Source of the DNA: a virus
Direction: 5' to 3' (one strand)
DNA length: 64,000 bases
Virus record (IMG/VR): IMGVR_UViG_3300028361_000024
Location: 3,829-67,828 of that record
Position 1 is the first letter of the stretch. The number at the start of each line of letters is the position of its first letter. Positions 1 through 64,000 of this stretch are shown piece by piece. Position numbers and translations under genes: made by a program. The notes beneath the pieces are model-generated. The model searched no databases, had not been told where the DNA came from, and worked only from the letters and a program-made list of their open reading frames with translations.

Positions 1-552
1 GATGGTAGTCTGAATTTTTCTAAATACCTGGTCCCCGTATTTCAAGGGCGTCCAGGTAGGTTTCTTCAAATCGGCGCTTATACGGGAGACGCCTCCCTGT
101 GGCTGTATGACAATCTTCTAAAAAACAATACTGGCTCGACTCTTGTTGATGTTGATACTTGGGAGGGGTCAGACGAGCCTGCCCACCATCAAATGAACTG
201 GGGCACAGTAGAAACCGTTTACGACGCAAAAACTTTAGCTGGGCGCAATCAAAGAAAAATTTTAAAGTACAAAGGTACAAGCGACTCTTTCTTTAAAAAC
301 AATCGCGAACTGTATGACTTTGTTTATGTTGACGGTGACCACACTTCCTACGGAGTTCTCAAGGACGCTATCGCATCCTATGAGTGTCTAAACGTTGGCG
401 GGATAATTGCTTTTGACGACTACCTTTGGTCAGGAGCAGATGACTCAGCAGATTGTCCCCGAATGGCGATAGACTCCTTTATGGAGGTCTACAAAAAAAG
501 AGTGAGCCTCGTCCACAAAGGGTACCAACTGTGGGTTAAAAAAATAAGGTAA
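1..552 (+). CDS. Class I SAM-dependent methyltransferase (Methyltransf_24-like), 5'-truncated by window
   Basis: Frame 1 is open from base 1 (DGSLNFSKY...FLQIGAYTGDAS...DVDTWEGS) into the listed ORF. SAM-binding glycine motif plus YVDGDH and GGIIAFDDY motifs. Confidence 0.85.
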   Translation, partial: DGSLNFSKYLVPVFQGRPGRFLQIGAYTGDASLWLYDNLLKNNTGSTLVDVDTWEGSDEPAHHQMNWGTVETVYDAKTLAGRNQRKILKYKGTSDSFFKNNRELYDFVYVDGDHTSYGVLKDAIASYECLNVGGIIAFDDYLWSGADDSADCPRMAIDSFMEVYKKRVSLVHKGYQLWVKKIR

Positions 553-575
553 CATCGATTAGTGCAGGAGAGAAA

Positions 576-761
576 ATGACAAAAAAAGAAGAGACTAAGC
601 CGACACTGTGTTACAGCTATGAAGTAACTATGGTCATACAGATTTTCGCTGAGACCGAGGAGTCTGCAAAAGACAAACTTGACTCAGACGGCGGCTTTGT
701 AAGTCGACGTTCTATTGTCCTGAAAGACGCAGTACCTCTGTACAGCGGAGAAGAGATTTAA
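576..761 (+). CDS. Hypothetical protein
   Basis: 61-aa ORF with AGGAGA RBS, abuts next gene. Confidence 0.7.
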   Translation: MTKKEETKPTLCYSYEVTMVIQIFAETEESAKDKLDSDGGFVSRRSIVLKDAVPLYSGEEI

Positions 762-1823
762 GTGAAATCAGCAATCTACACAATTGCTCTTAACGAACGC
801 AAGTTTGTAGACAAGTGGTACGAGTCAGCTAAAGACGCGGACTATCTGCTAATAGCAGACACTGGCTCTACAGACGGAACCGTAGAGCGAGCGCGTGAGC
901 TTGGCATACATGTCATCGAAATTAAAGTCACGCCTTGGAGATTTGATGATGCACGCAACGCTGCCTTAGCCGCACTTCCAGAAGATATTGACATGTGTGT
1001 TTCCCTGGACATGGACGAAGTAATTACTCCTGGCTGGGATAAGATTCTTTCAGATGCTTGGGAGCGCGGTGTAAATCGACCTCGTTATAAGCACATTTGG
1101 TCTTGGAATGAGGATGGGACCCCAGGGCTTGAGTTTAGCTATGACCACATCCACGGTCGTAAGGGATTCCGCTGGCGTCACCCCGTCCACGAGTGCATTT
1201 ACTCTTATGGCATCGAGGAGAAGCAAGAGTGGCTAGACGGCATTGCAACTCATCACCACCCAGACCCAAGCAAGAGTCGCTCACAGTACCTTCCCCTGCT
1301 TGAGATGTCTGTCAAAGAAGACCCTCACAACGACCGAAACGCTTTCTACTATGGGCGTGAACTTTACTTCTACGGGCGCTACATGGAAGCAGCGCAAGAG
1401 CTGAAGAGACACCTAGACCTTCCTACAGCCCACTGGGCACCAGAACGTGCTGCCTCAATGCGGTTTATTGGTAAGTCATTGCCCGCAGAGTCCGAGATTT
1501 GGTTTCGCAAGGCCATAGAGCAGGCTCCAGGACGCCGTGAGCCCTATGTAGACCTCACAAAACTCTACTATGACCGTCAGGACTGGGTAAGATGCCTAGA
1601 AGTTGCAGAAGAGGCACTAGCCATTAAAGACAAGCCTCTAGAGTATCTTTGCGAGGCAGAGTCTTGGGGTGCTGCTCCAAACGACTACGCCTCTATTGCA
1701 GCGTACTGGCTCGGGCAGTATGAAAAAGCAACAGAGCACGCTCAAAAGGCTGTCGACATTGAGCCGCAGAATGCACGAATGAAGAATAACCTAGTCTTCT
1801 GCCAAGCAGCCTTAGCTAAGTAG
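762..1823 (+). CDS. GT2-family glycosyltransferase with C-terminal TPR-like repeats
   Basis: IADTGSTDGT, FDDARNAAL, SLDMDE (DxD) and HPVHE motifs; helical TPR-like C-terminus. Confidence 0.9.
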   Translation: MKSAIYTIALNERKFVDKWYESAKDADYLLIADTGSTDGTVERARELGIHVIEIKVTPWRFDDARNAALAALPEDIDMCVSLDMDEVITPGWDKILSDAWERGVNRPRYKHIWSWNEDGTPGLEFSYDHIHGRKGFRWRHPVHECIYSYGIEEKQEWLDGIATHHHPDPSKSRSQYLPLLEMSVKEDPHNDRNAFYYGRELYFYGRYMEAAQELKRHLDLPTAHWAPERAASMRFIGKSLPAESEIWFRKAIEQAPGRREPYVDLTKLYYDRQDWVRCLEVAEEALAIKDKPLEYLCEAESWGAAPNDYASIAAYWLGQYEKATEHAQKAVDIEPQNARMKNNLVFCQAALAK

Positions 1824-2343
1824 AGGGGCGAGAGACTTTAGGTCTTTTTGCTGCTTGCCTATCTTTTTCTCTTTGGCGTTTCAAAGCTTTTTCGGTGCGC
1901 TCTTGTTGATAAGCCAAAACCGCGTTAACGCTGGTTCTGCTTTTCCACGAAAACTCGCATACGGTGCAGATAACTAATCTGGCAGTGGTCCATCTTCCGC
2001 CACCTGGAATCTCTACCGACTCTGTGACAAGCTTTGAGGGCCTAGCTGAACAGTATGGACAGTTAGGATAGCGCCTTCTACGGGCTTCTTCTCCCTTGTA
2101 TGAGACTGAGAGCGTCCTACGCATTTCTACTTCGTCTTTGCCACCCCAGATGCCCCAAATCTGCCTGTGCTCAAGCGCCCACTGGAGGCACTGCTTTCTT
2201 ACAGGGCAACTAAAACATAAATTTTTTGCATCGTATTTTTCGCTGGGCTCTTTAGAAAAGAACCAGTCAACTGCTCCACTATTCTCTGGCTGAGCGCAAA
2301 GAGCGTCCGCCTGCCATTTTAGATTGTCTGCTGGAGTCCACAC
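1816..2343 (-). CDS. whiB: WhiB-family transcription factor with extra C-terminal Zn-ribbon
   Basis: C...CFSCPVRKQC...GIWGG WhiB signature, followed by CPYC...CTVC and a basic tail. Confidence 0.9.
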   Translation of the reverse strand: MWTPADNLKWQADALCAQPENSGAVDWFFSKEPSEKYDAKNLCFSCPVRKQCLQWALEHRQIWGIWGGKDEVEMRRTLSVSYKGEEARRRRYPNCPYCSARPSKLVTESVEIPGGGRWTTARLVICTVCEFSWKSRTSVNAVLAYQQERTEKALKRQREKDRQAAKRPKVSRPST

Positions 2344-2396
2344 GAGGACTATACTACCTTAGCGTTGTATAAAATTTAAACTAAAACACTATAAAA

Positions 2397-2732
2397 CTAA
2401 AACTCTATCCAAGTAAATTCTTGAGGAATTTCTATAGAATCTCCGTATTGTGTCTCGCCATCTTCGTCACAATATGTGTATTCGTTTTCCTCTGGGAGAA
2501 TTCCAGCCCAACCAGCATGGATATCGCGATTTTCTAGGAATTTAAATCCATCGCCCAAGGAGTCAACAACTCCGTCACGTTGAAGAACAGAGGCCAGAGC
2601 TCTTCGGACAATTTCATTGTCCATGTCTATGTGACCAATTGTGCAGAATATGAGGTCAGAATCCCCCTCGGAAAAATAGCCACTTCCGCTCCACTGGAAC
2701 CAAAGGTGCTCTCCGTGCCTAATGTCCCTCAT
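2397..2732 (-). CDS. Hypothetical protein
   Basis: 111-aa acidic ORF, ATGA overlap with upstream gene. Confidence 0.7.
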   Translation of the reverse strand: MRDIRHGEHLWFQWSGSGYFSEGDSDLIFCTIGHIDMDNEIVRRALASVLQRDGVVDSLGDGFKFLENRDIHAGWAGILPEENEYTYCDEDGETQYGDSIEIPQEFTWIEF

Positions 2733-3031
2733 AGATAGTAATCTTCTTCGCTATCAGTCTCTCCGACGAGCCCAAATCCGCGCTTTACGTTGCTCTTAAA
2801 AACTCTGTTATCCTCACTGTCTAGCTCGTAGATGCCCGAGATAGTGAGTTCTCCGCATAGGTGGCATGTTTCAACCGCACCTGTATTGTGCTTCAAGGGC
2901 ACATCTACCCCTTTTAGACGCATAAGAATGTTCCCTGAGTCATCAATACTCTGAGGTTCCCAGTGAGCGTGATTTTTTAACCAACACTTTTCGCAGGTTG
3001 GTTGAGGTATCTCCGCACGTTTCGCACTCAT
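2729..3031 (-). CDS. Hypothetical Zn-finger-like protein
   Basis: CEKC...CHLC motifs. Confidence 0.7.
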   Translation of the reverse strand: MSAKRAEIPQPTCEKCWLKNHAHWEPQSIDDSGNILMRLKGVDVPLKHNTGAVETCHLCGELTISGIYELDSEDNRVFKSNVKRGFGLVGETDSEEDYYL

Positions 3032-3040
3032 ACCTACAGT

Positions 3041-3349
3041 CTACCGCTTAACGCGAAGTGGCAGTGGGATTCTAGGCTCCCTTATCGGGGGGACTCTCCT
3101 TTCAGAACGCAAGGCTCTACGCTGAAGGGGGGTCAATCCTCCCCATACTCCGTACTCTTCGTTTTCTAATCCCCACTCGGCGCACTCAGCCTTGTGTGGG
3201 CATGTGGCGCATACTTGCCTTGCGTACCTGTAGAACTCTTTTTCTATTTTTCCCACTGGGTCGTCTTTATCGGGAGCAAAAAATAGAATTGTCCCCACCT
3301 CTGCGCAAGCTGGGCTTTCATAGTTCCAAGGCTCTCGAAGAGCTGTCAT
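3041..3349 (-). CDS. whiB: WhiB-family transcription factor
   Basis: PACA...CATCPHKAEC...YGVWGGLT...R signature. Confidence 0.92.
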   Translation of the reverse strand: MTALREPWNYESPACAEVGTILFFAPDKDDPVGKIEKEFYRYARQVCATCPHKAECAEWGLENEEYGVWGGLTPLQRRALRSERRVPPIREPRIPLPLRVKR

Positions 3350-3380
3350 TTTTTGTCTCTCTGTTTTTTATGTTTAATTA

Positions 3381-3701
3381 TTAGCTGTTTAGATTTTCAT
3401 CAAGCTTTTTACCTACTTCATAGCCGCACCCAGCGTACCCTGCGATGTCAATCCAAGTATCCGCTTGGAACCCAGAGTTGGCCGCGTACCTGGCAACCTT
3501 AAGCCCGACCATAGCCATAGCAACATCTTCCGTGGTGAACTCTCTCTGAAAGATGACAGACCAGACTTTAGCAATGTTCGAAAAGTTACTCTCTGGGCCG
3601 CCATACTGCTTGTCACGGTCTCCCGCAATGATTTTAGCTGCCTCACGAAGTGCCTCTACTCTTGGAAGCTCTTGGGCGGTGCCTTCTCTAGTCTCTTCCA
3701 T
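3381..3701 (-). CDS. DUF6378-like phage protein (nucleotide-metabolism associated)
   Basis: GDRDKQYGGPESNF...W...MVGLKVAR...DTWIDIAGYA pattern. Confidence 0.75.
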   Translation of the reverse strand: MEETREGTAQELPRVEALREAAKIIAGDRDKQYGGPESNFSNIAKVWSVIFQREFTTEDVAMAMVGLKVARYAANSGFQADTWIDIAGYAGCGYEVGKKLDENLNS

Positions 3702-3930
3702 GTTTTATCCTCGCTATTACTTCTGCCGTGTAGTTGCTGTCATTTGTCATGTCCTGATTTTCAGTCACAACCATTTCATAGTTTACGTTGTGACTGACCA
3801 GGTATTCTTCATCTTCAAAATCGGGCTCGCTGTTGCTTCGAAGAAACCCGACAATTAAAGCGTCTGCCTTGCTCCTCAGCTTCTCATGAGAGTCACCAGA
3901 GACTTCAAACTTAAATGTAGTACTAATCAA
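3688..3930 (-). CDS. Hypothetical protein (probable TTG start at 3930)
   Basis: Non-overlapping part of ORF 3688..4047; start overlaps stop of upstream gene. Confidence 0.55.
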   Translation of the reverse strand: MISTTFKFEVSGDSHEKLRSKADALIVGFLRSNSEPDFEDEEYLVSHNVNYEMVVTENQDMTNDSNYTAEVIARIKHGRD

Positions 3931-4348
3931 GGACAACCACCAACTTCTCAAGCATTTGCGGCGGGTAGTGTGCCCCCTCAAGAGATGGCTCTTTTCCGTC
4001 TGTGCTTTTGAAAATGATATCTCCGTAACGAACCCCGACCACAACACCTCTACGTCCGTTGTGGAGGGTGCCTGTCTCTCCTGAAAAAGCTTCGGCGCGT
4101 ACTCTAACTTGGTCAGTAACTTTAATGTCCCCAGGTCGTGCCTGAACCCAAATTTCGTCTTTCTTGTTTTTTACAAAGACGTGCCCCAGGGCGAGCTTAG
4201 AAAACATTTCTACAGTTTTTTCTCGATGCTCTTCGGGCAGGTCGATTGAGTCAAGGAACTCAATCAGTTTCATTGTGGCGTCTCCTACAGGCTTACGAAC
4301 TTTCGCAGCTTGCAGCTGTATTTTTATCCAGTTAATGTCAAGTCCCAT
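3923..4348 (-). CDS. Hypothetical protein with SH3/KOW-like C-terminus
   Basis: 141-aa ORF with AAGGAG RBS; DIKVTDQVRV...NGRRGVVVGV beta pattern. Confidence 0.7.
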   Translation of the reverse strand: MGLDINWIKIQLQAAKVRKPVGDATMKLIEFLDSIDLPEEHREKTVEMFSKLALGHVFVKNKKDEIWVQARPGDIKVTDQVRVRAEAFSGETGTLHNGRRGVVVGVRYGDIIFKSTDGKEPSLEGAHYPPQMLEKLVVVLD

Positions 4349-4380
4349 GAGGGACTCCTTCCGTTTAGGGTGTTGAATTT

Positions 4381-5418
4381 TTACTTATTAGTAAAACTGA
4401 GTGCAGATGCTACTGATTGAATAGCTTCTGACATCTTTGCCTGACTGCTGCTTGCTGTTGCATCGAGATATGCGTCTCTCTGGTGTGCAGCAAGCTCTGC
4501 CCTTTCTAGGGCAGACATCTCCTCAATTGTGCTGGCTAAGTGGCTCCAGTGAGCTCCTAGCTTGCAGCTAAGCCGCCAATCTGTCACAACTGGTTTGCCT
4601 AGGGCGAGCGACTCTGCAATAAATGGAGTCCACCACGGCTCGGAAGAGCGGTAGACAGATACCAAGGTGCCTATTGACTTCGACATACGAGTAATAATTT
4701 CTTCTCTATGCTCCCACCTACTCTGCCTGACAGGGACCATGGGATTGCGCAGGGTTCTTTCAATAGAGGTTGCCCATTTAGTTTTGGGTCCGTCACAAGT
4801 CCAAAAAGCTTCTTGCCCTTCAGACAACGTAATGTCACCCACGCTCTGCAATACTTGGTGGTCCAAATTAACACCAAAAAGTTTTGCCTCATTAATGTTT
4901 GGGATAGCCGACACAAGGGACTCAGAGGTAGACCAAGGTAGAGCTGCAAAAATTGTCGTAGGCCACTCCTCTGTGTACAGGTGCGCAATAAAGCTGTAGA
5001 CATCTGCAGAGAACTCGGGATTGGAAAGCATCTGCTCATAGTCTTTACGACGGCTGTAGAACTCTTTTTTCAAGTCGGAGAGGGTTAGGTGACAGGATTT
5101 TATTGACGCCTGGAGTTTGTATGGCTCGGGGGCATCAAGAAAAATTGCCAAATTTCCTAATTCCTTGGCCTTATTCGCTATAGCAAATGCTGAATAGACT
5201 TTGTTTGCTGACAGGCTAGTAGGGGGAGCTACACCTACCAAAACAGCGTCGTATGATGCAAGCTCTTCCTTGCTTGTGTGGGCAGATGGTTCTACAAAAT
5301 CAACAGAGGCCCCAGAATCTGTCAAAGACTTATACATTAGAGCAGCAAAAGTAGTAAATCTTGAGGCAGTTTTTGAGGAGCTCTGTTGAGCAGTGGACCC
5401 TGTAATTAAAACTTTCAT
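4381..5418 (-). CDS. Putative GT-B fold glycosyltransferase
   Basis: N-terminal MKVLITG strand, YDAVLVG, and C-terminal AESLALGKPVVT resembling the GT-B E-A-x-A-x-G-x-P-V motif. Confidence 0.55.
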   Translation of the reverse strand: MKVLITGSTAQQSSSKTASRFTTFAALMYKSLTDSGASVDFVEPSAHTSKEELASYDAVLVGVAPPTSLSANKVYSAFAIANKAKELGNLAIFLDAPEPYKLQASIKSCHLTLSDLKKEFYSRRKDYEQMLSNPEFSADVYSFIAHLYTEEWPTTIFAALPWSTSESLVSAIPNINEAKLFGVNLDHQVLQSVGDITLSEGQEAFWTCDGPKTKWATSIERTLRNPMVPVRQSRWEHREEIITRMSKSIGTLVSVYRSSEPWWTPFIAESLALGKPVVTDWRLSCKLGAHWSHLASTIEEMSALERAELAAHQRDAYLDATASSSQAKMSEAIQSVASALSFTNK

Positions 5419-5446
5419 TGTGTCACTTTCCTAAAGTTTTCTGATT

Positions 5447-5487
5447 AACCTAGAAAGCCGCTCAGCGGACTGAACGGCAATCTAGGT
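5447..5487 (-). terminator. Long imperfect hairpin downstream of SSB gene
   Basis: CCTAGA-AAGCCG-CTCAG-CGGA-CTGA-ACGGC-AA-TCTAGG inverted repeat. Confidence 0.5.
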
Positions 5488-5503
5488 CATTCAAAAGCCC
5501 CTC

Positions 5504-6040
5504 TTAGAACGGAGCAGCGGGGGCTGCAGCAGCAGGAGCTGGTGCAGGTGCGGGAGCTGGTGCAGGTGCTGGCGCAGGGGCTGCAGCAGCTGGAGCGGCA
5601 GACGCCTCGGACGGAGCTGCAGAACCTGCCGAAACGTAATAGTTCTTAATCTCGTTACGCTTTTGTCCGTTGTATACGCGTGAACCAATCTGACCTCGGA
5701 ACCCACGACCAACCAAGGCCTGCTCAATCTGAGAGTTATTTGGCTCGCGGTCGAAGAAGCCTTCCTTGGACAAGCCAAGTGCGTTCATTTTACGGAAGAA
5801 AATCCCGAGAGCAGTTGCATTGTCAGGCGAGACAACCAAGTTGTCCCACACAAGGCGGTTAGCATTTGCGCCACCCTGAACCTGGCATTTAATTGCGAAC
5901 ATAGTCTTTCCAGATTGCGTTACCTTAGCCTCAGACTCCATGACTTTTAGCTCATAGTCGCCGTCTGGCAATGGCTCATAGCTGGTAGAAGTTGATTCCG
6001 CAGCATCCTTAATTAGCTCTCCCCAGTTGAGTGAACTCAT
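5504..6040 (-). CDS. DUF669-type single-stranded DNA-binding protein
   Basis: YEPLPDGDY...SGKTM...YNGQKRNEIK pattern, Pro/Ala linker and terminal PF; next to AAA ATPase and nuclease. Confidence 0.8.
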   Translation of the reverse strand: MSSLNWGELIKDAAESTSTSYEPLPDGDYELKVMESEAKVTQSGKTMFAIKCQVQGGANANRLVWDNLVVSPDNATALGIFFRKMNALGLSKEGFFDREPNNSQIEQALVGRGFRGQIGSRVYNGQKRNEIKNYYVSAGSAAPSEASAAPAAAAPAPAPAPAPAPAPAPAAAAPAAPF

Positions 6041-6042
6041 GT

Positions 6043-6825
6043 TTATACCTCTTCCTTATTTTTCTTGTTGTTATTTGTCTTTTCGGCCTGTTTAGGTCCG
6101 AAGATGGTGTCAAGCATCGTCTCAATACTAAGATTTTGCTGCTCAACGATTGTGCCCAAACGTCCCTGAACACGCTCACCTGCTTCATACTCTTTTGTTC
6201 GCTCGACGTACATACGACGAACTTTGTAGGGAGCGCCCATCGGGTCTTGGTTTGGGAACTCTTCAATAGTCAGGGCACCGAGGATGTCGTAAAAGTACGG
6301 TGCCATGATTTTAAGTTGCCCCTGCAGATACGGACGGTGGCGCCCATCCTGGGTCACCTGAGACATAGCCGTTAGCACGACTGCCTCAAGGGGGTTTGTG
6401 GCGTGCATCGTCAGGTCACGAAGGTCACGAAGAAGCCCGCCCATGTGGCGAAGGAGCTCGCCCCACTGCTGCATCTTCATTTGCTCGCTACCTGCGATAT
6501 TATCAATGCACTTAACCTGTAGCTCCGAAATAGAGTCAATGATTAAGGACTTGAACTGATGCTTACCACTTTGAAGCCATTGAAATGCCTTCAAAACAGT
6601 GTCGTAGTCTCGGACTGTGACAACAACTGTGTCCCAGGTTCCGTCAGCTACTGGTGGTTCCTCGCTCAGCGGATTCCAATACTTTGTGACGATGGGCAAA
6701 AATCGGTGCCCACCCTCGACGTCAAGCATAAGGCGCGGATAAGGGGCAGTCACAGCGAAGGAGGATTTACCCACCTTTGATTCGCCATAGACCATAACGG
6801 TTAGAGACCGCTGTACTTCACTCAT
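6043..6825 (-). CDS. AAA_24 / Sak4-like ATPase (recombination)
   Basis: Walker A YGESKVGKS, LDVEGG, IIDSISE. Confidence 0.85.
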   Translation of the reverse strand: MSEVQRSLTVMVYGESKVGKSSFAVTAPYPRLMLDVEGGHRFLPIVTKYWNPLSEEPPVADGTWDTVVVTVRDYDTVLKAFQWLQSGKHQFKSLIIDSISELQVKCIDNIAGSEQMKMQQWGELLRHMGGLLRDLRDLTMHATNPLEAVVLTAMSQVTQDGRHRPYLQGQLKIMAPYFYDILGALTIEEFPNQDPMGAPYKVRRMYVERTKEYEAGERVQGRLGTIVEQQNLSIETMLDTIFGPKQAEKTNNNKKNKEEV

Positions 6826-6828
6826 ATG

Positions 6829-7755
6829 TCACTCACTTCCTTTTTTGTCTGTCTCACCATAGTATGCGTATGGGTCGGCTACTTCGTACATTGCTTCAAT
6901 TGCTTGTTCGGCGGCAGAGCCGTCGTCCATTAGCGTGCATACAGTGAAGAATTGGCACTTCCATTTGCAATCCCTAGAAGGGGTTGGGTACGCGTGGAAT
7001 GAAGAACTCTCCCCCTCATCCAAGGCAGTGCGAACACGCATCATGTCCGCAACGGTGCCATGGATTCGGTCCCAAAATGACCTCAAGGTGAAGACATTGT
7101 GACGTACCTCTATCTGGTCATAAAACGGAGGACGGGCAGCAGCAGTGCGACGAACCTTCTTTAGAAGTGTAAAGATTCCTCCCTCTGAGCGGTCCTCGCC
7201 TTTGTTTTGGTGCTGCTCAAGCAGCATGTACGTCAAAATCTGCTCGTTCATCGGGGCTAAGTTTGCAAAGTCGCTCAAAGAGCCGCCCACAGTTTTGAAA
7301 TCTCGAAACATCCGAACACCGTCTACTCTACGACGGACACGCATGTCGAGCTTGCCTTGTAGTTCGACTTCTCCGTTAAACATGGGCATTGTAATTTTTT
7401 CTTCAGTAGAAATCATCTCTAGCTCAGAATCAATTCCGTTTTCCTCAACCCACTGAAGGTAGCCTTCGAGCATGATGTGCCCTAGCTCAGCTTCTTTTTC
7501 AAGCTCCCCAACATCACGGAAGTCAGTTAAAAGAGTTTCTTTCTCCATCTCAACCAGCTTTGTGTGCGCTGCAAGAAGTGGCGCTCCCGTTGAGTAGTGC
7601 TGGTCTAAAGCTTCGTGTATCCGAGACCCTAGGGCCAGGGCACCCGTCATTTTCTTCTCTGTCGGCTGTAGACGGCGGTAGTATGTGAACCACCAGCGAC
7701 GCCTGCAGTCTTTGAATGTTTGGATTTCAGAGTTACTTATCCGCATAATTGTCAT
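6829..7755 (-). CDS. PD-(D/E)XK Cas4/RecB-like exonuclease
   Basis: SNSEI..FKDC, GSRIHEALD, GKLD..., DFKT, C-terminal CKWKCQFFTVC. Confidence 0.88.
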   Translation of the reverse strand: MTIMRISNSEIQTFKDCRRRWWFTYYRRLQPTEKKMTGALALGSRIHEALDQHYSTGAPLLAAHTKLVEMEKETLLTDFRDVGELEKEAELGHIMLEGYLQWVEENGIDSELEMISTEEKITMPMFNGEVELQGKLDMRVRRRVDGVRMFRDFKTVGGSLSDFANLAPMNEQILTYMLLEQHQNKGEDRSEGGIFTLLKKVRRTAAARPPFYDQIEVRHNVFTLRSFWDRIHGTVADMMRVRTALDEGESSSFHAYPTPSRDCKWKCQFFTVCTLMDDGSAAEQAIEAMYEVADPYAYYGETDKKGSE

Positions 7756-9560
7756 TTTTTAGCCTTGTCTTCCTTGAGCATCGAGAGCAGTTGGTCTTTA
7801 TCTTTCACTATCTGCTCGAAGTTGTCTGCTTTTTTCTCTAGTACTTGGATGACTCGCTCTTCAATACTGTCTTCTGTAACGTAGTCAGTGATAATAATTG
7901 AGTCGTGAATCTCAGAACCAATCCTGTGTACGCGGTCCATCGCCTGCTTGTGGTCAACCAGAGACCACGGACGCTGAAGCATGATGAGCCTGCGAGCTGC
8001 TGTCAAGGTGATTCCAACACCGCCAGCTTGGGCGGTGAAAAGAATCCATTTAATCCGTCCGCTTTGGAAATCATCCACGGCCTGCTGGCGCTCGTCTTCG
8101 TCCTGTAGCCCAGTGATGAGACCGTGCTTGATTCCAGCTTTGGTCATGGCGGCACTCAATAAATAAATAAGCTGACGAGACACGGCACAAACTGCCACAG
8201 AGTCTTCGCCGAAGTCGTTGGCCTTTATATCTGACATCACAGCATCGACCTTACAAGAGGGCTCTGACAAAGTAGCTTTTATCTCTCCTGTCGACTCGTC
8301 CACTGTTAGCTCGGCGTAGGCGTTAGCAAACTGGTTGAGCCTAGTGGTCTGGGTCAAGATGCTTGGAGCAGTTAAGGCCTGTCCATCATCCAGCTCAGCA
8401 ATCATTGTGTCGCGCATCTGAGCGTAGGCTTTTTTCTGCTTGGTAGACATCTCCACATCTCGGCGCTCGCTCATAACTTCTGGCAGCCAAGGGAGGACTT
8501 TTTGTTTTAGCATACGGCGCATGTGGGGGTTAAGAGTTTTATAGAACTCGTCTTGCATGTGAGGTTTTACGCCCAAAACCAACATACCGCCAAAGGCGTT
8601 GAGCATGGTGTCCACCATTCGCTCAATCCATTTAGTTTTGCTTGGCCATTCACGAGCGTCTAGCCAATGTAAAATGGGCCACAGGTCCACAACATCATTA
8701 GCTATAGGGGTACCAGTCATTGCAAAACGAATGTCTGCATCTCCCGTAGCTGACCACAGCGCCCGAGTCTGTTTTGACTTAGGGTCCTTCGAGCGGTGAA
8801 TTTCGTCGGCAACCACTGCCTTAAATTCGATGCTGTTTAGCTCGCGAATATGTACTTCGCAACGGGTCTCGCTGATGCTTTCATCGTGCCCACCGCATTT
8901 TGAACAGCGGGTAAGCGCGACGGAGCCATAAGGTGCGAGCCTACTGTGTGAGCGTAAAGACTCCCAATTTATAATAAGCACATCAATGTTGCTTTCAACA
9001 GATATTTCAAATTGCTTTTTCCGCTGAGTCGCTGTGCCTTTAACAACTTGGGTAGTAACTTCAGGCCACCATCTCTGGAATTCGCGTTCCCAGTTCTTTT
9101 TCAAAGTGTTTGGGCAGACAATCATGGCGGGAAAAACATCTTCCCCTTGCTCTTTAAGACGCTTTAGGGCACGGATAGCTTGAGCAGTCTTGCCGAGACC
9201 TGGCTCGTCCGCCAGCAAAGCCCTCCTAGCGGTCGCCAGATAGGCTACACCAGCTCTTTGGTGGGGGAATAGGTCTTCATCCCCCTCATATTCTTCAAGC
9301 TCCCTGAGGGCCATAGAAGGCTCTATACGGGTTGTTATAGTGTTCTGAGCCCAGGCTGAAAGCCCCTCACCAATCTCTAAGTTCTCTTTAAAAGTAGACC
9401 GTAAGGCTAGGCAGCTTGACCAACTGAGTGGCACACGCCAAACCTGCTCTTTTGTGCTCCAGGCAGACCCTGGGATGCTTTTACACAGCTCTTTGTACCG
9501 CCATTCGGCGTTTATGAGAATGTGGGTCCCGTTTGGGTCCAATTCTACAGATACAGACAC
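7752..9560 (-). CDS. SNF2-family DEAD/H helicase
   Basis: LADEPGLGKT, DEIH, TGTP, GITL, QAMDRVHRIG motifs. Confidence 0.93.
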   Translation of the reverse strand: MSVSVELDPNGTHILINAEWRYKELCKSIPGSAWSTKEQVWRVPLSWSSCLALRSTFKENLEIGEGLSAWAQNTITTRIEPSMALRELEEYEGDEDLFPHQRAGVAYLATARRALLADEPGLGKTAQAIRALKRLKEQGEDVFPAMIVCPNTLKKNWEREFQRWWPEVTTQVVKGTATQRKKQFEISVESNIDVLIINWESLRSHSRLAPYGSVALTRCSKCGGHDESISETRCEVHIRELNSIEFKAVVADEIHRSKDPKSKQTRALWSATGDADIRFAMTGTPIANDVVDLWPILHWLDAREWPSKTKWIERMVDTMLNAFGGMLVLGVKPHMQDEFYKTLNPHMRRMLKQKVLPWLPEVMSERRDVEMSTKQKKAYAQMRDTMIAELDDGQALTAPSILTQTTRLNQFANAYAELTVDESTGEIKATLSEPSCKVDAVMSDIKANDFGEDSVAVCAVSRQLIYLLSAAMTKAGIKHGLITGLQDEDERQQAVDDFQSGRIKWILFTAQAGGVGITLTAARRLIMLQRPWSLVDHKQAMDRVHRIGSEIHDSIIITDYVTEDSIEERVIQVLEKKADNFEQIVKDKDQLLSMLKEDKAKK

Positions 9561-9629
9561 TGCTACCTCTTTCGTCGTTATGTAGAGATACTAACACATA
9601 ATAAGACCCCGTGGGGCAAATCGTGTTAG

Positions 9630-10112
9630 TTACTTTTCATTATTCAATAATGCCCTAGGAATCCAACTTTGTCTAGCTAAAGCTAGTAGGGCGTGTCGGA
9701 TTGCGTCAAGTGCATGCCCCTCGCCACCTTTGTGCCATGTTTCAAGCTTTTTTAGTGCGGTGTTGGGGAACATGTTTTTTGCGTCCACGGGTGCCTGCAC
9801 CTTTACTTTCTCTAAGTCGTGCCCAGCTTCCCGACATAGCTGCTTAAGAACGCCAATTTGCTCTAACGAGTAGGGAGCTTGAGAATTACGCACAGTTTGT
9901 TGATTTATGGTAAACCTTTCGTAGGCAACCACAAAGACATCAAAACCCTCGGCTCCCTGCTTTAGACCAGCTCTAACTCGTTCGGCATAATCATCTGCGT
10001 CAACTTCATCGGACCACTCAAGGACAGGATTAACGTCATGGTCGCCGTTCCAACTGACAAAAGCGATTCCACTGGCTTTTCCAGGGTCTACTGACAAAAT
10101 CCCAATCTTCAT
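9630..10112 (-). CDS. RuvC-like Holliday junction resolvase (start at 10112)
   Basis: ILSVDPGKASG, YERF, HALDAIRH; TAATG coupling with polymerase stop. Confidence 0.75.
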   Translation of the reverse strand: MKIGILSVDPGKASGIAFVSWNGDHDVNPVLEWSDEVDADDYAERVRAGLKQGAEGFDVFVVAYERFTINQQTVRNSQAPYSLEQIGVLKQLCREAGHDLEKVKVQAPVDAKNMFPNTALKKLETWHKGGEGHALDAIRHALLALARQSWIPRALLNNEK

Positions 10113-12958
10113 TAGTACTTGGCCCCCCAGTTTTCTAAAGGACCGTCTACGTCTGCTGTTAGAGGCACTGACCAGCCTTCTGTTGTAGTCATACATTCCT
10201 TCACTATTTTTTTAATCTCCTCCGCGTTCTCGCGAGGAGCCTGAAGCACTATCTCGTCGTGCACAGGGACAATAAGATAGTCAGTCAAGTCTGCAGCATC
10301 CAACTTTACGAGGTTGGATTTAAACACCTCAGCTGCCCCGCCTTGCACAAGATAATTAACAAGTGTATAAGTTCGGTCATCATCACACGGCAGGCGTCTG
10401 CCAGTCCAGGTATGAACGTATCCCTGACCTTCATCGCGGTATCTCTTCTGCCCCACGTCATTGACCTGCTTTTGGAACATAGCCATACCTGGATAGTTAG
10501 CATCGAATGAGTCAGAGACAGCTTGCATATTTTCTTTTGGCACACCAGCAGTCAAAGCTTGCTTAGCCACTCCTGCTCCGTACAGGCGCCCGTAGACTGT
10601 ATTTCCCGTCAAAACTGGGATTTTCTCATCCTGACGCATGGTCCAGGTTCCTAACTCTGTTGTAACGCACCAGACGTAGTCATTGGTGACATACTTTAGC
10701 GACGCTCTTTGGTTAGTCATTGTCTCTTTTTGATGCTGGACAACAGTAATGGGGTTTTTCTGCCAATTAGTCGAACCTTCTACAGGTAGGTATGTATCTT
10801 GTTTGGAATACTTCCCTGTTAAGTAGCCCAGCGCCACAACAAGCTCTGTTACGGGGCTATCTGATGCCTGAACAATGGAAACATCAATTTTTGTTCTGGT
10901 TCTTCTTGCTGTCTTATTCTTGCCATCAGCTTCATCTAGCCCTCGAATCATTTTTTGGCGTGCTGTGAGCGTGAGACCAGAAGCAAGGTCCCAGGGAGTA
11001 AAGTTCTTCTTGTCGTGAATACCCGCCCTAGACAAAAGCTCTCTAGCGTAATCTGGGCAGATATTCCAAACATTTTGTTTAGTTTTCTTATTTATCCACC
11101 GTGTATGCGGAACATTGATAAGCACATTTTTAATTAAAGCAATACCAGTTTTTTTTGTTTGAAAAATCTTAACTTGACACCCGACACGGTCACCAAAAGA
11201 CTGAGAGGGACCACCAACATCCTGAGACCGCTTTATTGAACCGTCTCCAAGAATCCATCCAAGAAGGTACGCCTCTTTATCGCTAATATCCAAAGAACCG
11301 TCCTCTGCTGGAGCAGAAAGAATAATTCTATTCTCCCCCGTAAGGAACTCATTTGCGTAGATTATTTTTGGCTCAGCGGCTCTGCTGCCTCCACGTCCGT
11401 TGTCAGCGACCCAGCGGTGGTCCTCTGTGCATAGAAAACTTTTATGTGCGTTCGAAAGTCTGTAAATGTCTGCATCTTCGTAGACGTGGACACCGAGAAT
11501 TTTTGTCCACTTATTTTTGCCAGTAGCAAAGTCATAGCCGATTGTTTCATCGCTGTCTATAATCTCATTGTGATTCAGCCATCCACGTTTAGTTAAAATT
11601 TGAGAAGATAACGGGACGCATCCCTTAATTAAGTTACGCCTTTTATCGGACTTAATCATCGTTGGGTCTTGGTAAACCTGACGGCCAATCTCAGTAAAGG
11701 GGTCAGAGCCTTCCGCGTCTGCGCGGTTAAAAAGTTCAATAAGATTGGCGTCCCCAGACATTGATGCAAACATGCGAAATTCAACCTGGTCGAGGTCCGA
11801 CGTGATGATAACGTGGTCATCGTCTTTAGGGAGAAACGCACGTCGTACAACATTGTCGCCCTTAGGCAAAGTTTGCAAGGCAGGCTCTGTGATGGACATT
11901 CGTGAAGTTCTAGCAGCTAAGGTGTTAATTGAGGGATGCAGAAAACCGTTGGAGTTTTTCTCCATGAAATTTTTAAAGTAGGTGCTCGCAAGTTTGTCTG
12001 CTTTACGCTGTTTTAGTACAATCTCTGCCAAATTTTTTACCTCTGTGTTGCCCTCAATAGCAAGGCGTTTAATTTCGTCCTTGCTGGCAGATTTCTGTCC
12101 TGAAGGAGTAAAAGAGCTAATTTCAGCCCCGAGGTTTTCAAAGGTCCTGACTAGCTGAACGTTGCTTGTCATAGAAGAGTTGTATGTGTTGTAAAACCAG
12201 AGCCTCGTACGCTCTGTGTAGTCGACAAGTTCTTCGTATTTATCTTTGGAGTACTCAAGGTCGACACGAGCGCCATTGACCTCCATACGAGTTGCAATTT
12301 TTCGCACAGCCATTTCGAGCTCATAAGCTTTGTAGTAAGGACCGTCTGGTCCACACTTTTCGTAAAACATTTCCCACAGGCGGGTCGTGAGAACGGTGTC
12401 TAGCGCCCCATAGGCCCAGTAGGGCTCATATGTCACTGGCACTGTGCCCCAAGTCCATCCGTTCTTGAGCATCCCGATATCCAAGCCCTCTTGCAACTGA
12501 GCCGCGTGACGGTCTATGTGCTGCGCCGAAAGTGGTTTTAGTGCAGCAGACCCTAGAGGGTCAATGATGCGGGCCATAATCATTGTGTCGTGCGCACGCT
12601 CCCAAGGGATGTCCCACTCGGACTTAACGGCAAACCATTTGGCCTCAAAGGAAATGTTATGACAGATAATGGGGCCAGTAAATTGGCTCATCCCTTGATA
12701 AAAAACCCCTGCCCAAGTCTCCCAGGGGATGGACCAGCCCTGTAGCCCGTCTCCAACCTGAACTAAGCGAATACTCCCATGCCATGGGGAGAAGGCATCC
12801 TTTTTTCCCCCGCTAGGGAATTCGCCTGTTTCTATGTCGACAGCGACAGCGTTGTGAGGTCGTCGCTCACCTAGCCAGCGCAAAAAGCTTTCAGCTTTTT
12901 CTACACTGTCAACTAGGTGCAGCTGAACCTGGGAAAGGTCCGTCCTTTGATTCGTCAT
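10112..12958 (-). CDS. polA: Family A DNA polymerase (3'-5' exonuclease + polymerase) containing an intein
   Basis: VDIET exonuclease motif, DLDQVEFR motif A, motif B K..YG..YG split by intein, VHDE motif C. Confidence 0.95.
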   Translation of the reverse strand: MTNQRTDLSQVQLHLVDSVEKAESFLRWLGERRPHNAVAVDIETGEFPSGGKKDAFSPWHGSIRLVQVGDGLQGWSIPWETWAGVFYQGMSQFTGPIICHNISFEAKWFAVKSEWDIPWERAHDTMIMARIIDPLGSAALKPLSAQHIDRHAAQLQEGLDIGMLKNGWTWGTVPVTYEPYWAYGALDTVLTTRLWEMFYEKCGPDGPYYKAYELEMAVRKIATRMEVNGARVDLEYSKDKYEELVDYTERTRLWFYNTYNSSMTSNVQLVRTFENLGAEISSFTPSGQKSASKDEIKRLAIEGNTEVKNLAEIVLKQRKADKLASTYFKNFMEKNSNGFLHPSINTLAARTSRMSITEPALQTLPKGDNVVRRAFLPKDDDHVIITSDLDQVEFRMFASMSGDANLIELFNRADAEGSDPFTEIGRQVYQDPTMIKSDKRRNLIKGCVPLSSQILTKRGWLNHNEIIDSDETIGYDFATGKNKWTKILGVHVYEDADIYRLSNAHKSFLCTEDHRWVADNGRGGSRAAEPKIIYANEFLTGENRIILSAPAEDGSLDISDKEAYLLGWILGDGSIKRSQDVGGPSQSFGDRVGCQVKIFQTKKTGIALIKNVLINVPHTRWINKKTKQNVWNICPDYARELLSRAGIHDKKNFTPWDLASGLTLTARQKMIRGLDEADGKNKTARRTRTKIDVSIVQASDSPVTELVVALGYLTGKYSKQDTYLPVEGSTNWQKNPITVVQHQKETMTNQRASLKYVTNDYVWCVTTELGTWTMRQDEKIPVLTGNTVYGRLYGAGVAKQALTAGVPKENMQAVSDSFDANYPGMAMFQKQVNDVGQKRYRDEGQGYVHTWTGRRLPCDDDRTYTLVNYLVQGGAAEVFKSNLVKLDAADLTDYLIVPVHDEIVLQAPRENAEEIKKIVKECMTTTEGWSVPLTADVDGPLENWGAKY
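10601..11620 (-). mobile_element. 340-aa intein with LAGLIDADG homing endonuclease in PolA motif B
   Basis: Starts CVPLSSQILTKRGW, ends VWCVTT...VLTGN before Thr(+1). Endonuclease blocks LLGWILGDG and IRGLDEADG. Removal restores RNLIKG-TVYGRLYGAG. Confidence 0.92.
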
Positions 12959-12995
12959 TTTGTCCTTGTCATTTTATGTAGCTATTGTATCTTAT

Positions 12996-13469
12996 TTATG
13001 GAATCATTTCCACCCTGTAGATGCGGTCAATCTCTGGGTCCTTGCTTGCGGCCTGCTCTAGGAGTCTCTGGGCTACCTTTGTAAGGTATCTGGCACCGCC
13101 ATTGGGGTCAAACTTGTATAGCGCATCCAGTACTGGTTCGGGGTCGTCGCTAACCTGAGCCCATGTGCGGTCCTTCTCTGGGAACAACAGGGGCATGGTC
13201 TTGTCGGGCCTGCACTCTTCGCAGGGAGTGGCGTCTGGTTCCAGTTGACTTGATTCGGCTTCACTAAGTCCGTATCGCCTGACCAGCGCGCAAGTTGCCG
13301 CGTGGAACACGAGAGAAACGCCTATTCTTGAGAGAATATACGAACCGTTCTCAGTGCGATAAAGTTTGAACTCAATCCATCTAACAGAGTCGAATCTTTT
13401 GGAAGATGATTCTCCCAGAAGCTGGCCACTGAACTGTAGGGTTCTTGACCCGTCTTTTACTTCAAACAT
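12996..13469 (-). CDS. Hypothetical phage protein
   Basis: 157-aa ORF, LQFSGQLLGESSS...RWIEFKLYRT; coupled to upstream gene. Confidence 0.75.
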   Translation of the reverse strand: MFEVKDGSRTLQFSGQLLGESSSKRFDSVRWIEFKLYRTENGSYILSRIGVSLVFHAATCALVRRYGLSEAESSQLEPDATPCEECRPDKTMPLLFPEKDRTWAQVSDDPEPVLDALYKFDPNGGARYLTKVAQRLLEQAASKDPEIDRIYRVEMIP

Positions 13470-13831
13470 TACTCTGGCTCCTCTTCATCCTGAAAGTACA
13501 CGGACTCCCACCAGCGTAGAACTTCCTCTTTTGCCCACTCTATTTCTGCCCAACCGCCGTTAAAATGCCAGCCATCTGAAGAAGCGTCTTCGCCAAGTGC
13601 GATAGGAGATACCCCCTGAGAGATGTCTTTTATGTAGGACACAAGATTGTTTAAGTGTACGTAGACCTCTTGAGCGGTTAAGGAGTCTCGCTCCTCTGTG
13701 TTTCCAAAGTTTAAAATTACTTTTTGCTGTACACCGTCAGAGTCTGTAATTGTTTTTACCCAGCGTGGTCTGTCGGCCAACGAGGCACCGACCGCAGGTA
13801 TTCCTCCATCGTACTCAAAAAGATAGGTCAT
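13469..13831 (-). CDS. Hypothetical protein downstream of tail fibre
   Basis: 120-aa ORF, ATGA overlap. Confidence 0.7.
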   Translation of the reverse strand: MTYLFEYDGGIPAVGASLADRPRWVKTITDSDGVQQKVILNFGNTEERDSLTAQEVYVHLNNLVSYIKDISQGVSPIALGEDASSDGWHFNGGWAEIEWAKEEVLRWWESVYFQDEEEPE

Positions 13832-15198
13832 TTTTTGTCCTTAAGTTCTGTAACTTCTTCTTTAAGAGAGTCTATCTCAGTCTGTTGAACCTTGACCAGC
13901 TCTAGCACAAGCATTGACATAAGCCCATAGTCAAGATTTGCTGGTCTGCCTTCTTTGTCATAACCAATTGGCTCCGAGAATCCTAAATCAATTAACTCTT
14001 CAGCTAGGTAGCCGTGCATCCACTCTTTGTTGAGCTCTTGATGCGTCTTTCTCTCAGAGCGCTTGTATTGATATTTTTTTGGCTCTAGGTTGAGTAAATT
14101 TTTTATATCTGTTGGTGCATAGTTTTCGATGTTTTTCTTTAGCCTTTTAGTCGAAATGCTTGCGCTGTGTGAGTGTCGGTTTGCTCCACTTAGCGCTTGG
14201 CCAACATTTATTGAGTGGCTGTGATTGCCACGAGCAGCCTGCTGTGAACCAGTTCCCATATTGACACCTACAATTACAGTGCTTTGGGTTCTTTGGACGT
14301 TTACAGGAGAGGAAGAGCCAACTACACGGACAAAAAAGCCATCAGTTTGAAGTGGCCCTACAGCACCATTGGCAATTTTAACTGAAGTTACCGAAAATGC
14401 TGCAAGCTCGCTAGTGCTTACAGCTCCCGAAGAAATTTTGTTAGCAGTCACCGAATTGTCAGATATTTTTTGGTTTGTCACTGCGCCATTGCCCAGCTGA
14501 GTCGCACCGACCGCGCCGTTTATAATTTCGGAAGCTCCAACAGAGTTGGGAGCAATAGCAGACGCGGTTACTGAGTTCACCGCTAGTTTTGCTTCTGTAA
14601 CGGCACTATTTTGGAGCTCGTTGGTGCCGACAGACCCATCGATAATTTCGGAACTTCCCACTGAGTTGGCGCGGAGTTCTCCCGAACCAACAGAGTCATT
14701 CTGAAGTTCCCCTGAGCCAACAGAGTCGTTCGCAAGCTCGTCTTGACCTACGGCTCCGTCAACTATTTCTCCGCTATTGACAGAGTCGTTTTGCATCTCT
14801 CCTTGCCCAATAGCATCAAGCTGCATGTTCCCTTGGGCGATTGCGTCTTGGGCAACTGCTCTATTCTGCACAGCAGCATCTGCCAACTTGTTGGGGACAA
14901 TGGCAAAGTTTGCAACTTTCCCCGTGGAAATGGAGAGGTCAATGAGTTCGTTTGTGCCAACAGAGTTGTTTTGCATGTTTTGTAGTGCTATGGCGTCCGC
15001 TTGAAGTTGGTTATTGGCAATAGCACCTGGCGCAATTTGGTCGGTCGAGACAGCGTGGGGTTGAATAGTGGTTCTGGTGACAACTTGATTGGCAAGTCTA
15101 GTGGGGTTGCCTCGGGCCTGCAGATACTTAACTCTTCTCTGCAGGTCAGTAATGTTTCCTGTAAGGGAGCTTCTGCTTGCTCTTCTTCTAGTTGCCAC
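13828..15198 (-). CDS. Tail fibre with repeat shaft and C-terminal intramolecular chaperone (peptidase S74-like)
   Basis: ~10-aa repeats (NSVGSGELxx / GAVTxxKIxD), then STKRLKKNI...HGYLAEEL...LDYG and a coiled coil. Confidence 0.85.
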   Translation of the reverse strand: MATRRRASRSSLTGNITDLQRRVKYLQARGNPTRLANQVVTRTTIQPHAVSTDQIAPGAIANNQLQADAIALQNMQNNSVGTNELIDLSISTGKVANFAIVPNKLADAAVQNRAVAQDAIAQGNMQLDAIGQGEMQNDSVNSGEIVDGAVGQDELANDSVGSGELQNDSVGSGELRANSVGSSEIIDGSVGTNELQNSAVTEAKLAVNSVTASAIAPNSVGASEIINGAVGATQLGNGAVTNQKISDNSVTANKISSGAVSTSELAAFSVTSVKIANGAVGPLQTDGFFVRVVGSSSPVNVQRTQSTVIVGVNMGTGSQQAARGNHSHSINVGQALSGANRHSHSASISTKRLKKNIENYAPTDIKNLLNLEPKKYQYKRSERKTHQELNKEWMHGYLAEELIDLGFSEPIGYDKEGRPANLDYGLMSMLVLELVKVQQTEIDSLKEEVTELKDKK

Positions 15199-17185
15199 GT
15201 TGGTCTACCTTCCAGTCTGTCACTAATCTGAGCTGAACTTCTTCGGGGACTGGTACGCCGTCTGGTACCGTTACCGAAAAAGAATCGATTTTTCTAATAA
15301 GAATGTCATCGCGGGGTTCTTGGTCACTTGCCAGGCGTTGCCGTACAAACTCATCGTCAACAATTATCGAACACCACTGACCAGGAAAAAATGTCCCAAC
15401 CTGGGGGTAAAGGGAGCCGTTTACAGTTACGTTGTACACCCCTATTGGGGGCCTCGACTCAAAAAGGTAGTCTTGGGCATACGCATGGAGAGTTAGCTCA
15501 TCTTCAATCTCGTCTAGCTGCTCTGCCTGGTCAAGCAGAGGCCAGCTTCGGCCATCGGGATTATTAAGCATTATGCGGTCAGCAGCTCCCGCGTACGGTT
15601 GGCTGGCGTCGTCCGACAAGTCTTCGATGTTTCCAATCACAAAGAACCGAGTGGCGGAGTCCTCCGCGGACTCTTCGACAGTAAACGTAATAATATTGCC
15701 TGGGTACTCAAAAACTAATTTTTCTGCACCAAAGGCAGTAATCGGATAAATGTCTCCTTCTGGAGGAGCGTCCGCCACGTTTGCAGAGAAAAGTTTGAAA
15801 GTCCTACTGAATGTGGCAGTACTGAAATTGTAATCACAATCAATGCGGTATTCAAACCCGCCTTCCACAGTGTTTGAGTACTGCTCTAGAATCTCCCCAA
15901 TAGTTTTTTGCTCAAATCCTCTAAAAATCTGAGTATCTTGGAAAAAACCGCTCTTATCTAAGTTTTCAAAGTCAATCCCGATATCGGCATTAGCTGTGTA
16001 GCTTCCATAGTCCCCGTATATAACTTTAGAGCCAAATAGAGCAACTCCACCTGCTACACCTTCTGGGCCGACATTTAGGATTCCACCAGAGCTAAAACTA
16101 AAACTGTTTGCATTGGGGATGTTTATAATCGTAAAGCGCCCGTTGAATGTCGTATCTAAACGACCAGTAAAAAATGCGTCGACACCAGTTACGATAACCG
16201 TCTGTCCGATAAACGCCCCGTGGGACTCATCGAGGGTTAGGGTAGCTACGTTATTGAGTAGCTGCTTTGTCTCTACGTTTAAGATTCTAATACCAGGGAC
16301 TGAGGAAATGGGAATATCTGCTCCATCAAGTACAAACTTTATAGTGCGTTTATCGGGGACTGCAGTTACAGTCTGAAACCCATCTAGCTCGGAGTCAACT
16401 TCAACAATTTCCATTTCTTGCCCTGGCACAAGACTGTGGTCTTCACTTGTTCTCAGGGTGACCACACCAGCGGACCTCTGCTTAGAGATAATCGCTACTT
16501 GAAGCTCTTTTGCTGGCTTAATCACTTCGTTAGCAAAGTTTAGACCGCCCAGGTCGGTTGCCGCACGGAATATAAGGTCACGAGCAAAGTCGTAGGAATC
16601 TACTAAACTTCGAACGGCACCACTTGTGCTGACCCCGCCTCCATCTCCAAAAGTTGTTGCAAAGCTGAATTGCGTTGTGGAATTAATTTCAGTGACCGTC
16701 TGGGTGCCATCGACAATTGGGTTGGTAAACGAAATGGCAACTCTTTGCCCAACCGAGAACCCGTGCGGGAATTCAGTGGTCACAGTGCCAATACCCGAGG
16801 AAACAGCATATGAAGCAATACCTATAAAGTCTGAGCCGTATTGAATGGTCTGCCATATATTGCGATGGTAAAAGTAGCTCATAAATTCGCCAGCATTAAC
16901 GTCTAGGGTTCTGCTAGCAACATCGTAGGTACGTGACCATATAATTCCGCCCCAAACACAGACACCATTTCGCATTATGTACAGCCCCGTACGCCCAGGC
17001 ATAGTCGCCTCGTAGAGGTCTAGCCCCTTAGTCGCTTCAAGGAATGGAATCTGCCCAGTAAAAGCACCAGCTCTGCGGTTTGCTCTTTCGTAAGATACGC
17101 CCTTAAAGGGCACCTCAGAAATTACGTTATTGCTAAGCAAATCGGTCAAAAAGTACCGATACTGTACCTGCGTCTCAAGAGTCAT
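15188..17185 (-). CDS. Minor tail / baseplate hub (Tal-like) protein with 3 beta-domain inserts
   Basis: Follows Dit; VWGGIIWSR pattern; three TxxxHGxxxGQ repeats. Confidence 0.8.
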   Translation of the reverse strand: MTLETQVQYRYFLTDLLSNNVISEVPFKGVSYERANRRAGAFTGQIPFLEATKGLDLYEATMPGRTGLYIMRNGVCVWGGIIWSRTYDVASRTLDVNAGEFMSYFYHRNIWQTIQYGSDFIGIASYAVSSGIGTVTTEFPHGFSVGQRVAISFTNPIVDGTQTVTEINSTTQFSFATTFGDGGGVSTSGAVRSLVDSYDFARDLIFRAATDLGGLNFANEVIKPAKELQVAIISKQRSAGVVTLRTSEDHSLVPGQEMEIVEVDSELDGFQTVTAVPDKRTIKFVLDGADIPISSVPGIRILNVETKQLLNNVATLTLDESHGAFIGQTVIVTGVDAFFTGRLDTTFNGRFTIINIPNANSFSFSSGGILNVGPEGVAGGVALFGSKVIYGDYGSYTANADIGIDFENLDKSGFFQDTQIFRGFEQKTIGEILEQYSNTVEGGFEYRIDCDYNFSTATFSRTFKLFSANVADAPPEGDIYPITAFGAEKLVFEYPGNIITFTVEESAEDSATRFFVIGNIEDLSDDASQPYAGAADRIMLNNPDGRSWPLLDQAEQLDEIEDELTLHAYAQDYLFESRPPIGVYNVTVNGSLYPQVGTFFPGQWCSIIVDDEFVRQRLASDQEPRDDILIRKIDSFSVTVPDGVPVPEEVQLRLVTDWKVDQRGN

Positions 17186-17207
17186 TTAGTGTCCTTAAAG
17201 TGTTGCG

Positions 17208-19568
17208 TTAGCCAAGCCATCCAGAGCGATAGAACACACGCAAAGAAGAGATACCTTCTGGGTTACCTGTATCAATAAATTCTAACTCATTTGGGCCAGG
17301 AGCTAGTTGGATAAAGTCAGCCAGAACGTCAACTCGACCTCTTGCACCCTCTATCTCGCCATTAAACGCCACTTCGCGATTCTTGGTATCAATTTCGAGA
17401 ATGTCGGCTGAAACAATCGCAGTAGCTCCCGTTAGACCAGGAGTAAATTGCACATTCTGAGTTTGAATAACGTTTCCAGCGGCGGGGATTTCAGCAATAG
17501 TATCTGAGACAGTTGCGATTCCGCTTAATGCGCTCAGTGGGAGACTTCCGCCTACCTCAGCTTGCCCATCTGGCACAACTGCTTGAGAGCTAATAGACCC
17601 CACAAACTCGGCAAATACATCAGGAGTGGCTCCTGTCTGCTCATTTGCTGGGTACTCAATTGGCCCCGCATTAGCGGCAACTTTAGTGTACTCAAATACA
17701 TTTAAGAACGGGATTGCGGTAACTACGTACGTCCCATTGAAAGGCGCGCCTACACCAGTGATAGTGACGCTCTCCCCGAAGATTGCACCATGGCTGTCTC
17801 TTGTTGTCACAGTAACTACATTGCCAGCAAGCAAAATACTGGAAATTTTTCGGCTTCCAGCGCGAACTGTTCCGTTAGGTACGACAGTAGACACTTGGTC
17901 ACTTCCAGAATTAACGTAAGTAAAAGTTGTCGCACTGGGGAGACTTGTTATTGTGTGTGTGCCGTTGTATACGGTGGTTCCTACGTTGTCAACAACAACC
18001 TTTTCCCCAACAACAAACCCGTGAGGTTGCGAAGTTGTCAGAGTTGCTACGTTAGACGAGCGGGCTCGAACGGATACGGTTTTTTGCGTACTGCGAGTCC
18101 TTTTGTACTCAAACTGTGTGGCGGAGGGCGTGTCTGTGATTGTGTACCCACCATTTAGGGAAAGGTCTACCCCCGAAACGTTAACGGTTTCGCCGACAAC
18201 AAAACCGTGAGGGAGTGACGACGTCAAAGTTACAACGTCTGCAGCCATTGTCTTATTCACAATAGGCCTAGCATTGGTTCTAGTGGATGCGTAGCTAAAC
18301 GAGGTTGAGGACGGGATTGCGGTAATTTGAAAAGTCCCGTTGTAGTTAACTCCCGCCCCAGAGACAGTGACGTTCTCTCCCACAATAAATTGATGCACGT
18401 CTGATGTGCTAATTGTCGCGATGTTAGAAATAAGCGAAGCAGAGATAATGGTTCTTGGCGGTATACGAGTCTTCGCGTACTCCACTGAAGCAACAGTAGG
18501 GGTGGCTGTCACGGTGTGTACACCGTCAAATACAGAATCAACCCCAGCAACCACAATGGAGTCTCCTACAGACAGCTCGTGCGCTTCAGTTGTTTTAAGC
18601 GTTGCGACACTGTTCACAAGGGCCTTAAATGCGACAGAAGTGACATTTGCTGCATCTGTCTCATAGCTTAGGGTTGTGCTTGTTGGTACCGAAGTAATCA
18701 GGCTATCACCGTCAAACGGCGAGCCAGTGCCTGACACAAAAACGCTGTCTCCGAGAGCAAACCCATGAGACTCAGTGGTAGTCAAGGTTGCAATGTCTTT
18801 TAGAGTCGAAATGTCAAATGTCAGCTGTTTATTGACAACAGTTCGAGAGATTGGGCCTTTCAAGCCCTGAGTTAAGATAATAAGTTCTTCAGTTGTTTTG
18901 TTAAAAATAGTCCCTGGGCCAGCAAAGGGCCCTGAAATTTCTAAATAGCAGGGGACTGAGTAATTCCCAATGTTAACAACCACGCCCGTACCGTCAGAGC
19001 CTGTGGCGACATTTCTCACAGGGACCTCAGAAAGATTGTAGCCGTCGGGGCTTGCGTCATTCCATGCGTACTTAATTGGGTCTGCGGCCCGAAGACCAAT
19101 TTCAAAATTGGTTCTCCCTCGAAGGTTTCTAGTTTCAATAGAGACGTCGCCGTTTAGCGTGACATACGCTGCTCGGATGGGGTCATTCCCTGTTTTAAAC
19201 CACACGCCTCTTCGTGCCATGTTGGCGGTAGCAGCAATGAGCCTGTCTCTTGCGGCCTCAACAAGGGAGGGATTAGGGACAAGGAACGAGCCCCGAATAG
19301 AAAAAGACCTGGAGTTGTACCTTCCGCGCACTTCATAAGAGCCGTCTCCAAAGCCTCTAGCTATGTCTGGAACATCAGCTCTGGGCGACTCCCACCACCC
19401 TGGGATATCTGTGACTACCCAAACCACTCCTTGGGAGTCCATAGTGTTAAGAATGAAGTCTCCAAGTACGATGTTGGCTTCAAGTTTTAGACGACCGATG
19501 TCTGGGCTAAAAACCTCCTGCAGACCTCTGTCTACTGAAAAGTTCTCTTGTCCTTGTGTATAGACCAT
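17208..19568 (-). CDS. Distal tail (Dit-like) protein with 6 repeated beta domains
   Basis: Directly after tape measure; GWWESP...GDGSY, AADPIKY, QLAPGPNEL termini; six ATLTTxxxHGFxVGExV repeats. Confidence 0.82.
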   Translation of the reverse strand: MVYTQGQENFSVDRGLQEVFSPDIGRLKLEANIVLGDFILNTMDSQGVVWVVTDIPGWWESPRADVPDIARGFGDGSYEVRGRYNSRSFSIRGSFLVPNPSLVEAARDRLIAATANMARRGVWFKTGNDPIRAAYVTLNGDVSIETRNLRGRTNFEIGLRAADPIKYAWNDASPDGYNLSEVPVRNVATGSDGTGVVVNIGNYSVPCYLEISGPFAGPGTIFNKTTEELIILTQGLKGPISRTVVNKQLTFDISTLKDIATLTTTESHGFALGDSVFVSGTGSPFDGDSLITSVPTSTTLSYETDAANVTSVAFKALVNSVATLKTTEAHELSVGDSIVVAGVDSVFDGVHTVTATPTVASVEYAKTRIPPRTIISASLISNIATISTSDVHQFIVGENVTVSGAGVNYNGTFQITAIPSSTSFSYASTRTNARPIVNKTMAADVVTLTSSLPHGFVVGETVNVSGVDLSLNGGYTITDTPSATQFEYKRTRSTQKTVSVRARSSNVATLTTSQPHGFVVGEKVVVDNVGTTVYNGTHTITSLPSATTFTYVNSGSDQVSTVVPNGTVRAGSRKISSILLAGNVVTVTTRDSHGAIFGESVTITGVGAPFNGTYVVTAIPFLNVFEYTKVAANAGPIEYPANEQTGATPDVFAEFVGSISSQAVVPDGQAEVGGSLPLSALSGIATVSDTIAEIPAAGNVIQTQNVQFTPGLTGATAIVSADILEIDTKNREVAFNGEIEGARGRVDVLADFIQLAPGPNELEFIDTGNPEGISSLRVFYRSGWLG

Positions 19569-22500
19569 TAGGCCGCACCTCTTCTAAGCTCAAAAGCCAA
19601 TCTGCGGGAAACAAGCTCTGCCAGCTCACGTTCATTCATTCCAGCGGACGGATACACATTAATTGTGGTTCCGCCACCAGAAAGCATACTTATCATTGCC
19701 TTGTCACGTGTTGATAAGCCGTCCTTATCAAGAGGCTCTACTCGCTCTGCACGTCCACCTTCTCCAATAATCGCGGCTATTCCACCTGGCGTAGCAGGGA
19801 CTATGCCACCAGCAGCCAAACGAGGGATGTTTGGGGTCTCAATGGTAAATCCTTTGCCAGCAACACCAAGAGCTCTTGTTGCAAAGTTTGACGGGATTCG
19901 AATGTCTAGTTGGAAGTTATTCCACCTGTCAATTATGAAGTTAAGAGCACTCTTAAAACTATCTTTGAGCCAGTCCCAAAGTCCTGCTGCAGCGTTTTTT
20001 AGTCTGGTTGGCAGGTTCCTAAACCATGGGAGAAGGGTGTTGGTAAAATAGTTGGTCACTCCGATAAAGGCGTTTCTAAACAAGTTAGTAAAAAACGCCC
20101 ATATGTTGCCAGCAGCATTTGAAATTACACTGCCTAAGTTTCTAAACCAGTTAGGGACGGTGGTAGTGAAGAAGTTTAAAAATCCCTGCCAAGCATCCCT
20201 AAAGAAATTTAGGAACCAATCAAAAGCTGCCTTAGCAGCGTCACCTATGGTACTACCTAGATTGGTGAAGAACGGAATCACAGTTCCAGTCCACCACTCA
20301 ACCGTACGGCCCCAAGCCTCTTGGAAGATAGTAACAATAGATTCCCAAAGCTTGGAGAACGTCTCACCAATGTAGGTGAATATCCCCGCAAAAAACTCAA
20401 CGATTTTGTCCCAGTTTTTTATGATTAAGGGCACAGCTATTAAAAGAACACTGATAATAATTCCAATAGGACCAGCAAACTTAACTAAAAATCCAAAAAT
20501 TCTTCCCAAAAACCCGAATACCTTCAAAAGTGCTCCGCCAAACTTTCCAAACGAACCAACAAACTTTGCTATGGCGGCTCCTACAGGTATCAGGGGTTTA
20601 AAGGCAAAGCTAAGAACGCCAAAAACAACCTTTCCAAAAAATTTAACGGTTCTCAGGACAAGCCCAAAACCGAGGATAAATCCAAAAATTGGCGCTACCG
20701 CTTTTAGAATCGCCTTTACGGTGTCATTCTCCAGAATAGCGTTTACACTTATAAGGGCATTATTGACTGCCGTAAAGAATCCTACAAAAGTCCCATCTTC
20801 GGTGGTGTTTTTGATGAGAGTTGCAAATTGTTCTGCAAATACGCCCAGCTGTGCGAGAGCACCGTCTGGGCCGCTAATTTCCTCGCCAAGCTCGCCAAAA
20901 GCATCTACAGCCCCTTGGATACCGTCCAAAAACTGGCCAAGCCCCTCGCTAGCGCCGAGATTGAGGATATCTCCAGCAATATCGGCTAAAATGTCAAGAA
21001 TCTTGGTGAAGTTTGTCGTAGAGTCCGTGAAGAACTTGTTTAGGCTTCCGTCTTTCTCCCCTGCTTGAATGAAGTCAAGGAAATTCTTGGAGGCAGTCTC
21101 AAAGTAAGTAAGCAGCTGGTCTCCAGCGCCGCCTGGCTGATTGATAACATCAAAAATTTCCCCAAAGGCAGTCTTGTAATTGCCAAAGATGCCTGTGATT
21201 CTTTCAATTTTAGTTTGCAGTGTCTCAAACTCTGTAGCCAGTTCGCCGTTTTTTTCCTTAAAAATCTGAGTCTGTTTCCAGGCTTCGCTGGTGTTTAGCG
21301 CCCAGTCCCCAAAGGCCTTAACTAGAGGCTCTGCAGCATTTAGAAGGATTAAAAACCCTTCCAGCAAATTTATTGCCGTTTGGCCAAGTTTTCCGAGAAG
21401 CTCATTGTTAGTGGACCAAACAGCTTTTAATCTTTCAAAACTTTCGCCTTGGAAGAATGTCTCAGCAAAACTAACAGCCAAGTCCCCAAGGATGCTGCCT
21501 GTTTCTTGAAACAGGGGCTCTAGTTCTTTAAACTTCCCAATAATTATTGTTAGAGCTGTTTCAAGCTTCGGGAAGAGCTCTCGTCCAGCAGCGTCACGAA
21601 GGCTGTCAAAAGCTTCCTGCTGCGCAATAAGGAACTTGACAAAACTTTGCGCTTCGGGAGACAGCTTTTCTAAAGCTTTTCGGAACTCATCGACGCCCCC
21701 ACCAGCTGCTTTTCCAGCTGCTTTCTGAGCGAGCTCTACTTCTTCTCTAGCAGTGGCAATTCTTCGGTTTAGGTCTCGCTCTACACTACCGCCAGCCGCT
21801 GCGTCAGCTGCCGCCTTAGCCGCTTCTTCCGTGGCTCTGCTCGCGCTTCTAATTGCTTTGGCGGCAGCAATCCCAGCATCAACTTCGGACTGCTGCGCAT
21901 CAGTAATTGCCTCTTTAGCTGCGACAACCTCTTTTGACCCCTCGACGCCCGCTTTAGTGGATTCTTGCTCTGATTTTTTAAGGTCAGAGTTATTGTCAAT
22001 AGCTTTACGAAGATTTAGCTCGGCTTCTGCAAAAGCAATTTCGGCCTCTTGACGTGCTCGGGAATTCGGTGGAAGGTCTTGAACCCTTTGAAGGGAGTCA
22101 CGAGTCTTCTCAAACTGAAGACGAGCTTTCTTTTCTGATATAGCCCCGCCCTCAACCTCAAAACGGAGCTGTTGAATTTTTTCACGTGCGTTGTCGCGGG
22201 CATCGTTAAGGTCATCAAGCGCATCGAGGCTTCGTTTTTGGGCCTGGTTGTAGGTTCTAGTGGCTCTTTCGGTCCCGAGCAATGCGTCAGCAGCCGCTTC
22301 TTCGGCTCTGACAGCCCTCTCACGGGCCTCTGCAAGGGCTTCTGGCTTCTCTTCTTCTAAGAGTCTTTTAAGGGACAGTCGGGCGTCCCTGAGGCGTCTG
22401 GCGGCTGCAGCTTGGGCATCGCTAGTGTCTATGCCCGCTTCTTGCGCTTTTAGCCCAGCCGAAAGTGCGTCACTCACGCCCCTGAATGCTACTTTTGACA

Positions 22501-22888
22501 CAATTGCAGCTTGAGCCAGTGCGCCTAAAGCAGATGCAAAAACAATCGAGCCTCTGGCAGCATTGCCTAGAACCCCAACAAGAACTAGAAGACCGCTACC
22601 CAACGCGCCAACAGCACCCAAAACACCAGTTATTGCTGGAATCAAAAATTGCTGCGCGATTGCCAGCCTTCGAAATAGAAGACGGGCTCTTTCTGCCTCA
22701 GCCTCAAATTCGGGGGTTACAATTTTTAAACCGCCGCCCCTTCTAGAGCCGCGCTTAAATCCTTCGCTTACATTTTGACCAGCTTTTTCGCCGACGCTTC
22801 CAAGCCCGTTTAGGTCACTCTCAATCTGTTTTTTGAATCCAGAAGTGAGAGCGCGGACTACTACATATGCATCACCTACTACTGCCAT
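19568..22888 (-). CDS. Tape measure protein
   Basis: 1106 aa, helical with W/F-spaced repeats, VGDAYVVV N-terminus, PRLAAGGIV...IIGEGGRAE C-terminus; after tail assembly chaperones. Confidence 0.92.
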   Translation of the reverse strand: MAVVGDAYVVVRALTSGFKKQIESDLNGLGSVGEKAGQNVSEGFKRGSRRGGGLKIVTPEFEAEAERARLLFRRLAIAQQFLIPAITGVLGAVGALGSGLLVLVGVLGNAARGSIVFASALGALAQAAIVSKVAFRGVSDALSAGLKAQEAGIDTSDAQAAAARRLRDARLSLKRLLEEEKPEALAEARERAVRAEEAAADALLGTERATRTYNQAQKRSLDALDDLNDARDNAREKIQQLRFEVEGGAISEKKARLQFEKTRDSLQRVQDLPPNSRARQEAEIAFAEAELNLRKAIDNNSDLKKSEQESTKAGVEGSKEVVAAKEAITDAQQSEVDAGIAAAKAIRSASRATEEAAKAAADAAAGGSVERDLNRRIATAREEVELAQKAAGKAAGGGVDEFRKALEKLSPEAQSFVKFLIAQQEAFDSLRDAAGRELFPKLETALTIIIGKFKELEPLFQETGSILGDLAVSFAETFFQGESFERLKAVWSTNNELLGKLGQTAINLLEGFLILLNAAEPLVKAFGDWALNTSEAWKQTQIFKEKNGELATEFETLQTKIERITGIFGNYKTAFGEIFDVINQPGGAGDQLLTYFETASKNFLDFIQAGEKDGSLNKFFTDSTTNFTKILDILADIAGDILNLGASEGLGQFLDGIQGAVDAFGELGEEISGPDGALAQLGVFAEQFATLIKNTTEDGTFVGFFTAVNNALISVNAILENDTVKAILKAVAPIFGFILGFGLVLRTVKFFGKVVFGVLSFAFKPLIPVGAAIAKFVGSFGKFGGALLKVFGFLGRIFGFLVKFAGPIGIIISVLLIAVPLIIKNWDKIVEFFAGIFTYIGETFSKLWESIVTIFQEAWGRTVEWWTGTVIPFFTNLGSTIGDAAKAAFDWFLNFFRDAWQGFLNFFTTTVPNWFRNLGSVISNAAGNIWAFFTNLFRNAFIGVTNYFTNTLLPWFRNLPTRLKNAAAGLWDWLKDSFKSALNFIIDRWNNFQLDIRIPSNFATRALGVAGKGFTIETPNIPRLAAGGIVPATPGGIAAIIGEGGRAERVEPLDKDGLSTRDKAMISMLSGGGTTINVYPSAGMNERELAELVSRRLAFELRRGAA

Positions 22889-22907
22889 ACGCTCTCACCC
22901 CCTTCTT

Positions 22908-23372
22908 TTAAAGACTTTCAGGCTGGTCTAGGACCCGCCCAAATGGAAGCGGACTATCCGCATCAAAGTCTGTCGTCGGTGTATAGGGCCTAGTTGGCCG
23001 CTTTTGTTCCATCGGGTCTGGGATTACCTCATTGGTAGTCCCCACCAGCCCATCCGAAGGATAGGAGGTGTCATCATTATTATAACTTTGTCCTGTATTG
23101 TTGACTCCGTACTTATACGTAGTTCCATACAGGTCCTTATACAAAACGGAACGTATCTGTGTTTTAGCTTCAGCCTCTTCAGAGGAGCGGACCAGCACAT
23201 CTTCTTCAAAGAAGTAGTGAAGAACATCTAGCATGTCTGCCAGCTCCATTTCTTTTAGCTTTAGCCCTTGCACAAGGGCTTTTCCGTTTATATAAGGCCA
23301 GAGGTCAATAGCCCACTCTACAAGTCCTCTGGCCCCACCGTAGGGCGGCTTGAATACTCCTCTACTAGCCAT
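22908..23372 (-). CDS. Tail assembly chaperone, second part (probably reached by -1 frameshift)
   Basis: Overlaps upstream chaperone in the -1 frame, immediately before TMP. Confidence 0.7.
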   Translation of the reverse strand: MASRGVFKPPYGGARGLVEWAIDLWPYINGKALVQGLKLKEMELADMLDVLHYFFEEDVLVRSSEEAEAKTQIRSVLYKDLYGTTYKYGVNNTGQSYNNDDTSYPSDGLVGTTNEVIPDPMEQKRPTRPYTPTTDFDADSPLPFGRVLDQPESL

Positions 23373-23656
23373 GCGGTGATTTCACCGAGTGTCTCAACTG
23401 AGACGATGCGGACTGGGTCTTTTAGGAGCGTTTCGAAACGGGCATAACTCTCCTCAATTAGTACCGCTTTAAAAAACGAGTCAATAGTTTTAGCCACTGC
23501 AGCTCCATTGTCTTCGTTCGAGTTCGCCACCAAGTCGAGCAGCATTTTCCCCTGCAAAGCTGGGTAGCACTGAAAATCTTCTCCGTGGAGTTTGAACGAA
23601 ACGGGTGTATCTGCAACAGTTGTTCCCGAACCGAAGTCCTTGAATCTGTTCGTCAT
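23318..23656 (-). CDS. Tail assembly chaperone
   Basis: 112 aa ending ...WLVEEYSSRPT; position before TMP. Confidence 0.8.
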   Translation of the reverse strand: MTNRFKDFGSGTTVADTPVSFKLHGEDFQCYPALQGKMLLDLVANSNEDNGAAVAKTIDSFFKAVLIEESYARFETLLKDPVRIVSVETLGEITAWLVEEYSSRPTVGPEDL

Positions 23657-23714
23657 ATCTCTTCCTTATCTATGTCATTTACGCACAGCTAATGCAATGC
23701 GTCCTTACTACTGC

Positions 23715-24107
23715 CTATCTTATCAACTTCAGGTTGTCTGTTAGGTAGCGGTTTGGCTTTGTTCCAGGGTGCCTTACTAGAGGTGCAAAAACAATCACAC
23801 CTTTACTAAAAAACCTCAGTTGTTTATTAGGCGCTTTGGGGCGAATCAAGTGGGGTTTGGTGCCTTCGTGATGCATGTAAGCGTATTTAACAGAGGAACC
23901 GATTTTGAGGTACTGGCCCCTGGCATCACGCATGTGTCTCATGTGAATAGACGCACGAAGCTGCCCAGTTTTAAACCCAACTTGGCCTCTAGCAGCAGCC
24001 GTAACTTTACGGCCCTTTGCTTTCAGGTACCGCCCAACCTCGCCCATAGGAGAGTTCAGATATCGGTCAATTACTGGCTGTCGCCAAACTAGTTGTATTC
24101 TAGACAT
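23715..24107 (-). CDS. Neck / tail completion protein (HK97 gp10-like)
   Basis: KTGQLRASI...YAYMHHEGT...VRHPGTKPNRYL. Confidence 0.78.
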   Translation of the reverse strand: MSRIQLVWRQPVIDRYLNSPMGEVGRYLKAKGRKVTAAARGQVGFKTGQLRASIHMRHMRDARGQYLKIGSSVKYAYMHHEGTKPHLIRPKAPNKQLRFFSKGVIVFAPLVRHPGTKPNRYLTDNLKLIR

Positions 24108-24619
24108 TATGGGACCGCCATCGTAATAGTCATCCGAGTTGTCTGATAGCCACCCTCTGGGGGGTCAACGTCTACAGTAGCAATCACTCCCAGGCCCAGG
24201 CCACTTGGAAGACCGCTCCAGCTTGAATCAAAATCTCTAACACTCTCCATGAGAATCCAAGCATCTAAAGCGCAAACTTCAGTTGCATCTTGAATGTTTG
24301 TAGAGCTTGGGGGGTTGCCATTTGACTGTGCAACGGGAACTTCCCGAGCTACAGAAATTAAAAGAGTAGCGCTGCGGGGGTCGTTGCAACGGCGAGGTTC
24401 GTTTGCCTCGTCTCCAGGCGTGCCAATGTACATTTGGATAAGGGACACAACCATTTGTTCGCAATCAACCGCAGGGGAGCCAAAAGTGTAGTAACGCCTT
24501 TCTGGCAAGGGCATGCTGTAGGAGTCGTAAACAGTGACAACTCTGGATAGAACTTCTTCGAGAAAGGTTGCTAAAGCTTTAGCGTCGTCACTAACGCCGC
24601 TGATGTCCATTATCGCCAT
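24107..24619 (-). CDS. Putative tail terminator / virion protein
   Basis: Synteny between adaptor and neck genes. Confidence 0.55.
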   Translation of the reverse strand: MAIMDISGVSDDAKALATFLEEVLSRVVTVYDSYSMPLPERRYYTFGSPAVDCEQMVVSLIQMYIGTPGDEANEPRRCNDPRSATLLISVAREVPVAQSNGNPPSSTNIQDATEVCALDAWILMESVRDFDSSWSGLPSGLGLGVIATVDVDPPEGGYQTTRMTITMAVP

Positions 24620-24638
24620 GTCATTTCCTTTTTATGTA

Positions 24639-25778
24639 TTACGCAATTGCTATTGGTGTTACGCGTTCCCCTAGTTGGTAGATAACATTTCCTGTTATCA
24701 AGTTTATTACCTCGTTAACTTCGGGGTTTCCCAAACTTGGACGACTCGCATACAAATCAATCAAACCAGGGTCACGCGGGCCCAAAATACCCAGTAGGGA
24801 TGAATACCCCATAGCTACTCTAATGGTCCCCTCTATTCGGTCTAGTTGAACCTCTTTTGAGAAATCGGTAGATGTGGAGCTGTTGAAATTAGAAATGCCT
24901 GCGTAGACAGTCCAAGAGCTGTCATCAGTCAAAAAGTCTGCACCAAATTCGTCAATGTAGTAAATCTGTGTGCCGCCCCTAGAGTTAAAGTACAAATCGT
25001 AAGAGCTCAGCTCAAAGGCAGGTGACTTACCAATAATGCGACGAGCACGAGGCTGGTCTGGTGAGAACACACGAGAACGGGCACGGGCCTTGTCTGGGTT
25101 AACAGCACGCAAGAAAAGGTCAACTGCGTAAATACCAGTTTTGAGCTCGTCAATAAAATCTTGATTATCAAGTATGGTGTATGAGACTCCCTGACGGGCA
25201 ACGGAGGTTACACGTTGTGGGAGGGCGCAGGTATCGTCTCCTGCAAAAAGTTTTACTAATTCTGTGGCTAGAATTCTAGCTGCGGCTCGTCCCGAGGCGG
25301 GGGGAGGCGTGCCGTATGTGTAGGTGACCTCAACATTTGTAGCAGACCATTTGGCGTTTGGTGTTCCGTACACCACGGAGTGGTCCGCCAAGTAGTAAGT
25401 GTCTGGGTCAATAATTTCGCCGTCTTGGTCCCGAAGGTTGTGTATCTCAATAACCTTGCGTCCACGCAGTCTTACGCGGGTTAGGGCGTTGCTACCGTCT
25501 CCAAGAAAGTCACGGTTTGAGTAGCGACCAAATCCACCACCAGCAATGTTCTGAACCTGCCCATTTATCAGCTGAGGGCTGTAGGTCATGCGGGATGCTC
25601 CCGTACGAAGGTACGGGTCGTAAGCAGACACGTATCGCTCGGTAACAGTTGTAGTTCCAGAAAACTTACGGCCCGACAAACTCCAAAGAAGGTGGGACGC
25701 CGTTTTTACTGCTTCATAAGCATAATCAGAATCCGCGTATGCACCAAGTTCCTCGACATCTAGCCATAAGTTACTCAT
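24639..25778 (-). CDS. Head-to-tail adaptor with C-terminal extension
   Basis: ASHLLWSLSGRKF, VTYTYGTPPP, CALPQRVTSVARQGVS, VDLFLRAVNP typical of actinophage adaptors. Confidence 0.8.
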   Translation of the reverse strand: MSNLWLDVEELGAYADSDYAYEAVKTASHLLWSLSGRKFSGTTTVTERYVSAYDPYLRTGASRMTYSPQLINGQVQNIAGGGFGRYSNRDFLGDGSNALTRVRLRGRKVIEIHNLRDQDGEIIDPDTYYLADHSVVYGTPNAKWSATNVEVTYTYGTPPPASGRAAARILATELVKLFAGDDTCALPQRVTSVARQGVSYTILDNQDFIDELKTGIYAVDLFLRAVNPDKARARSRVFSPDQPRARRIIGKSPAFELSSYDLYFNSRGGTQIYYIDEFGADFLTDDSSWTVYAGISNFNSSTSTDFSKEVQLDRIEGTIRVAMGYSSLLGILGPRDPGLIDLYASRPSLGNPEVNEVINLITGNVIYQLGERVTPIAIA

Positions 25779-25800
25779 TGCGGCTCCTTAGATTAGTAAA

Positions 25801-25840
25801 GCGGGCAGCCGACGAGTATTCCCATCGAAAACTGCCCGCC
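25801..25840 (-). terminator. Intrinsic terminator after major tail gene
   Basis: GCGGGCAG...CTGCCCGC stem followed by TTTA on the minus strand. Confidence 0.6.
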
Positions 25841-25849
25841 TCAACTAAA

Positions 25850-26896
25850 TTACGCTGTTGGGTTCTCGGTTGACGCAATAATGAAGTCAATCGGGAGGTC
25901 GGGGTTGTAGTACTCGCCACCAGGTACGTTGTAGCTGGTGGTTGAGCCCTGGCTCTCGAAGTCCGAGACTGCAAGATACCCACGCTGACGAACAACTACT
26001 CCAGCAGGAGACACGGGGGTAGAGGCAACGTCTGCCCCTGTTTTGGAGTAGCGGAAGGTTGTCGTCGTAGGTGCAGCTGTGATGACGTGGGTACCGTTAA
26101 AGTCCCCATCAACCTCGCCAACAACCACAGTCTGACCAACAGCAAAGCCATGAGCTGTTGCGGTAGTCAAAGTAGCAACGTTAGAGGTCAAGCTCTTGTT
26201 GCTAATTGTGTTTGTAGCCTCTTTATGCCAAGTGTAGAAGCCCTGCAAGCCTTCAGGAGCCCAGTCGCCACGTGCGTAGCTGTATGGACGCTCTGTGGCA
26301 ATTGGGAACTCCCAGCGACCGTCAAGACCGCTACCGAATGCAATGTTCCCAAGACCGTAGCCTTCGAAGGTGTTAGCAAGTAGGCCGTTCTCAATTACGC
26401 GGTCACCAGACTGGCGAAGCTTCGCATATGGGAAGACCCAGTAGAAGTAAGGAAGAGTAGAGGCACGCCTTCCGTCTTTAATAGCGAAAGACCAAACTTC
26501 GATAGTGACACCGTTACCAGCAGGGTCGTCTCCAACTGCAGGTGCTGACCAACCAATGCTCTGGTTGGTAGGCGAACCGAATGTGCCGAAGTTTTTGCGA
26601 AGAAGAAGACCACCAGACATGAGAGAAGTAAGCTCTGGGTCTGGCTCGCAGATAGCGATTTCCAGGGTGATTCTCTTCAATGTGTCAGGGGCCTTGTAGG
26701 AGACACAAATTGTGCCGTCTGCAGACTTCTCTGTGATTTCGTCGCCCTCTTCGTACTCGGGGGTGAACGATGCACGTAAGAATGCTGTGGTGGTGTAGCT
26801 GTCTCCTGGTTGATTCAGAAGGTTGCCAGCGGCGTCCAGTCGAGTGACTCGAATCGCCACACCTTGGACGCTGGCTGCGTAATCCTGTGTAGCCAT
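25850..26896 (-). CDS. Major tail protein with C-terminal accessory beta domain
   Basis: IRVTRLDAAG, PEYEEGDEITEKSADG..C, YWVFP; synteny. Confidence 0.85.
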   Translation of the reverse strand: MATQDYAASVQGVAIRVTRLDAAGNLLNQPGDSYTTTAFLRASFTPEYEEGDEITEKSADGTICVSYKAPDTLKRITLEIAICEPDPELTSLMSGGLLLRKNFGTFGSPTNQSIGWSAPAVGDDPAGNGVTIEVWSFAIKDGRRASTLPYFYWVFPYAKLRQSGDRVIENGLLANTFEGYGLGNIAFGSGLDGRWEFPIATERPYSYARGDWAPEGLQGFYTWHKEATNTISNKSLTSNVATLTTATAHGFAVGQTVVVGEVDGDFNGTHVITAAPTTTTFRYSKTGADVASTPVSPAGVVVRQRGYLAVSDFESQGSTTSYNVPGGEYYNPDLPIDFIIASTENPTA

Positions 26897-26936
26897 TAGT
26901 GCTTCTCCTTATAAGTTGGGGTTATTGACTTAATCA

Positions 26937-27851
26937 TTAGGTAGTGGGAACTGTCACTCGTACTGCGAAATGCATCGATGGGTCAGAGTAGACCGCCGCG
27001 GGGCGATATGCTTTGATTCTCATGTTATTTATTGTAGCATCTACGCCTTGACCCAAGTCTTCGTTGACAACCTCAAGCTTGCCGAGGTGGACTTCAACCG
27101 AACCAGTCGCGTACATCCATTTATTGGTTACAGAAGCTTCAGCTCCTGTTGCACCAATTGGACCTCCGCCATCATAGCCAGAGCCGATAACTACATCTGT
27201 TCCAAGACGTGTCATTAGACTTCCTGGAGACTCGTCATCGCCTTTTTTATAGACAAGACGAGAGCCTAAGTTCGAGGCGATGTCGCGTGTCATGTGAATA
27301 ACACCGTTCTCGCCTGTTGGTGAGTTAGAAATTGCCTGCTCAAGGTACATAAGAGCAATTTGAGGAGCAAATGCTCCCACCACTGGAACCGTAGAGGCTC
27401 CAGCCTTCCTTAGATAAAAATTGTCAGCGCCTACTTCGGGCACATCTGGGCCAGTGCTCACTAACGCACGAGCAGCGTGGCCACCCCAGTACTCATATTC
27501 CAAAGCTTTTTGAGTAACTGCGTCAAGTTCGTTCTTTACGCGGTCGAACCTGTCTTGGCCTAAAATGCCAAAGGTCGAAGCAAAGTCTTCTACATCAATA
27601 AAAAACGGAACGTAGTCAAGATAGCGGGCCTCAGATTGATTATCTGTGAGCTCGCCATTTGGTACTACAGCGTCGTTTACGGTTAAAAGTCGGACATAGG
27701 ACGGCATAGTGTTAAATTCTTGGCTAAAGCCACGAATCCAACGTTCGTCATACTCTCGTCCAGTGTGAAGCGTGGTATTAGCAACGCTCAGGAGCCCACA
27801 GGGAGCGGTAATTAACTCTGTAGGGGGGAAAACCCCTCTAAATATAGCCAT
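26937..27851 (-). CDS. Second capsid protein (pentamer-type / minor capsid)
   Basis: GLLSVA N-terminus, VIGSGY, WMYATG, INN; lies between MCP and MTP as in cluster B-like actinophages. Confidence 0.65.
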   Translation of the reverse strand: MAIFRGVFPPTELITAPCGLLSVANTTLHTGREYDERWIRGFSQEFNTMPSYVRLLTVNDAVVPNGELTDNQSEARYLDYVPFFIDVEDFASTFGILGQDRFDRVKNELDAVTQKALEYEYWGGHAARALVSTGPDVPEVGADNFYLRKAGASTVPVVGAFAPQIALMYLEQAISNSPTGENGVIHMTRDIASNLGSRLVYKKGDDESPGSLMTRLGTDVVIGSGYDGGGPIGATGAEASVTNKWMYATGSVEVHLGKLEVVNEDLGQGVDATINNMRIKAYRPAAVYSDPSMHFAVRVTVPTT

Positions 27852-27917
27852 TTTCCTTATTCTCCTCTGCGGGTCCTGAGCGTTACTTTTACTTAGTACT
27901 TAGTGCTTGGGTTGGGC

Positions 27918-30101
27918 TTAGAGCTCAATGGCTGCTGAGGCTACTCCACCAAGAGTGTCGCGAAGTGCAGCAGCTGCACCGTTGACACTAATGGTTGAAG
28001 TAATAGCAAGACCCTCAACGCCGACCTTGGCAATGCCCTCGAAGGTTTCAACGAACATTTTGTAATCGTTGGTTCCAACAAGAGTGCTGTCACGGATAAT
28101 TCCGAGGTCCAGCGTACCTCCGTCAAGGAACAAGAATGTTCCTTCAGCGAACAGGTACCAAGTGAACGAGTCAGCGAACTCAACAAGTGCAGTTGCACCC
28201 TGAGCGCCAAATGCGTTCTGGTCGAGCGAGAAGCTCACGATTACGTTGCGGCTTGCAAGGTATCCATCAATCTCGGCGTAAGCGTCGAGAGTGTTGTCAC
28301 CAGGCATTGCCAACGCAAGGTCAGCTGCCATAGCGTCTTTTACCCACGCAGGGATAATAATACGCAATGGAGCGTCAGCCTCTAGACGGTGACGTGAGCG
28401 GTACCCAGAAGCAGCGCGGCCAACCTGGACCAAGAAGTCACGACCAAAACCGATAAGGTTTGTGGTTGTAACAGCGGTCGAAGCGGCAGCAATCTTGCCA
28501 AGCAAGCTCTGCTCTGCCTCACGTGCGTGCTGAATCAGACCAAGCTCGTTGTGACGAGCAATCAATTCAGGGTACGCACGAGTAGCAAGGTTACCGAACT
28601 GCAGCTGAAGAGTAATAGCGTCAGTTGCGACGGTCTGCTCAGCAGCGGCCAGAACTGTCAGGCTAAGCTTCTCAGAAGGGCTTGGGGTTTCTGCGGCATC
28701 ATTAGCTGCAGTCCAAACACCAACGGCGTCAGCATACTCTGAAAGTACGGGCGGGGTAACGTAACGGATACCACCACGGTCGGCCTGGAAGCGAGGCAGA
28801 GCGTCACGCACGGGGCGAGCGGTCGAGCCGATTCCAAAAACGTCGTAGCGGGCTTCGAATGGCGCAACGTGTCCACCAGCTGCAACGATAGCGGCTGGGG
28901 AAACAAGGTTATTAATCTTGGCCCAGTTGCTTTCTGCATCCGAGGACAGGGTGCGGTCTTCAGGGTAGGACTGAGTGATAGACGCAACAATGTGCTGCTC
29001 ACCGTCCCCGCCATTCACGCGACGAAGCCCGTGAAGGCGTTTTGCCATTGCCTCAGCAACGGTACTCATACTGTCTAGTGAACTACCAGCTGTATAACCA
29101 GGGATGTCTGCGCCCGCTGTGATTGCAACGGGAGCTACTGTCTCCTTGGATGCCAGACGGCGGTCCGCTGGTACCTCTAGGTCGAGGTTGTCTGCTTGTT
29201 CGGCAGAAGCGGTCACAGGTGCCTCCATAGTTTCTTGAGCTGATAATTCAGCTACATTTGATGTGATTTCTTCGTTTGTTGCGGCTTCGGCTGAAACGTC
29301 TACCTCAAATGCGGCCTCTACTTCGGAGTCCACAGAAGCTTCAGCTTCTGCACTCTCTTCGACGGAAGCAACCTCTTCGGTTGACTTTTCTACTTCGGCG
29401 GTCTCTACTTCATCTTCAGCTTCAACAACTGTCTCCACAGAAGCCTCTTCGGCCTCTACTTCAACAACTGTGTCCTCATCGGCAGCAGCAGTGATTGTCT
29501 CTTCGGCGGATGCCTCTGAGACGGTTTCTTCTTGAGTCGAGAGTTCGGTAGTCTCTTTCACTTCAGTTGATGCTTCAGACATTTTTTTCTTCTTTTCCAT
29601 TTCATCCTCATCCTCATCGTTATCATCTTCCATTTCGGAATCGGAATCGGAATCGGAATCGGTTGGAGTTTCGGATTCGGCTACTGGAGCCTCGTCTTCC
29701 ATCTCCTCGGATAGCTGAACAGGAGTGTCAATTTCGGGCATTTCCTTCTCTTTGTCAGAGTCCATAGCGGCCTCTGCGTCAGATGAGGTCATTTCCTCTT
29801 CCTTCATCTCCTCTTCGCCTTCAGAAGAATCCATATCTTCTTTAGCTTCGTCGCCACGCACGCGGTTAGCTGCATCAGCTGCCCGCTGGGCGAGCTCCTG
29901 AATTGCGGCCTCGCGCTGCCTGAGTTCGCCGCGAACGGCGTCAAGCATGTCGGCAAGCGACGTCATCGCGTCAACTGTCTGTGAGGAAGGTTCCTCATTC
30001 TCGACCGCTTCGAATTCGTTGACAATCATTTCCTGAAGCTCGCTAACCTGTTCGTCAGCGAGTTCGGAGAGCTGATTCATCATCTCCGTAATACGGTCCA
30101 C
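27918..30101 (-). CDS. Major capsid (hexamer-type) protein with long acidic N-terminal scaffold-like region
   Basis: AAGGHVAP...YD, LPRFQADRGGI, GTLDLGIIRDSTLVGTNDY; ~320-aa E/D-rich leader; AAGGAGG RBS. Confidence 0.88.
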   Translation of the reverse strand: MDRITEMMNQLSELADEQVSELQEMIVNEFEAVENEEPSSQTVDAMTSLADMLDAVRGELRQREAAIQELAQRAADAANRVRGDEAKEDMDSSEGEEEMKEEEMTSSDAEAAMDSDKEKEMPEIDTPVQLSEEMEDEAPVAESETPTDSDSDSDSEMEDDNDEDEDEMEKKKKMSEASTEVKETTELSTQEETVSEASAEETITAAADEDTVVEVEAEEASVETVVEAEDEVETAEVEKSTEEVASVEESAEAEASVDSEVEAAFEVDVSAEAATNEEITSNVAELSAQETMEAPVTASAEQADNLDLEVPADRRLASKETVAPVAITAGADIPGYTAGSSLDSMSTVAEAMAKRLHGLRRVNGGDGEQHIVASITQSYPEDRTLSSDAESNWAKINNLVSPAAIVAAGGHVAPFEARYDVFGIGSTARPVRDALPRFQADRGGIRYVTPPVLSEYADAVGVWTAANDAAETPSPSEKLSLTVLAAAEQTVATDAITLQLQFGNLATRAYPELIARHNELGLIQHAREAEQSLLGKIAAASTAVTTTNLIGFGRDFLVQVGRAASGYRSRHRLEADAPLRIIIPAWVKDAMAADLALAMPGDNTLDAYAEIDGYLASRNVIVSFSLDQNAFGAQGATALVEFADSFTWYLFAEGTFLFLDGGTLDLGIIRDSTLVGTNDYKMFVETFEGIAKVGVEGLAITSTISVNGAAAALRDTLGGVASAAIEL

Positions 30102-30263
30102 TGTCCCTCCTTAGGGCAGTCACATAGGACGGGTGTCCTACTTGCTCATCAGTCGAGGCCGAGGGACTCCTGAACGCACAAGGCGTGGAGGCACTCCACC
30201 TACATACAATGTTACATAAGTTGTAAAGTAGTGATTGTACGAATAGTCGATTAGATGTGGTGA

Positions 30264-33200
30264 TTAGGTAAGGAGCCTAAGTAGCTTCGACATCTCTGCA
30301 GAAATCTCACTCTGGTTGAAGTAATCTCCGCCAGACATGAATCTCTTAAGGTCAGCAGTAGCTATATCCGCGTCTTCGTCGCCAATTTTGGCTTCAACCC
30401 GCTCAATCATGTCCTTCATCAGCTGCTGGAGAGGGTCGGGCACATCGCTATACCTAATCTTCTGAGACTCTTCGCCAAACTGAAGGGGGAGGTTAGCAAT
30501 CACTTCGCCTAGCTTCCCAGAACTCTCACGAATGTTCTCTAAAGCTTCAGGATTAAGTGCTTTTGCGTCCAATCGGTCAACAAACCCGATTAATTTCTGA
30601 GCAGACTCTGTTGCTTGGTCGGTGTCTCCCGACTCATCGAAGTTCTCAATCTCTTTAGCTCTTTCAACTGCGTCATTGAGACCAGCAATGCCTAGGTCCG
30701 TCTTTAGGCGAGCTAAAACTTTACGGAACTTGCCCGAGTCATCTCTCGGCTGAGTGTCAGGCGTAAGTTTAGGACGAAGGTCCTCGTTTTCACGAGAAGT
30801 TTTTTCCGTCTTTAGGGCCTCAACTTCTTCAGGCGTTAGGTCTTCTAAATTTTCGTCATCTCCTGCTGCTGCAGTAAAACCCTTTTCAGTAAAAAGTGCT
30901 TCTAAATTTTCTGAATCAGAGCTCTTTTTCATGCTTAAAATACCTGAAGCAGTGATAGCACGGTCGCGTAGCGAAAGTTCCTCACCGTTTTCGCTAAATT
31001 TCGTGCTCCACTTTGGTGGAATCAGGTCTGGACGGTTTAGTCCGCGTGCACGCTTCATGATGTGCTTGCGGACTGCTCCCTTAGCTCCAGGCTTTGCCCG
31101 TCCGTACGCACGGACCGCATTTCGAAGGTCAGAAATATTTCTGATTGGGAAAGAGCCATCAGGCATCGCCTTACCCTCACGAGCAAGACGCTGACGAATC
31201 CTCCGAGGAACAACGGCAAGCTCGTTTTCTGGGTCATCATCCATCATCTGAATCATGTATTCCCATGATTCGTCATCTTTCTTTTTCGCCTCTTTGACGC
31301 GGAGAGAGAGCTCGTTCATACGTTCAAGATTGGTAGAGCGAATTTCTTCGCGTGCTTGGGCAAATCGAGCGCGTGCATTCTCAATTAGAGGCTCAGACTG
31401 AGCAACAGCGAGCGCATCAATTTTTGCATTTAGTTCCGCGAGGGGGTCACTCTTTAATTGTGCAAGCACGTTTGCGCCAGCTGCAACCAAAGCCATAACC
31501 TGACCCGAAGCAACTCTTGCGCGAGCGATAGGGAATCCAGGGACATTTACCTGACATACAGCGACTAGTTCTAGGCTGCCCTTAATTGGACGCCAGTCTC
31601 CAGAAGGTGCTGATGCACGGGCTGCACGAATCTGCTCTGGGGTGGTGCCAGAACGGAGCGAACCAGCAACCCAGATTCCGTAGGAATCTTCTCCAGCGTG
31701 GACATCGGCAAACGCAGACCCTGTGTCGTCGTAGTGCTTAGCTGCTTGCTGAGCAGATGCCTCAAGCCCAGCGTGACCGCCAGCAAGGGTCAACTGACCC
31801 ACTGGGACATCTGAACCCTCTTCGGTGCGGACAACTCCAGTGTGGAAGTAGGAATACTGGCTACGGCTGCGGGGTGGCTTAGTACCAAATGCCATACCGA
31901 TGTGGTCAACATGCCATGCAGCAATGTGACCAAATACGCGACCGTCATCTCCGATAGTCAAAGGCGTAGCTTTTTTAAGTTTGGGGTTCTCGAACCAGGT
32001 TGTTGGGGGCTCATTTGGAATTGCACCAGCAACCATTCCGCAGGCGACTAAAGCAGACGCATCTAGCGGGTTAACGTTATCTACGTACACACCATCTGGT
32101 TGCATTGTTTCCTCCTCGGCATCGCTGGTTTCATCAACGATTTGTATGAAGCACTCCTGAAATGCTGGCTTGGGCACGATAGTGACCGCCATCACACGGG
32201 CGCTTGTTATATTTATTCTACCTGAGCTAATGCTTTTCGAGTCGCCGCCTGTGTCGTCTGTGGTCTCTTCATCAGCCTCAAACTTATCCATATCAGCAGA
32301 CACCCCTCGGACAAATCCGTGACGTACAAGCCTCTCGGCTTCTTTACCAAATTCACCGCTATCAAATAGCCCAATGGCGTTTCCAATACCACTCTTAGTG
32401 CGCTCCATGCTAATAATCTGCCCCACAACCACAGACCCGTCGTGGCCGTTGCCTGTTTTAATCTGCCAAAGCAGGGGAAGCGGAAGGTCTCGCATACCGA
32501 TGGAGTCTTTTTGGAAAACGCGACCGTCACCAGTTTCGATTCCTTCAGGGATTACCAAAGGAATTACAAACTTTGCTCCATGCTCCGTGGGGCTAGCACC
32601 TGCCCTTCCCTTAACCTTGGATTTAGCAGACATTGCGCGTGCACGGAGAGTGGCCATCTCAATAATCTGAGCTTCCGACCTAAGCGTGCTCAGGGGGGTG
32701 CTCTGTAGTTCGGCAGATGCCTTCAAAGCGCTGCCCCTTTTTTTCTTGCCTACATTCTTTTTGTCACCAGGCCATACGCCCGTCATCTCTTTGTGACGAA
32801 GCGCACAGTAGCCTTTTGCACGGGGGCCCATATATTTCTTGAGCTGACGGTTACACCTAGTCCAGTCCCCTGGGGTGTTCCATCGAATCTTTAGTCCGCC
32901 TTTGCCAACTGTCCAATAGCGACGTAGGTTCTCAGCGTTGCCTTTGTTGCGGTCGGCACCGCCCGCAGCCATAAGTGCAGAAATTGTTGTGTTCCTAGTC
33001 AAAGCAAAATGTGACTGTACTACTGCACTAGCCACCACAGCGTCACCATCTATTTGCTCGGTGACAATAGCTAAATTCTCATTGTCCAGCACAATTACAG
33101 GCGGTGGAGTAGGACTGTTCAAATCCGCAAGGACCTGCTCGTCTTTGACCCACTCGCCAGGTCTTCTAACGAAAGTGGTGGGAGAAGCTGTTCCAGTAGA

Positions 33201-35174
33201 TGCTGGAATCAAGCAAACCAGATTTAAAACAGCTTGGGGGTCGTCATCAGCAACAATAGCCAAGTACATCGGCTTTACATCAGTACTCTCTGGAGTCAGC
33301 ATTCTTGCTTTGCCATCAGCTGCTGCAGTCAGTCCTTCGGCAGAAAGCTTGGTTGGGTCAAACCTACTGTCCCAGGACCTGCGATTTTCTTGGCCTACTA
33401 CTTTGTCGCGAGACTGCTTGTCGTCTACTTTTACCCCAGGGAAGCTTTTTGGTTTGTACCAGCTACCGTATGTCTGTCCAGAGCCTCTGCCAGACTTATC
33501 GCCGTACACAGAATCTAACCAGTCACGAAGAAGTGGCTCGTTGTAGACGTTCTCTGTTGTAGCAGGGCTCCATCCAGGCTTAGCCGTACCATCTGGGTTA
33601 AAAGAGCCCTTGTGGTAACGTCCCAGCGCAGTGTTGATGTCTGGTACAGCCTTAGGAACAAACGGAGGAATTGGGTCACCGTCATACTCAGGGGCTAACC
33701 TTTGGTCTGCAACCCACGAGCCCCAGTCTCTAACTAATGTGCCAACATTTGAAGCGGTTAGTGGTGGAAGGCGGCCAGGCAATTGAGCGTTTGGCTGGTC
33801 GATAGGGACTCTTGGTTCGCCAAGGATTCCAGTAAAATCTAAGTTATTTGCGGGGAAGTTGGCCTGAGATACAGGCTCAAAGGTTTCTACTTTTTGAGTT
33901 GAGCTTCCAGCTACTGTAACTGATTCTCCGTTATTTAACTCAACAGTGACCGTCTTGTCAGTAGGGTTCTGAGATGTAACAACCCCTTGATAGTTAAAAT
34001 CTCCGCCAATCACAACTGTCGAACCGTTTTCTGCGAACCGCCCCAACTTGTCACGAACTTGCGTCTCAGCTCGCGCTGCCCTTTCTTCTGGGGTGTCTAC
34101 TCCTGGGCTTGTATCGACGGAAGACTCCTCAGCAAAAGTTGCGACCCCTGAAGCCATAAGACCGTCGTCGTAGTAGTCCTCTTCTTCCAAGAGGTCAGGA
34201 GTCTCGTCACTGAACTGGTCTAACAACTCAAAGTCAAGTTCTGGCATTGCTGCCTCAAAAAGCTCTGTTTCGTTGAAGTTCAACTGCTTGAGAAATACTG
34301 GCTCCATAGGAGCATTGTCCAACATCGCGGAGCAGGAGATGGCGGTCTCACGGTCTACTGGAACATAGGTTTTTTGGCTTTTATCGTAGGGGTCATCTAA
34401 AGCTTTGTCGTAAGTGATAAAGTCATTTTCAACGTTGCCCATGTCTTCCCACGAGCCGTCATCCCAGACCTTGCAAGTTCCGTCTTCGTCTACTTTGTAG
34501 AGGCGGTCAATCCCGCCACTAGTCAGATTAATTCGGATATAGAAATCAGGCTCTACACCAGTCGCAGCGTAGGAACCATAGTCAACCCTCTGCTCTGCAT
34601 AATATTCGTCGTAGCCCCCAGCCGAAAGGCCTTCTTTGCTATTCTCGCGCTCAACGATGGCTGATGCCCAGCGCTGTGCAGCGTCCCCACCCCAAAGTGC
34701 CCAAGCAATGCGACCATTACTTGGGTAGTTATCCTCAGCTGGCTTGTAGCCTTTGGCTTTTTTGTCTACTTCGTGGCGCGGGAAATACTTAGCAATGTGG
34801 CGAACTTTTTCAATTCCAACTTGACCACCCTTGACAAGACTGCGAGCATTGTTAAGGCCAACGGGAGTGCCTCCCCGCTTCTCTTCTTTACGCCACGCAA
34901 GCCCCCGCTTAGCCTCAGCGATGACAGACTTAGGGATTGTGTACATACGGTCATTAGCCGCAAAAACTCTGATGTCCAGCTCGGTAATCGCGGCCTTGGC
35001 CAACTCTGCTGAGGGGCCTATTGGCTCTTCGATTGAAGCGTCCCACTGGGCTGACGCAACGAGGGTCTCAGTCTCGTCTACGCGAATAATCGTGTTGGAC
35101 ATTACGTCGACAACTACGCCTCTTTCAGCGTCCGTGTACAAAAGTTGATTCCCGTGGCTACCGTGGTATTCCAT
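30264..35174 (-). CDS. 1636-aa head polyprotein containing the capsid maturation protease and several small domains
   Basis: Protease-like EGIETGDGR...LPLLW...GHDG...GVSADMD...PAF (~32150-32570); GRVFGHIA domain; IAWALWGG domain; LRRYW...KIRW domain; DUF6582-like MPDGSFPI domain; directly upstream of MCP. Confidence 0.8.
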   Translation of the reverse strand: MEYHGSHGNQLLYTDAERGVVVDVMSNTIIRVDETETLVASAQWDASIEEPIGPSAELAKAAITELDIRVFAANDRMYTIPKSVIAEAKRGLAWRKEEKRGGTPVGLNNARSLVKGGQVGIEKVRHIAKYFPRHEVDKKAKGYKPAEDNYPSNGRIAWALWGGDAAQRWASAIVERENSKEGLSAGGYDEYYAEQRVDYGSYAATGVEPDFYIRINLTSGGIDRLYKVDEDGTCKVWDDGSWEDMGNVENDFITYDKALDDPYDKSQKTYVPVDRETAISCSAMLDNAPMEPVFLKQLNFNETELFEAAMPELDFELLDQFSDETPDLLEEEDYYDDGLMASGVATFAEESSVDTSPGVDTPEERAARAETQVRDKLGRFAENGSTVVIGGDFNYQGVVTSQNPTDKTVTVELNNGESVTVAGSSTQKVETFEPVSQANFPANNLDFTGILGEPRVPIDQPNAQLPGRLPPLTASNVGTLVRDWGSWVADQRLAPEYDGDPIPPFVPKAVPDINTALGRYHKGSFNPDGTAKPGWSPATTENVYNEPLLRDWLDSVYGDKSGRGSGQTYGSWYKPKSFPGVKVDDKQSRDKVVGQENRRSWDSRFDPTKLSAEGLTAAADGKARMLTPESTDVKPMYLAIVADDDPQAVLNLVCLIPASTGTASPTTFVRRPGEWVKDEQVLADLNSPTPPPVIVLDNENLAIVTEQIDGDAVVASAVVQSHFALTRNTTISALMAAGGADRNKGNAENLRRYWTVGKGGLKIRWNTPGDWTRCNRQLKKYMGPRAKGYCALRHKEMTGVWPGDKKNVGKKKRGSALKASAELQSTPLSTLRSEAQIIEMATLRARAMSAKSKVKGRAGASPTEHGAKFVIPLVIPEGIETGDGRVFQKDSIGMRDLPLPLLWQIKTGNGHDGSVVVGQIISMERTKSGIGNAIGLFDSGEFGKEAERLVRHGFVRGVSADMDKFEADEETTDDTGGDSKSISSGRINITSARVMAVTIVPKPAFQECFIQIVDETSDAEEETMQPDGVYVDNVNPLDASALVACGMVAGAIPNEPPTTWFENPKLKKATPLTIGDDGRVFGHIAAWHVDHIGMAFGTKPPRSRSQYSYFHTGVVRTEEGSDVPVGQLTLAGGHAGLEASAQQAAKHYDDTGSAFADVHAGEDSYGIWVAGSLRSGTTPEQIRAARASAPSGDWRPIKGSLELVAVCQVNVPGFPIARARVASGQVMALVAAGANVLAQLKSDPLAELNAKIDALAVAQSEPLIENARARFAQAREEIRSTNLERMNELSLRVKEAKKKDDESWEYMIQMMDDDPENELAVVPRRIRQRLAREGKAMPDGSFPIRNISDLRNAVRAYGRAKPGAKGAVRKHIMKRARGLNRPDLIPPKWSTKFSENGEELSLRDRAITASGILSMKKSSDSENLEALFTEKGFTAAAGDDENLEDLTPEEVEALKTEKTSRENEDLRPKLTPDTQPRDDSGKFRKVLARLKTDLGIAGLNDAVERAKEIENFDESGDTDQATESAQKLIGFVDRLDAKALNPEALENIRESSGKLGEVIANLPLQFGEESQKIRYSDVPDPLQQLMKDMIERVEAKIGDEDADIATADLKRFMSGGDYFNQSEISAEMSKLLRLLT

Positions 35175-35177
35175 AGG

Positions 35178-35459
35178 TTATTTGCCTTCCTCGTAGTCAA
35201 CCAAATCCTCAGAAGTGAGTAACTCGTTGTCGTCAAACCGCTTAACAAGTTCTGAAGCTTTTTCGTAATCCAGTTCAGTAATTTCGGTGCCGTCAAACTC
35301 TATAGCTATATCCGAAGTACCAAGGGTCCATTTACCGTCAATACGAAAAAAGGTACCCAAGTTTTCAATGTCGTAGACAAGCGTGACTACTTGGTTAAGT
35401 TCTGTGTCTACCAAAGCTTCTACGGATTGGTTAAAATCAACCGCCTCATTCTCCGCCAT
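35178..35459 (-). CDS. Small acidic hypothetical protein
   Basis: 93 aa, translationally coupled. Confidence 0.75.
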   Translation of the reverse strand: MAENEAVDFNQSVEALVDTELNQVVTLVYDIENLGTFFRIDGKWTLGTSDIAIEFDGTEITELDYEKASELVKRFDDNELLTSEDLVDYEEGK

Positions 35460-35767
35460 TAGGCTTCCTCGCTGTCTTCAGGTTCTGGATTAAGACTTGT
35501 TAAGTTGTCATCTTCTGCTACCTTACGAATGACGTATTTAGCGTCATGTGCTTCAAACTCAATTGTACCGTCTGGGGATATGGTGACATCCTCGCTATCA
35601 ACCAGATAGTCGTATCCATAGTCGCCCATGTCAACCGTAATGTAGTCGTTCTCATCCTCGCTGGAAGCAACAAGAACAGCCCCCAGGATTAGACGTTTGA
35701 AGGTCCCCTCGCTTGTGGATTTCTCTAAAATGCCCACACCCTCGTATACAAGTCGTACGTCTTTCAT
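35459..35767 (-). CDS. Small acidic hypothetical protein
   Basis: 102 aa, TAATG-coupled to giant ORF stop. Confidence 0.75.
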   Translation of the reverse strand: MKDVRLVYEGVGILEKSTSEGTFKRLILGAVLVASSEDENDYITVDMGDYGYDYLVDSEDVTISPDGTIEFEAHDAKYVIRKVAEDDNLTSLNPEPEDSEEA

Positions 35768-38700
35768 TATTTAACTCCAAATAATTCGTTTACGGGCTTA
35801 CCAGCAATTTCTGTAATTCCCTCGCTTGTCAATCGCTCTAGTAAAAACTTTCTGGCAGCTGAGTCAAGCGATATTCCAGATAAATCAGCCCAGCTAAGAT
35901 TGTCCTTAAACAGAACTTCCGACACGTTCGCGCCTTTCAAAAGCTCTAGATAGTCGGTGTCTTCGTACTTTTTACCCCACTCGTCGTAGTTAGAGCCATA
36001 AAACTCTGGGCGACGGATTAGCTGGACTCCATCAAAGAAAAACTCTAGGCCCTTGTACGAACCCTGGTTTAGGTCCATTTTTGGGGTCTTTCGAGTGAAC
36101 ACATACCCTGCGCCAACTCCTGCAAGGTCAGAAGAGCTTGACTGGCCAGAGGTATTTAACCCCTCGGTCCAACGAGTGACTGTGGAGTACAATCCGCCAC
36201 CAGTTTTGAACAGCAAGTCGTAGACAAAATCTGCTCTTGCTTTTTCGTCGCTTGGAAGGTTTCCGCTAGCAAAGTTGTGCTTAAAGAAGCTAACTCCATA
36301 GGTTGCAGCCAGCTGTTCTGCAACCTCTTCGGGAAGCAGGTACTGAATTGCGCCTTTTTGCTGCTCATCTACACGAACCTCCATGTTATCAGCAGTAAAG
36401 TTATAATTTTTCTCTACTTCATCAAGAATTTGCTTACGAAGTTCTCCCTCGTAGTTCTTTGCTCCATTGCCCTTTTTACCAAAAAGCGAAATAATTTTGT
36501 TCTCTGCAACTCCTCGGAAATCTGCTTCTGTGGCGGGGCGGACTTCTTGAACTCCACCAACTTCCTTTATGGCTTCAGCTATCTGCTCTGGAGTTGCGTT
36601 TTCTGGCAAAAGAATTTCTACACGGTTATGGAGCGAAACTGGGCCGTTGCTGGACCCGCCTTTTTTGAAAAAGTCGGGGGTGGTTGCACTGCGATTGGCA
36701 CGAATGAATTGGAACGCTCCGCTGCCCCCAGCAATCTCACCTCGGTAAGTACGGCCCTTGTTGTTGCCATCTACGTTCCCTGTGCTCCACTCTTCGCTAA
36801 ACGTTAAAGAGCCGTCTGCGTTGGTCTTGTACTTGTCTAGCCTCGCGTTATCACTAACGTCTAGGTCCTGCTGCTTAGCTAGTTTTTTGGTGAAAGCGTT
36901 GCCCGCCCAGTTGGTCAATTTAAAGGAAAGACGAATTTGCTTTTTGCCGTCTTTCTCTACTTTCTGAATCCGAACTTTCAGGTCTTCGATGTCCCCAGCG
37001 TCAATCATTACTTGAGAACCATTGGCAGCTTCTAGAGGACTTCCAGCATCCAGCTTAGTAACCGCGCTCTGGAGGCTTGGGACCTGCTCAAGGGGAGTGT
37101 CTCCCCAATTAGCTGGGCCATCGAGAGTCTCCACGGAAAAGCCAGGGCCCTCGACTGTGAACTTATCCGCTAAGTCTTGCTTGGCTTTCTCGATTACGGC
37201 TTTTTTAGCAGATTCTTCTTTTTGCTTCTTTTCTTGCTCTGCTTGGGCGACGGCTTGCTTTTTTGCCTCTTCAGCTTTGGCACCCTGAGCCTTTATGGCT
37301 TCAGCACGAATTGAGTCGTCTACTTCAATTCCCAGCTCTTTGGACTGCTCGTTAGTTAAAAACTTCTCGCGGCTCCATACGTTTTTTTGTTCTAGCTTCT
37401 GAGTAGTGCCTTTCATTGGCCCGTCGAAGTAGGTAACCTCTACGGCAAGTTCATTTGGGAAAGTCTTTGTTACGACACCGTGGCTTGCAAGTTCTGGGTT
37501 TGGCGCGTCTGGGTCTTGGTTAGAAGCAATAATTCCAGGGAGCATATTCTGACCAGTGGACGTTGCGTCTTTCACCAAGTACTTTTTAACAAGGCTTTTG
37601 TATTCGTTCTTATTTGAAGCTCCAAAGTACGAAGTGTGCATCGCAGAGTTCTTGTCTACAGCGACAGATTCAACCTCAGCCAACGTACTTTCTGGAGTAA
37701 GACCACTTGGGGCCACTGCTTCAGCTGGTTGTAACTCTTCTGGCTCGGGCGTAGGCGCTTCAGGCGCTGGTGTCTCGGGAGTAGTTGGTGGGGTTGGTGT
37801 TCCGCCGCCGCCGTCTCCTTCTTGTCCAGGGTCTTGGTCAGGGCCATCCTCAGGGGCTTGAGAGCCTTCAGGCATTAAGAAGGTAGAGGCTTTCCAGTTT
37901 GCCTTTGACTGTCCTTCAAATTTAACTTTTGCAACGTCTGTGTAGGTGTAGGTCTTGCCTCCAGCTTTCACAACGTACTGGTCCTTAAGGGAGGTAACAA
38001 CCCCCTTCTTGCCTGTCTTGGTATCAGTAACTGTCATCCCAACCTGAATAACGGTCGTGCCGTCTGCTGAAACGTAAGACTCCTGCTGCTTAGGGGGCAT
38101 GGATGGCTGAATAGTGGAGGCGGTCTCTTTTTTGGACCCAGCGAGAATCTTTGCAGGGAAGGCCTTGCTCTTGTAGATTTCGTTATTTATCCGACTGTTT
38201 AGGGCGGTAGATGAGTGCCAGCGACCTTTCAGCTCTTTAACCCTAGTGACACCCGTTTCTTCGTCTGTAATGCGGTGGTAGGTGCTAAATGTGTTGTCGG
38301 AGTTACGTTTTACTAAAACGTCAAAACGCTTATTGTTAAATTTGGTAGAAGAGACAACAATGTGTCCGTTGTCTAGAGTGCTAGCACTGTAGTCTTCGAT
38401 AACCTGCGCCCAAATTAAGTCAGGGTCAGTTGGGTTCGCAAGTTCTTTGGCAAGCTCGTCGAGGTCAATTTTCGAGACCGCGTCTGTAGGAATATCCTCG
38501 TCGCCATCTACGGGAGTAAGTGCCTGCTCTAAATCATCAGTTATCTTTTCCTCGGGAGTTGCCTTTGGAGTAGCTGCTGGTGCAGGGTTAGTCAAGTCAT
38601 TGAGAATGGACTCAACAAGCTCTGGGTCCTCTACTTCGTTGTCTTTGAAGCCTTGTAGTAGCTGCTTAATCTTTTCTGGGTCTTTGCTGCCGAACAAAGC

Positions 38701-41700
38701 TTCAGCTATGTTCTCAACCTTTTGTACAAGTTTTTGCTTCTGGTCTTGAGGCACCTCAGTGGGCTTTACAGACTCGACGGGCTCGGCTTGAGGGTCAAGG
38801 GTTATCTCGTCAGATGGCTGAGGGGTTGCCACGCTTGGCTCCGATGCCTGAGGGGCAGCATCGTTTTCTTGTTCCATCTTTGTAAGGTTGTAGGTGTAGA
38901 ACTTTCCATTAGGAAGTGTCCCAACAACGTTAACGTTTCCGTTTTTGGCGGTCTTCACTTCTGCTGGGGAAAGGTCTACTGTTTTGCCGTTGTACTTAAA
39001 GACAATGTTGTTTCCAGTAGCGATTGCATCCTGAATTTGAGCATCAAGGTCGTCAATCAAATCTTCTGGGTCTATGTCGTCAAGTGAAAGAAGTACCTTG
39101 TCTGGACCATCCTCTGAAGCAATAGGGGCTTCGATTGGCTCATCGTCAAGTCCATATATCTCAATAAGCTCTTTACGACGACGCTTCAAGTTCTCCTTGA
39201 GGCTGTTCGCAATTGATTGACTGCTAATTCCATCGATTCCGCCAGCAAAGGCCTCATCTACTAATTCATCAATCTTGGCTTCGTCAATATTTGCAACGAG
39301 CTTTGCTGACTCGCCAATCTCGGCGTCGGTCATGTCTCCGAATACGCTTGCTGTCTGGGAGTTAACATTTGAATCGCGAAGTGAGCTAATCTGCTCTGCG
39401 ACATTTGTATCCAGCTCTTTGGCCTTGTCAGCTCCCTGAGCACGGAAGAGCAGTGCACCACCAGCGTCAATACGGAAAGGCTTGGCGTTGGCAACAACAA
39501 TGTTGTCCTTCTCAAGGCCGATGACATCGTAGTTGTTGAGCCATGCGTCAACCGCAAAACCCTTTTTGATTTCGTCAGTGATGTTTTGGTTAGGTGCAAT
39601 CTGACCGAGAGTTCCGTCGGTTCCATCAATGACGGGAGAGACTATAACAATTTTGCCAGCCTTGTTTTTCCCGATGTAGGCACGCCCGACAGCCAAGCCA
39701 GCCTCTTCATACAGCGCAGAAGCAAGAACTTCATTAGCTGCGTGAGCTTCGGTCTTTGGGGTCTTGACGTAATACTGTTGCCCACTGTCTGGGTCGACAT
39801 AGAATGCTCCCTGATTTGACCCAGCTTGCCCTGAAACTTTTTTCCAGTTAGAGGTGTCAAAGACTTGACCCAATGAGCCGCTCTGTACCTCAGGGATAAC
39901 AATTTCATCAGGCTCAGCTGTCGTAGGCTCGTCGAGCGCAAGGCCCAAGAGAACATCTGCGGTGTCTGCAAAGTTGTCCTGAAGAGTGCCTTGAGAAGCC
40001 ATCTTGCTAATTTGGTCAGCAGTGAACCAACCAACCTCAGAGCTTTCTCCATCTTTCGGTGACAAGTCGTTTAGCTGGCCTGGTCCCACCTCGAAGACAT
40101 GAGTGTTGTATGTCCAACCAGGAGCAACTTCATTAGCAAACTGACCGACTGGGAGAACGGAGTCTGGTCCTAAGTCGCCGCCAACTTCTTCTTCAAATTC
40201 GTTGATTGCAGTGATAATGCCGTTATTTTCTTCGGAGTCACTCTTATCCTTGTGGGCACCCCCTGGGTATCCCCACTTTCCGCCCCCCTGCGAAAGCCCA
40301 GAGGAGCGCTTTGCTAGGAAGTACTCAAAGACGCCCTCGTTGTTCTTACGGCGAACTAGAGCGCCAGCAGCGCCAAACTTGCCCCAGAAACGCATTCCAT
40401 TTGTAGCAAAGAAGTAGCCATCACCTTGGTCGGGCTTATTGCCGCCACCTATCGGAGCAAAGAACGGCAACTGAGGGGGAGTCATCACGCCGCTTCGTAG
40501 CTTCTGAACATCAGAGCTAGAAATTCCGTCAGCATAGTAGACACCGTCAGCATCTTGCTTAATGTCGTAGGTCTGCCACTTTTCAATGGTAGCTTCTGTG
40601 TCGACGTTAGGGGCTGCTTCCTCAAGAACAGGGGCCTCAACTTCGCCATTGCGTCGTCTAATACCGTAAGCCTGGAACTTTACCCAAGACTTGTTCATAC
40701 CGTACTCTTTGCCATTGGCAAGCAAGCGTCGCCTTACAAAGACTTTGTTTGGGTCAGCTGGGTCATCGAGAATCTCAAGAACTTCAAACCAGCCCTCTGA
40801 TGGGGCACTTACGAAGTCCCCTACCTGCCACTCCTCAATAGCAACCTTGCCAAGTGATGTGGTGTTCTCGTTGTCCTCTACCCAGTTATTTGAGATGGAG
40901 TCGCCTAGTACTGATTCAATTGCTAGGTCACCGTCTGCCAAGTCAGACTTGGTTGCAGCTGTAGCAGAGGTAGCTTCGTCAGAAGTTGGGCGGACCTTAG
41001 GCATTGACTTTACAATCTCGTCAACTGTCGCAATTTTGTTGTCACCATCAAAAGCATCCTGGATAACTTTAGAAACAGCAAGGCTTGTGTCAGCGAGGTC
41101 TTTCTTGCCTTGAGCCGCCTTGAACTCTGCAAGCTCCTCTTCGTACTTTTGCATGTTGGCGTCAACGTCAAGAGCTGAGATTCCTTGATTGGTCTTAGCC
41201 ATCTCCTGCATAAGGTTCTTCAGAATCGAAGGGAGAACATCGCTATCAGTTACTGCATCGTGCCAGTCACCATCAGGAACAATTCCGTAGCGGTTTGCAA
41301 CACTCTGAAGAGTGTGAGCACCGTTTCCTCCGTTAATAACAAGGCGGGCTAGCGATAGAGTGTCTACCTCTCCGCTTGGGCTGTAGTTGAGGCCAAACTT
41401 TTGAGCGAAGCGCTTCATAATGCCACCATCAAACGGCAAGTTATGCGCTAGAACAATTGTGTCAGGGCCAATCTTTTCAAGAAGCTTTGTCATCTGCTCT
41501 TCTAGAGAAGGCTGCTTTGCCAAGAACTCATCTGAGACTGGATTACCAGAGGGGTCTTTTAGTGTTTTGTCTGGGTCAGCTTTTTTATAGAAATCTCCAA
41601 GTGGTACTTCTGGATTCATCCAGTAAGCACCAGCAGCGGTTGCCAGACCATCGTCAATTTTGGTCCATGCAACTTGAATAGGTGTTTGGCTGTCAAATGC

Positions 41701-44700
41701 GCCATCGGCTGCGGTCTCAAAGTCAAGATAGATTATCTCTTCTTTTTCAAGGAGCTCTAGGAACTTTATAGGGTCGCCAGCTGCTTCAACTTCAATCTGC
41801 TTAAGCTTTTCCCCAGAGAATGCTGGAGAGGCAGGAGCCTTTGGCTTAGAGGGAGTTTTTTTCTTAGGCTTGTCAGTGTCGCCTGTTTGAGCAGTTGAAA
41901 CGGAGTCTGGGTCAATTGGAGGAGTAAAGCCCTCTGCGGAGAGTTTCTTTGCAGCTTTGAACGCCGCTTTCTTTTCTACTAAGTCTGGGTCATCTTTTTT
42001 AGGACGCTCAAGAGCTGGAGCGTTTCCAGGGGCTGGCAAATCAGAAGCACCACGCATAACCGTAATTTCAGTTGTAGCGTTCCACTCTTTTGTCTGAGAG
42101 ACGTGCCCTGGGTAGTACCCCTGAACAACGGCCTTTCCGTCTACCTCTTCTACGCCTTCAATAATGAAGTACTCGTAAAAATCAGAACCCCACTCTTTTT
42201 TGAAAGTGACGTCTCCAGCTTTAACTTCTGTAGCCTTAACCGTGGTTACACCAACGGGGTTCGCTGGGCTAAAGGGTGAAGCAACTTCTTCGGTCTGCCA
42301 CACAGCAAGAGTCTCGGTGTCAGGTGCAGTCCATAGCCCCTGAGCTTGCGCAAGGTTTTTGTTGTACTCGTCTAGGGCATCAAGAAATTTACTACGCGCT
42401 TCTGCGTCCTTAGGAACAAAGGCCCCTAAGTTTGTGTCGTTAAAAATCTTGCCTTCGGGGTCAAATTCTTTTGGCTTTGGCTTAGATAGAGTTGGGAGGT
42501 CCCCCTTTGCGGGGACCTCTACATTACGGTAAACTTTAATCTGAACATTCTTGTTCCAGAGCTTGGTCTTCTGAGTCTGGTGCCCAGGGTAGTATCCCTC
42601 AATCCAAACGCTTCCTGGCTTCTGTGCCTCGGAGTCGGCGTCGGAGAATACATTCTCAATTACAAAGTTGTCAGAGAACGTAATGTCTCCTGCTTTGAGG
42701 TTCTCGGCGCTGGCGCTTAGGAGGGCTGGTCCGTCTGGTTCTCCTGTAAAGATTCCTGGGGTAGCTGTTCCTGCTCCACCATCATCAGCGGTGTCTGCTG
42801 CTTGGTCTTGCGAGTCCTCTGTAGGCGGTTGCGGGGCTTCGGCTGTAGGTTCTTGGACCTCGGGGGCATCTTCGAGGGATTCGTCTTCTTGGACATTTTC
42901 TCCTTCAAGAGCATCCTGAACCTCTTCGGGAGTCGGCTCGTCGGAGCTCTGCCCTTTAAGGCCTTCTTGGTAGATATTGTCTATTAATTCGTCAGTGTCC
43001 ACGCCCTGCAACTGCAGAGCGTCACGAATTGCTTCAGCTGGGACGTTTGCTAGGTACTGCTCTCCCTCGGGAGTGTCCATACCCAAGATTCCATAGCCTG
43101 GGGTTGCGGTTCCTGGCTCTAGGGCACGACGAAGCTCCGTAACAAGCTCATCGTTTTTATAGTCATTGGCAATGTCAACTGGGTTGACAGAAAAGCCTTC
43201 AGGCGCATCTTGCGGAGTATCGCCTTCAATTTCATTAAAAGGCGCATCGTCGATTGAGGAATAGCCCTCTGGAACCTCAGATTCTTCGTAAACCTTATTC
43301 TTTGGGAGATATGACTTATAGTCACCCGAATCTAGGAACGCCTTCTGCTCGTCCTCGGTCATCCCCTCAATAATCGGAGGAAGGGTTTTGTTAGAGGGTG
43401 TGGCCTTAGCTGCATCAGGAATCTCTTCGCCCAAGGATTCTTCAGTTGCCTTAGGAACTTTGGTACCTAAGTCGCCAGTACCGCCCTTATAGATATCGTC
43501 AAGAATGGCTTTAGCATCTTCGCCTTTTTCGTTGAGCGCTTCATAGATAGCTTCAACGGGAACGGGCTCGGTCCCATCGGAGAAAGGCAGATACCCAAAA
43601 CCAGTGCCAGACTGCTCCTCAGTGCCAGCAACACCCTCGTTGAGGGCCGTGGCTAAGTCTTTGGTCGAATACTCTTCGGAAAGCTGTGAAGGGTCGTCTG
43701 TGTAGTCTTCTGAGATTTGATTATCAACAGCACCCTGTGGCTCGTAAGGGGCGTCTGTGTTCCATGAGTAAAAGTTTTCGGGAGTGGTCCCTGTTTCTGG
43801 TGAAGCCTCGGTCTCGTCTGCGGGAGACTCTTCTTGATTTTGAGTGCCCTGCTCGTCAAAGTCATCCAGCCAAGCGTCAGGGTTGGCATTTCCAAGAGAG
43901 TCACGAAGAACGCGTCCCGTCTCGGAATCAATAACAGTTCCGTCGTCCATCATAAAGTGGTCGCGGGTTGGGTCTAGAGGGAATTCGCCGCCCTCTTCTT
44001 TAAACTTTTTTAATTTTCTCCGATAAGCGGTCTGTTTTACCTTAGAAGCGTTAGCGTCTCCAGGAATCTCTTGACCGTCGAAATCGGCGATGTCAACTTT
44101 ATCGCCAATCTGAAGTTCTGGGTCAAGCAGTCCCGCTGCCCTTTCGGGGCGCTGTGGGTCAGCTGGGTCGCCTGCTTCGTAGAGGTCTTCGTCCTTAGAG
44201 ATAAAGCTTTGAACATCTCCCCAAGACTGAACAGTGGCAAATTCCTTTTCCTTGCCATCTTTACGACGGACAAAGTAAACAGGCAGAGTTGGGTCGAGCT
44301 CTCCGTTTTCGCCCATACCTAAAGCAACGACATTGTTGCCTTCAGCCTCTTTTTGCTGCTGGGCTTCGAATTTATGCATTGCCGCAACGTTATTTCCGTT
44401 GTCGAACTTTACAATTTCGTAATTATCGTTATCGTCGACGAACCTAGTTCCAAGGTCAATATTTGGGCCGTAGTAGTCAAGGTCATCCTGCGTAGGCTTG
44501 AAAGAAGGGTCTTTTGCGTAACCGTCGGGGGAGTCTACAAATTCTAGGTCTGCTTCATCAATCACATCACTGTCAGCTGAAGATTTGGCGGGAGTCTTGC
44601 TAAATCCCTGGGCATCCTGTTGACTAGGGAGAATAGCCTTAACGGACTTACCAGCAGAGGCTGGTGTCCTAATGAGCCTGCCATCTGGGAGCTCTTGGAT

Positions 44701-45393
44701 AAAAGTTTTATTGCTGGGGTTCGTCGAAACGATACGACCAGCAAGCCACGAAACGCCTCCACCTATGCGACGCACTAGCCTACGAAGGCCTCCGCCCATG
44801 TTGGAGAATTTACCTTCGCTGTCTCGAAGCTGGAAGCGCCAGAAGCCTTTGTTACCGCCCATTTTGAATGCCGCAACTAGGGCAATCAAAGGGACCTTAC
44901 CTGGGCCCATAGCATTTAGACGAGCAACAGCGTACTGCTGAGCAGGACTCCCTGGCTCAGAGGCAAAGGCGGACGCAAGAAGCGGACCAACCAAAGGGTC
45001 TGTTACGCGAGAGTCGTCGGCGAACCAACGCGCTTGAGCCTTGCGAAGCTCTTTCCAATCCATCGAAGTCTTGCGAGTGGAGCGTGGGTGTGCAAGGGAG
45101 AGTAAGTCGGTATGTGCGGCGGCAGTGATTACTTTGTCCTGCTGAACTAGAGCAGCAAACTCCGAGAGCTCAGAAAAAGCGCGGTGGCGACGGACAGAGT
45201 AGCTCTCGTCTGCGCTCTTGATGAGAGAACGTGTGGCGACTTTTTTGGCCATTCCAGACGTGATTCGACGTGTACCACGATGCGCGCCATTAAGGTCTGC
45301 AAGAGAGTCAATAGCGTCGCGAATAATGTTCGCGTCCTGCTCTGCAACAGACAGTACGTGTGTTGCTGGTTTGGTTGGGTGGTTGCTACTCAT
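35767..45393 (-). CDS. Giant (~3208 aa) multi-domain head-module protein: DEDDh exonuclease, Nudix, HipA/PI-kinase-like, WYL-like and ART-like domains
   Basis: Single uninterrupted ORF; YLDFET/AHNLPFD/WHDAVTD; WGYPGG..EFEEEVG; GSN..YYVK..NEVLA..DAWLNNYD..RIDAG; probable ATG at 45393 after GAGAGG. Confidence 0.88.
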   Translation of the reverse strand: MSSNHPTKPATHVLSVAEQDANIIRDAIDSLADLNGAHRGTRRITSGMAKKVATRSLIKSADESYSVRRHRAFSELSEFAALVQQDKVITAAAHTDLLSLAHPRSTRKTSMDWKELRKAQARWFADDSRVTDPLVGPLLASAFASEPGSPAQQYAVARLNAMGPGKVPLIALVAAFKMGGNKGFWRFQLRDSEGKFSNMGGGLRRLVRRIGGGVSWLAGRIVSTNPSNKTFIQELPDGRLIRTPASAGKSVKAILPSQQDAQGFSKTPAKSSADSDVIDEADLEFVDSPDGYAKDPSFKPTQDDLDYYGPNIDLGTRFVDDNDNYEIVKFDNGNNVAAMHKFEAQQQKEAEGNNVVALGMGENGELDPTLPVYFVRRKDGKEKEFATVQSWGDVQSFISKDEDLYEAGDPADPQRPERAAGLLDPELQIGDKVDIADFDGQEIPGDANASKVKQTAYRRKLKKFKEEGGEFPLDPTRDHFMMDDGTVIDSETGRVLRDSLGNANPDAWLDDFDEQGTQNQEESPADETEASPETGTTPENFYSWNTDAPYEPQGAVDNQISEDYTDDPSQLSEEYSTKDLATALNEGVAGTEEQSGTGFGYLPFSDGTEPVPVEAIYEALNEKGEDAKAILDDIYKGGTGDLGTKVPKATEESLGEEIPDAAKATPSNKTLPPIIEGMTEDEQKAFLDSGDYKSYLPKNKVYEESEVPEGYSSIDDAPFNEIEGDTPQDAPEGFSVNPVDIANDYKNDELVTELRRALEPGTATPGYGILGMDTPEGEQYLANVPAEAIRDALQLQGVDTDELIDNIYQEGLKGQSSDEPTPEEVQDALEGENVQEDESLEDAPEVQEPTAEAPQPPTEDSQDQAADTADDGGAGTATPGIFTGEPDGPALLSASAENLKAGDITFSDNFVIENVFSDADSEAQKPGSVWIEGYYPGHQTQKTKLWNKNVQIKVYRNVEVPAKGDLPTLSKPKPKEFDPEGKIFNDTNLGAFVPKDAEARSKFLDALDEYNKNLAQAQGLWTAPDTETLAVWQTEEVASPFSPANPVGVTTVKATEVKAGDVTFKKEWGSDFYEYFIIEGVEEVDGKAVVQGYYPGHVSQTKEWNATTEITVMRGASDLPAPGNAPALERPKKDDPDLVEKKAAFKAAKKLSAEGFTPPIDPDSVSTAQTGDTDKPKKKTPSKPKAPASPAFSGEKLKQIEVEAAGDPIKFLELLEKEEIIYLDFETAADGAFDSQTPIQVAWTKIDDGLATAAGAYWMNPEVPLGDFYKKADPDKTLKDPSGNPVSDEFLAKQPSLEEQMTKLLEKIGPDTIVLAHNLPFDGGIMKRFAQKFGLNYSPSGEVDTLSLARLVINGGNGAHTLQSVANRYGIVPDGDWHDAVTDSDVLPSILKNLMQEMAKTNQGISALDVDANMQKYEEELAEFKAAQGKKDLADTSLAVSKVIQDAFDGDNKIATVDEIVKSMPKVRPTSDEATSATAATKSDLADGDLAIESVLGDSISNNWVEDNENTTSLGKVAIEEWQVGDFVSAPSEGWFEVLEILDDPADPNKVFVRRRLLANGKEYGMNKSWVKFQAYGIRRRNGEVEAPVLEEAAPNVDTEATIEKWQTYDIKQDADGVYYADGISSSDVQKLRSGVMTPPQLPFFAPIGGGNKPDQGDGYFFATNGMRFWGKFGAAGALVRRKNNEGVFEYFLAKRSSGLSQGGGKWGYPGGAHKDKSDSEENNGIITAINEFEEEVGGDLGPDSVLPVGQFANEVAPGWTYNTHVFEVGPGQLNDLSPKDGESSEVGWFTADQISKMASQGTLQDNFADTADVLLGLALDEPTTAEPDEIVIPEVQSGSLGQVFDTSNWKKVSGQAGSNQGAFYVDPDSGQQYYVKTPKTEAHAANEVLASALYEEAGLAVGRAYIGKNKAGKIVIVSPVIDGTDGTLGQIAPNQNITDEIKKGFAVDAWLNNYDVIGLEKDNIVVANAKPFRIDAGGALLFRAQGADKAKELDTNVAEQISSLRDSNVNSQTASVFGDMTDAEIGESAKLVANIDEAKIDELVDEAFAGGIDGISSQSIANSLKENLKRRRKELIEIYGLDDEPIEAPIASEDGPDKVLLSLDDIDPEDLIDDLDAQIQDAIATGNNIVFKYNGKTVDLSPAEVKTAKNGNVNVVGTLPNGKFYTYNLTKMEQENDAAPQASEPSVATPQPSDEITLDPQAEPVESVKPTEVPQDQKQKLVQKVENIAEALFGSKDPEKIKQLLQGFKDNEVEDPELVESILNDLTNPAPAATPKATPEEKITDDLEQALTPVDGDEDIPTDAVSKIDLDELAKELANPTDPDLIWAQVIEDYSASTLDNGHIVVSSTKFNNKRFDVLVKRNSDNTFSTYHRITDEETGVTRVKELKGRWHSSTALNSRINNEIYKSKAFPAKILAGSKKETASTIQPSMPPKQQESYVSADGTTVIQVGMTVTDTKTGKKGVVTSLKDQYVVKAGGKTYTYTDVAKVKFEGQSKANWKASTFLMPEGSQAPEDGPDQDPGQEGDGGGGTPTPPTTPETPAPEAPTPEPEELQPAEAVAPSGLTPESTLAEVESVAVDKNSAMHTSYFGASNKNEYKSLVKKYLVKDATSTGQNMLPGIIASNQDPDAPNPELASHGVVTKTFPNELAVEVTYFDGPMKGTTQKLEQKNVWSREKFLTNEQSKELGIEVDDSIRAEAIKAQGAKAEEAKKQAVAQAEQEKKQKEESAKKAVIEKAKQDLADKFTVEGPGFSVETLDGPANWGDTPLEQVPSLQSAVTKLDAGSPLEAANGSQVMIDAGDIEDLKVRIQKVEKDGKKQIRLSFKLTNWAGNAFTKKLAKQQDLDVSDNARLDKYKTNADGSLTFSEEWSTGNVDGNNKGRTYRGEIAGGSGAFQFIRANRSATTPDFFKKGGSSNGPVSLHNRVEILLPENATPEQIAEAIKEVGGVQEVRPATEADFRGVAENKIISLFGKKGNGAKNYEGELRKQILDEVEKNYNFTADNMEVRVDEQQKGAIQYLLPEEVAEQLAATYGVSFFKHNFASGNLPSDEKARADFVYDLLFKTGGGLYSTVTRWTEGLNTSGQSSSSDLAGVGAGYVFTRKTPKMDLNQGSYKGLEFFFDGVQLIRRPEFYGSNYDEWGKKYEDTDYLELLKGANVSEVLFKDNLSWADLSGISLDSAARKFLLERLTSEGITEIAGKPVNELFGVK

Positions 45394-46561
45394 CAAAGCC
45401 CTCTCGTGGGAGCAAGTCAGCATCTAGACTATCGTGTGCAAGGATTGCGAGAAGCTTTGCCCTTGTGTAGGGGTCTTCTCCATTTCGTAGACCGCGAAGC
45501 CAGCTTGCTCTAATAGCAGGCTCTGCTTCGTAGCCAAAATCTGAAAACTCGGTCAAAGCAAGAATTGCTTCTTCGGCACTGGCAAAAGTGTTTTCTGCGG
45601 GCAGCTCGATTTCGAGTTCTGCCTCTGCGTACTCAGATGCAGCTGAAAGCTCTAACTCGGAGTGCAGCTGAGCGTCTGCGGTCAAGGACTCAATAGACGA
45701 GTCCTTCTTTGTGGACCTTGGGTGGGAAGCGGGAAGTAGGTCGTTGTCCTGCACATAAGCAGCCTTAGAGGGCTTGCCTGAGGAAAGCAAACGCAGGAAA
45801 GCGTTAACGCGAGCAAGTGCCCAAGAGTTTCGGTTCTGTCCAGGTCGGAAGCTTGTGGAGAAAGCCCCAGCTCCGCGGCGGTAGACAGCCTTTAGCATCC
45901 CAAGAGTTGCGCGGCGTCCCTTAGATGCTTTTTTGTTGTGGGTCTCAACCTTATTGGAAAGAGCTTTTTCTACGGCCTTTGAAAAGGTAATTTTCTTACT
46001 GCCAGAAGCCGAGCCCTTTTTGTTCTTTGAAGAGCCTTTTATTTGGTCCTTTTTGGGAGCAGGAGTCTGGGCAGCAGTGCGCTTCTTTTTAGCTGCAGCT
46101 TCGTCATCGTGGTCAGAGTCCAACATAAGATTTCCGTCTGGCATGTAGTGATAACCTTCGGGAGCTTCTGGTCTTGGGGCATTCTCTTCATGTGCCGAGT
46201 CTGGCATCAGTTCGCCGTCTGGCATGTAGTGGAAGCCCTCGGGGGCAGCTGGTCTGTTCTCAGCGGCAAACGTTGCAGCTTCGGCGATAGCTGAAGTAGT
46301 AGCAGGGACGCAGTTGGGGACTTGATTGCCGTTTTTGCCTTTTTTGGTGCCTACTTGGACGTAGCCGTCCCAGCAGGGGCTGTTGGAAAGCTCTTCGGAT
46401 GCATACTCTTGTCTGATGCTCTTGCGAAGTTCGTGAACTTCATTCTCCAAGGTCGACAAAGTACGGATAAGAGCATTCTTATCCGAAACTCTGACTGAGC
46501 TGGTTGGCTTAGGGGTAGGCGCATGGCTCTGACCCCCTCCCAGCTCTCCTCGGGATTCCAT
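45386..46561 (-). CDS. Head-module protein with CWDGY motif, two HYMPDG repeats and a DUF5824-like domain
   Basis: PCWDGY...PNCVP; APEGxHYMPDGxLMxDSxH twice; LKAVYRRGAGA...RPG...WALARVNAF. Confidence 0.75.
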   Translation of the reverse strand: MESRGELGGGQSHAPTPKPTSSVRVSDKNALIRTLSTLENEVHELRKSIRQEYASEELSNSPCWDGYVQVGTKKGKNGNQVPNCVPATTSAIAEAATFAAENRPAAPEGFHYMPDGELMPDSAHEENAPRPEAPEGYHYMPDGNLMLDSDHDDEAAAKKKRTAAQTPAPKKDQIKGSSKNKKGSASGSKKITFSKAVEKALSNKVETHNKKASKGRRATLGMLKAVYRRGAGAFSTSFRPGQNRNSWALARVNAFLRLLSSGKPSKAAYVQDNDLLPASHPRSTKKDSSIESLTADAQLHSELELSAASEYAEAELEIELPAENTFASAEEAILALTEFSDFGYEAEPAIRASWLRGLRNGEDPYTRAKLLAILAHDSLDADLLPREGFDE

Positions 46562-46563
46562 AC

Positions 46564-47046
46564 TTAGTAAGCTCCGCCCAAGCCCTTTAGGTGAGAGCGC
46601 AACTGCCACTGCCACATCATGTGAACGTCAATGCGCCCAGAGTAGAAATCGCTAGTGCCATATTCGCAGGCCTTCTCGGAAAGCTCGTAGCCTCTTTTGA
46701 GGTTCTCAAGAAACACCTGGTTAGAGTCATACAAATCCTGAACCATGTCACGAACAGTTGAGCACTCTGTCATAGGGTCTTGGATATTCGACATCTTTAA
46801 GAATTGGTGCAAAGTGAACGGAGCTTTTACATCCATCTTGCGGATGCTCTCTGCCATAGGGTCAATCGAGTCTTGAACCTCTTCGTAGATTTCTCCAAAG
46901 AATCTGTGGAACTCGCTGAAGTCTGAGCCTTCGACATTCCAGTGATGCCCCTGAGCCTTAAATGTAAAAACAACAGCGTTTCCTAGGTTGCAGGCGAGGT
47001 TGTTTACAAGCTCCATGCGTACATCATCTTTTTTCATACCATGCAT
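46564..47046 (-). CDS. dps: Dps-family (mini-ferritin) protein
   Basis: KAQGHHWNVEGSDFSEFHRFFGEIYE...IDPMAESIR ferroxidase signature, terminal WQL. Confidence 0.9.
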   Translation of the reverse strand: MHGMKKDDVRMELVNNLACNLGNAVVFTFKAQGHHWNVEGSDFSEFHRFFGEIYEEVQDSIDPMAESIRKMDVKAPFTLHQFLKMSNIQDPMTECSTVRDMVQDLYDSNQVFLENLKRGYELSEKACEYGTSDFYSGRIDVHMMWQWQLRSHLKGLGGAY

Positions 47047-48791
47047 TAGTTAGTGCCCCCTTCAGGTGCGGCTTCCTCTGTTACAGGTGCAGGTTCTCCT
47101 GCAGCTGCTCTTTTCAAGACCTCTTCAACGTCGGGAGGCAGAGGAGCAACGGATTGCCCCTGCTGAGCCGACCGAACGGCATTCATAATCTCTGGAGAAA
47201 TCGCCCCAAGCATTGCTTCGGTAAGTTCTGGTGTAAGTGCGCCCTTTTCCTGAAGCAAACGTACTGCAACTTCAGTAGGGGTAGGAGCATCCTGGTCTGA
47301 GAAGCCGTGTGCGCGCCGCCAGGCGTCGTAAGACACTGCCCCGCGGTCGAAGCCTGCATCAGCATCTGAGGCCCTGTCGTTGCGTGTGGAGACCGCTGAA
47401 GGGTCATACCAAACAGTAATACGGCTAACATCTATGTCTGAGTAGCCATTTGCAATCAAATATGGGCGCAAATAGACAACTGTGAGGGCGTCAACAATCA
47501 AAAGCATCAACGGTTCGATGTGCGCTTTGTACAACGCTTCATCAATTTGTAGAGCGTTGGAGTACTTTACGTTAGCCAAGCCTGTAACAACGTCCTTAGG
47601 AACGTCAAGGCCCTGCAGGATGCGCTCCAGAACGCGGTCGGAACGCTCAGCAAGTGCTGGGTCAAACGAACGCTCAAACTTGAACTGCTTGATAGCATCG
47701 CCAAGCTCGGCTGGTCCACGAATAATCAGAGGAACCACGGCAGATGCGGACTCTTCGTCACGAATCGGCGTGGTCATAGCGTCAATTAGCTGCTCTTCAA
47801 ACTCATCTTCTGCTTCCTCGGCAGTAAATCCCGTCCCGATTCCATCCTCAGAGTCGTAAGGATAGTCAGGGTCGCCCTGAGCAGCCACAGATAGACCGTC
47901 AGGAAGATAAAGCGCGCCAGCGTTAAGGCGAGAGCGAGCAGTTGCACGGAATGTCCTGTTCAGTAGAAGGAGTTCGGCACAAAGGTCAAGGAGCCCACGC
48001 AAGCTTGAGTCGGACTCATCCGAATAACGAGGGTGTGAGCGCCAGATACGGCCAACAAAAGCGTTCTTGCCTAAGTTGACAACTCCTTCGCGACCTCCTC
48101 CTCCCGACCCAGAGCTCTGCTCTCGACGACCGATAACGGTGTAGTTACCGCGAGCGTCAGTTATTACCTCGTCAACGGAGCGGATGTCCCAAGATTCAGG
48201 CTCTCCAGTTCCTTGACGGGCTGGCATCTGAACTAGGTAGCATTCGCCAGTGACGGCAAGGTTAAGAGCGGCGTCTTTTAAAAGTCCAGGCTGTCCGCCG
48301 TACGCCGAGTTAAGTCGCAAAAGAGCGCGTTCTGCAGCAGCAGCAAGTGCTGGGTCCACTGAGCGAGACTCGCTTGCGGAAACGGGGGCCTGACTTGGGT
48401 CGTCAATTGCAGCCGCGAAGATGCGGATACGAGAGACAACGGATGCTACAAGATTAAAAGCGTATTTGATTTCGCCAATTGCGTCGTAGTATTCCCATGC
48501 TTCGCCCTGCCATGCAGATGAGGAAGCGGAACGTCGAGCCTTAAACTGCTCGAACTCGCCCTTGTCGTTCATTTTTACTTGCGAGGCTGCAGCCGTCAGG
48601 GCGCGGGGGGCGTTATAGGCAACTGGAGGAGGGCTGTTGAAGAAGACGGGTGAGCCTGTCGGCTGAGGCGTCCTGGCGTTACGAACATTCTGATTTGAAC
48701 GGGAGGTGGCTTTATTCTTAGCGGGCTTTACAGGCGTCGCTTTAGCCTTTGGAGCCTCTGGCGTTGGCTCTTCTCTATTAAATACACCCAT
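47046..48791 (-). CDS. Portal protein
   Basis: WQGEAWEYYDAIGEI, RIWRSHP, ARSRL..G.L, SAVVP, GLDVP, VWYDPS typical of actinophage portals; head module position. Confidence 0.85.
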   Translation of the reverse strand: MGVFNREEPTPEAPKAKATPVKPAKNKATSRSNQNVRNARTPQPTGSPVFFNSPPPVAYNAPRALTAAASQVKMNDKGEFEQFKARRSASSSAWQGEAWEYYDAIGEIKYAFNLVASVVSRIRIFAAAIDDPSQAPVSASESRSVDPALAAAAERALLRLNSAYGGQPGLLKDAALNLAVTGECYLVQMPARQGTGEPESWDIRSVDEVITDARGNYTVIGRREQSSGSGGGGREGVVNLGKNAFVGRIWRSHPRYSDESDSSLRGLLDLCAELLLLNRTFRATARSRLNAGALYLPDGLSVAAQGDPDYPYDSEDGIGTGFTAEEAEDEFEEQLIDAMTTPIRDEESASAVVPLIIRGPAELGDAIKQFKFERSFDPALAERSDRVLERILQGLDVPKDVVTGLANVKYSNALQIDEALYKAHIEPLMLLIVDALTVVYLRPYLIANGYSDIDVSRITVWYDPSAVSTRNDRASDADAGFDRGAVSYDAWRRAHGFSDQDAPTPTEVAVRLLQEKGALTPELTEAMLGAISPEIMNAVRSAQQGQSVAPLPPDVEEVLKRAAAGEPAPVTEEAAPEGGTN

Positions 48792-48828
48792 TGGGCGGTC
48801 TCCTCGTCAATCAGTTGCGGAACACGAG

Positions 48829-49113
48829 TTATTTTTGCTCGTATGCGGTCAACAGACCTGCTATCGCCGAAGCCGCGAATACGGCGTAGACGTAAACAAG
48901 TACTGGAATAATCATAGCGGATGGTACGACTATTGATGCGACCCAAATAGAGGTGCACCAATCGCAGGTTATAAGATAGCCAAGTTTGCTCTTATGGGGA
49001 GGAAACTTAGCCCAAAGACGATTTCTTAGGGACTCAAATATCGTATCAGTCGTGATAAGACGAGTAAGACGAAACACTGCTAGAGCAATGATGACAAATT
49101 CTAATAGTGTCAT
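48829..49113 (-). CDS. DUF1360-like membrane protein
   Basis: AVFRLTRLITTDTI...LITCDWCTSIW, hydrophobic segments. Confidence 0.8.
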   Translation of the reverse strand: MTLLEFVIIALAVFRLTRLITTDTIFESLRNRLWAKFPPHKSKLGYLITCDWCTSIWVASIVVPSAMIIPVLVYVYAVFAASAIAGLLTAYEQK

Positions 49114-49478
49114 GTAGGGTCCTGGTTAGAAGTTATGAAAGAGCCATAGGGGTTCCAGCCACGAAGGCGGGTCCCACAGCCACAGTTATTGTCTTTGGCA
49201 ACTGTAACTATCTTTCCTGACTCGGTCAAGGCGTGATAGGTCTTGCCTATCTTCTCTAGTTGGGTAATTTTTTCGCGAAAAACGACTTGAGTGCCCTCTG
49301 GGGAATCTACCCCAATAATCAGGACGTCTTGGATAACTACAGCGCGGGCGGTGTCGACGCGGCGAGTCCCCTGCGGAGCGTCTCCAATAATCGGGAGCTC
49401 AGTGATGTCGGAGAGGGAGCCTGGGGGAGCCAACCTGATGATTGCGGGGAAAACGTCCATTGTTTTAACTGCAGCCAT
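49110..49478 (-). CDS. Hypothetical protein
   Basis: 122 aa with CGCG motif. Confidence 0.7.
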   Translation of the reverse strand: MAAVKTMDVFPAIIRLAPPGSLSDITELPIIGDAPQGTRRVDTARAVVIQDVLIIGVDSPEGTQVVFREKITQLEKIGKTYHALTESGKIVTVAKDNNCGCGTRLRGWNPYGSFITSNQDPT

Positions 49479-49807
49479 TAACTTGTGTACTCCGATGGTA
49501 TGTAGAAGTCTTCCCAGCCGAAAGCTGCTCGGGCTACGGGAATGGGGATGATTAGTGGTCGGGACCGCTCAGTGGTGCGTATAGCTCCAAAAACATCGTC
49601 CTTCTTGTTAACAAGAGTGGCGTTCTGCCAGTCGCGAGAACTCGTAAGACTCTTTAGCGGAAATGCCATGGGAAAGAGCGAGTTCTCAGATGTCATAGTC
49701 TCAAGAAAGCGGGACTGGTTGGATTCCTTGTTTTTAGGGTTCATCCATACAACCACAGCTAATTCATCTTCTGTATAGCTGCCACTCTGTGTCTTGTAAG
49801 TTCTCAC
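49478..49807 (-). CDS. Hypothetical protein
   Basis: 109 aa, coupled to neighbours. Confidence 0.65.
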   Translation of the reverse strand: MRTYKTQSGSYTEDELAVVVWMNPKNKESNQSRFLETMTSENSLFPMAFPLKSLTSSRDWQNATLVNKKDDVFGAIRTTERSRPLIIPIPVARAAFGWEDFYIPSEYTS

Positions 49808-50301
49808 TTGCTCAGTCTTCTGGCCATAGCGCGGTACGAAACCCCAGCGGCTGTGGCAATCTTTGCTGTGGGGACGCCCATGCTTCTGAGAGCCACAGCC
49901 ATTGCGGTGAGGTCTCGGTTTGCTTGGGAGAACGGAGAGTCCGAAGTTGTGCGGGCGCGATAGCGCTTTGCAAGCTTGGCCAGCTCCTTGAGGCGCGGTT
50001 TCATGTCTGGCGGAACGTTGGGGGAGACTGAGCGCAGTCGGGGTGCTTTTTTAGTGGGAGTTGCGGTGGTGAGACTGCGAGGTGGCGGTGTGGGTATTTC
50101 GCGGAACTGCTTTGTTGCTTCCGCTTTTTTTACCCAGAAGTGGATTGTAGTCTTGGGTCGTTTGGGGTCAAGCGACTCGCCAAGAATAGATAAAGACCAT
50201 CCAGCCTCCCAGAGAGCCCTAAGACGTGACTCAGCAACAGGGCGGGAAAGGGAACTGATGAAGTTCACTTCGTCCTGAGGAAGCAATGTCTTTGAGCTCA
50301 T
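49804..50301 (-). CDS. Basic protein with two helix-turn-helix-like segments (candidate regulator or packaging factor)
   Basis: GWSLSILG...KTTIHFWV and GVPTAKIATAAGVSYRAMARRL. Confidence 0.7.
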   Translation of the reverse strand: MSSKTLLPQDEVNFISSLSRPVAESRLRALWEAGWSLSILGESLDPKRPKTTIHFWVKKAEATKQFREIPTPPPRSLTTATPTKKAPRLRSVSPNVPPDMKPRLKELAKLAKRYRARTTSDSPFSQANRDLTAMAVALRSMGVPTAKIATAAGVSYRAMARRLSK

Positions 50302-50940
50302 TGTTCTATGGTACAGGGTTCTGAGAAAGCGTACAGGGGCGAGAGTCCAAAGAATCCTGAACGGCAGAGTCGAAAGTATGAACGTTAAGTTTTTTTGGAT
50401 TTGGCCTGTGAGTGGGCAGTCATTATATTTGAACTTTTTTTGAAACGTTTCCTAAAATCTTCAGCACGTTCCGAGAGACTTACTGGTTTTTTTCTGAAGG
50501 TCTGGATATTTATTTGCTGTCTATTATTTTTTTCAAGAACTTTTTCCAAAGCTGCTTTTCTATTTTCCCCTGACTAGACAAGAATTATTTACAAAGCTTT
50601 TTTCAAAGTCATCTAGTCAAGCTAGAAACATCTCACATTCAAATAGCTTTGCTATCTGGGTTGGCCTGATGAATTTATCTAGACATTCTGTCTAGCTAAA
50701 AAATTACACCTATGAATGCCAAGCTAGGCAATGACACACGTCCCCCCTCTGGCCCCCTCTGGGGCTGGGGCTAGGGATTGGTTTTGGGGATGCCTAGCAA
50801 ATGCTCACACATCTATACAAGACTCAGACGCTCTGCCCCCCTGGGGCCTAGTGCCCTCTGGTCGCCTTTAGGTCTGGGCACATTGAAATTTTTCTACACC
50901 TACTAATACGAATGAAAAAAATAAAAAAACTTTTTTTCCA
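50302..50940. other. Non-coding strand-switch region (candidate origin, terminus or control region)
   Basis: No credible ORF; T-rich left half, many CTAG tetramers, CCCCCTCTGG direct repeats; transcription diverges from it. Confidence 0.6.
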
Positions 50941-50947
50941 AATGAGC

Positions 50948-50977
50948 TTGACATATGTCAGGAAGGTGTACTAATAT
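50948..50977 (+). promoter_or_regulatory. SigA-type promoter with CAGGAAGG spacer box
   Basis: TTGACA-18nt(TATGTCAGGAAGGTGTAC)-TAATAT. Confidence 0.8.
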
Positions 50978-51023
50978 AATAACTACAAGCCACCGCAAGG
51001 GGCACAACGAAGGGGAAAACAAA

Positions 51024-51227
51024 ATGACTACTTATTCAATCCGCATCATGGCAAACGGAATCGACTTCAACTTCCACACCACTAGCGTTGCGCAGTTGCG
51101 CGAATTGTTCGCTAGTACTTACCGCACTGGGACAATGGGAGACTTCACTATCTGGGCCGACAACGAAGAGCTAGGCCGCAACCAGAAGGCAGTGCTCGCT
51201 TTTGGACAACTTGCTTACACCAACTAA
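51024..51227 (+). CDS. Small hypothetical early protein
   Basis: ATG after AACGAAGGGGAAAACAAA. Confidence 0.7.
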   Translation: MTTYSIRIMANGIDFNFHTTSVAQLRELFASTYRTGTMGDFTIWADNEELGRNQKAVLAFGQLAYTN

Positions 51228-51259
51228 CACCAACTAACACGAACGAAGGGAAAAACAAA

Positions 51260-51580
51260 ATGAAAGCAATGACCGTCTCAACAGAAGGCAACATCTCAAA
51301 GATGGAGACCATGGACCTGGCCGCGCTTCAAACCGCGGTGGGGGGCTATGTGCAAGCTGTAGACCTAGGGGATGACCTAACTATGTGGCTAAATGAGGAA
51401 GGCAAGCTAGAGGGGTTACCGCACAATGACGTCGGGCAAGTTCTATGGGATGCAACCTATGGCGCAGGCACAGACTACATCGTGGGTAACGTCGTAATAA
51501 CGGGTGGCACAGGGGAGGAAGGCGAAACCTTGCCCCTTACTGCAAGCGCCGTTTTCAAGATTATGAGGATGCTCGAATAG
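51260..51580 (+). CDS. DUF3846-like protein
   Basis: LQTAVGGYVQ...NEEGKLEGLPHN...IVGNVVITG. Confidence 0.8.
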   Translation: MKAMTVSTEGNISKMETMDLAALQTAVGGYVQAVDLGDDLTMWLNEEGKLEGLPHNDVGQVLWDATYGAGTDYIVGNVVITGGTGEEGETLPLTASAVFKIMRMLE

Positions 51581-51590
51581 TCACCGCGCT

Positions 51591-51621
51591 GAAGACCCCG
51601 TCAGAAATGGCGGGGTTTTTC
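51591..51621 (+). terminator. Intrinsic terminator
   Basis: ACCCCGTCA-GAAA-TGGCGGGGT + T run. Confidence 0.8.
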
Positions 51622-51657
51622 TGTTACCTAACCGTTACAAAGAAATGTCAGAAAGAT

Positions 51658-51687
51658 TTGACAAAGTACAGGAAGGTCTGCCATACT
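51658..51687 (+). promoter_or_regulatory. SigA-type promoter with CAGGAAGG spacer box
   Basis: TTGACA-18nt(AAGTACAGGAAGGTCTGC)-CATACT. Confidence 0.8.
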
Positions 51688-51716
51688 GTAACTACACAAC
51701 GACGAAGGGAAACAAA

Positions 51717-51848
51717 ATGACTGCAATAATCCTAAAAGATGGAGTCACCACCACCTACCACTTTGACCCTCAGCACCACGAAGCCGTAAGTGCCTTTTAC
51801 TCTGAAGCTTTTGCAAAGGGAGAAATTCAGAATTACCAACTTTACTAA
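51717..51848 (+). CDS. 43-aa hypothetical early protein
   Basis: Own promoter, RBS GAAGGGAAACAAA and terminator. Confidence 0.65.
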   Translation: MTAIILKDGVTTTYHFDPQHHEAVSAFYSEAFAKGEIQNYQLY

Positions 51849-51865
51849 ACCAACCAACAACAACC

Positions 51866-51899
51866 GAAAGCCCCCGCCGTAAAAAGCGGGGGTTTTTTT
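51866..51899 (+). terminator. Intrinsic terminator
   Basis: CCCCCGC...GCGGGGG + T7. Confidence 0.8.
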
Positions 51900-51934
51900 G
51901 TTACCTAACTGTGATAAAAACTTTCCTGACTTAC

Positions 51935-51964
51935 TTGACAAAGTGCAGGAAGGTCTGAGAGAAT
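51935..51964 (+). promoter_or_regulatory. SigA-type promoter with GCAGGAAGG spacer box
   Basis: TTGACA-18nt(AAGTGCAGGAAGGTCTGA)-GAGAAT. Confidence 0.75.
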
Positions 51965-51991
51965 GTACTTATAACAACGAAGGGACACACT

Positions 51992-52138
51992 ATCAAAACA
52001 GAAACCCGTCAGTTTTTATCGCTAGTCACACTTGCCATCTTGGGAGTCTGGTTCATAGTGACAGAGAGCCACCGCGTTGTAATCGGCTGGGCTTGGGACT
52101 TATTCGTATCATTCACCGACACCTACATAACTCTCTAA
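51992..52138 (+). CDS. 48-aa membrane peptide with ATC at the start position (non-canonical start or pseudogene)
   Basis: RBS AACGAAGGGACACACT then ATC AAA ACA...; reads IKTETRQFLSLVTLAILGVWFIV... Confidence 0.45.
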   Translation: MKTETRQFLSLVTLAILGVWFIVTESHRVVIGWAWDLFVSFTDTYITL

Positions 52139-52148
52139 GGGGGACACA

Positions 52149-52433
52149 ATGACCAAGTCTAAAAATTATGAAGTAACAATCTGGGCTGATGGATTTCGAC
52201 AATGGCACGCTAAGGCGGAGTTTTATCCCGCACTTGGCAACACAGGGGAAGCCGAGAGAATAGTAAGCAATGCCCTCAAAATGATGAAGCGAAACCTAAA
52301 GCGGATTATTGAGTATAACGACAGCGCAAGTCCTGATTATAGGTTCAAGTGGGAAGTTTGCGCGAACACCACTACACCAGGACTAGGCACTCTAAGGAGT
52401 ATCACAATCAGAGAAAAACAAACAACCGACTAA
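52149..52433 (+). CDS. Hypothetical protein
   Basis: 94 aa with AAGGGGG RBS. Confidence 0.7.
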   Translation: MTKSKNYEVTIWADGFRQWHAKAEFYPALGNTGEAERIVSNALKMMKRNLKRIIEYNDSASPDYRFKWEVCANTTTPGLGTLRSITIREKQTTD

Positions 52434-52456
52434 GGAGATAGCCAAATGAACACCGC

Positions 52457-52489
52457 GAAGCCCCCCGAGAAATTGGGGGGTTTTTCTTT
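52457..52489 (+). terminator. Intrinsic terminator
   Basis: CCCCCCGA-GAAA-TTGGGGGG + T run. Confidence 0.8.
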
Positions 52490-52499
52490 GCCCAGGTAC

Positions 52500-52529
52500 T
52501 TGACAAAGTGCAGGAAGGTATGTCATAAT
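52500..52529 (+). promoter_or_regulatory. SigA-type promoter with GCAGGAAGG spacer box
   Basis: TTGACA-18nt(AAGTGCAGGAAGGTATGT)-CATAAT. Confidence 0.82.
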
Positions 52530-52554
52530 AGAGACATAGACAGAGAGGGACACA

Positions 52555-52773
52555 ATGTACGGACTACCAGATAGCGCAATAGTAGGAACCGCAAAACGTG
52601 TTACCAGAGGAATCCGCGGGAAGCTAGTCAAGAATGACCGAGACTATGTAGAATTTCCCACCCCCTTCTGGGACATGGTGGCCGAAAAAATAGACCAAGT
52701 AGCAGAGCGCAGAATCAAAAAGCAGACTCGCAAAGCTCACTTTGAAAAGCACGGGTTCTACCCCGCAGACTAG
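52555..52773 (+). CDS. Hypothetical protein
   Basis: 72 aa with GAGAGGG RBS. Confidence 0.7.
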   Translation: MYGLPDSAIVGTAKRVTRGIRGKLVKNDRDYVEFPTPFWDMVAEKIDQVAERRIKKQTRKAHFEKHGFYPAD

Positions 52774-52787
52774 AAACCAGCAAAATA

Positions 52788-52829
52788 GAGAAAGCCCCCT
52801 AGGGTAAAAATTCCTGGGGGGCCTTCTCG
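52788..52829. terminator. Hairpin between convergent units (possibly bidirectional terminator)
   Basis: GAGAAAGCCCCCTAGG-GTAAAAATT-CCTGGGGGGCCTTCTC. Confidence 0.7.
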
Positions 52830-52861
52830 TTCCTCAAACAAACGGCGCTGCTACTACGAAT

Positions 52862-53125
52862 TTAGTCGTCGGGGTTGCTAGCTTTCGACCCAGCTTCGCC
52901 AAACACTTCGTTTATTTCAGCAAGTGATAGTTTCCCGTCCTTGAGATACGCCCGTGATAGCCCCTCAACTACTGTAGCTACTCCGCCAATCCCCGCCATC
53001 AAGAACGATTGCCAGAGCTCAACGCCCACAATCGTACCCGCTGCAACCACACTCAGTCCCGTTGCCAGGAACACAGCAACCATGCGGCCAACTATTGTTG
53101 CAACTTTTCGTGCTCTTTTTGACAT
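52862..53125 (-). CDS. Small 2-TM membrane protein, holin-like
   Basis: Basic N-terminus, two hydrophobic helices, DGKLSLAEIN tail; near transglycosylase. Confidence 0.6.
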   Translation of the reverse strand: MSKRARKVATIVGRMVAVFLATGLSVVAAGTIVGVELWQSFLMAGIGGVATVVEGLSRAYLKDGKLSLAEINEVFGEAGSKASNPDD

Positions 53126-53215
53126 GGTCTTTCCTCTCCTATTGCATCTACGCCAGACGCAGCAACGCCCAGCACTCTCTATGATAAGAGAGATACTGGG
53201 CGTTGATTTGGGGGC

Positions 53216-53812
53216 TTAGATACTTACTGTTACTGGGGTACCAGCAAAAATAGCCTGAACCAGCTTCTCGTTCGTAAGGTTATTTGATTCAAAACCGTGG
53301 TCTGCAGCAAATTCCTTGATAGCTGCAAGAGTGCCCTTGCTCAAGTACCCGCGGTTGTCTGAACCCGCGCTTACGTAACCAAGCTCCATCAACCTAACCT
53401 GAGTTACGCCAACTGAACGCGAGTTGTGCTCGTACATGCTCTCAAACACCAACTTGGTGCGTGAAACACTGATTTCAGAGCCCAGGACTGTCGGAACAGT
53501 CTTTGGCTCGGGTTTTTTACCCTTTGGTGCTGCTGCCGCAGGGGTTGGGGCTTCAACCTTCTTCTCCTTGGCAACTTCAACAACCACTTCTGGTTCTTCT
53601 TCTACTGCTGCTGCTGACGCAACGACCACTTCTGGCTCAACTGCGCGCTCAAAGTCTGTTCCATCCTGAACCAGCCCGTCGCCGTCACCATCAACCGCGC
53701 CAACTTTGAAACCTTCAGGCTTTTCGCCTACTTTGCGTTCGAACTTTGTGCCGTCTTGTACCAGCCCGTCGCCGTCACCATCTCTGGCGTTAGCTTTGAA
53801 TTTATCTGCCAT
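53216..53812 (-). CDS. Protein with two DGDGDG repeats and C-terminal peptidoglycan-binding-like domain
   Basis: DGDGDGLVQDGT twice; VGVTQVRLMELGY...GYLSKGTLAAIKEFAADHG. Confidence 0.65.
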   Translation of the reverse strand: MADKFKANARDGDGDGLVQDGTKFERKVGEKPEGFKVGAVDGDGDGLVQDGTDFERAVEPEVVVASAAAVEEEPEVVVEVAKEKKVEAPTPAAAAPKGKKPEPKTVPTVLGSEISVSRTKLVFESMYEHNSRSVGVTQVRLMELGYVSAGSDNRGYLSKGTLAAIKEFAADHGFESNNLTNEKLVQAIFAGTPVTVSI

Positions 53813-54459
53813 TACTTACCTCCTGGGTATTCTTTGTACCATGTGTGATACGAACCTGTTGTACCTCCATTATAAGCATCAGGGCCAATGCCCCATGGGC
53901 CCCAATTGGTCCCCTGTCTGCTCATCTCAAAGGCGATGCGTGCATTGACATACGGGTCAAACAAGTCTTCATAAGAAGACAACCCGTACTTCTCCATGCG
54001 TGCAACTCCAAGCTTTCCTATCATGTTGATTTGGAATAGCCCGTAGCTGTTGTCTCCCGTACTGCTGTTGCCATTGTGGGCTAAAGGATTGCCTGTGCTC
54101 TCCTTCATTGCCACGGCCCAAGCCTTACGCAGGGTGCTTTCTTCGAAACCAACACTCCTTAGCACTTCAATCAACTCTTCTTCATAAAAATGCTTCGGAA
54201 AGTCAGCAACTTCAGCAACTTCTGCAGCGGCAGCTAGTGGAATTTTTACCCCCACTTCCTCTGTTGCAGCGGCGTCTTCTTCATAACTTTGGGACCTTTG
54301 CGGCACAACCCGCTCTGATTCCTGCACTTCAATGCTTGATTCCGCAGCAATTTGACTTGCTGATGACCCAAACTTTGCGCTTGCTATCGCTGACACGCTG
54401 ATTAGTGCCAAAGTTATTCCGAACACGGTTATTTCTGCCGTTTTTCGATTGATACTCAT
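53812..54459 (-). CDS. Lytic transglycosylase (SLT/lysozyme-like) with N-terminal signal/TM segment
   Basis: AVAMKES.GNP.A.N...SYGLFQIN...LFDPYVNA...W.PW. Confidence 0.88.
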   Translation of the reverse strand: MSINRKTAEITVFGITLALISVSAIASAKFGSSASQIAAESSIEVQESERVVPQRSQSYEEDAAATEEVGVKIPLAAAAEVAEVADFPKHFYEEELIEVLRSVGFEESTLRKAWAVAMKESTGNPLAHNGNSSTGDNSYGLFQINMIGKLGVARMEKYGLSSYEDLFDPYVNARIAFEMSRQGTNWGPWGIGPDAYNGGTTGSYHTWYKEYPGGK

Positions 54460-54470
54460 AGAGTTCCTCT

Positions 54471-54881
54471 CTACGAACGTCCGTAGTACATTACGTTCTC
54501 GTCGTTCCAGTCATACGCATTGACTCCTCGACGGTACGTCTGCTTATTCTTGGGCTTACCTAAGTCCTCAAGCTCCAGCATGGTGCTCCACACTGTATGC
54601 AGCGGACGCGTAAAGTCGTGTCCTCGTGCTTGGCCAGCTCTAGTTTTATAGTTTGTGTACTTCAGGGTCTCGCCCAGCTCCACTAACCAATCAACAAACT
54701 GTTCCCGAGTCAAGAAAACACGGTGCGGGTAGTCCCTGTTCTTTAGTTGGACTATTTTTGCGTCGTACCTCTCAACGAGTGGCTTCAGCGATTCCATGTC
54801 TCGACCTCGCACAACCATCTTGTTTTTATCTTGCGGGTCCTGCACTACGCTGACGAACCCTGTTTCACTAAATAACCACAT
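54471..54881 (-). CDS. Hypothetical phage protein
   Basis: MWLFSETGFVSVV...VRGR...DYPHR...YTNYK. Confidence 0.75.
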   Translation of the reverse strand: MWLFSETGFVSVVQDPQDKNKMVVRGRDMESLKPLVERYDAKIVQLKNRDYPHRVFLTREQFVDWLVELGETLKYTNYKTRAGQARGHDFTRPLHTVWSTMLELEDLGKPKNKQTYRRGVNAYDWNDENVMYYGRS

Positions 54882-54883
54882 TT

Positions 54884-55039
54884 TTACCTCTGTTCTCTCG
54901 CGGAAAGCACCGCGCTAATAATTCCTATGAACCCTGCTGCTAGAACCCAGAGTTCGTTACCTAAAATGGCTGACACCAAGATGCCAACAGCTGCAACAGC
55001 GGAGATAACCGATGTCCACACTACGTTTTGTAGCTTCAT
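54884..55039 (-). CDS. 51-aa membrane protein (not in ORF track)
   Basis: MKLQNVVWTSVISAVAAVGILVSAILGNELWVLAAGFIGIISAVLSAREQR; TGATG-coupled to upstream HTH gene. Confidence 0.65.
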   Translation of the reverse strand: MKLQNVVWTSVISAVAAVGILVSAILGNELWVLAAGFIGIISAVLSAREQR

Positions 55040-55230
55040 CAGCTCCTCTTCTTGTCTGGACGAGTTCGTCCCACTAGACGGGCGTGGGGGTCACGCAACA
55101 CAACACCTTGGGCAAAGATTGCCTTCCGTGCTGTTCTGTATGCAACTCCCAGTTGTTTCGCCACTGCTTCAAGGGCTAGGCCCTCTTCATACAACTTGGC
55201 GGCTTCTTCTGCGATTTTTTCGCTTTTCAT
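55039..55230 (-). CDS. Small helix-turn-helix DNA-binding protein
   Basis: LYEEGLALEAVAKQLGVAYRTARKAI..GVVLR. Confidence 0.8.
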   Translation of the reverse strand: MKSEKIAEEAAKLYEEGLALEAVAKQLGVAYRTARKAIFAQGVVLRDPHARLVGRTRPDKKRS

Positions 55231-55256
55231 TCTGTCTTTTCCTCTTTCTATTGTCT

Positions 55257-55451
55257 TTATTGAGTAATAAAGTCTTTACACCAAAGGCTCATCTCTTCGA
55301 AAGGGACTTTGCACGCTTCAGGGGTGCCTAGTTCGGTCGCAACGGCCCATAGGGCAATAAACATTGCGAGTAAGGTCCACCCAATAAATAACCTACCGCG
55401 TCGGGTAAGCCTAATAGAGAGCTTGTGCTCGATTGCTTCGAAGAGGTCCAT
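55257..55451 (-). CDS. Small membrane protein
   Basis: RLTRRGR followed by a TM helix. Confidence 0.65.
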   Translation of the reverse strand: MDLFEAIEHKLSIRLTRRGRLFIGWTLLAMFIALWAVATELGTPEACKVPFEEMSLWCKDFITQ

Positions 55452-55481
55452 TATTTGTCCTTTTGTCCTTTGAATAATGCA

Positions 55482-55510
55482 AGACTAGCACACCTTCCTG
55501 CATAATGCAA
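55482..55510 (-). promoter_or_regulatory. Promoter with GCAGGAAGG spacer box
   Basis: TTGCAT-17nt(TATGCAGGAAGGTGTGC)-TAGTCT. Confidence 0.75.
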
Positions 55511-55528
55511 GAAGGTTGGCAAAAAGGA

Positions 55529-55783
55529 TTACTTAGTGCGTAACGCAATCAGACTGCGCAAAACTTCTTCTAGCTTGTCTGCGCTGTTGAAATGGCTCTT
55601 GTGCGAAATGTCTTCCTCTTCAATGAGCCTGTCAAGAGATAGAACCGCGATGTGGCCCTCTTGCTCGAACATCACAACAAGTTTGGTTTCCCCGTCATTG
55701 GGGTCATCAATGATGCTTGCTGTAAATGGGGACGCTGTCCCGTTTGAATGGGTGTCAATGGCTAAGATGACTGGCTCTAACAT
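55529..55783 (-). CDS. Hypothetical protein (probably leaderless)
   Basis: 84 aa; TAAACT-6nt-ATG. Confidence 0.7.
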   Translation of the reverse strand: MLEPVILAIDTHSNGTASPFTASIIDDPNDGETKLVVMFEQEGHIAVLSLDRLIEEEDISHKSHFNSADKLEEVLRSLIALRTK

Positions 55784-55965
55784 GCAATTAGTTTACTGCG
55801 AGCGCCGACCTTTGATTGGCAGACCACACACTTCTCCCCCCGAGAGAGAGGGAGGAGATGTGCGGGGAAAGGTAGAACCCCTCATCGCAAGCAGCGAGGC
55901 GAACTCCAGCAACTTGCGGCACCTCAAGGATACCTAAATTTTTACCCCTGTATTGCCGCCAGGAA

Positions 55966-56001
55966 AAGAAAAAGGCCCCCAGCAAGGAGGCCTTTCTTCT
56001 T
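55966..56001 (-). terminator. Intrinsic terminator
   Basis: AAAGGCC(C/T)CC stem flanked by A and T runs. Confidence 0.7.
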
Positions 56002-56011
56002 CAGCTGGCTG

Positions 56012-56227
56012 CTATTCGTCTACAATCCCAACATCATTGGCAGCTTCGAGGACATCCCACCCGTAATGCTCGCCCATCCAGACGGCAGCAATCCTAATTG
56101 CGAAGTCGTCATCTTTCTCAGCTTCTTGCCGTAGCACTTCATCGAGCTGAACTGTTGTCATCAGCGTGAAGTAATCCCCCACGAAGACCACTGTTCGGGT
56201 CAAAGCTACCTTGTCTACTGTGTCCAT
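56012..56227 (-). CDS. Hypothetical protein
   Basis: 71 aa, GAAGGG RBS. Confidence 0.65.
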   Translation of the reverse strand: MDTVDKVALTRTVVFVGDYFTLMTTVQLDEVLRQEAEKDDDFAIRIAAVWMGEHYGWDVLEAANDVGIVDE

Positions 56228-56230
56228 TTT

Positions 56231-56362
56231 TTACCCTTCTAGTTGTCGCGTTGTCGCTATGAAAAAAGATGCCATCACCAGCAAGGTGAATGTCATCAAA
56301 CTCATTGGCTGAATAGAAAGCCCAACTCCCAGGAGAGTTGAGCCCACCACCAATTTTGTCAT
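56231..56362 (-). CDS. 43-aa hydrophobic peptide (not in ORF track)
   Basis: MTKLVVGSTLLGVGLSIQPMSLMTFTLLVMASFFIATTRQLEG fills the gap between co-oriented genes. Confidence 0.5.
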   Translation of the reverse strand: MTKLVVGSTLLGVGLSIQPMSLMTFTLLVMASFFIATTRQLEG

Positions 56363-56367
56363 CAGGT

Positions 56368-56604
56368 CTAGTCTCTTCCCAGTTGTTCCGAAATGCGCTC
56401 TTGTGTGATGCCCTGCGCCTTCATCAGCTTTGTCCAGAGTACTCCTGCTGCTGCGTACTTGTCCATCTTCTGGAACATCCTGTCCATGCTCTCATCCTTG
56501 TACATCTTGTGGCGTGACACCTCCAAGTTGCTAAGGGTTACGTAGATAGACATGGCTTCCGCTAACATCTCTACTTCTTGACTATCCAGTTCAAACTTGT
56601 CCAT
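56368..56604 (-). CDS. Hypothetical protein
   Basis: 78 aa, GGGAGG RBS. Confidence 0.7.
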   Translation of the reverse strand: MDKFELDSQEVEMLAEAMSIYVTLSNLEVSRHKMYKDESMDRMFQKMDKYAAAGVLWTKLMKAQGITQERISEQLGRD

Positions 56605-56630
56605 TGTGTCCTCCCTCTGTTGAATACTTC

Positions 56631-56659
56631 ATGGTAGCACCTTCCTGCTGTCTTCGCAA
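56631..56659 (-). promoter_or_regulatory. Promoter with GCAGGAAGG spacer box
   Basis: TTGCGA-17nt(AGACAGCAGGAAGGTGC)-TACCAT. Confidence 0.72.
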
Positions 56660-56745
56660 GTACATTCGAATAACTTTTTACCCTGAGCCAGAAACACGAA
56701 ACCCCTCCCGAAGGGGAGGGGGAGGGGCTTCGCTTTGGGGGAAGA

Positions 56746-57081
56746 CTACTTCGGCATTAGTACCGTGTAGTCAGTCACAGTCTGTGTGGCTGTGAACGCT
56801 TCTGGGAACAACTTCTCCAGTAGTTTGCGGTCAGTCCCTGCACGGCTACGGCTACTAACTTCAATCCGCACGATGCCATCAACGGTAACAACCTCAGCGT
56901 TGCCAATCAATGCCTTGACCTGCTCTTCTAGTGCCTTCTTGGTCTTCTCCAAGTCGGTTACTGCCCTACGAGTTGCAAGGTAGTCGTTGAGAAGAATGCG
57001 AGATTCTCCTTCAAACTCCACCGAAACCTGCTCGGTGATGATTTCCTGAACTACCTTGTTGATTACTTGGGTGGTTGTCAT
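56746..57081 (-). CDS. Hypothetical coiled-coil protein resembling the C-terminal part of YqaJ-type proteins
   Basis: LEKTKKALEEQVKALIG...DRKLLEKLFPEAF. Confidence 0.65.
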   Translation of the reverse strand: MTTTQVINKVVQEIITEQVSVEFEGESRILLNDYLATRRAVTDLEKTKKALEEQVKALIGNAEVVTVDGIVRIEVSSRSRAGTDRKLLEKLFPEAFTATQTVTDYTVLMPK

Positions 57082-57163
57082 AACAATCACTCTTTCTTTA
57101 TGTCATTTACCCAGAGAGGCTATCTCGCTGGGTGTTGAGGAGGCTATCTCTTCAACTAGTATT

Positions 57164-57192
57164 ACTTTATAGCACCTACCTGCACTTGTCAA
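57164..57192 (-). promoter_or_regulatory. Promoter with GCAGGTAGG spacer box
   Basis: TTGACA-17nt(AGTGCAGGTAGGTGCTA)-TAAAGT. Confidence 0.8.
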
Positions 57193-57228
57193 GCCCATTC
57201 TGAAAGTTTTTATAACAAATTTATAACG

Positions 57229-57429
57229 CTAGACAGACCACAACAACTTTTCGTCTTTGTAGAGCTTGTCAATCACGTCCTGCGCTTTCACGGGTTGCGG
57301 GGTAGCGCTTCTTCTTATGATGGTCTCAATCCAAGTATCTAGATTTTTTACCCCAATGATTTCGAACTTCTCCGCATCGGTCTTGCTGTGCCAAGCTTCG
57401 ATTATTTCGTCTGCATCTAGGGTAGCCAT
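57229..57429 (-). CDS. Hypothetical protein
   Basis: 66 aa, coupled. Confidence 0.65.
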   Translation of the reverse strand: MATLDADEIIEAWHSKTDAEKFEIIGVKNLDTWIETIIRRSATPQPVKAQDVIDKLYKDEKLLWSV

Positions 57430-57632
57430 CAGTCTTTTTTCTCTAAAGCGTCAATAAGTTTGTCTAACTCAACTCGGACATCGTGGTACGCGCCCAATGA
57501 ACCGTGCGCATACTTTACTTCCAACGGGTTGTGCCTGAACTGTTCTGAGAGCCTGGCAGCAAGTTCCGCTTTTCCTATGACCCAGCCCTTTAGCTCACGC
57601 AAATCTTTCAAATTCTGTACGTTCTTACTCAT
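57429..57632 (-). CDS. Hypothetical protein
   Basis: 67 aa, GAGG RBS. Confidence 0.65.
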   Translation of the reverse strand: MSKNVQNLKDLRELKGWVIGKAELAARLSEQFRHNPLEVKYAHGSLGAYHDVRVELDKLIDALEKKD

Positions 57633-57669
57633 TAGTTTTCCTCTTTCATTAGTGTTTGTCTGTTGTCGT

Positions 57670-57771
57670 TTAGCATTTTCCGCATACTTTTCCGTGCGTG
57701 TACTCTCGTTCCTCGCAAGAGAATTGCTCTCCGCAAGTCCAGCAGTGAATCCAGATAAGTTGTTTTGTCAT
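57670..57771 (-). CDS. 33-aa Zn-ribbon peptide
   Basis: CWTC...CGKC after AAGGAG RBS. Confidence 0.6.
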   Translation of the reverse strand: MTKQLIWIHCWTCGEQFSCEEREYTHGKVCGKC

Positions 57772-57799
57772 CTCTGTCTCCTTTGTCGTTCTAGAAAGT

Positions 57800-57828
57800 A
57801 GTATTACATTTACCTGCATAAAAAGCAA
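57800..57828 (-). promoter_or_regulatory. Promoter with GCAGGTAA spacer box
   Basis: TTGCTT-17nt(TTTATGCAGGTAAATGT)-AATACT. Confidence 0.65.
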
Positions 57829-57970
57829 GCGAATTTGCAAACTAATTTTTAGCGTGTCGGAGAAAGGGAAAGCCCCCGCAAAAAAATCTACGGGGGCGTC
57901 CTGTCTCTTGGGTTTGCGGTTGGACACGGCTGGGAAGGACGATACGCTCAACCAAGAGGTCTATGGAAGG

Positions 57971-59761
57971 TTAGGCGGTGTTCCGCCTACCTACGTTTGT
58001 AAGTGCTGCTGATGCGGCTCGTCCAATCTCAGACGCTGCTGTTGTCGGGTCTAGCTCTCCCTCAAGAATAGTAATGTTCTGACTTCTAACTAGGCCCTTC
58101 ACAGTGTATCCACCATCGAATGGCAACCACAGGACGGCCACACCTGACTCGCCGCAACGTTTTATCCACTCTCTTGCGTGTTTGCGTTGGTCTGAGCGAT
58201 AGTGGCCATCGGAAACAACTACCAGCAATCGTGCGCCATCTCCCCTCAACAGGTTCAATGCACCATCAAGAGCCCTGAACGCTGTATCGAATTCTTCAGT
58301 TGAGTCGTGGGCACCATAAATTTTTACCTCACTGAGATACTCACCTGGCTTCAATGTCGGAAAGACTGAATCTCCGTAGTAAACAATCGCTGTTCGCCCG
58401 TGGACTCGTCTAACTGCCTCGCTAAGCACATACGCTGTAACCGCCATAGGCTTCATCGCGTAGTGCATTGACCCAGAGATGTCCACCATCACTCCAACAG
58501 TCAGGTTGGGGTCGTCAGTCTGCCTGCGAACAGTCTTCTTCCAGGGCTCAACCTCTTGATGCACCCCGCGTGCCCTCATGGCATTGCGCTGAACCAGGGC
58601 CCTTGTCCGCAAGCGCCCAGGCGGCGTGTTAGAGCTAATCTCAACCTGGGACCTGTCGCGGTACTTAGCCTGCTCCAGCATCCTCGCAACAACAACAGCT
58701 GCTCGGCGTTCTTCAGCAAGTGGGGGCCGCGTGCTCTCCAGGCGTGACCTAGTAGTTTTTTTACCCCCGTGAGAGCCCTTGGTGAATACTTCCTTTGCTG
58801 CTTCTTCGTTTAGCTGCTTCTCTTCAGACTTTCTCTGCTTTATTTCGACCTGTTCTCGCCAATCCTCTTTAGTCTCCTGGTCTGTCAAGTCATCAGTAGT
58901 CGAAATAATTACCGAAGACCTCAAATCCTCCATCGCATCCTGCATCGCATTCTGGAACTCGGCGCTCGCGGGCTGTGGGTTCTCTGCCGCTTCCTCGGGG
59001 CTCGGGTCATTGTTCTCTTTCGCGGCCTCACGAACCAGCTTCGCCCACTCCCGTGCTAGTGGGTAGAGAGCCTCGGCATTGCTGTGCTGTGCGTGAGCCT
59101 GGAACCTGCGTGCCACATCCCTGAGCTTCTCAACGATGCGTGGCTGAAGATAGGTATCAACCAGTTTTATCAGCTCAGTCGCTTCTTTCTCCTGCAAGAT
59201 GCCTGCGTCAATGCGTGCATGAAGTAAAGCAACCAATGTAGCTGCGGAGTATGTGTTGGGCTGCGCGGCAAAGGCTTCCTGCGAATCAGCAATCACCAGG
59301 TCCATCGCACAGGCTCGTAAGAAATTTTTACCCTCTGGCCGCACGATGATTCCCTGTGCCTCAATCCGTCCTTCCTCCAGCAACATCATGGATTTGAATT
59401 CGTCAGGCTTCAGGGCCTTCCGCGCTTCTTCCATACTCCAGTGCGAGAATCGTGCATGAAAGGCTTCGTGTATTACTGCGCCTGTTGCCTTGGCGAACTC
59501 ATACTGCGTAGCCCGCATGTTGAAGTCGCCTATAAGGCTTGGCTTCACACCAGCAAATACTTGATTGGTGGATACCTGAATCTCAGCAAGCTTGGGGTTG
59601 AAGGCTGCTGGGGCTCCGCCTGAGACCTCTGGGCCAATGTGCGCAACGATGTCGTGGCGGTCAGCCCATGTGTTAGCAAGCTCGCCAATGCTGCGTCCTA
59701 CTGCGAACCACTCTGGAGAGGGCTTACCCAATCCATTTGATGAATAGTCGATGTGTGCCAT
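57971..59761 (-). CDS. CobT-like protein: N-terminal HEXXH domain + C-terminal VWA (MIDAS) domain
   Basis: IHEAFH...LEEGRIE; VDISGSM; VVVSDG. Confidence 0.85.
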   Translation of the reverse strand: MAHIDYSSNGLGKPSPEWFAVGRSIGELANTWADRHDIVAHIGPEVSGGAPAAFNPKLAEIQVSTNQVFAGVKPSLIGDFNMRATQYEFAKATGAVIHEAFHARFSHWSMEEARKALKPDEFKSMMLLEEGRIEAQGIIVRPEGKNFLRACAMDLVIADSQEAFAAQPNTYSAATLVALLHARIDAGILQEKEATELIKLVDTYLQPRIVEKLRDVARRFQAHAQHSNAEALYPLAREWAKLVREAAKENNDPSPEEAAENPQPASAEFQNAMQDAMEDLRSSVIISTTDDLTDQETKEDWREQVEIKQRKSEEKQLNEEAAKEVFTKGSHGGKKTTRSRLESTRPPLAEERRAAVVVARMLEQAKYRDRSQVEISSNTPPGRLRTRALVQRNAMRARGVHQEVEPWKKTVRRQTDDPNLTVGVMVDISGSMHYAMKPMAVTAYVLSEAVRRVHGRTAIVYYGDSVFPTLKPGEYLSEVKIYGAHDSTEEFDTAFRALDGALNLLRGDGARLLVVVSDGHYRSDQRKHAREWIKRCGESGVAVLWLPFDGGYTVKGLVRSQNITILEGELDPTTAASEIGRAASAALTNVGRRNTA

Positions 59762-59886
59762 CTGTTGTCCTTCCAATTTTTTACCCCGTGTCCAGCGGGC
59801 AATTTGAACTTATTATAGAAACCACTGGGTGTCAACCTTAGGCGAGAGAAGAGAGGACACCCATGCACCCTCTCCTCCCGTTCCAG

Positions 59887-60918
59887 CTAGATTTTTGCTG
59901 GCTTTACTTCTTGAGGAAATACTTTCCCCAAGACATCTGCGACTACTGGCCTGTCCATCTCTGGAGTGGCGGCAAGTAAGTTTGAAATCGCCCACTCTGT
60001 CCCAAAAAGCTCTTCCGTGCTCTTGAAGGCAAGTAGTTCACGCATCTGAGGGGCCCAGGACGTTTCTCCGCTCAACATACGCTTAGAAAGGTTCTGCGCT
60101 CCAGTAACCAATCCTGTGGGGACTCCCATCAAGCGGGCCCTGCTCCAGTCCGTAGTCATCTCTGCTTGCACTGTGAACCTGGAGAGTAACGCCTCGCTTA
60201 GCCGCACTCCAGGGGCATTTGGGTTGGTCGCCGCAACCACGTAGAAGTCTTCGTGTGCTTTCACCTTCCCGCGCTCTGGATTTGCCGTGACAACAAGTTC
60301 TCGACGCCCATCCATCAGCCCGTAGACAATGGACAGCACTTTGGGGTCAATCAAGCCAACCTCGTCGATGAAATAGACGCCGCCAGTCTCTGCCGCTCGA
60401 ACCAGGTCGCCGTCAATCCACTCAAAGCCGCCGCTTGGTGTCTGAACATAGCCGCCAACCAGGTCAGCAACCTCCGTGTCGCCCGTTCCCATCAAAGTGA
60501 AGGTATCGGGGAAGGCTGCTTCAATCAAAGCTGTCTTTCCACATCCAGGGGCTCCGTAAAGCAAAGCAAACATAGCTGAGCCCCCTTGTCCAGTGAAAGC
60601 CTTCGTAGTTTGGCCGCGTGCCTGGCGCAAAACTGTTACGTCAGTGTGAGCGCCCCAGGGGCGGGCATAGTAGATGTCGCCATTTGGGCGGACGTACTCG
60701 TTCTCGCCTCCCATGTTATTTGCGCCTACCATCTTCTTGCTTTTATACGGGGCTCGCTCGGAACCTGACGCACGGGACACATACCTACCCTGCGGTGTCA
60801 CAAGACTGCTAAGCAGTATGCCCGCGTCTGGGTTCACGCCCTGCGCAACAACATTCTCGACCATCTCCCAGTACCCTTCGCCAATGGCCTGGTACCTCTT
60901 CCGCATTGAATCTTCCAT
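59887..60918 (-). CDS. MoxR-type (CobS/CbbQ/NorQ-like) AAA+ ATPase
   Basis: YGAPGCGKT, DLVG, WIDG, FIDE, ATNP, ALLSRF. Confidence 0.9.
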   Translation of the reverse strand: MEDSMRKRYQAIGEGYWEMVENVVAQGVNPDAGILLSSLVTPQGRYVSRASGSERAPYKSKKMVGANNMGGENEYVRPNGDIYYARPWGAHTDVTVLRQARGQTTKAFTGQGGSAMFALLYGAPGCGKTALIEAAFPDTFTLMGTGDTEVADLVGGYVQTPSGGFEWIDGDLVRAAETGGVYFIDEVGLIDPKVLSIVYGLMDGRRELVVTANPERGKVKAHEDFYVVAATNPNAPGVRLSEALLSRFTVQAEMTTDWSRARLMGVPTGLVTGAQNLSKRMLSGETSWAPQMRELLAFKSTEELFGTEWAISNLLAATPEMDRPVVADVLGKVFPQEVKPAKI

Positions 60919-60923
60919 AATTT

Positions 60924-61400
60924 TTACCCCTCAGCCTTCAGTGGTTCGGGAAATCCCAAAGCCTTTCGCGCCAAATCCACTCGGTACATGAATTTGCTCG
61001 GTGTTTTTTCAACAAAAATGTCGTCCATGTCTTTCTTGGAGATTTCAATCAGCAAGGGACTCTTCACCATCTCCCACCCGCTTAGCAGCATTGTGTTGAA
61101 CCACACAGTGACCTTCTCAAGGCGGGCCTCACCGTGAGCCTGTACGTGTTTGTTAGGAAGGTTTTCCGATGAGTTGGGCTCCCACTCTAAAATTGGCTGT
61201 GTGACGCTCTCCAAGAAGGTGGCGTTCCACTGCTTCTTTGGGTTCTCTAAGGTCGTAATCCGACGATACATAGAAGCGCGCACAACCATGTTCTCCGTTG
61301 TGTAGCCATCAGGTGTAAAGATGACTTGCATCAAGGATTCAGGTTTAGTCCACTCGGCGTAAACAGCAACGCCTTGGACATCTTTCTCTTCTGTAGCCAT
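60924..61400 (-). CDS. Hypothetical protein, first gene of the MoxR operon
   Basis: 158 aa, between promoter and ATPase. Confidence 0.75.
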   Translation of the reverse strand: MATEEKDVQGVAVYAEWTKPESLMQVIFTPDGYTTENMVVRASMYRRITTLENPKKQWNATFLESVTQPILEWEPNSSENLPNKHVQAHGEARLEKVTVWFNTMLLSGWEMVKSPLLIEISKKDMDDIFVEKTPSKFMYRVDLARKALGFPEPLKAEG

Positions 61401-61457
61401 GGGTGTCTTCTTTCTTTTTGTCTTTGTCTTTATTTTTACCCCTAAGGGCAGAACAAA

Positions 61458-61486
61458 AGTATCGCATCACTTTCCTGCAATGTCAA
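61458..61486 (-). promoter_or_regulatory. Promoter with GCAGGAAAG spacer box
   Basis: TTGACA-17nt(TTGCAGGAAAGTGATGC)-GATACT. Confidence 0.78.
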
Positions 61487-61631
61487 GCCACATCCAAAAG
61501 TTCTTTTGAAGTTGCTCCTAACTGCGAGCGCCGTGCAAATCTACGCAAAAGCACTAAGTGGGCAGTTTTATCGCGACATACCCAGGTCGGTTTTTGACGG
61601 GGAACGACACCCATCAAACTTATTTTTACCC

Positions 61632-61919
61632 TTAGAACTCTTCGTACTTGCTTAGGTCAACGCCGTATCGGTCAAAGGCGGCTCGTAGCCCAGCTTCGTC
61701 TGCCTCTGGCTCGTACGACTCTGTAATGAGCCGTGCGACTATCGGTCTGAAGATGTCAGGCGTATCTTCAATAATGTCCCAGTCCACTTCGTTCCAGTAG
61801 GTGGTCTCCATCAGCACATAGCCTTCGGCGTTGCCGTAGCTCCCATCAGCAGCAAAGTAGCTCAATACTTTCTGGAGTGGCTTTGGTGCTCTCTTGCGCT
61901 TGAACTTTCCTTTTGGCAT
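61632..61919 (-). CDS. Hypothetical protein
   Basis: 95 aa, YFAADGSYGNA...W motif. Confidence 0.7.
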   Translation of the reverse strand: MPKGKFKRKRAPKPLQKVLSYFAADGSYGNAEGYVLMETTYWNEVDWDIIEDTPDIFRPIVARLITESYEPEADEAGLRAAFDRYGVDLSKYEEF

Positions 61920-62024
61920 TATTTGCTACCTTTCGCTGAATAGTCTTGATTGCCTTCGCATACATTGCAGAAGGGTGTGCAGTCGAAACTCCCTTGGTGG
62001 TTGGGGCACACTACCCGTGCCATT

Positions 62025-62297
62025 CTATGCCTCCTTCTCAAGTGCTAGGCCGAACCCCAGAACAAGAGCGACAACGTCTTCCTCGTCAAAGGCATCCCAG
62101 TACTCTTCAGTCTTGCGGGCAAAGCGCTCCCACTCGTCCTGAGACATCTCTAGGCGGTAGCCGTGAGTACTAATAGCTTCTTCTACAAAGTCCTTAGTCC
62201 AGACGGCACAGGCTACGGTTTCGTTGCCAAGTCCTCTACCCTCTAAGGCCTGAAAATACTCACGCCACTCTGTGACGCTGTTCTGGTAACTCTTCAT
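62025..62297 (-). CDS. Hypothetical protein
   Basis: ATG after GAAGGAG RBS. Confidence 0.7.
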   Translation of the reverse strand: MKSYQNSVTEWREYFQALEGRGLGNETVACAVWTKDFVEEAISTHGYRLEMSQDEWERFARKTEEYWDAFDEEDVVALVLGFGLALEKEA

Positions 62298-62329
62298 CGT
62301 GTCTCCTTCGTTCGTTGCGATGTAGTTAT

Positions 62330-62358
62330 ACATTATTGCATTTACCTGCACTTGTCAA
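62330..62358 (-). promoter_or_regulatory. Promoter with GCAGGTAA spacer box
   Basis: TTGACA-17nt(AGTGCAGGTAAATGCAA)-TAATGT. Confidence 0.78.
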
Positions 62359-62460
62359 GTCAAGCTCCAAAGAAAGTTTTTACCTGGATAAGCAGCAATC
62401 TGCAAGCGCTGTCCCTGTCTAAATTTTTACCCCTGCGCATCAGTCATCTGATTTCGGGCA

Positions 62461-62506
62461 GAAAAAAACGCGGGCCCTAAGGGGGTGGGCCCGCGTTCTT
62501 TTTTTC
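62461..62506 (-). terminator. Intrinsic terminator
   Basis: AACGCGGGCCC...GGGCCCGCGTT with A7 and T runs on either side. Confidence 0.82.
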
Positions 62507-62512
62507 GGGGTG

Positions 62513-62983
62513 TTAGGCAGTTACCTCAATCTCAAACGGTGCCTCGGCCTCGAAGCCGAATACGGTGCGGAAAAGGTCGCGCCCGTCATACCACTCTGAC
62601 CAGTAGCCGTCTGAGCTAATCTCAACGGCATCGGTGTAGCAATCCTTGAGCCATAGCAACACAGCTACAACAACGGTGTCATAAGGCTTCTCGGCGGTCT
62701 TGCAAAAGTCAAACAGCATTGGCTGTCCCGCGGCGTGCGCTGGTTGGCTCGATACTACGGCGTCCCAAGCGAATGTCTCGTGTGCGTCGTCGCCCATACC
62801 ATTGAAAGCTACGCGGGTCTCGCTAATCTCGGGTGTGGTTGACTCGCCAAACGCGTCTCCGATTTCAATGCCGCGGGTCTTAGCCTCGGCAAAAATCTTT
62901 TCAACGCCATTTGTGAATCTCAGGTAAGCGCCTGGCCCACTTGAGCGAACTATGTCTCTTCTAATGTAGTGTGTATATCCCAT
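62513..62983 (-). CDS. Hypothetical phage protein (MGYTHY...FNG...HETF...FCKT..KPYD...SSDG type)
   Basis: Recognisable recurring phage family pattern; RBS present. Confidence 0.78.
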   Translation of the reverse strand: MGYTHYIRRDIVRSSGPGAYLRFTNGVEKIFAEAKTRGIEIGDAFGESTTPEISETRVAFNGMGDDAHETFAWDAVVSSQPAHAAGQPMLFDFCKTAEKPYDTVVVAVLLWLKDCYTDAVEISSDGYWSEWYDGRDLFRTVFGFEAEAPFEIEVTA

Positions 62984-63035
62984 TTTTGTGTCTCTTTCGT
63001 TTGTCGTTCTGGCTCCATCTAGTGGAGATAGTGAA

Positions 63036-63064
63036 ACTCTATAATACTTTTTTACTAATGTCAA
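63036..63064 (-). promoter_or_regulatory. SigA-type promoter lacking the GCAGG box; -35 element duplicated
   Basis: TTGACA-17nt-TAGAGT; tandem 10-bp TTGACATTAG. Confidence 0.6.
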
Positions 63065-63070
63065 CTAATG

Positions 63071-63208
63071 TCAACTATTTTCTTTTAGCGTGTCGAAGAA
63101 TGCGTCTGACTCTTCGTAGTAGCGGTCCATAACCATCTCGTGCGTGGCTTCCTCACCCTCTGGCAAGTCTCGCTGAATCTTTTCCATACGTTCTACGTAT
63201 CCGCGCAT
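63071..63208 (-). CDS. 45-aa hypothetical protein (not in ORF track)
   Basis: MRGYVERMEKIQRDLPEGEE...; GAGGG RBS. Confidence 0.55.
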   Translation of the reverse strand: MRGYVERMEKIQRDLPEGEEATHEMVMDRYYEESDAFFDTLKENS

Positions 63209-63210
63209 CT

Positions 63211-63393
63211 CTACGCCCTCTTAACAACCAAGAGCTGGCCTAAGCCCGTGCCCAGTTGGCGGTTTGTGTATGTGGACCAGTGAGCGGTGCAAAGATACGC
63301 CCACGCGCCAGAAACAATCGCGGCGTCGTATTGGGCCCTGTCCTCGCAAAAATTGCATCGTGGAAGTGTGCTAACCACTACTTTGTCTGACAT
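63211..63393 (-). CDS. Small Zn-finger protein
   Basis: CNFC...YDA...WAYLCTAH...LGTGLGQ. Confidence 0.72.
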   Translation of the reverse strand: MSDKVVVSTLPRCNFCEDRAQYDAAIVSGAWAYLCTAHWSTYTNRQLGTGLGQLLVVKRA

Positions 63394-63401
63394 TTTTACC
63401 C

Positions 63402-63632
63402 CTAACCTACGTAGCTTTCGCCCGTGTAGTCTCGTTTTTCTTGGCAAGCGGGGCAGGCCCACTCGCCCCACTCTTCTCCGTTGTAGGCGGACAAGTCAAT
63501 CTCGATGTCTTGGTCTTGCTCAAACATCGCGCAGTCGTTGTTCCAGCACTGAACCACGCGTTCACCCGTGTATTCAATGTCTGGGCCAGCAATCTGATAC
63601 TCGCTACCAGTCACGCCCGCTGGGTAGTTCAT
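63402..63632 (-). CDS. Small Zn-ribbon protein
   Basis: NYPAGVTG...IAGP, CWNNDC...WACPAC. Confidence 0.72.
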   Translation of the reverse strand: MNYPAGVTGSEYQIAGPDIEYTGERVVQCWNNDCAMFEQDQDIEIDLSAYNGEEWGEWACPACQEKRDYTGESYVG

Positions 63633-63760
63633 TTTTCTTCCTTAGTTGACACCATAATCGCGCCGCACTCAAGAAAAGCCTCGGTGACACGGTCTACGTC
63701 CCAGGGGTCCACCAGTACGGTGGCGGTCTTGAAATCTGGGTAAGTGGCTATTATTTGCAT
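63629..63760 (-). CDS. 43-aa hypothetical early protein
   Basis: ATG after GAAGGGAAACAAA. Confidence 0.62.
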   Translation of the reverse strand: MQIIATYPDFKTATVLVDPWDVDRVTEAFLECGAIMVSTKEEK

Positions 63761-63787
63761 TTTGTTTCCCTTCGTCGTTGTGTTTCT

Positions 63788-63816
63788 ATTATACAGACTT
63801 ATCTGACATTTTGCAA
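63788..63816 (-). promoter_or_regulatory. SigA-type promoter
   Basis: TTGCAA-17nt(AATGTCAGATAAGTCTG)-TATAAT. Confidence 0.75.
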
Positions 63817-63818
63817 GT

Positions 63819-63998
63819 TTAGAAGCAAGTGTCGCAAGTGCAGTGCGCCTTCTTGCCACTCTGGCATCGGTCTGTGGCCTCGTGCCTCGGTGACATTCCG
63901 TATGCGTTGTAGGTGCACTCCTCGATACCGCACGCGGTGTAGTGGTAGGTATTGACCTGTGCGCCACGGCATTGGGTGCAAGTTGTCTCGCAAGGCTC
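63819..63998 (-). CDS. C-terminal part of a Cys/His-rich protein (start outside window)
   Basis: Reads ...PRHEATDRCQSGKKAHCTCDTCF*. Confidence 0.65.
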   Translation of the reverse strand, partial: EPCETTCTQCRGAQVNTYHYTACGIEECTYNAYGMSPRHEATDRCQSGKKAHCTCDTCF

Positions 63999-64000
63999 AC

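Follow-up and report, generated by a model that had tools for sequence, protein, structure and literature searches.

A giant multi-enzyme protein encoded among the head genes of an uncultured actinophage, a probable packaged cargo

What use does a phage have for a protein of more than 3,000 residues that joins several enzymes in one chain and is encoded among its head genes? This question is raised by a locus in a stretch of 64,000 nucleotides (the window; positions 3,829 to 67,828 of IMG/VR virus record IMGVR_UViG_3300028361_000024), whose source is an uncultured phage of actinobacteria with siphovirus-type tail genes. A single unbroken ORF extends over 35767..45423 of the window, on the minus strand like all the features described below, and encodes 3218 aa counted from the first in-frame ATG (45423), the count followed here in numbering residues. 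The likely true start is the ATG at 45393, since it is preceded by a Shine-Dalgarno-like run (GAGAGGG) and overlaps the stop of the upstream gene; this gives a gene of 35767..45393, with its stop codon at 35767-35769, and a product of 3208 aa. The original prediction of one ORF of about 3,200 aa ending at 45393, between the portal and the protease/MCP genes, has been confirmed by the uninterrupted frame and by the assignment of the flanking genes, and the giant ORF is a real gene. Its product contains at least four enzyme domains and about ten further conserved modules; in fact, it consists of four intact enzymes strung behind a conserved front end. The reading that we favor, and regard as moderately probable, is that this protein is a polyvalent multi-enzyme cargo of a siphovirus-type actinophage, packed in the head and released in the next host for host takeover or counter-defence.

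The genomic neighbourhood provides the first evidence. Upstream lie the portal gene (47046..48791) and the gene for a 409-aa protein with a Pfam DUF5824 match (45386..46615). Directly downstream are two small acidic ORFs of 102 and 93 aa (35178..35767), which are not constant partners of the ADP-ribosyltransferase (ART) module described below, and further downstream are the gene for a 1636-aa MuF-like/capsid-maturation-protease protein (30264..35174) and then that of the MCP. No MuF (Phage_Mu_F / SPP1 gp7), portal or peptidase domain was found by Pfam in the giant protein, scanned whole and as ten pieces, in agreement with the earlier remark that no MuF domain was to be seen in the ORF. The gene itself does not stand in the MuF position; the MuF-like/protease domain belongs to the next large gene (about residues 870-1290 of its product). 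Eighty IMG/VR loci yielded 57 complete ORFs, 54 of them of at least 2000 aa, and in cultured relatives the corresponding slot is likewise taken by a giant gene (DSL-LC01, 3289 aa; Pumpernickel gp82, 2235 aa; Atuin gp71, 3113 aa). Of the 54 loci with room to see the neighbour, 52 have the portal gene upstream in the same orientation, and 52 have the MuF/protease gene downstream. Late production together with the head proteins is suggested by the common strand, the start overlapping the upstream stop and the slot between the portal and MuF/protease genes. It might be argued that such a late protein is never packaged and remains in the cytoplasm of the cell that makes it, where it might, for instance, break down host nucleic acids, remove nucleotide or ADP-ribose signals or modify host proteins late in infection. 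All four enzymes could function there, the protein lacks MuF, portal and any known capsid-targeting domain, and no virion proteomics or structure for the window phage or its cultured relatives, and no proteomic evidence of packaging, was found in the literature. We nevertheless consider this explanation rather unlikely, one reason being that the slot is fixed on either side.

The composition of the protein bears on the same alternative. With 544 D/E against 330 K/R, the chain has a mass of about 350 kDa and a net charge near -214, and in its linkers 100 residues may include as many as 29 D/E or 16 P, counts that agree with the acidic Pro-rich linkers described originally. Cys is absent from all 3208 residues, as it is from the MCP, the tape measure and one further late protein of the window, whereas the phage's cytoplasmic enzymes (PolA, SNF2 helicase and glycosyltransferase) contain 0.95-1.42%; 20 other window proteins together have 56 Cys in 11,317 aa (0.49%). 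The same avoidance is seen across the family, with no Cys in 70 of 101 members and at most two in 100 of them. This likeness to the MCP and tape measure argues against an unpackaged enzyme. As separate observations, Cys avoidance is compatible with any extracellular protein and is no proof of injection; and a packaged chain of this mass and charge must share the capsid with DNA and traverse a siphovirus tail, which speaks against packaging.

The front end of the protein is its most constant part. The family-defining N-terminal module (residues 16-340; 44404..45378) was recovered by profile in 609 cluster representatives (50% identity), invariably at the N-terminus of proteins of 2000-7004 aa. 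It includes a DUF5824-like sub-module (about residues 25-120; 45064..45351), to which residues 211-310 in the upstream protein of 409 aa are homologous (BLASTP E 4e-4), and a QRD sub-module (residues 185-265; 44629..44871). The latter, shared with the MuF/protease protein (residues 363-435), combines a stretch rich in Arg with the motif Q-x-R-D-x-x-G-[KR]-F and a small beta domain. When 380 window ORFs were searched with the N-terminal HMM, matches were obtained to the DUF5824 protein upstream (E 4e-14) and to the MuF/protease protein (E 1e-9). These sub-modules are likewise found in neighbouring head genes of DSL-LC01, Pumpernickel and Atuin, and they are shared only with neighbouring head-module proteins, which again is not what would be expected of an unpackaged cytoplasmic enzyme. 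The constant head is completed by two copies of a module termed repA (residues 575-649, 43477..43701; residues 747-822, 42958..43185), which are followed by two copies of a small domain, repB (residues 906-996, 42436..42708; residues 1063-1155, 41959..42237). No match to Pfam LPD or any other named family was obtained for the constant head, and none in PDB sequences, PHROGs or ESM Atlas for the N-terminal module, so the loading role suggested for the latter is drawn from its distribution.

That the parts conserved most widely, the N-terminal module (92 of 101 proteins) and repA (97), show no enzymatic signature could also be taken to mean that the protein is packaged and chiefly structural, i.e., an internal head, ejection-channel, DNA-end or genome-organising protein whose enzymes serve the phage's own DNA, for example in end trimming or protection during packaging or entry. 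The exonuclease and the small beta-barrel domains could work on the phage's own DNA ends; moreover, the MCP of the window phage has a long N-terminal extension and no separate scaffold gene was identified in this phage. The rest of the chain, however, is far from constant. Of the same 101 proteins, 60 contain the exonuclease, 44 the Nudix domain, 64 the kinase and 62 the C-terminal module, with 33 architectures in all, some with shuffled module order, and the variable cargo that had been expected among related phages is thus a fact. The kinase domain is carried by 506 IMG/VR stretches. ArdC-N plus MPTase-PolyVal, UvrD and ADPrib_exo_Tox, a VIP2-type ART, are present in relatives that have this N-terminal head (P0087, P0187, P0212), and each of these domains either is a named family of the polyvalent proteins (Iyer et al., 2017) or belongs to a kind listed for them. 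ArdC-N and MPTase-PolyVal are hallmarks of the polyvalent class, as the Pfam name 'MPTase-PolyVal' and published abstracts indicate. The family therefore consists of a constant N-terminal head and a shuffled enzyme cargo. Gain, loss and shuffling of modules would be incompatible with a fixed structural role, no structural use is obvious for kinase, Nudix and ART domains, and the ArdC-N/MPTase domains of relatives are anti-restriction functions; a chiefly structural role consequently appears improbable. The free exchange of cargo behind a constant head would be equally unexpected for a late housekeeping enzyme.

As to the enzymes themselves, a DEDDh 3'-5' exonuclease occupies residues 1226-1432 (41128..41748). 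Pfam RNase_T (PF00929) matches residues 1232-1394 with 34.8-41.6 bits (cut-off 24), and at least 80-95% of 57 relatives retain the catalytic residues D1234, E1236, D1332, H1388 and D1393. Since the window phage encodes its own PolA with an exonuclease domain, the exonuclease of the giant protein is not needed as a replicative proofreader. A small conserved domain (residues 1501-1575; 40699..40923) separates it from a Nudix hydrolase (residues 1666-1808; 40000..40428), whose best solved relative is RenU (6uuf; E 2e-12). The Nudix domain was missed by the Pfam scan of the whole giant protein but exceeded the cut-off when the domain piece was scanned alone (NUDIX, PF00293; 26.7 bits versus 21.1). 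The Nudix-box glutamates E1742, E1745 and E1746 are conserved among 42 relatives, the arginine of the box is replaced by N1741, and the loop is one residue longer. Both enzymes had been recognized in the original prediction, and the Pfam matches and conserved residues uphold the two assignments.

The third enzyme is an atypical protein-kinase-like domain of the CtkA/CotH/PI4KII/HipA type (residues 1853-2093; 39145..39867). No Pfam family, PF00454 and HipA_C (PF07804) included, was hit by residues 1840-2160 at E<=5, and a profile search of PDB sequences returned only LepB (E 0.05). The AF2 model (pLDDT 82.6), on the other hand, gave 412 Foldseek matches at E<=1e-3 and aligned with CtkA over 207 residues (Foldseek E 3e-8; VIA Z 16.0, rmsd 3.1). 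Further structural matches were CotH, PI4KII-alpha, MavQ and HipA; together with CtkA and actin-fragmin kinase, they have the same fold over about 207-238 residues (Z 16.0-12.0). Identity to this group is 8-17%, and all of the 64 relatives compared have the same residue at the Lys, Glu, Asp-x4-Asn and Asp-x-Gly-Gly positions (K1887, E1898, D1959, N1964 and D1986). The model therefore supports a two-lobed kinase fold with an ATP-binding Lys/Glu pair, a catalytic Asp...Asn and a metal-binding Asp, and what had been called a HipA/PI-kinase-like domain is best described as an atypical kinase fold. Other family members have a distinct C-terminal PF00454-like domain, which is not alignable with this one. 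The nearest solved kinases include bacterial effectors acting on eukaryotic cells (CtkA, LepB, MavQ), and ADPrib_exo_Tox occurs in some relatives, two points that would suit a 'Trojan horse' in which kinase and ART act as toxins for protists that eat infected cells; 24 phages from fresh water that encode VIP2-like ARTs have been proposed to work in this way (PMC6802176, available text). To such an explanation we attach very little probability, for the reasons given below with the C-terminus.

Between the kinase and the C-terminal module there are several smaller domains. A small beta domain (residues 2155-2225; 38749..38961) can be termed WYL-like by indirect evidence. The giant protein and four relatives gave no direct Pfam match to WYL (PF13280); the family HMM of these residues matches three repeats in the relative P0212 (best E 1e-11), and these overlap the summed Pfam WYL match of that protein (E 2e-8), so that the earlier WYL-like assignment has indirect support. 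Further conserved domains are found at residues 2395-2488 (37960..38241) and, with a Pro-rich acidic linker between them, at residues 2518-2585 and 2658-2760 (37144..37872).

The C-terminal module (model pLDDT 84.2) begins with an alpha/beta domain (residues 2794-2960; 36544..37044) with a weak resemblance to TBP, START and triphosphatase folds. R2908, H2932, N2933, R2962, E2974, N2975 and R2996 of the module are conserved in 59-62 of 62 relatives. Its second part (residues 3033-3218; 35770..36327) is predicted to fold as an ADP-ribosyltransferase, with DarT as the closest solved structure. In VIA the top four rows are all DarT entries (PDB 8baq, 7omu, 7yk3 and 7omv; 141-152 residues aligned; Z 9.2, 8.3, 7.8 and 7.4), followed by Tpt1 (Z 6.0); the Foldseek matches to DarT have prob 0.21-0.69 and E>0.1, and no PDB chain or Pfam family was matched at the sequence level. 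Identity to DarT is 7-14%, and the His, aromatic residue and Glu conserved in the phage protein (H3049 in 62, Y3107 in 60 and E3169 in 58 of 62 relatives) appear in the strand order expected. The ART-like C-terminus of the original prediction is thus reproduced by the model, so that four of the five domains originally named are upheld, and the original statement that the catalytic residues look intact agrees with their conservation across 42-64 relatives; both the kinase and the ART assignments are made by predicted fold, at 7-17% identity. DarT ADP-ribosylates thymidine in single-stranded DNA and is paired with DarG. It is part of a host defence system (the DarTG toxin-antitoxin), whereas the ART fold described here is phage-borne and, unlike DarT, fused behind a conserved alpha/beta domain of 170 residues; no DarG-like macrodomain was detected by Pfam among the neighbouring ORFs. 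The closeness to nucleic-acid-modifying DarT/Tpt1 rather than VIP2 is at odds with toxins for grazers; no translocation or receptor-binding component is seen, and the exonuclease, the Nudix domain and the ArdC-N and UvrD of relatives suggest bacterial targets.

The favored reading, a packaged cargo of enzymes, can be arranged in four steps. Synthesis of the giant protein would come late, together with that of the head proteins. Through its constant front end (DUF5824-like sub-module, Arg-rich QRD and two repA copies) the protein may then enter the procapsid. The virion would carry a Cys-free, very acidic chain with Pro-rich linkers as beads on a string, which probably leaves through the tail with the DNA. 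Finally, judging from folds and conserved residues, four intact enzymes would be active early in the new host: the exonuclease on nucleic-acid ends or nucleotide signals, the RenU-like Nudix hydrolase on ADP-ribose, NADH or similar dinucleotides, the CtkA/PI4K/HipA-like kinase on host proteins, and the DarT/Tpt1-like transferase, using NAD+, on host nucleic acid or protein. We infer packaging and injection at infection from the gene position, the sub-modules shared with neighbouring head genes and the lack of Cys, as in capsid and tape-measure proteins. More tentatively, it is possible that the constant front end is an unrecognised, MuF-independent loading and ejection device of actinobacterial siphoviruses for proteins of 2,000-7,000 residues, with QRD as a portable address tag present also on the MuF/protease and other head-module proteins, and that the cargo includes a DarT-like enzyme ADP-ribosylating host nucleic acid, a chemistry associated chiefly with the defence of bacteria against phages and here turned on the host. 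N4 vRNAP is ejected into the host. A precedent for the size is the virion RNA polymerase of the N4-like phage DEV, described in the available text as a single virion-associated polypeptide of 3398 aa (PMC11445570), so that a protein of more than 3000 residues can travel in a phage particle; such polymerases differ in serving transcription, in belonging to podoviruses and in having no sequence or domain similarity to the giant protein. The Nudix part of the giant protein is matched by PHROG 15528, which carries the label 'portal protein', so that fusions of portal and Nudix exist and offer a further precedent.

The general idea has already been published, and so has the presence of head-packaged ART and Nudix domains among polyvalent proteins (as far as the available texts of PMC5512222 and PMC9503650 go). 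The polyvalent proteins of phages and conjugative elements have several (2-15) effector domains per polypeptide, from classes that include ARTs and kinases, and their packaging and injection have been predicted; Nudix is mentioned once in the available text, beside or fused to an InPase domain (Iyer et al., 2017; PMC5512222). Like them, the giant protein joins many effector domains (at least four of them enzymes) in one phage-encoded ORF among virion and packaging genes, beside those for portal and head. It differs from the class in having no MuF, portal or peptidase domain and in a constant head that matches no named family; only the ART-like fold is class-typical in the protein itself, ArdC-N, MPTase-PolyVal, UvrD and ADPrib_exo_Tox being found in relatives. 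The kinases in the available text of PMC5512222 are truncated Ser/Thr/Tyr types from Verrucomicrobia and Bacteroidetes, and not atypical CtkA/PI4K/HipA-like kinases of actinophages. The head-packaged ART Alt of T4 and, in other phages, Nudix domains have been proposed or are known to enter the host with DNA (PMC9503650, available text). The likeness to these lies in an NAD+-using transferase fold and a Nudix domain encoded with head genes; Alt, on the other hand, comes from a myovirus and is a stand-alone VIP2-type ART, whereas the DarT/Tpt1-like fold is one among the modules in a chain of 3208 aa, and the tail genes of its phage are of siphovirus type. The same available text places ARTs in only 3% of siphoviruses, and myoviruses seem better equipped for protein injection (PMC9503650); both points count against the favored reading. 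A literature search that left the supplements of PMC5512222 outside its scope returned no description of the family, the loading head, the kinase and ART clades or the domain set, which within that search bears out the earlier impression that this combination had not been described.

This family is of biological significance because it is large and offers a natural collection of enzyme combinations, which probably enter cells by delivery, and because the hosts of freshwater actinobacterial phages are among the most abundant bacteria of lakes (PMC6802176, available text). Were the front end to act as a portable tag for loading, the packing of very large cargo by tailed phages that lack MuF fusions would be accounted for, and capsids could be loaded with proteins of choice by the same means. 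No curated library names the enzyme clades to which the kinase and the DarT-like module belong, and their targets would reveal which host processes an actinophage attacks first.

The giant gene is a single open frame on the minus strand, running from 45423 to 35767 (3218 codons) in a window that makes up 64 kb of one 67.8-kb virus contig. A second ATG at 45393, preceded by a GAGAGGG run and overlapping the stop of the upstream gene, is the likely start, which gives a protein of 3208 aa and agrees with the end coordinate put forward in the original prediction. It is no artefact of assembly: a search for relatives returned 100 proteins of 1794–5050 aa, and among 80 IMG/VR loci retrieved for their kinase domain, 57 contain a complete ORF, 54 of these 57 being at least 2000 aa long. 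The gene had no Megablast match among 50,697 phage records, and tblastn with residues 1–900 of the protein matched only, and weakly, Actinomycetia phage DSL-LC01. The composition of the linkers is acidic and Pro-rich, as had been predicted. Internal repeats were not found by BLAST self-comparison and were recovered by family HMMs.

On one and the same strand, the portal gene (phrog_776) is followed by genes for a Dps/ferritin-like protein and a DUF5824 protein of 409 aa; after the giant gene come two small acidic ORFs and then genes for a protein of 1636 aa, a major capsid protein of 727 aa (27918–30101, minus strand), the major tail protein and an adaptor. Residues ~870–1290 of the 1636-aa protein match the "capsid maturation protease and MuF-like fusion protein" of SEA-PHAGES records (990 phage records; for example, 31% identity to Rosebush gp13), and phmmer of this MuF/protease region against the PDB gave no match. 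The predicted location in the head operon holds well beyond this contig: the portal lies upstream in 52 of the 54 IMG/VR loci that extend 3.5 kb or more on that side, and the MuF/protease gene downstream in 52 of the 54 that extend 3 kb or more. By capsid protein, the nearest named phages are DSL-LC01 (70%), Microbacterium phage Pumpernickel and Arthrobacter phage Atuin, and all three carry a giant gene in the equivalent slot (3289, 2235 and 3113 aa, respectively). In Arthrobacter and Gordonia phages, more distant relatives of the capsid protein begin to align only at about residue 277–330, so that its first ~300 residues may represent a fused scaffold or delta-like extension. In DSL-LC01, three consecutive CDS annotated as 'capsid maturation protease' (14960–19879) are the homologue of the single 1636-aa ORF, which may reflect a split gene or sequence errors in the record. 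The Dps/ferritin-like gene, between the portal and DUF5824 genes (46564–47046, minus strand; Pfam Ferritin, E 3e-18), encodes a candidate capsid cargo; about 12 of the 80 listed IMG/VR loci have a homologue on the upstream side of the giant gene.

The family is built on a constant head and a variable cargo. When family profiles were run on 101 proteins (E<=1e-4 and coverage of half the profile or more), the N-terminal module was found in 92, repA in 97, repB in 59, the exonuclease in 60, Nudix in 44, the kinase in 64 and the C-terminal module in 62. These combine into 33 distinct architectures, some with shuffled module order, and the commonest is the full set present in the giant protein (21 + 12 proteins); variable domain content among relatives had been anticipated beforehand. 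Other members carry ArdC-N together with MPTase-PolyVal (twice in the relative P0187), UvrD helicase, ADPrib_exo_Tox, KTSC or WYL domains; MPTase-PolyVal takes its name from the polyvalent protein class. Against 1.84 billion representatives, the N-terminal module profile retrieved 609 proteins at E<=1e-3, of which 226 reach E<=1e-30. Among the 150 matches listed the module is always N-terminal, and nearly all of these proteins are 2000–7004 aa long or obvious fragments. A separate search for shorter proteins with the module gave three, which are probably fragments.

The front end is also shared with the neighbours of the giant gene. Searched against all 380 ORFs in the window that are 60 aa or longer, the N-terminal family profile matched, besides the giant protein itself, only two neighbours, namely the upstream DUF5824 protein (E 4e-14, profile positions 11–107) and the MuF/protease protein (E 1e-9, positions 179–257). 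The stretch held in common with the latter, here called QRD, combines an Arg-rich segment with a Q-x-R-D-x-x-G-[KR]-F motif and a small beta domain. It opens Pumpernickel gp82 and Atuin gp71, occurs in the protease-side neighbours of both phages and in three head-module proteins of DSL-LC01, and was found in 137/137 further representatives. The Atuin product, in which QRD scores E 1e-11, belongs to the wider group and comes from a phage in culture; its gene 71 (3171–12512), directly after the portal, is labelled simply 'DNA helicase'. Because the module is confined to the interval between portal and capsid genes, on otherwise unrelated bodies, we infer from sequence that it would have the expected look of a capsid-address or assembly tag. 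For the N-terminal module, a profile search of PDB sequences gave nothing convincing (E>=1.2) and the ESM Atlas no usable match. A complex prediction of QRD with the portal and the first 300 capsid protein residues scored 0.00 (mark 0.32), which counts neither for nor against an interaction.

The original prediction had named five domains in the protein, with catalytic residues that looked intact, and four of these folds, the enzymatic ones, hold. The DEDDh 3'-5' exonuclease exceeds the Pfam RNase_T cut-off over residues 1232–1394, its nearest solved sequences are the PolC and epsilon exonucleases, and its five DEDDh residues are kept across 57 relatives. The phage encodes its own PolA with an exonuclease domain, and therefore the DEDDh domain of the giant protein need not be a proofreader. 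The Nudix hydrolase was missed by Pfam on the whole protein and scores above the NUDIX cut-off on the isolated piece; it is matched by the actinobacterial hydrolase RenU (6uuf, E 2e-12), the substrates of which are NADH, FAD and ADP-ribose. The three glutamates of the Nudix box are conserved and its arginine is replaced. Nudix was also the sole match when nine pieces of the protein were compared with PHROGs; positions 538–639 of 794 in the profile of PHROG 15528 ('portal protein') match this region (39874–40566, minus strand; E 0.004), which implies that other phages have proteins in which a portal is fused to Nudix.

The HipA/PI-kinase-like domain has no Pfam match, and a profile search of PDB sequences with it gave nothing convincing (LepB, E 0.05); its assignment comes from a confident model (pLDDT 82.6, from a 16-row alignment). 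The predicted fold matches CtkA (Z 16.0), CotH (14.9), PI4KII-alpha (14.4), MavQ (13.5), HipA (12.5) and actin-fragmin kinase (12.0), and Foldseek likewise matches it to CtkA. No variation (64/64) is seen at the Lys and Glu of the ATP site, in the Asp-x4-Asn loop or in the Asp-x-Gly-Gly motif. The C-terminal PF00454-like kinase of the relatives P0042, P0044 and P0093 was considered as the same domain and rejected because the two fail to align.

The C-terminal module forms one unit of 449 residues, nearly always at the extreme end of the protein, and its model is likewise confident (pLDDT 84.2, pTM 0.87). By structure comparison of this model, the last 186 residues take an ADP-ribosyltransferase (ART) fold: the top four matches are four DarT entries (Z 9.2–7.4), followed by tRNA 2'-phosphotransferase (Z 6.0). 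Three conserved residues lie on successive strands, with His in 62/62, an aromatic residue (Tyr in 60/62) and Glu in 58/62 (Gln in the rest). Foldseek, taken alone, was weak for this model, with no PDB match at E<=1e-3, and a profile search of PDB sequences gave nothing convincing (E>=0.13). As the closest ART relatives of solved structure act on nucleic acids, a nucleic-acid target is tentatively preferred for the C-terminal domain, at somewhat less than even odds. In BFVD only uncharacterised giant-virus proteins were matched, and the viral structures nearest to the ART part are from Tupanvirus (A0A6N1NNZ5; E 1.6e-3, TM 0.58 on target) and Pithovirus. The first half of the module (36544–37044, minus strand) is an alpha/beta domain with weak resemblance to TBP, START and (RNA) triphosphatase folds (Z 4–6). 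Seven of its polar residues (R2908, H2932, N2933, R2962, E2974, N2975 and R2996) are kept in 59–62 of 62 proteins, five of them in all 62, and this strong conservation suggests that it may hold a further active or ligand site.

Translational coupling links two small acidic ORFs of 102 and 93 aa (35178–35767, minus strand) to the end of the giant gene. Neither has a family match, and the two show no significant similarity to one another or to the 1636-aa protein. As obligatory ART immunity partners they were rejected: among the 48 loci carrying the C-terminal module with room downstream, the 93-aa ORF is found in 20 and the 102-aa ORF in 14. The predicted WYL-like domain fared less well, as direct support for it is absent; what stands is that the family profile of residues 2155–2225 matches repeats in another relative, P0212, which jointly reach a Pfam WYL score. 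Conserved modules beyond these include repA and repB, each in two copies, and several small domains; for the repA region the ESM Atlas gave no usable match.

Another trait of the giant protein is that it contains no cysteine at all. The 20 other window proteins have 56 in 11,317 residues, from which about 16 would be expected at its length. Cysteine is also absent from the major capsid protein, the tape measure and one more late protein, and amounts to about 1–1.4% in PolA, the SNF2 helicase and a glycosyltransferase. Within the family, 70 of the 101 proteins have none and 100 have two at most. Enzymes that lack cysteine and so resemble the proteins of the particle would fit a life outside the cell, which is no proof of injection. 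In the mechanism proposed, the front end would load the giant protein into the capsid, where it would be carried and from which it would exit together with the DNA; its early targets in the host would be nucleic acids, nucleotides or NAD-derived molecules, and proteins. Several points count against a packaged and injected protein: it has no known targeting domain, a very acidic chain of ~350 kDa must traverse a siphovirus tail, and ARTs occur in only 3% of siphoviruses by the figure in a 2022 survey (PMC9503650). The same survey describes ART and Nudix domains as often head-packaged. The class of polyvalent proteins is already known, and the domain classes listed for it include ARTs and helicases (Iyer et al., 2017; PMC5512222). 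In the literature searched, the supplementary tables of which may list members, no description was found of the family, of the front end or of the kinase and ART clades, and all of these are absent from PHROGs v4. No paper was found on Atuin or on DUF5824 by name. The DSL-LC01 homologue is a 'hypothetical protein' in its record and goes undiscussed in the accessible text of the phage's paper. Finally, the early region of the window encodes an AAA_5 (MoxR-like) ATPase adjoining a VWA/CoxE-like protein (57971–60918, minus strand).

Follow-up and report, generated by a model that had tools for sequence, protein, structure and literature searches.

A giant phage protein begins with a two-part leader whose parts are paralogous to segments of neighbouring head-module proteins

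How a phage selects very large effectors for packaging into its head is, to our knowledge, known only for a few model phages, through the T4 targeting sequence, the P1 Dar system and MuF. The same question is raised by an uncultured freshwater phage, of which a stretch of 64,000 nt (positions 3,829-67,828 of IMGVR_UViG_3300028361_000024, hereafter the window) was analyzed; all features located below lie on its minus strand. The gene of a giant polyvalent protein (35767..45423, ORF of 3218 aa, with its database start M11 at 45393) follows the gene of a DUF5824 protein, the stop of which overlaps this database start by 8 nt. We consider it an even chance that this giant, as a polyvalent protein of the phage head module, is placed inside the procapsid by the two-part leader of ~290 residues with which it starts.

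The giant possesses an RNase_T (DnaQ-like) exonuclease domain (41242..41730; PF00929, E 3e-8 to 3e-10) and a NUDIX domain (40003..40371; PF00293, E 1.7e-5; score 25.2 bits, cut-off 21.1), and ~2,400 of its residues lie outside assigned domains. Two effector-type domains in one polypeptide are the minimum by which a protein is called polyvalent, and the gene is also located in the late/virion gene neighbourhood of a portal-terminase phage, between the portal and the protease/capsid genes. In the sections of Iyer et al. 2017 cited here, polyvalent proteins whose genes lie among those of the virion, or which are joined to MuF or to a portal, were argued to be packaged and injected, and ArdC-N and MPTase-PolyVal were treated as hallmarks of transferred polyvalent proteins (PMC5512222). 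Pfam scans detected neither hallmark in the giant of the window; ArdC-N/MPTase-PolyVal was found in six of 29 leader-sharing relatives.

The gene order in this module is portal, Dps-like protein, DUF5824 protein, giant, two small genes, protease fusion and capsid protein. The portal gene (47046..48791, 581 aa; phrog_776 portal, E 8e-106) shares 76.5% nucleotide identity with the portal gene of Actinomycetia phage DSL-LC01, the nearest named phage, which according to its database listing is itself a metagenome assembly. It is followed by the Dps/ferritin-like gene (46564..47046, 160 aa; PF00210 Ferritin, E 2.9e-18). On the other side of the giant, the prohead-protease fusion protein of 1636 aa (30264..35174) matches PHROGs of head maturation protease and related functions at residues 858-1291 and phrog_2859 at residues 68-183, while the major capsid protein (27918..30101; phrog_777, E 1.6e-77, residues 167-714) carries a long, acidic N-terminal extension.

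Among the 80 loci in which the DUF5824 family of the upstream protein was found, a portal gene lies upstream of the DUF5824 gene in 67, and both leader parts, A and B, start the next gene in 58. Fifteen of the 80 loci carry the DUF5824 gene without a giant, some of them away from obvious head context, and certain DUF5824 genes outside the head genes adjoin an M23 peptidase or show a weak ParB-like match. Such loci would fit a giant that is a late cytoplasmic multi-enzyme protein and no part of the virion, the shared domains serving another purpose, such as a cytoplasmic complex with neighbouring products. We regard this as quite unlikely, since the position of the giant gene between the portal and the protease/capsid genes is conserved, and since relatives carry ArdC-N and MPTase-PolyVal, the two hallmarks in the cited sections of PMC5512222.

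The upstream DUF5824 gene (45386..46615) has a longest ORF of 409 aa and probably starts at the ATG at 46561, which gives a protein of 391 aa; relatives of 392 aa cover 95% of it. The DUF5824 label, which the initial annotation had given, is borne out by Pfam (PF19141, residues 199-292, E 3.5e-8; score 34.1 bits, cut-off 25), and a genome search with the same model scored the protein at 36.1 bits. The accompanying remark that the domain is also seen in giant viruses found no support, the listed Atlas clusters being all from Uroviricota. PF19141 has no described function, and no mention of DUF5824 was found in the literature searched.

The canonical domain spans residues 199-306 of the upstream protein (45701..46021) and ends in a DNDLLPxxHPRSTKK motif; a second motif, DADLLP, which is nearly invariant in the family, is present at the C-terminus of the protein (45407..45424). 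AF2 modelled four helices at residues 213-293 (pLDDT ~72-91 by block). The fold is not explained by any solved structure, as Foldseek gave no match at E <= 1e-3 and the best VIA Z-scores were 5.6 and 6.2. About 45 positions of canonical DUF5824, mostly polar, are invariant, including the core RRGAGA..S.SHRPG..R..W..R.N and the terminal DNDLLPxxHP motif, and residues 176-305 of the upstream protein carry a net charge of +26. In charge and invariant polar positions, DUF5824 looks like a ligand- or nucleic-acid-binding domain rather than a mere docking tag.

Part A of the leader is an all-helical module (44863..45348), modelled by AF2 with helices at residues 16-177 and a pLDDT of 73-95 by block, mostly 80-95. 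Its first part, at giant residues ~36-122 (45058..45318), is a diverged copy, a paralogue and remote homologue, of the neighbouring DUF5824 domain. The initial annotation had described the start of the giant as a degenerate copy of the domain of its neighbour; both strings that it quoted are present in the translations (window 45701-46021 and 45058-45318, minus strand), and its span of 45070-46000 agrees with the mapped positions. The giant carries, as DLLSLAHPRSTRK (45070..45108), the motif that is shared with canonical DUF5824, S here replacing the usual P.

BLASTP aligned the upstream protein with the first 300 aa of the giant at 25/73 identities (34%) and an E-value of just 4e-4, the upstream HMM reached the giant at only E 0.038 within the window alone, a Pfam scan of the giant's copy returned no family at E <= 10, and the PF19141 model found none of 33 giant N-termini at E <= 0.1. 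The pairwise E-value and the failure of the Pfam model would suit a likeness due to chance or composition, with no common origin, which we find barely credible in view of the profile comparisons. Independently built alignments gave profile-profile E-values of 1.4e-8 (29 giant N-termini against 120 upstream-family proteins, hhalign probability 95.5%), 2.4e-9 (A2 of 33 loci against A1 of 45 proteins, probability 96.2%, 88 columns) and 2.8e-10; an HMM-HMM alignment was the check that the initial annotation had proposed. When the comparison was rerun with controls, it scored 78.5, the reversed template 11.4 and 20/20 column shuffles at most 17.5 (all controls E >= 0.22), by which chance likeness is refuted. 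Moreover, the HMMs of the two families match each other across dozens of IMG/VR loci, that of the giant N-termini finding upstream proteins at ~1e-5 to 1e-10 and that of the upstream family finding many giants at 1e-3 to 4e-7. The terminal motif stands in register in both families, and in one protein, P0194, the two domain forms stand side by side, its single chain comprising DUF5824, part A, RDxxGRF and ArdC/MPTase.

The giant's copy has kept a particular portion of the domain. The canonical core is not retained in giants (A2 versus A1), and the positive charge is mostly gone, leaving a copy that is only mildly basic. DLLPxxHPxST is the main part of the canonical signature that persists; the form DLLP..HP occurs in 119 of 150 representatives, and DLLS..HP, the form in the window, in two. 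That this motif is what stays conserved in giants argues for a shared partner and not for decay.

Part B (44524..44883) consists of ALVAAF, a Gly linker, RDxxGKF and a small beta-rich domain with AF2 strands at residues 202-286. It is a paralogue of a segment in the downstream prohead-protease fusion protein (residues 365-433; 33876..34082), which the part B HMM matched at E 5.7e-9 and hhalign at 98% and E 3e-13. RDxxG[RKQ]F was found in 144 of the 150 leader representatives. In the six-frame translation of the window, this motif is confined to the giant, the protease fusion, where it occurs twice, and a 149-aa ORF with one occurrence. A leader segment shared with the prohead protease likewise speaks against a giant that stays in the cytoplasm.

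The initial annotation had also suggested that the leader is removed at the ALVAA site. ALVAAF (44866..44883) forms the last helix at the A/B boundary and precedes a linker with pLDDT < 50, and the protease domain ends C-terminally in ALVAAG (31476..31493), which is conserved in 6/6 aligned relatives. For removal at this place, the pentapeptide at the boundary and its recurrence in the protease protein are suggestive only.

At E <= 1e-3, the leader was found on 475 protein clusters (181-7004 aa), and it starts at residues 1-37 in all of the 150 best matches among them. The enzymes behind it vary: among the 29 relatives, RNase_T was found in 20, ArdC in six, ADP-ribosyltransferase and DUF3626 in two each, PI3/4-kinase in one, and none in seven. 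In some loci the leader is split. Part A is a separate small gene in three of the 80 loci and is borne by the upstream protein in one, and in these the cargo gene begins at part B, a few residues ahead of ALVAAF. The two genes are linked by fusions, DUF5824 and part A being joined in one chain in the L074 protein. Part A is thus separable from the cargo, with part B staying attached, and is therefore no obligatory cis tag.

Judged from sequence, a role of the leader in head incorporation is plausible. The leader would be what puts the giant inside the procapsid; its part A and the upstream DUF5824 protein might engage one common partner, or each other, while part B might serve as a label that is also borne by the protease, itself necessarily co-assembled. 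The head would then carry the enzymes, to be delivered along with the DNA. In a wider form, which we put forward only tentatively, DUF5824 and part B headed by RDxxGRF would make up a modular capsid-loading system independent of MuF and widespread in uncultured tailed phages, with DUF5824 as a dock (stand-alone, portal-borne or protease-borne), part A as an adaptor, and part B as the label by which strings of enzymes as long as ~7,000 residues gain entry to the head; the prohead protease would release the cargo by cutting the A/B joint of ALVAAF and Gly linker.

Part B, with its header of RDxxGRF plus glycine, might also be the real loading or processing label by itself. DUF5824 and part A would then represent a basic helical working module that, acting within the head or once ejected, binds a host target or the packaged DNA, and the giant's copy would be a decayed adaptor or spacer. 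This is possible, if somewhat doubtful. It would account for cargo genes that start at part B in the split loci, for the occurrence of part B in the prohead protease protein and of RDxxG[RKQ]F in nearly all representatives, and for the charge of +26 and the RRGAGAxSxSHRPG-type core of canonical DUF5824, the latter lost from the giant's copy; in addition, sigma-factor region 2 is among the best weak matches of both AF2 models (Z 5-6). However, these structural matches are below the trust level for helical bundles, and the conservation of DLLPxxHPxST argues against decay. The cargo gene also keeps part A at its N-terminus in the 58 loci, as do all 150 listed representatives, which indicates that part A is under selection there.

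For the leader as what loads the giant, the fusions of canonical DUF5824 are informative. At E <= 1e-3 the domain was found in at least 2,724 proteins of comparable length (8,000 candidates scored) and in 618 long proteins. The survey of its fusions, which had likewise been proposed at the outset, showed it joined to three portal families, MuF, prohead proteases, protease-capsid fusions, Dps, ArdC and ADP-ribosyltransferase. Of the long proteins, 120 were listed, in which the partner is a portal family in 20, Ferritin in 22, MuF in four, S78_2 protease in five and ArdC in three. For instance, Roseobacter phage CRP-831 carries DUF5824, an S78 protease and a capsid protein in one gene right after the portal gene. 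Fusions to portals, MuF and proteases again count against the cytoplasmic interpretation.

The claim of a shared address domain for varied cargo stands in part. It agrees with the extreme N-terminal position of the leader, the variety of enzymes behind it and the fusions to head proteins. However, the DUF5824 core holds no fixed place along 119 long proteins, the canonical domain is strongly basic with invariant polar residues, part A is detached from the cargo in the split loci, and an address would be redundant where DUF5824 is fused to a portal. By its varying position, charge and invariant polar residues, canonical DUF5824 may be a working domain and not an address alone.

The initial annotation had further presumed that the domain functionally replaces MuF. 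At E <= 1, neither the record of the window (51% complete) nor any of five complete relatives has a match to MuF (PF04233), and Pfam scans of the upstream protein and the giant did not detect it. However, DUF5824 and MuF occur together in single polypeptides in the four listed proteins mentioned above, and are therefore not simple substitutes; the replacement is positional only.

DUF5824, a domain with thousands of members, hereby receives a proposed function as a head-interior module, and a leader of ~290 residues is defined, which is common to at least 475 clusters of giant multi-enzyme proteins from uncultured phages. If the leader directs packaging, it would offer a simple handle by which injected anti-defence enzymes could be found in metagenome sequences, as well as a candidate tag with which laboratory systems could load foreign proteins into phage capsids.

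Among known systems, phage T4 uses a capsid-targeting sequence of ~10 residues on its internal proteins and Alt, which is removed by the gp21 prohead protease. The leader resembles it as an N-terminal element common to unrelated, putative head cargo, but differs in being a folded unit of ~290 residues. In phage P1, DarB needs DarA/Hdf for head incorporation. The locus is similar to the Dar system in its very large enzyme cargo and in small separate head proteins that are encoded nearby and may be adaptors. This pattern suits both the DUF5824 protein, which stands alone, and the genes that consist of part A by itself, the adaptor role being one to which gene fusions and fissions alone point. 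The packaging of Alt, as well as DarB and DdrB, is mentioned in the cited sections of PMC5512222. According to the same sections, MuF polyvalent proteins and MuF toxins (SPP1 gp7/Mu gp30, PF04233) are encoded right after the portal, combine a conserved N-terminal module with variable enzymes, share this module with portals, and were inferred to follow a route of packaging and then ejection (PMC5512222); the giant is like them in these respects. Its leader, unlike MuF, has no sequence match to PF04233 and is bipartite, and for either part a paralogue is encoded by one of the neighbouring head genes.

The virus studied here comes from a 67.8-kb IMG/VR record with a completeness estimate of 51%, and of its named relatives the closest is Actinomycetia phage DSL-LC01, itself assembled from a metagenome, with 76.5% nucleotide identity in the portal gene. 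Its head module lies on the minus strand, in the order portal gene (47046-48791, -; phrog_776, E 8e-106), Dps/ferritin-like gene (46564-47046, -; PF00210), upstream DUF5824 gene (45386-46615, -; Pfam DUF5824), giant gene (35767-45423, -; database start M11 at 45393), two small genes, the gene of a 1636-aa prohead-protease fusion protein (30264-35174, -), and major capsid protein gene (27918-30101, -). The M11 start codon of the giant overlaps the stop codon of the upstream gene by 8 nt (ATGAGTAG, window 45386-45393), which suggests that the two genes may be translationally coupled.

The initial annotation described the beginning of the giant as a degenerate copy of the DUF5824-like domain encoded next door, and both of the sequence strings it quoted are found in the window translations. 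The upstream protein is indeed a DUF5824 protein, matching the Pfam model above its curated cut-off (E 3.5e-8, residues 199-292), and its BLASTP alignment against the first 300 residues of the giant gave 25/73 identities (E 4e-4). The HMM-HMM alignment proposed in that annotation proved significant: 33 giant N-termini translated from IMG/VR loci (alignment A2) aligned with 45 upstream-family database proteins, independently built into alignment A1, over 88 columns (hhalign, 96.2%, E 2.4e-9), and 120 upstream-family proteins aligned with 29 giant N-termini at 95.5% and E 1.4e-8. When the comparison was rerun locally, the true score was 78.5 versus 11.4 for the reversed template, 20/20 column-shuffled templates scored at most 17.5, and E was at least 0.22 for all controls. 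Family HMMs of the giant N-terminus and the upstream protein also detect one another across the IMG/VR loci; inside this one genome the upstream HMM reached the giant at E 0.038 only, and the Pfam DUF5824 model missed the copy in this giant and matched 0/33 giant N-termini. Calling the copy degenerate is fair, as it no longer has the invariant RRGAGA..SHRPG core, its positive charge is mostly gone, and what remains is the terminal DLLPxxHPxST motif. This motif is retained by 119 of the 150 leader representatives listed, and its DLLPxxHP part is present twice in the upstream protein. The giant of the window reads the rare DLLS (45070-45108, -), found in 2/150 of these representatives versus 119/150 for DLLP. 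Two further candidate homologies were ruled out, namely giant residues 108-178 (numbered from M11) as a homologue of the upstream C-terminal domain 318-409 (hhalign E 0.28), and the phrog_2859-type domain of the protease fusion protein as a third DUF5824 copy (E 0.5 against A1 and 0.051 against A2).

AlphaFold2 on A2 divides the leader of the giant into a confidently predicted helical module at residues 16-177 (numbered from M11; pLDDT of 73-95 as block means, in most blocks 80-95), which is called part A and whose first ~90 residues are the diverged DUF5824 copy, a linker at 179-186 with pLDDT below 50, and a beta-rich module at 202-290, called part B. ALVAAF forms the final predicted helix ahead of the linker, and part B starts with RDxxGKF and then a stretch of glycines. 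The part B HMM has one further match in the window, at residues 365-433 of the protease fusion protein (E 5.7e-9), and A2 aligned with six aligned relatives of that protein over 68 columns (hhalign, 98.0%, E 3e-13). Since part A resembles the upstream DUF5824 protein and part B the protease fusion protein, both halves of the leader have a paralogue in a nearby head gene; the initial annotation had recognised the first of these two. An RDxxG-type motif is conserved in 144/150 of the leader representatives listed, and the six-frame translation of the window contains four copies of RDxxG(R/K)F, of which the giant and a 149-aa ORF have one each and the protease fusion protein has two (close to residues 372 and 1476). 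RDxxGRF as a regular predecessor of canonical DUF5824 was ruled out, because the motif never lies within 500 residues upstream of the core; it is present in 0/120 near-length and 19/120 long DUF5824 proteins listed. The protease fusion protein itself opens with the phrog_2859-type domain (residues 68-183).

The upstream family was followed through 80 IMG/VR loci, which are the best 80 of at least 577 and are biased to close relatives. A portal gene lies upstream in 67 of them, and the next gene opens with parts A and B in 58. The two parts are separate genes in three loci, and in one locus part A is joined onto the upstream DUF5824 protein, while part B opens the gene that follows. Two loci showed part A without part B (possibly contig ends) and one showed part B without part A, and neither part was seen in the remaining 15/80. 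A single chain, database protein P0194, unites canonical DUF5824, part A, an RDxxGRF motif and ArdC/MPTase. Such fusions and fissions of genes are an argument for joint action of the DUF5824 protein, part A and the cargo headed by part B. They also show, at the level of gene structure, that part A can be detached from the cargo and that part B is in every case attached to it. In the split loci the cargo gene begins a few residues ahead of the ALxAAF helix. ALVAA, which the initial annotation took as the site where the address domain is removed, recurs in the protease fusion protein, where it lies at residue 1229 and closes the protease domain; ALVAAGA is conserved there in 6/6 relatives. These occurrences are compatible with a candidate protease site and could equally be a coincidence of two conserved helices.

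Canonical DUF5824 is a large family, with at least 2,724 near-length proteins (E <= 1e-3 among 8,000 scored candidates) and 618 longer ones. The fusions of the latter, which the initial annotation had suggested surveying, were counted from the table of the 120 listed. Partners include Ferritin (22/120), a portal domain (20/120; Phage_portal 15, Phage_portal_3 3, Portal_Mu 2), XkdF-type prohead protease (5/120), MuF (4/120), ArdC-N with MPTase-PolyVal (3/120), DUF6582 (3/120), ADP-ribosyltransferase (1/120) and inorganic pyrophosphatase (1/120). Ten of the 120 were rescanned for domain order, giving among others portal-MuF-DUF5824, portal-DUF3721-DUF5824-MuF, DUF3721-DUF5824-protease, DUF5824...ArdC-MPTase and Ferritin...DUF5824. 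DUF5824 has no fixed position within the longer proteins. A capsid protein joins the list of partners in Roseobacter phage CRP-831, in which the product of one gene, located immediately downstream of that for the portal, likewise opens with a phrog_2859-type domain and continues with DUF5824, S78 protease and capsid protein. In Salinibacter phages the capsid gene is preceded by the gene of a 934-aa DUF5824 protein, and among the BFVD structure matches are proteins that bear the names prohead protease and XkdF. From these fusion and neighbour partners, DUF5824 thus keeps capsid-interior company. The Dps-like protein may belong to the same head-interior set, because Ferritin and DUF5824 form one protein in the 22 long relatives. 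In passages of PMC6802176, phage ferritins are interpreted as host ROS defence, and ADP-ribosyltransferases and ferritin of freshwater actinophages are treated as host-benefit genes.

Within the upstream protein, residues ~80-170 contain a PCWxGY..VPNCVP motif of DUF3721 type along with two HYMPDG repeats. Some giants (P0148 and P0151, two leader-related database proteins) begin with the PCW motif as well, and it is also found beside DUF5824 in fusions to portal or protease. In three IMG/VR loci (L010 3131-5077, L029 1279-2874 and L074 4101-5999), relatives of the upstream protein bear extra Cys-rich modules, of the types GKFxxDxxG..CxNCxF..C..EGKCRF and CPPATQDI...; the L010 relative has a stretch that is ParB-like by eye, and a separate relative (L076) has a weak ParBc_2 match. 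In DSL-LC01, a gene annotated 'high potential iron-sulfur protein' adjoins the giant.

The post-portal position is the usual place of MuF genes, and in the window it is occupied by the DUF5824 gene and the giant; neither the record of the window nor any of five complete relatives had a MuF (PF04233) match at E <= 1. The suggestion that the shared domain replaces MuF stands only in a positional sense and for this lineage, and not as a general substitution, because some proteins of other phages contain both DUF5824 and MuF.

A search of 1.84 billion cluster representatives with the A2 profile returned 475 leader-bearing proteins at E <= 1e-3, including 223 at E <= 1e-30. The match begins at residues 1-37 in all 150 matches listed; the proteins range in length from 181 to 7,004 aa (median 2,670), and the short ones may be contig-end fragments; the ESM Atlas gave no usable match with part A of the giant. 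According to precomputed Pfam annotation of 29 closer relatives, the cargo is RNase_T in 20 and ArdC-N in six, five of which also have MPTase-PolyVal and UvrD-type helicase domains, with ADP-ribosyltransferase in two, DUF3626 in two, PI3/4-kinase in one and none in seven. The giant of the window carries RNase_T and NUDIX. DUF3626 is a domain within the giant in P0148 and P0151 and a separate gene between the portal and DUF5824 genes in DSL-LC01 (L001 14129-15529), a further case of cargo shifting between stand-alone genes and the giant. As Iyer et al. 2017 (PMC5512222) use the term, leader-bearing giants are polyvalent proteins.

Structure searches gave few leads. Neither AlphaFold2 model (upstream protein, giant leader) matched the PDB in Foldseek at E <= 1e-3, the A1 profile had 0 matches at E <= 1 among PDB sequences, and the highest Z in a wide VIA-align search was 5.6 with the model of the upstream protein and 6.2 with that of the giant leader, both below the trustworthy level of the tool. 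Sigma-factor region 2 is among the best weak matches of the DUF5824-type module in both independent models (maebab915dda1 residues 199-300; m63a5c13eb37b residues 12-96) at Z 5-6, below the trustworthy range, and this likeness is a weak lead; Tudor/KOW-like small barrels recur among the matches of part B, also below that level. The predicted complex of upstream residues 190-409 (A1) with giant part A 1-180 (A2) scored 0.00, a value that, obtained without controls, carries no weight either way.

We propose, with about an even chance of being right, that it is the leader that brings the giant into the procapsid. The conserved DLLPxxHP would give part A and the upstream DUF5824 protein a common partner, and part B would be common to the giant and the co-assembled protease. 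A less probable alternative, which we hold only tentatively, is that part B is the label and DUF5824 a working head-interior domain, probably nucleic-acid-binding; the canonical domain has about 45 invariant positions and a net charge of +26 over 130 residues, which speak for it. As the net charge of the giant is -214 and the N-terminal extension of the capsid protein (27918-30101, -), ~300 residues long, is highly acidic, an electrostatic match among the extension, the giant and the basic DUF5824 domain is possible.

DUF5824 is named in no paper of the library searched; in the passages covered, Iyer et al. 2017 (PMC5512222) do not describe the leader and PMC6802176 does not mention the domain. 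We rate the leader as a variant of the known theme of polyvalent proteins and MuF, itself new. Placement through a shared partner and work by DUF5824 in the head overlap as mechanisms, much as they do in SPP1 gp7, which binds both portal and DNA.

Follow-up and report, generated by a model that had tools for sequence, protein, structure and literature searches.

The 64-kb stretch of viral DNA analysed here (the window) carries, between 52.8 and 64 kb, a nine-letter word, GGGTAAAAA, that recurs in a single orientation, raising the question of what the word does and what might read it. An earlier note had counted about 17 minus-strand copies and one plus-strand copy, and this count is accurate: the minus (gene) strand of the block holds 14 exact copies and three of AGGTAAAAA, to which all one-mismatch copies of the block belong (highest coordinates 54889, 58329 and 62385), and the opposite strand holds a single GGGTAAAAA, at 52802-52810, in a terminator loop (Table 1). 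The positions reported there were correct to within 1-11 bases, with the copies at 59778-59786 and 62377-62385 overlooked. Four matches outside the block had been described as weaker; this applies to 33428-33436, which has one mismatch, and not to 13753, 35969 and 50127, which are exact.

A polar word in one block

Across the window, 18 exact matches to GGGTAAAAA were found (17 minus, one plus), against 0.54 expected from dinucleotide-preserving shuffles; the shuffle maximum was 3, and none of 100 shuffles got to 18. The core, GGTAAAAA, is the most frequent 8-mer of the block, with 17 occurrences on the gene strand and none on the other, and it occurs only six times on the same strand in the other 52.8 kb. 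The enrichment and polarity of GGGTAAAAA are thereby confirmed, and the enrichment also survives a codon-aware null, as six copies lie inside coding sequence compared with 0.24 expected from synonymous-codon shuffling, roughly a 25-fold excess that was not reached in any of 3000 shuffles. These data support a word that is selected for, polar and more than a ribosome binding site.

Table 1 Copies of the word in the window and the candidate reader gene. Promoters, terminators and genes are, here and throughout, pattern or ORF predictions
Feature	Position	Strand	Context
GGGTAAAAA	63393..63401	-	Gene junction; upstream gene's TAG immediately before, ATG (63393) overlaps last A
GGGTAAAAA	62424..62432	-	29 nt behind hairpin + T7 run (~62462-62495, by eye); next promoter downstream; kept 9/9 in L011 and L012
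AGGTAAAAA	62377..62385	-	TAAAAA 17 nt after TTGCAG; ends 18 nt upstream of TTGACA-17-TAATGT promoter (-35 start 62358); present in L011
GGGTAAAAA	61623..61631	-	Immediately after TAA stop of ORF 61632-61919; L011 copy at same spot
GGGTAAAAA	61433..61441	-	16 nt behind TTGACA-17-GATACT promoter, 32 nt before ATG 61400 (158-aa gene); L012 counterpart at same spot, there behind terminator
GGGTAAAAA	60921..60929	-	TAA is stop of ORF 60924-61400; ATG (60918) of AAA_5 ATPase gene 2 nt on; 9/9 conserved, flanks only 39% identical
GGGTAAAAA	59778..59786	-	5' leader of VWA (CobT-like) gene, between TTGACA-17-TAAGTT promoter and GGAAGGA Shine-Dalgarno
GGGTAAAAA	59325..59333	-	VWA coding sequence interior; read GGT AAA AAT
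GGGTAAAAA	58758..58766	-	VWA coding sequence interior; variable linker
AGGTAAAAA	58321..58329	-	VWA coding sequence interior; read GTA AAA ATT
GGGTAAAAA	57345..57353	-	Interior of ORF 57229-57429
GGGTAAAAA	56675..56683	-	19 nt behind terminator 56702-56721; 15 nt upstream of predicted -35 (TTGCGA at 56659, 17 nt, TACCAT)
GGGTAAAAA	56228..56236	-	TAA is stop of ORF 56231-56362; ATG 56227 follows directly
GGGTAAAAA	55939..55947	-	Behind terminator 55969-55997
63-aa helix-turn-helix protein	55039..55230	-	Conserved; basic tail RDP..RLVGRTRP
AGGTAAAAA	54881..54889	-	TAA is stop of ORF 54884-55039; last A overlapped by ATG 54881
GGGTAAAAA	54243..54251	-	Interior of SLT lysozyme-like gene, N-terminal linker; 9/9 conserved, flank identity 39%
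GGGTAAAAA	53514..53522	-	Interior of ORF 53216-53812; not conserved in sister clade
GGGTAAAAA	52802..52810	+	Sole plus-strand copy; loop of bidirectional terminator hairpin 52794-52822, which ends both the minus-strand block and a converging plus-strand mini-block
GGGTAAAAA	50127..50135	-	Exact outlier just past block, inside ORF 49804-50301; 9/9 in L012

Placement of the copies

When the gene-strand copies of the block were assigned to contexts by ORF-based gene calls, four were found to touch a start codon (63401, 60929, 56236 and 54889, given by their highest coordinates), and in three of these four the TAA of the word is the stop of the upstream gene. One copy directly follows a stop (61631), two are found in 5' leaders, downstream of TTGACA-type promoters (61441, 59786), four lie behind terminator hairpins (62432, 62385, 56683, 55947) and six are interior to coding sequence (59333, 58766, 58329, 57353, 54251, 53522).

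A similar spread is seen in 259 non-redundant GGGTAAAAA sites pooled from related contigs, which are not independent of one another: 50 are stop-plus-start junctions, 37 starts only, 36 post-stop only, 42 are read through in coding sequence (16%, vs 39% of random positions) and 94 are otherwise intergenic. Copies sit at a start in 31-45% of cases, about one third overall, compared with 12-26% of random positions, whereas the leader word of the relatives, ACGRVGRAAGGA, is at a start in 78/78 cases; the claim that the motif is not just a ribosome binding site is thus borne out. A terminator ends 0-60 nt upstream in 42 of the 259 sites, vs 2.2% of random positions, and many of these post-terminator copies are followed, as judged by eye, by a sigma-A-type promoter 15-110 nt further on (56683, 62432 and 62385 in the window; L020 5211 and 5752, L011 4628 and L055 6022 in relatives). 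Some copies lie within hairpin loops. In behaviour the word is unlike the relatives' real promoter, TGnTATAAT: it is placed differently and has no fixed-distance partner.

Reversed copies are found as well. Those at L009 10590 and L012 12115 correspond approximately to window position 52820, by manual offset from alignment anchors, and 8 of the 9 lineages examined retain a reversed copy close to the 3' end of a ~330-aa gene, L021 in a different reading phase. Among the copies listed for the L085 clade, GGGTAAAA occurs 10 times reversed and 18 times forward; by our own reading of the ORF list the reversed ones lie mostly between plus-strand genes, and none is at an ATG. L085 also carries convergent word pairs 30 nt apart.

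Conservation and re-spelling among relatives

The sites are conserved in relatives: a sister clade with 76-78% identity has counterparts of 16 of the 18 window copies, and 11 are preserved 9/9, column for column, in L012, including sites with flanks of 39% identity. The best-conserved copies are those away from starts; copies linked to starts come and go between sister clades. In GGGTAAAAA(T) the window has its own spelling of an oriented element with the core GTAAAAA that is found family-wide in lake actinophages of ~130 kb. The spelling is clade-specific (GGG/AGG, A5GTA5 or tandem GTAAAAA; those listed are RGGGTAAAAA, GAGGTAAAAA, AGCAAAAAGTAAAAA, tandem GTAAAAAGTAAAAA and GGGGAAAAA) and the placement constant, and on a quick tree of the VWA protein the spelling classes cluster, with 15 changes vs 44.6 for shuffled labels. 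The L081 clade has tandem 7-nt repeats, and exactly 6 nt upstream of the word the L085 and L045 clades carry a TAWATA or TATGTATA element. This concerted re-spelling at constant placement points to one common trans-acting reader. To that extent the earlier proposal of polar binding sites is supported, with a phage DNA- or RNA-binding protein as the putative reader.

In complete relatives the word is confined to one block of 15-20 kb: in G002, 18 of 19 copies fall between 59.7 and 77.9 kb, and in G001, 22 of 25 fall between 95.1 and 116.5 kb. The block is internal to the contig there, contig ends not necessarily being physical ends, and the suggestion in the earlier note that the word guides or protects first-injected DNA finds no support. 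The block is presumably early, to judge solely by its abundance of small ORFs, terminators and sigma-A-like promoters. A tyrosine integrase was found in 0/5 complete relatives, and the phage is apparently virulent.

A proposed docking site and its rivals

The explanation that we consider best, and put forward tentatively, is an oriented, stoperator-like site on DNA at which a trans-acting factor docks; at tight junctions the site would also supply the Shine-Dalgarno and its spacer. Placement at gene borders, gene-strand orientation and in-step re-spelling make a regulator docking site most likely, rather than a ribosome binding site alone. The element would mark gene borders in a block of small genes with sigma-A-type promoters, and each copy would be bound by one sequence-specific factor, which, once docked, would act on transcription through the block in an orientation-dependent manner. 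The word would thus be read on DNA, probably by a phage-encoded protein, with a polar block as the likely effect. At junction copies the 5' half (GGGGU or GAGGU) would pair with the anti-Shine-Dalgarno and the A5 run would act as the spacer, fixing the ATG at offset -1 or 0; since the genome is tightly packed, these copies would have to serve translation too. Docking on DNA is favoured by the concerted re-spelling, by the selection on the word that its conservation and its interior coding copies show, by the contexts of the 259 sites, in which the word has no fixed relation to any single signal, by copies behind terminators, in DNA that should be poorly transcribed, by real opposite-strand copies, including the terminator-loop copy that closes the block, by the restriction to one block, by the presence of a helix-turn-helix candidate and, by analogy, by the Cluster A stoperators. 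Against it, the 17:0 strand bias and the Shine-Dalgarno-plus-A-rich make-up suit an RNA-level reader equally well, the tandem heptads of the L081 clade are more typical of single-strand recognition (heptad-binding ribbon-helix-helix proteins do exist), and the TAWATA spacing in the L085 and L045 clades resembles promoter geometry. The stoperator parallel itself is weakened by copies that fill a single block and by the missing tyrosine integrase in the five relatives.

The helix-turn-helix protein in Table 1 is only a candidate for the reader. A small protein of this kind is encoded in the block in 5/5 complete relatives, with the recognition helix YRTARKA where the lineage has GTAAAAA and YGKARKL where it has TGnTATAAT. 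However, this core gene also occurs in lineages that lack the word (G004), which counts against docking, and L033 retains YRTARRA though the word is absent; the covariation of helix and word may consequently be plain phylogeny.

It is somewhat unlikely that the word acts instead in the transcript, as GGGGUAAAAAU, read by an RNA-binding repressor (T4 RegA binds start regions) or by an endoribonuclease that inactivates the mRNAs of the block, in the manner of T4 RegB. The gene-strand bias would fit, as would the A-rich tail behind a 5' half complementary to the anti-Shine-Dalgarno, the position of the ATG (offset -1 or 0 in 56/259, 45/163 and 60/226 non-redundant sites of the three spellings), the limitation to one presumably early block, and the tandem heptamers and hairpin-loop copies. 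Copies between terminators and the next promoter, conserved reversed copies and the mere third of copies at starts would not; moreover, a RegB homologue was found in 0/5 complete relatives (a search without positive control), and the invariant GGA of RegB sites is missing from the word. We regard as less probable still a phage-specific promoter or initiator, that is, a single-element promoter or its start region, used by an unrecognised phage factor or by host RNA polymerase in a modified form, and forming a second promoter class over the sigma-A promoters of the block, for which the middle and late promoters of T4 are a precedent. In 28/68 cases a terminator is followed by the word, much the same share as for the relatives' true promoter TGATATAAT (14/41); the word is block-specific and co-oriented with genes, and at the 158-aa and 84-aa genes it stands 29-44 nt before the ATG, where other clades have TGATATAAT. 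With the element exactly 6 nt upstream in L085 and L045, the G-run would come to lie at +1, and 2-3 WhiB-like factors are present per relative. Still, neither a -35 element nor a fixed-distance partner of the word was found, the -7 T is missing from the hexamer TAAAAA, only 52% of sites have T at position 10, and where the ATG is at offset -1 or 0 (22-28% of sites) no space is left to fit a start site serving that gene. The word also lies upstream of 17/123 orthologues of promoter-bearing genes vs 57/229 of other genes, a placement unlike that of TGATATAAT, whose counterpart in word-bearing lineages is instead TTGACA-N17-TAnnnT. Convergent pairs 30 nt apart in L085 likewise speak against a promoter, as do a Sigma70_r2 domain in 0/5 and, in a search without positive control, a T7-type polymerase in 0/5 complete relatives.

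Most improbable, in our estimate, is that there is no dedicated reader, and that a favoured strong ribosome site (Shine-Dalgarno, A5 spacer and built-in stop) was spread by cassette recombination, with the non-start copies as relics or as recombination seams resembling the borders of PeSL cassettes in T4-type phages (see below). Looser versions of the same design do occur at the ATPase junction in other clades (e.g. TAAGGGATAAAAATG and TAGGGGGCAATAAAAATG), in 52/259 sites the TAA of the word terminates a gene of 40 or more codons, and the turnover of start-linked copies would be in keeping with such spread. By eye, about 5 of 14 homology breakpoints between window and L012 fall within 45 nt of a copy, and the 158-aa gene between two copies is 38% identical to that of L012, vs 81-88% for its neighbours. 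This account is opposed by the ~2/3 of copies away from starts, so different from ACGRVGRAAGGA, by the best conservation of exactly these copies, by the excess of interior coding copies over the codon-aware null, and by a concerted re-spelling that would not be expected of relics.

Relation to known phage systems

In T4-type phages, PeSL (promoter-early stem-loop) cassettes hold small early genes with stem-loops and repeated regulatory words between them, and it is at these borders that relatives exchange genes, a likeness to the block described here; unlike in PeSL cassettes, the repeated word is separate from the sigma-A-type promoters. The RegB endoribonuclease of T4 cuts GGAG-plus-A-rich Shine-Dalgarno regions of early mRNAs at sites (GGAGRAYARAA) that are intergenic, early-specific and usually Shine-Dalgarno sequences, according to the sections of PMC1702504 on these sites. 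An 11-nt G-rich head plus A-rich tail is common to GGAGRAYARAA and GGGGUAAAAAU (PMC1702504), but the present word differs in the GGA triplet and the RegB search result given above, and in that some of its copies precede promoters or lie on the other strand. In Cluster K mycobacteriophages, nearly all start-associated sequences (SAS/ESAS) precede a start codon by 3-7 bp, as described in PMC3203893. They share with the word an asymmetric repeat in 11-19 copies and one orientation, limitation to the non-structural genome half, a Shine-Dalgarno core, occasional inclusion of the upstream gene's stop codon and a putative function (PMC3203893). They differ in their near-exclusive link to starts, and in this phage family the word that truly resembles SAS is ACGRVGRAAGGA, which other clades carry.

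In temperate phages, true stoperators are spread over the whole genome. Those of Cluster A are asymmetric 13-mers in more than 20 copies, located in short intergenic spaces and oriented according to the direction of transcription, as set out in the relevant part of PMC9283540. Cluster A stoperators and operators (L5 gp71, the TipsytheTRex repressor) and the present word have in common, on the basis of the same part of PMC9283540, a short asymmetric word with ~20 copies, of which most occupy short intergenic spaces and others lie at promoters, a transcription-tied orientation, an actinobacterial phage and a spelling that varies between related phages. The word here differs in being confined to one block rather than genome-wide, in being shorter (9-14 nt) with a Shine-Dalgarno-like half, in touching the start codon in ~1/3 of copies, in having a reader that is only a candidate, and in belonging to an apparently virulent phage. 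The analogies to stoperators and start-associated sequences that the earlier note had drawn were thus in the right neighbourhood, while lysogenic silencing as in true stoperators is unlikely given the integrase result. Rather, the docking site may represent stoperator or roadblock logic in an apparently virulent phage, where it could serve, for example, early-gene shut-off or a block to read-through.

Enrichment and orientation of the repeated word

The dense repetition proposed by the earlier note was borne out for the nine-letter word GGGTAAAAA, which occurs 18 times in the window against 0.54 copies expected. The claimed co-orientation with transcription was equally evident: within the block, i.e. 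the minus-strand run of mostly small genes that closes the window, 14 exact GGGTAAAAA copies and three copies of the one-mismatch variant AGGTAAAAA all lie on the gene strand, and one plus-strand copy is found in the loop of the hairpin (52802). The most frequent 8-mer of the block is GGTAAAAA, with 17 copies on the gene strand and 0 on the opposite strand. The 17 copies in the block compare with 3, all exact GGGTAAAAA, on the same strand of the remaining 52.8 kb, which is likewise mostly coding on the minus strand; coding-strand composition consequently lacks the power to explain the excess. The enrichment also survived a codon-aware null, in which synonymous shuffles preserved every protein as well as the codon usage of the block: six gene-interior copies were observed against 0.24 expected, and 0 of 3000 shuffles reached six.

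Genomic context and host

The window covers the final 64 kb of an IMG/VR viral contig that is 67.8 kb long and has a CheckV completeness of 51%. Its layout was derived from our own ORF map together with PHROG and Pfam matches, and genes, promoters and terminators are predictions.

Features of the window and, in contig L014, past its end
Feature	Position	Strand	Content
Long minus-strand run	50.3 kb down to 1.8 kb	-	Portal, major head, tape measure, tail fibre, DNA polymerase and helicase genes
Giant ORF, 3218 aa	35767-45423	-	Between portal and major head genes; sole domain a DEDD exonuclease (RNase_T), residues 1232-1394
Giant ORF, 1636 aa	30264-35174	-	Between portal and major head genes; portal-like/protease-like PHROG matches in C-terminal half
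Short plus-strand run	50.4-52.8 kb	+	Small ORFs
Plus-strand mini-block	50395-52773, especially 51596-51998	+	Same run of small ORFs; ~120-bp units; one small ORF is DUF3846
Bidirectional terminator hairpin	52794-52822		Meeting point of two converging runs
The block	64.0 down to 52.86 kb	-	~27 genes, the majority small; an AAA_5 ATPase, a 595-aa VWA (CobT-like) protein and an SLT lysozyme-like protein are also encoded
VWA-gene leader element ccgctGGACAcgg	59787-59800	-	GGACA core; between promoter and Shine-Dalgarno
158-aa gene	60924-61400	-	38% identical to L012 counterpart; flanking genes 81-88%
~330-aa Cys-rich gene	L014:1403-2386 (~2.4-3.4 kb past window end)		Conserved, with orthologues; weakly similar to the small terminase subunit (phrog_2538, E 0.0025)

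The ~120-bp units of the mini-block are repeated several times in the window and in the related contigs L009, L012 and L013, and the mini-block is free of word copies apart from the one in the terminator loop. No polymerase domain was detected in either of the two giant virion-module ORFs.

A megablast search against deposited phages returned no close DNA relative of the window. The sole deposited relative is DSL-LC01 (Actinomycetia phage, OQ999401.1), which was also the sole distant match among deposited phages, at the ATPase gene. The VWA protein belongs to a family with >1700 matches, the longest contigs being 128-136 kb, and 80 VWA loci were fetched at 46-81% identity. The host is an actinobacterium. 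WhiB genes are present in 5/5 complete relatives (2-3 each) and the recorded source of DSL-LC01 is 'Actinomycetia bacterium'.

Conservation and clade-specific spelling

In each of the six close relatives, contigs retrieved with the VWA protein, the gene strand bears 6-15 exact copies and the opposite strand 1-2. The sites are conserved: in whole-block alignments at 76-78% identity 11/18 window copies are matched at 9/9 positions in the same column of the close relative L012, and for five more a copy is found at the same spot after an alignment slip of 1-8 nt or in the relative L011 only. The copies at 63401 and 53522 are not retained (2/18). The copies at 60929, 54251 and 55947 are retained at 9/9 despite only 39-60% identity over the 80 flanking bases. 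The three copies within the VWA gene keep their position in the sister clade but not in clades at 50-56% protein identity; it is thus density, and not exact position, that is preserved over long distances. The divergent 158-aa allele is bounded by the word copies at 61441 and 60929 and is possibly a recombination seam.

In each of the 80 fetched VWA loci the most frequent strand-biased regional 8-mer is one of a few words. The clade consensus forms are aggGGTAAAAAttt (the clade of the window), gAGGTAAAAAat, AGCAAAAAGTAAAAA, tandem GTAAAAAGTAAAAA, ata.ata..agaGGGGTAAAAA (the clade of contig L085) and tctAtata..AAgGGGAAAAA (contig L045), and in other clades their place is taken by ccTGATATAATag, ATTTGACA or a TAGTAGCA palindrome. 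The clades of L036 and L072 have the A5GTA5 spelling, and the 127-kb record G005 has tandem GTAAAAA. A5GTA5, tandem GTAAAAA, GGGTAAAAA and AGGTAAAAA are spellings of a single element that belongs to one phage family. On a quick version of the VWA tree the spelling classes are strongly clustered, requiring 15 changes as opposed to 44.6 with shuffled labels. On this tree the TGnTATAAT class, DSL-LC01 included, forms a single clade and 15/16 loci of the AAG class fall in one clade, while GGG and AGG interleave, so that position 1 of the word is simply R.

The restriction to one block recurs in complete relatives, with 18/19 copies inside 59.7-77.9 kb of G002, 22/25 inside 95.1-116.5 kb of G001, and 20/22 copies of TGATATAAT, a TGnTATAAT-type extended -10 promoter, in the orthologous block of G004. 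DSL-LC01 is devoid of the GTAAAAA word and has TGTTATAAT x17 and ACGACGAAAGGA x15. The block of DSL-LC01 and its TGnTATAAT clade consists of repeated units, each comprising an extended -10 promoter (TTCTAAAGATGTTATAAT, 16 copies in DSL-LC01), the leader ACGACGAAAGGA, 6 nt and ATG. A further recurring word, (A)ACGGCGAG(CGC) or ACGGCGTG, was noted in seven related contigs (L018, L016, L020, L085, L081, L031 and L082), where it often adjoins the GTAAAAA word or sits in spacers after terminators.

Placement of the copies

The 259 non-redundant GGGTAAAAA sites pooled from related contigs divide into 50 at stop-plus-start junctions, 37 at starts only, 36 after a stop only, 42 (16%, versus 39% of random positions) read through inside coding sequence, and 94 in other intergenic DNA; 84% thus lack ORF read-through, versus 61% of random positions. 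At 52/259 sites the TAA of the word itself closes a gene that is 40 codons or longer. An upstream terminator ends 0-60 nt away from 16% of sites, versus 2.2% of random positions, and 28/68 predicted terminators are followed by the word. Judged by eye, many of these post-terminator copies are in turn followed by a sigma-A-type promoter 15-110 nt on (56683, 62432 and 62385 in the window), and such copies therefore lie upstream of the next transcription start. Two window copies are located 16-25 nt behind predicted promoters.

Strand ratios are 6:1 to 24:4 in most relatives and weaker in the L085 and L089 clade (17:7 and 18:8). The opposite-strand copies are few but real. The ~330-aa Cys-rich gene carries a reversed copy close to its end in 8/9 lineages examined, and in contig L021 this reversed DNA word is kept in another reading phase. 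The same gene has a forward copy at its start. In L085, GGGTAAAA is listed 10 times reversed versus 18 times forward; most of the reversed copies separate genes of the plus strand, and an ATG adjoins none of them.

Canonical promoter and ribosome-site readings

TGATATAAT served as internal positive control for promoter geometry, its Shine-Dalgarno peak falling at +14..+23 and its ATG peak at +27..+35. Unlike TGATATAAT, the GTAAAAA words show neither peak at +14..+35, and the canonical promoter was accordingly rejected. No conserved base was found at -25 to -3 or past +3 of the word, nor did sigma-A promoters keep a constant distance from it, except in the GGGGAAAAA clade. A sigma-A extended -10 (TGn-TAnnnT, with a Shine-Dalgarno and a start codon some 20-35 nt on) is at odds with the A that the word would place at -7 and with a T at position 10 in just 52% of sites. 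Nor is the word a positional equivalent of TGATATAAT, as it lies upstream of 17/123 orthologues of promoter-bearing genes versus 57/229 others; these equivalents are, in GTAAAAA lineages, TTGACA-N17-TAnnnT promoters, e.g. before the VWA and 158-aa genes. Sigma-A-type block promoters in contigs L020, L011, L010, L050 and L055 share, by eye, the extended form TTGACAaatgtcag with a AAAAAACTTTT tract ~10 nt upstream that resembles an UP element. The VWA-leader element ccgctGGACAcgg is kept in most clades and may represent a conserved leader RNA or an operator.

A pure ribosome site was rejected because an ATG opening at least 30 codons follows only 31-33% of GTAAAAA words (80/259 GGGTAAAAA sites, 31%, within -1..+12) versus 12% of random positions. 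The leader word of the sister clades, ACGRVGRAAGGA, has the start codon next in 78/78 cases and 0 reverse copies. Start-linked copies are still sharply placed, with the ATG at offset -1 or 0 in 56/259, 45/163 and 60/226 non-redundant sites. GGGGU or GAGGU would pair with the 3' end of 16S rRNA, judging from the textbook anti-Shine-Dalgarno sequence, and by textbook reasoning such pairing with a 5-6 nt A spacer would require precisely this offset. Non-canonical starts (ATT/ATA) were discarded by eye, given immediate stop codons in the window at 62432 and 55947 and an extension at 61441 that is out of frame in L012. In combination, the true promoter and the true leader word of the sister clades are internal controls that exclude the two simplest readings.

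Comparison with known systems

Cluster A stoperators are described in PMC9283540 as an asymmetric ~13-bp word in >20 copies spread over the whole genome, situated in short intergenic stretches and at a promoter, oriented in line with transcription, and bound by an immunity repressor (monomeric, two-domain) that a temperate phage encodes. The present word is similarly asymmetric, is found in 17-25 copies and follows the direction of transcription (17:0 in the window block); unlike the genome-wide stoperators, nearly all of its copies occupy one 18-21 kb block in G002 and G001. A tyrosine integrase was found in 0/5 complete relatives, in a search with a positive control in 14/14 genomes; on this basis the phage appears virulent. 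Start-associated sequences of Cluster K share the single orientation, the confinement to the non-structural part and the Shine-Dalgarno core. However, virtually all of their copies precede a start codon by 3-7 bp (PMC3203893), whereas just 31% of GGGTAAAAA sites are near an ATG. The T4 RegB target (PMC1702504) is an early, intergenic GGAGRAYARAA recognized as single-stranded RNA, with an invariant GGA and then an A-rich tail; the word differs in having GGG(G)U and no GGA. The RegB nuclease (PF10715) was found in 0/5 relatives in a search run without a positive control.

A candidate reader

In 5/5 complete relatives the block encodes a conserved 63-aa HTH protein whose tail is basic. Its recognition helix is not the same in GTAAAAA lineages as in TGnTATAAT lineages, a difference that may be plain phylogeny. 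Its structural model (mean pLDDT 78.6) gave no Foldseek match in the PDB at E <= 0.001; the best sub-threshold rows were DNA-binding HTH domains of DeoR, IstA and resolvases, and profile searches gave weak matches to the IS21 transposase HTH. The presence of the protein does not follow that of the word.

Interpretation

Concerted re-spelling at ~20 sites per genome calls for one common reader. We tentatively favour, as the best fit, oriented sites at which a reader docks on the DNA and influences transcription across the block, because the copies combine the lack of a fixed register to promoters, starts or terminators with near-constant orientation, sites expected to be poorly transcribed and a few conserved reversed sites. 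A reader acting at the RNA level would account for the strand bias, the Shine-Dalgarno-plus-A-rich design and the tandem heptamers, and has a close analogy in the T4 RegB sites (GGAGRAYARAA; PMC1702504), but copies upstream of promoters and reversed copies argue against it and make it seem rather improbable. The terminator association, the TAWATA-N6 element in two clades and two orthologous placements could point to a phage-specific promoter; no phage sigma factor was found in the five complete relatives, nor a phage RNA polymerase in a search of the same five without a positive control, and we consider this reading unlikely. We regard as very unlikely that the word is just a favoured ribosome site that spread as cassettes recombined; this reading accounts for junction copies and some mosaic seams yet leaves the conserved copies away from starts unexplained.

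The DNA docking sites would follow the logic of Cluster A stoperators (PMC9283540). Their role would be control of that block, e.g. early shut-off or insulation against read-through, rather than lysogenic silencing, because the phage appears virulent and the sites fill one block only. The ends of a contig may differ from the physical genome ends, and a role in guiding or protecting first-injected DNA gained no support from them. A fuller scenario, possible if doubtful, is a virulent actinophage family with stoperator logic but without lysogeny, in which ~20 oriented docking sites and a small phage protein would form an off-switch or insulation of one early block, word and reader co-evolving by clade (GGGTAAAAA, AGGTAAAAA, A5GTA5, tandem GTAAAAA) and the word doubling as stop codon, Shine-Dalgarno and spacer at junctions.

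Dispersed oriented words are known from few cultured actinophages, i.e. as stoperators, with a partly known mechanism, and as start-associated sequences, whose function is untested. A full-text search found no description of GGGTAAAAA in print, the matches inspected, part of the total, being unrelated by title and abstract. The same kind of signal is now seen in uncultured freshwater actinophages of ~130 kb that make up a very large family. With its natural spelling variants and the contrast to sister clades that use a plain extended -10 promoter and a pure leader word, this family is therefore a good system for studying how an entire block of genes may come under one regulator in a lytic phage, and also the co-evolution of a cis-acting word with its reader, and the word can serve annotators of such phages as a marker of the block.
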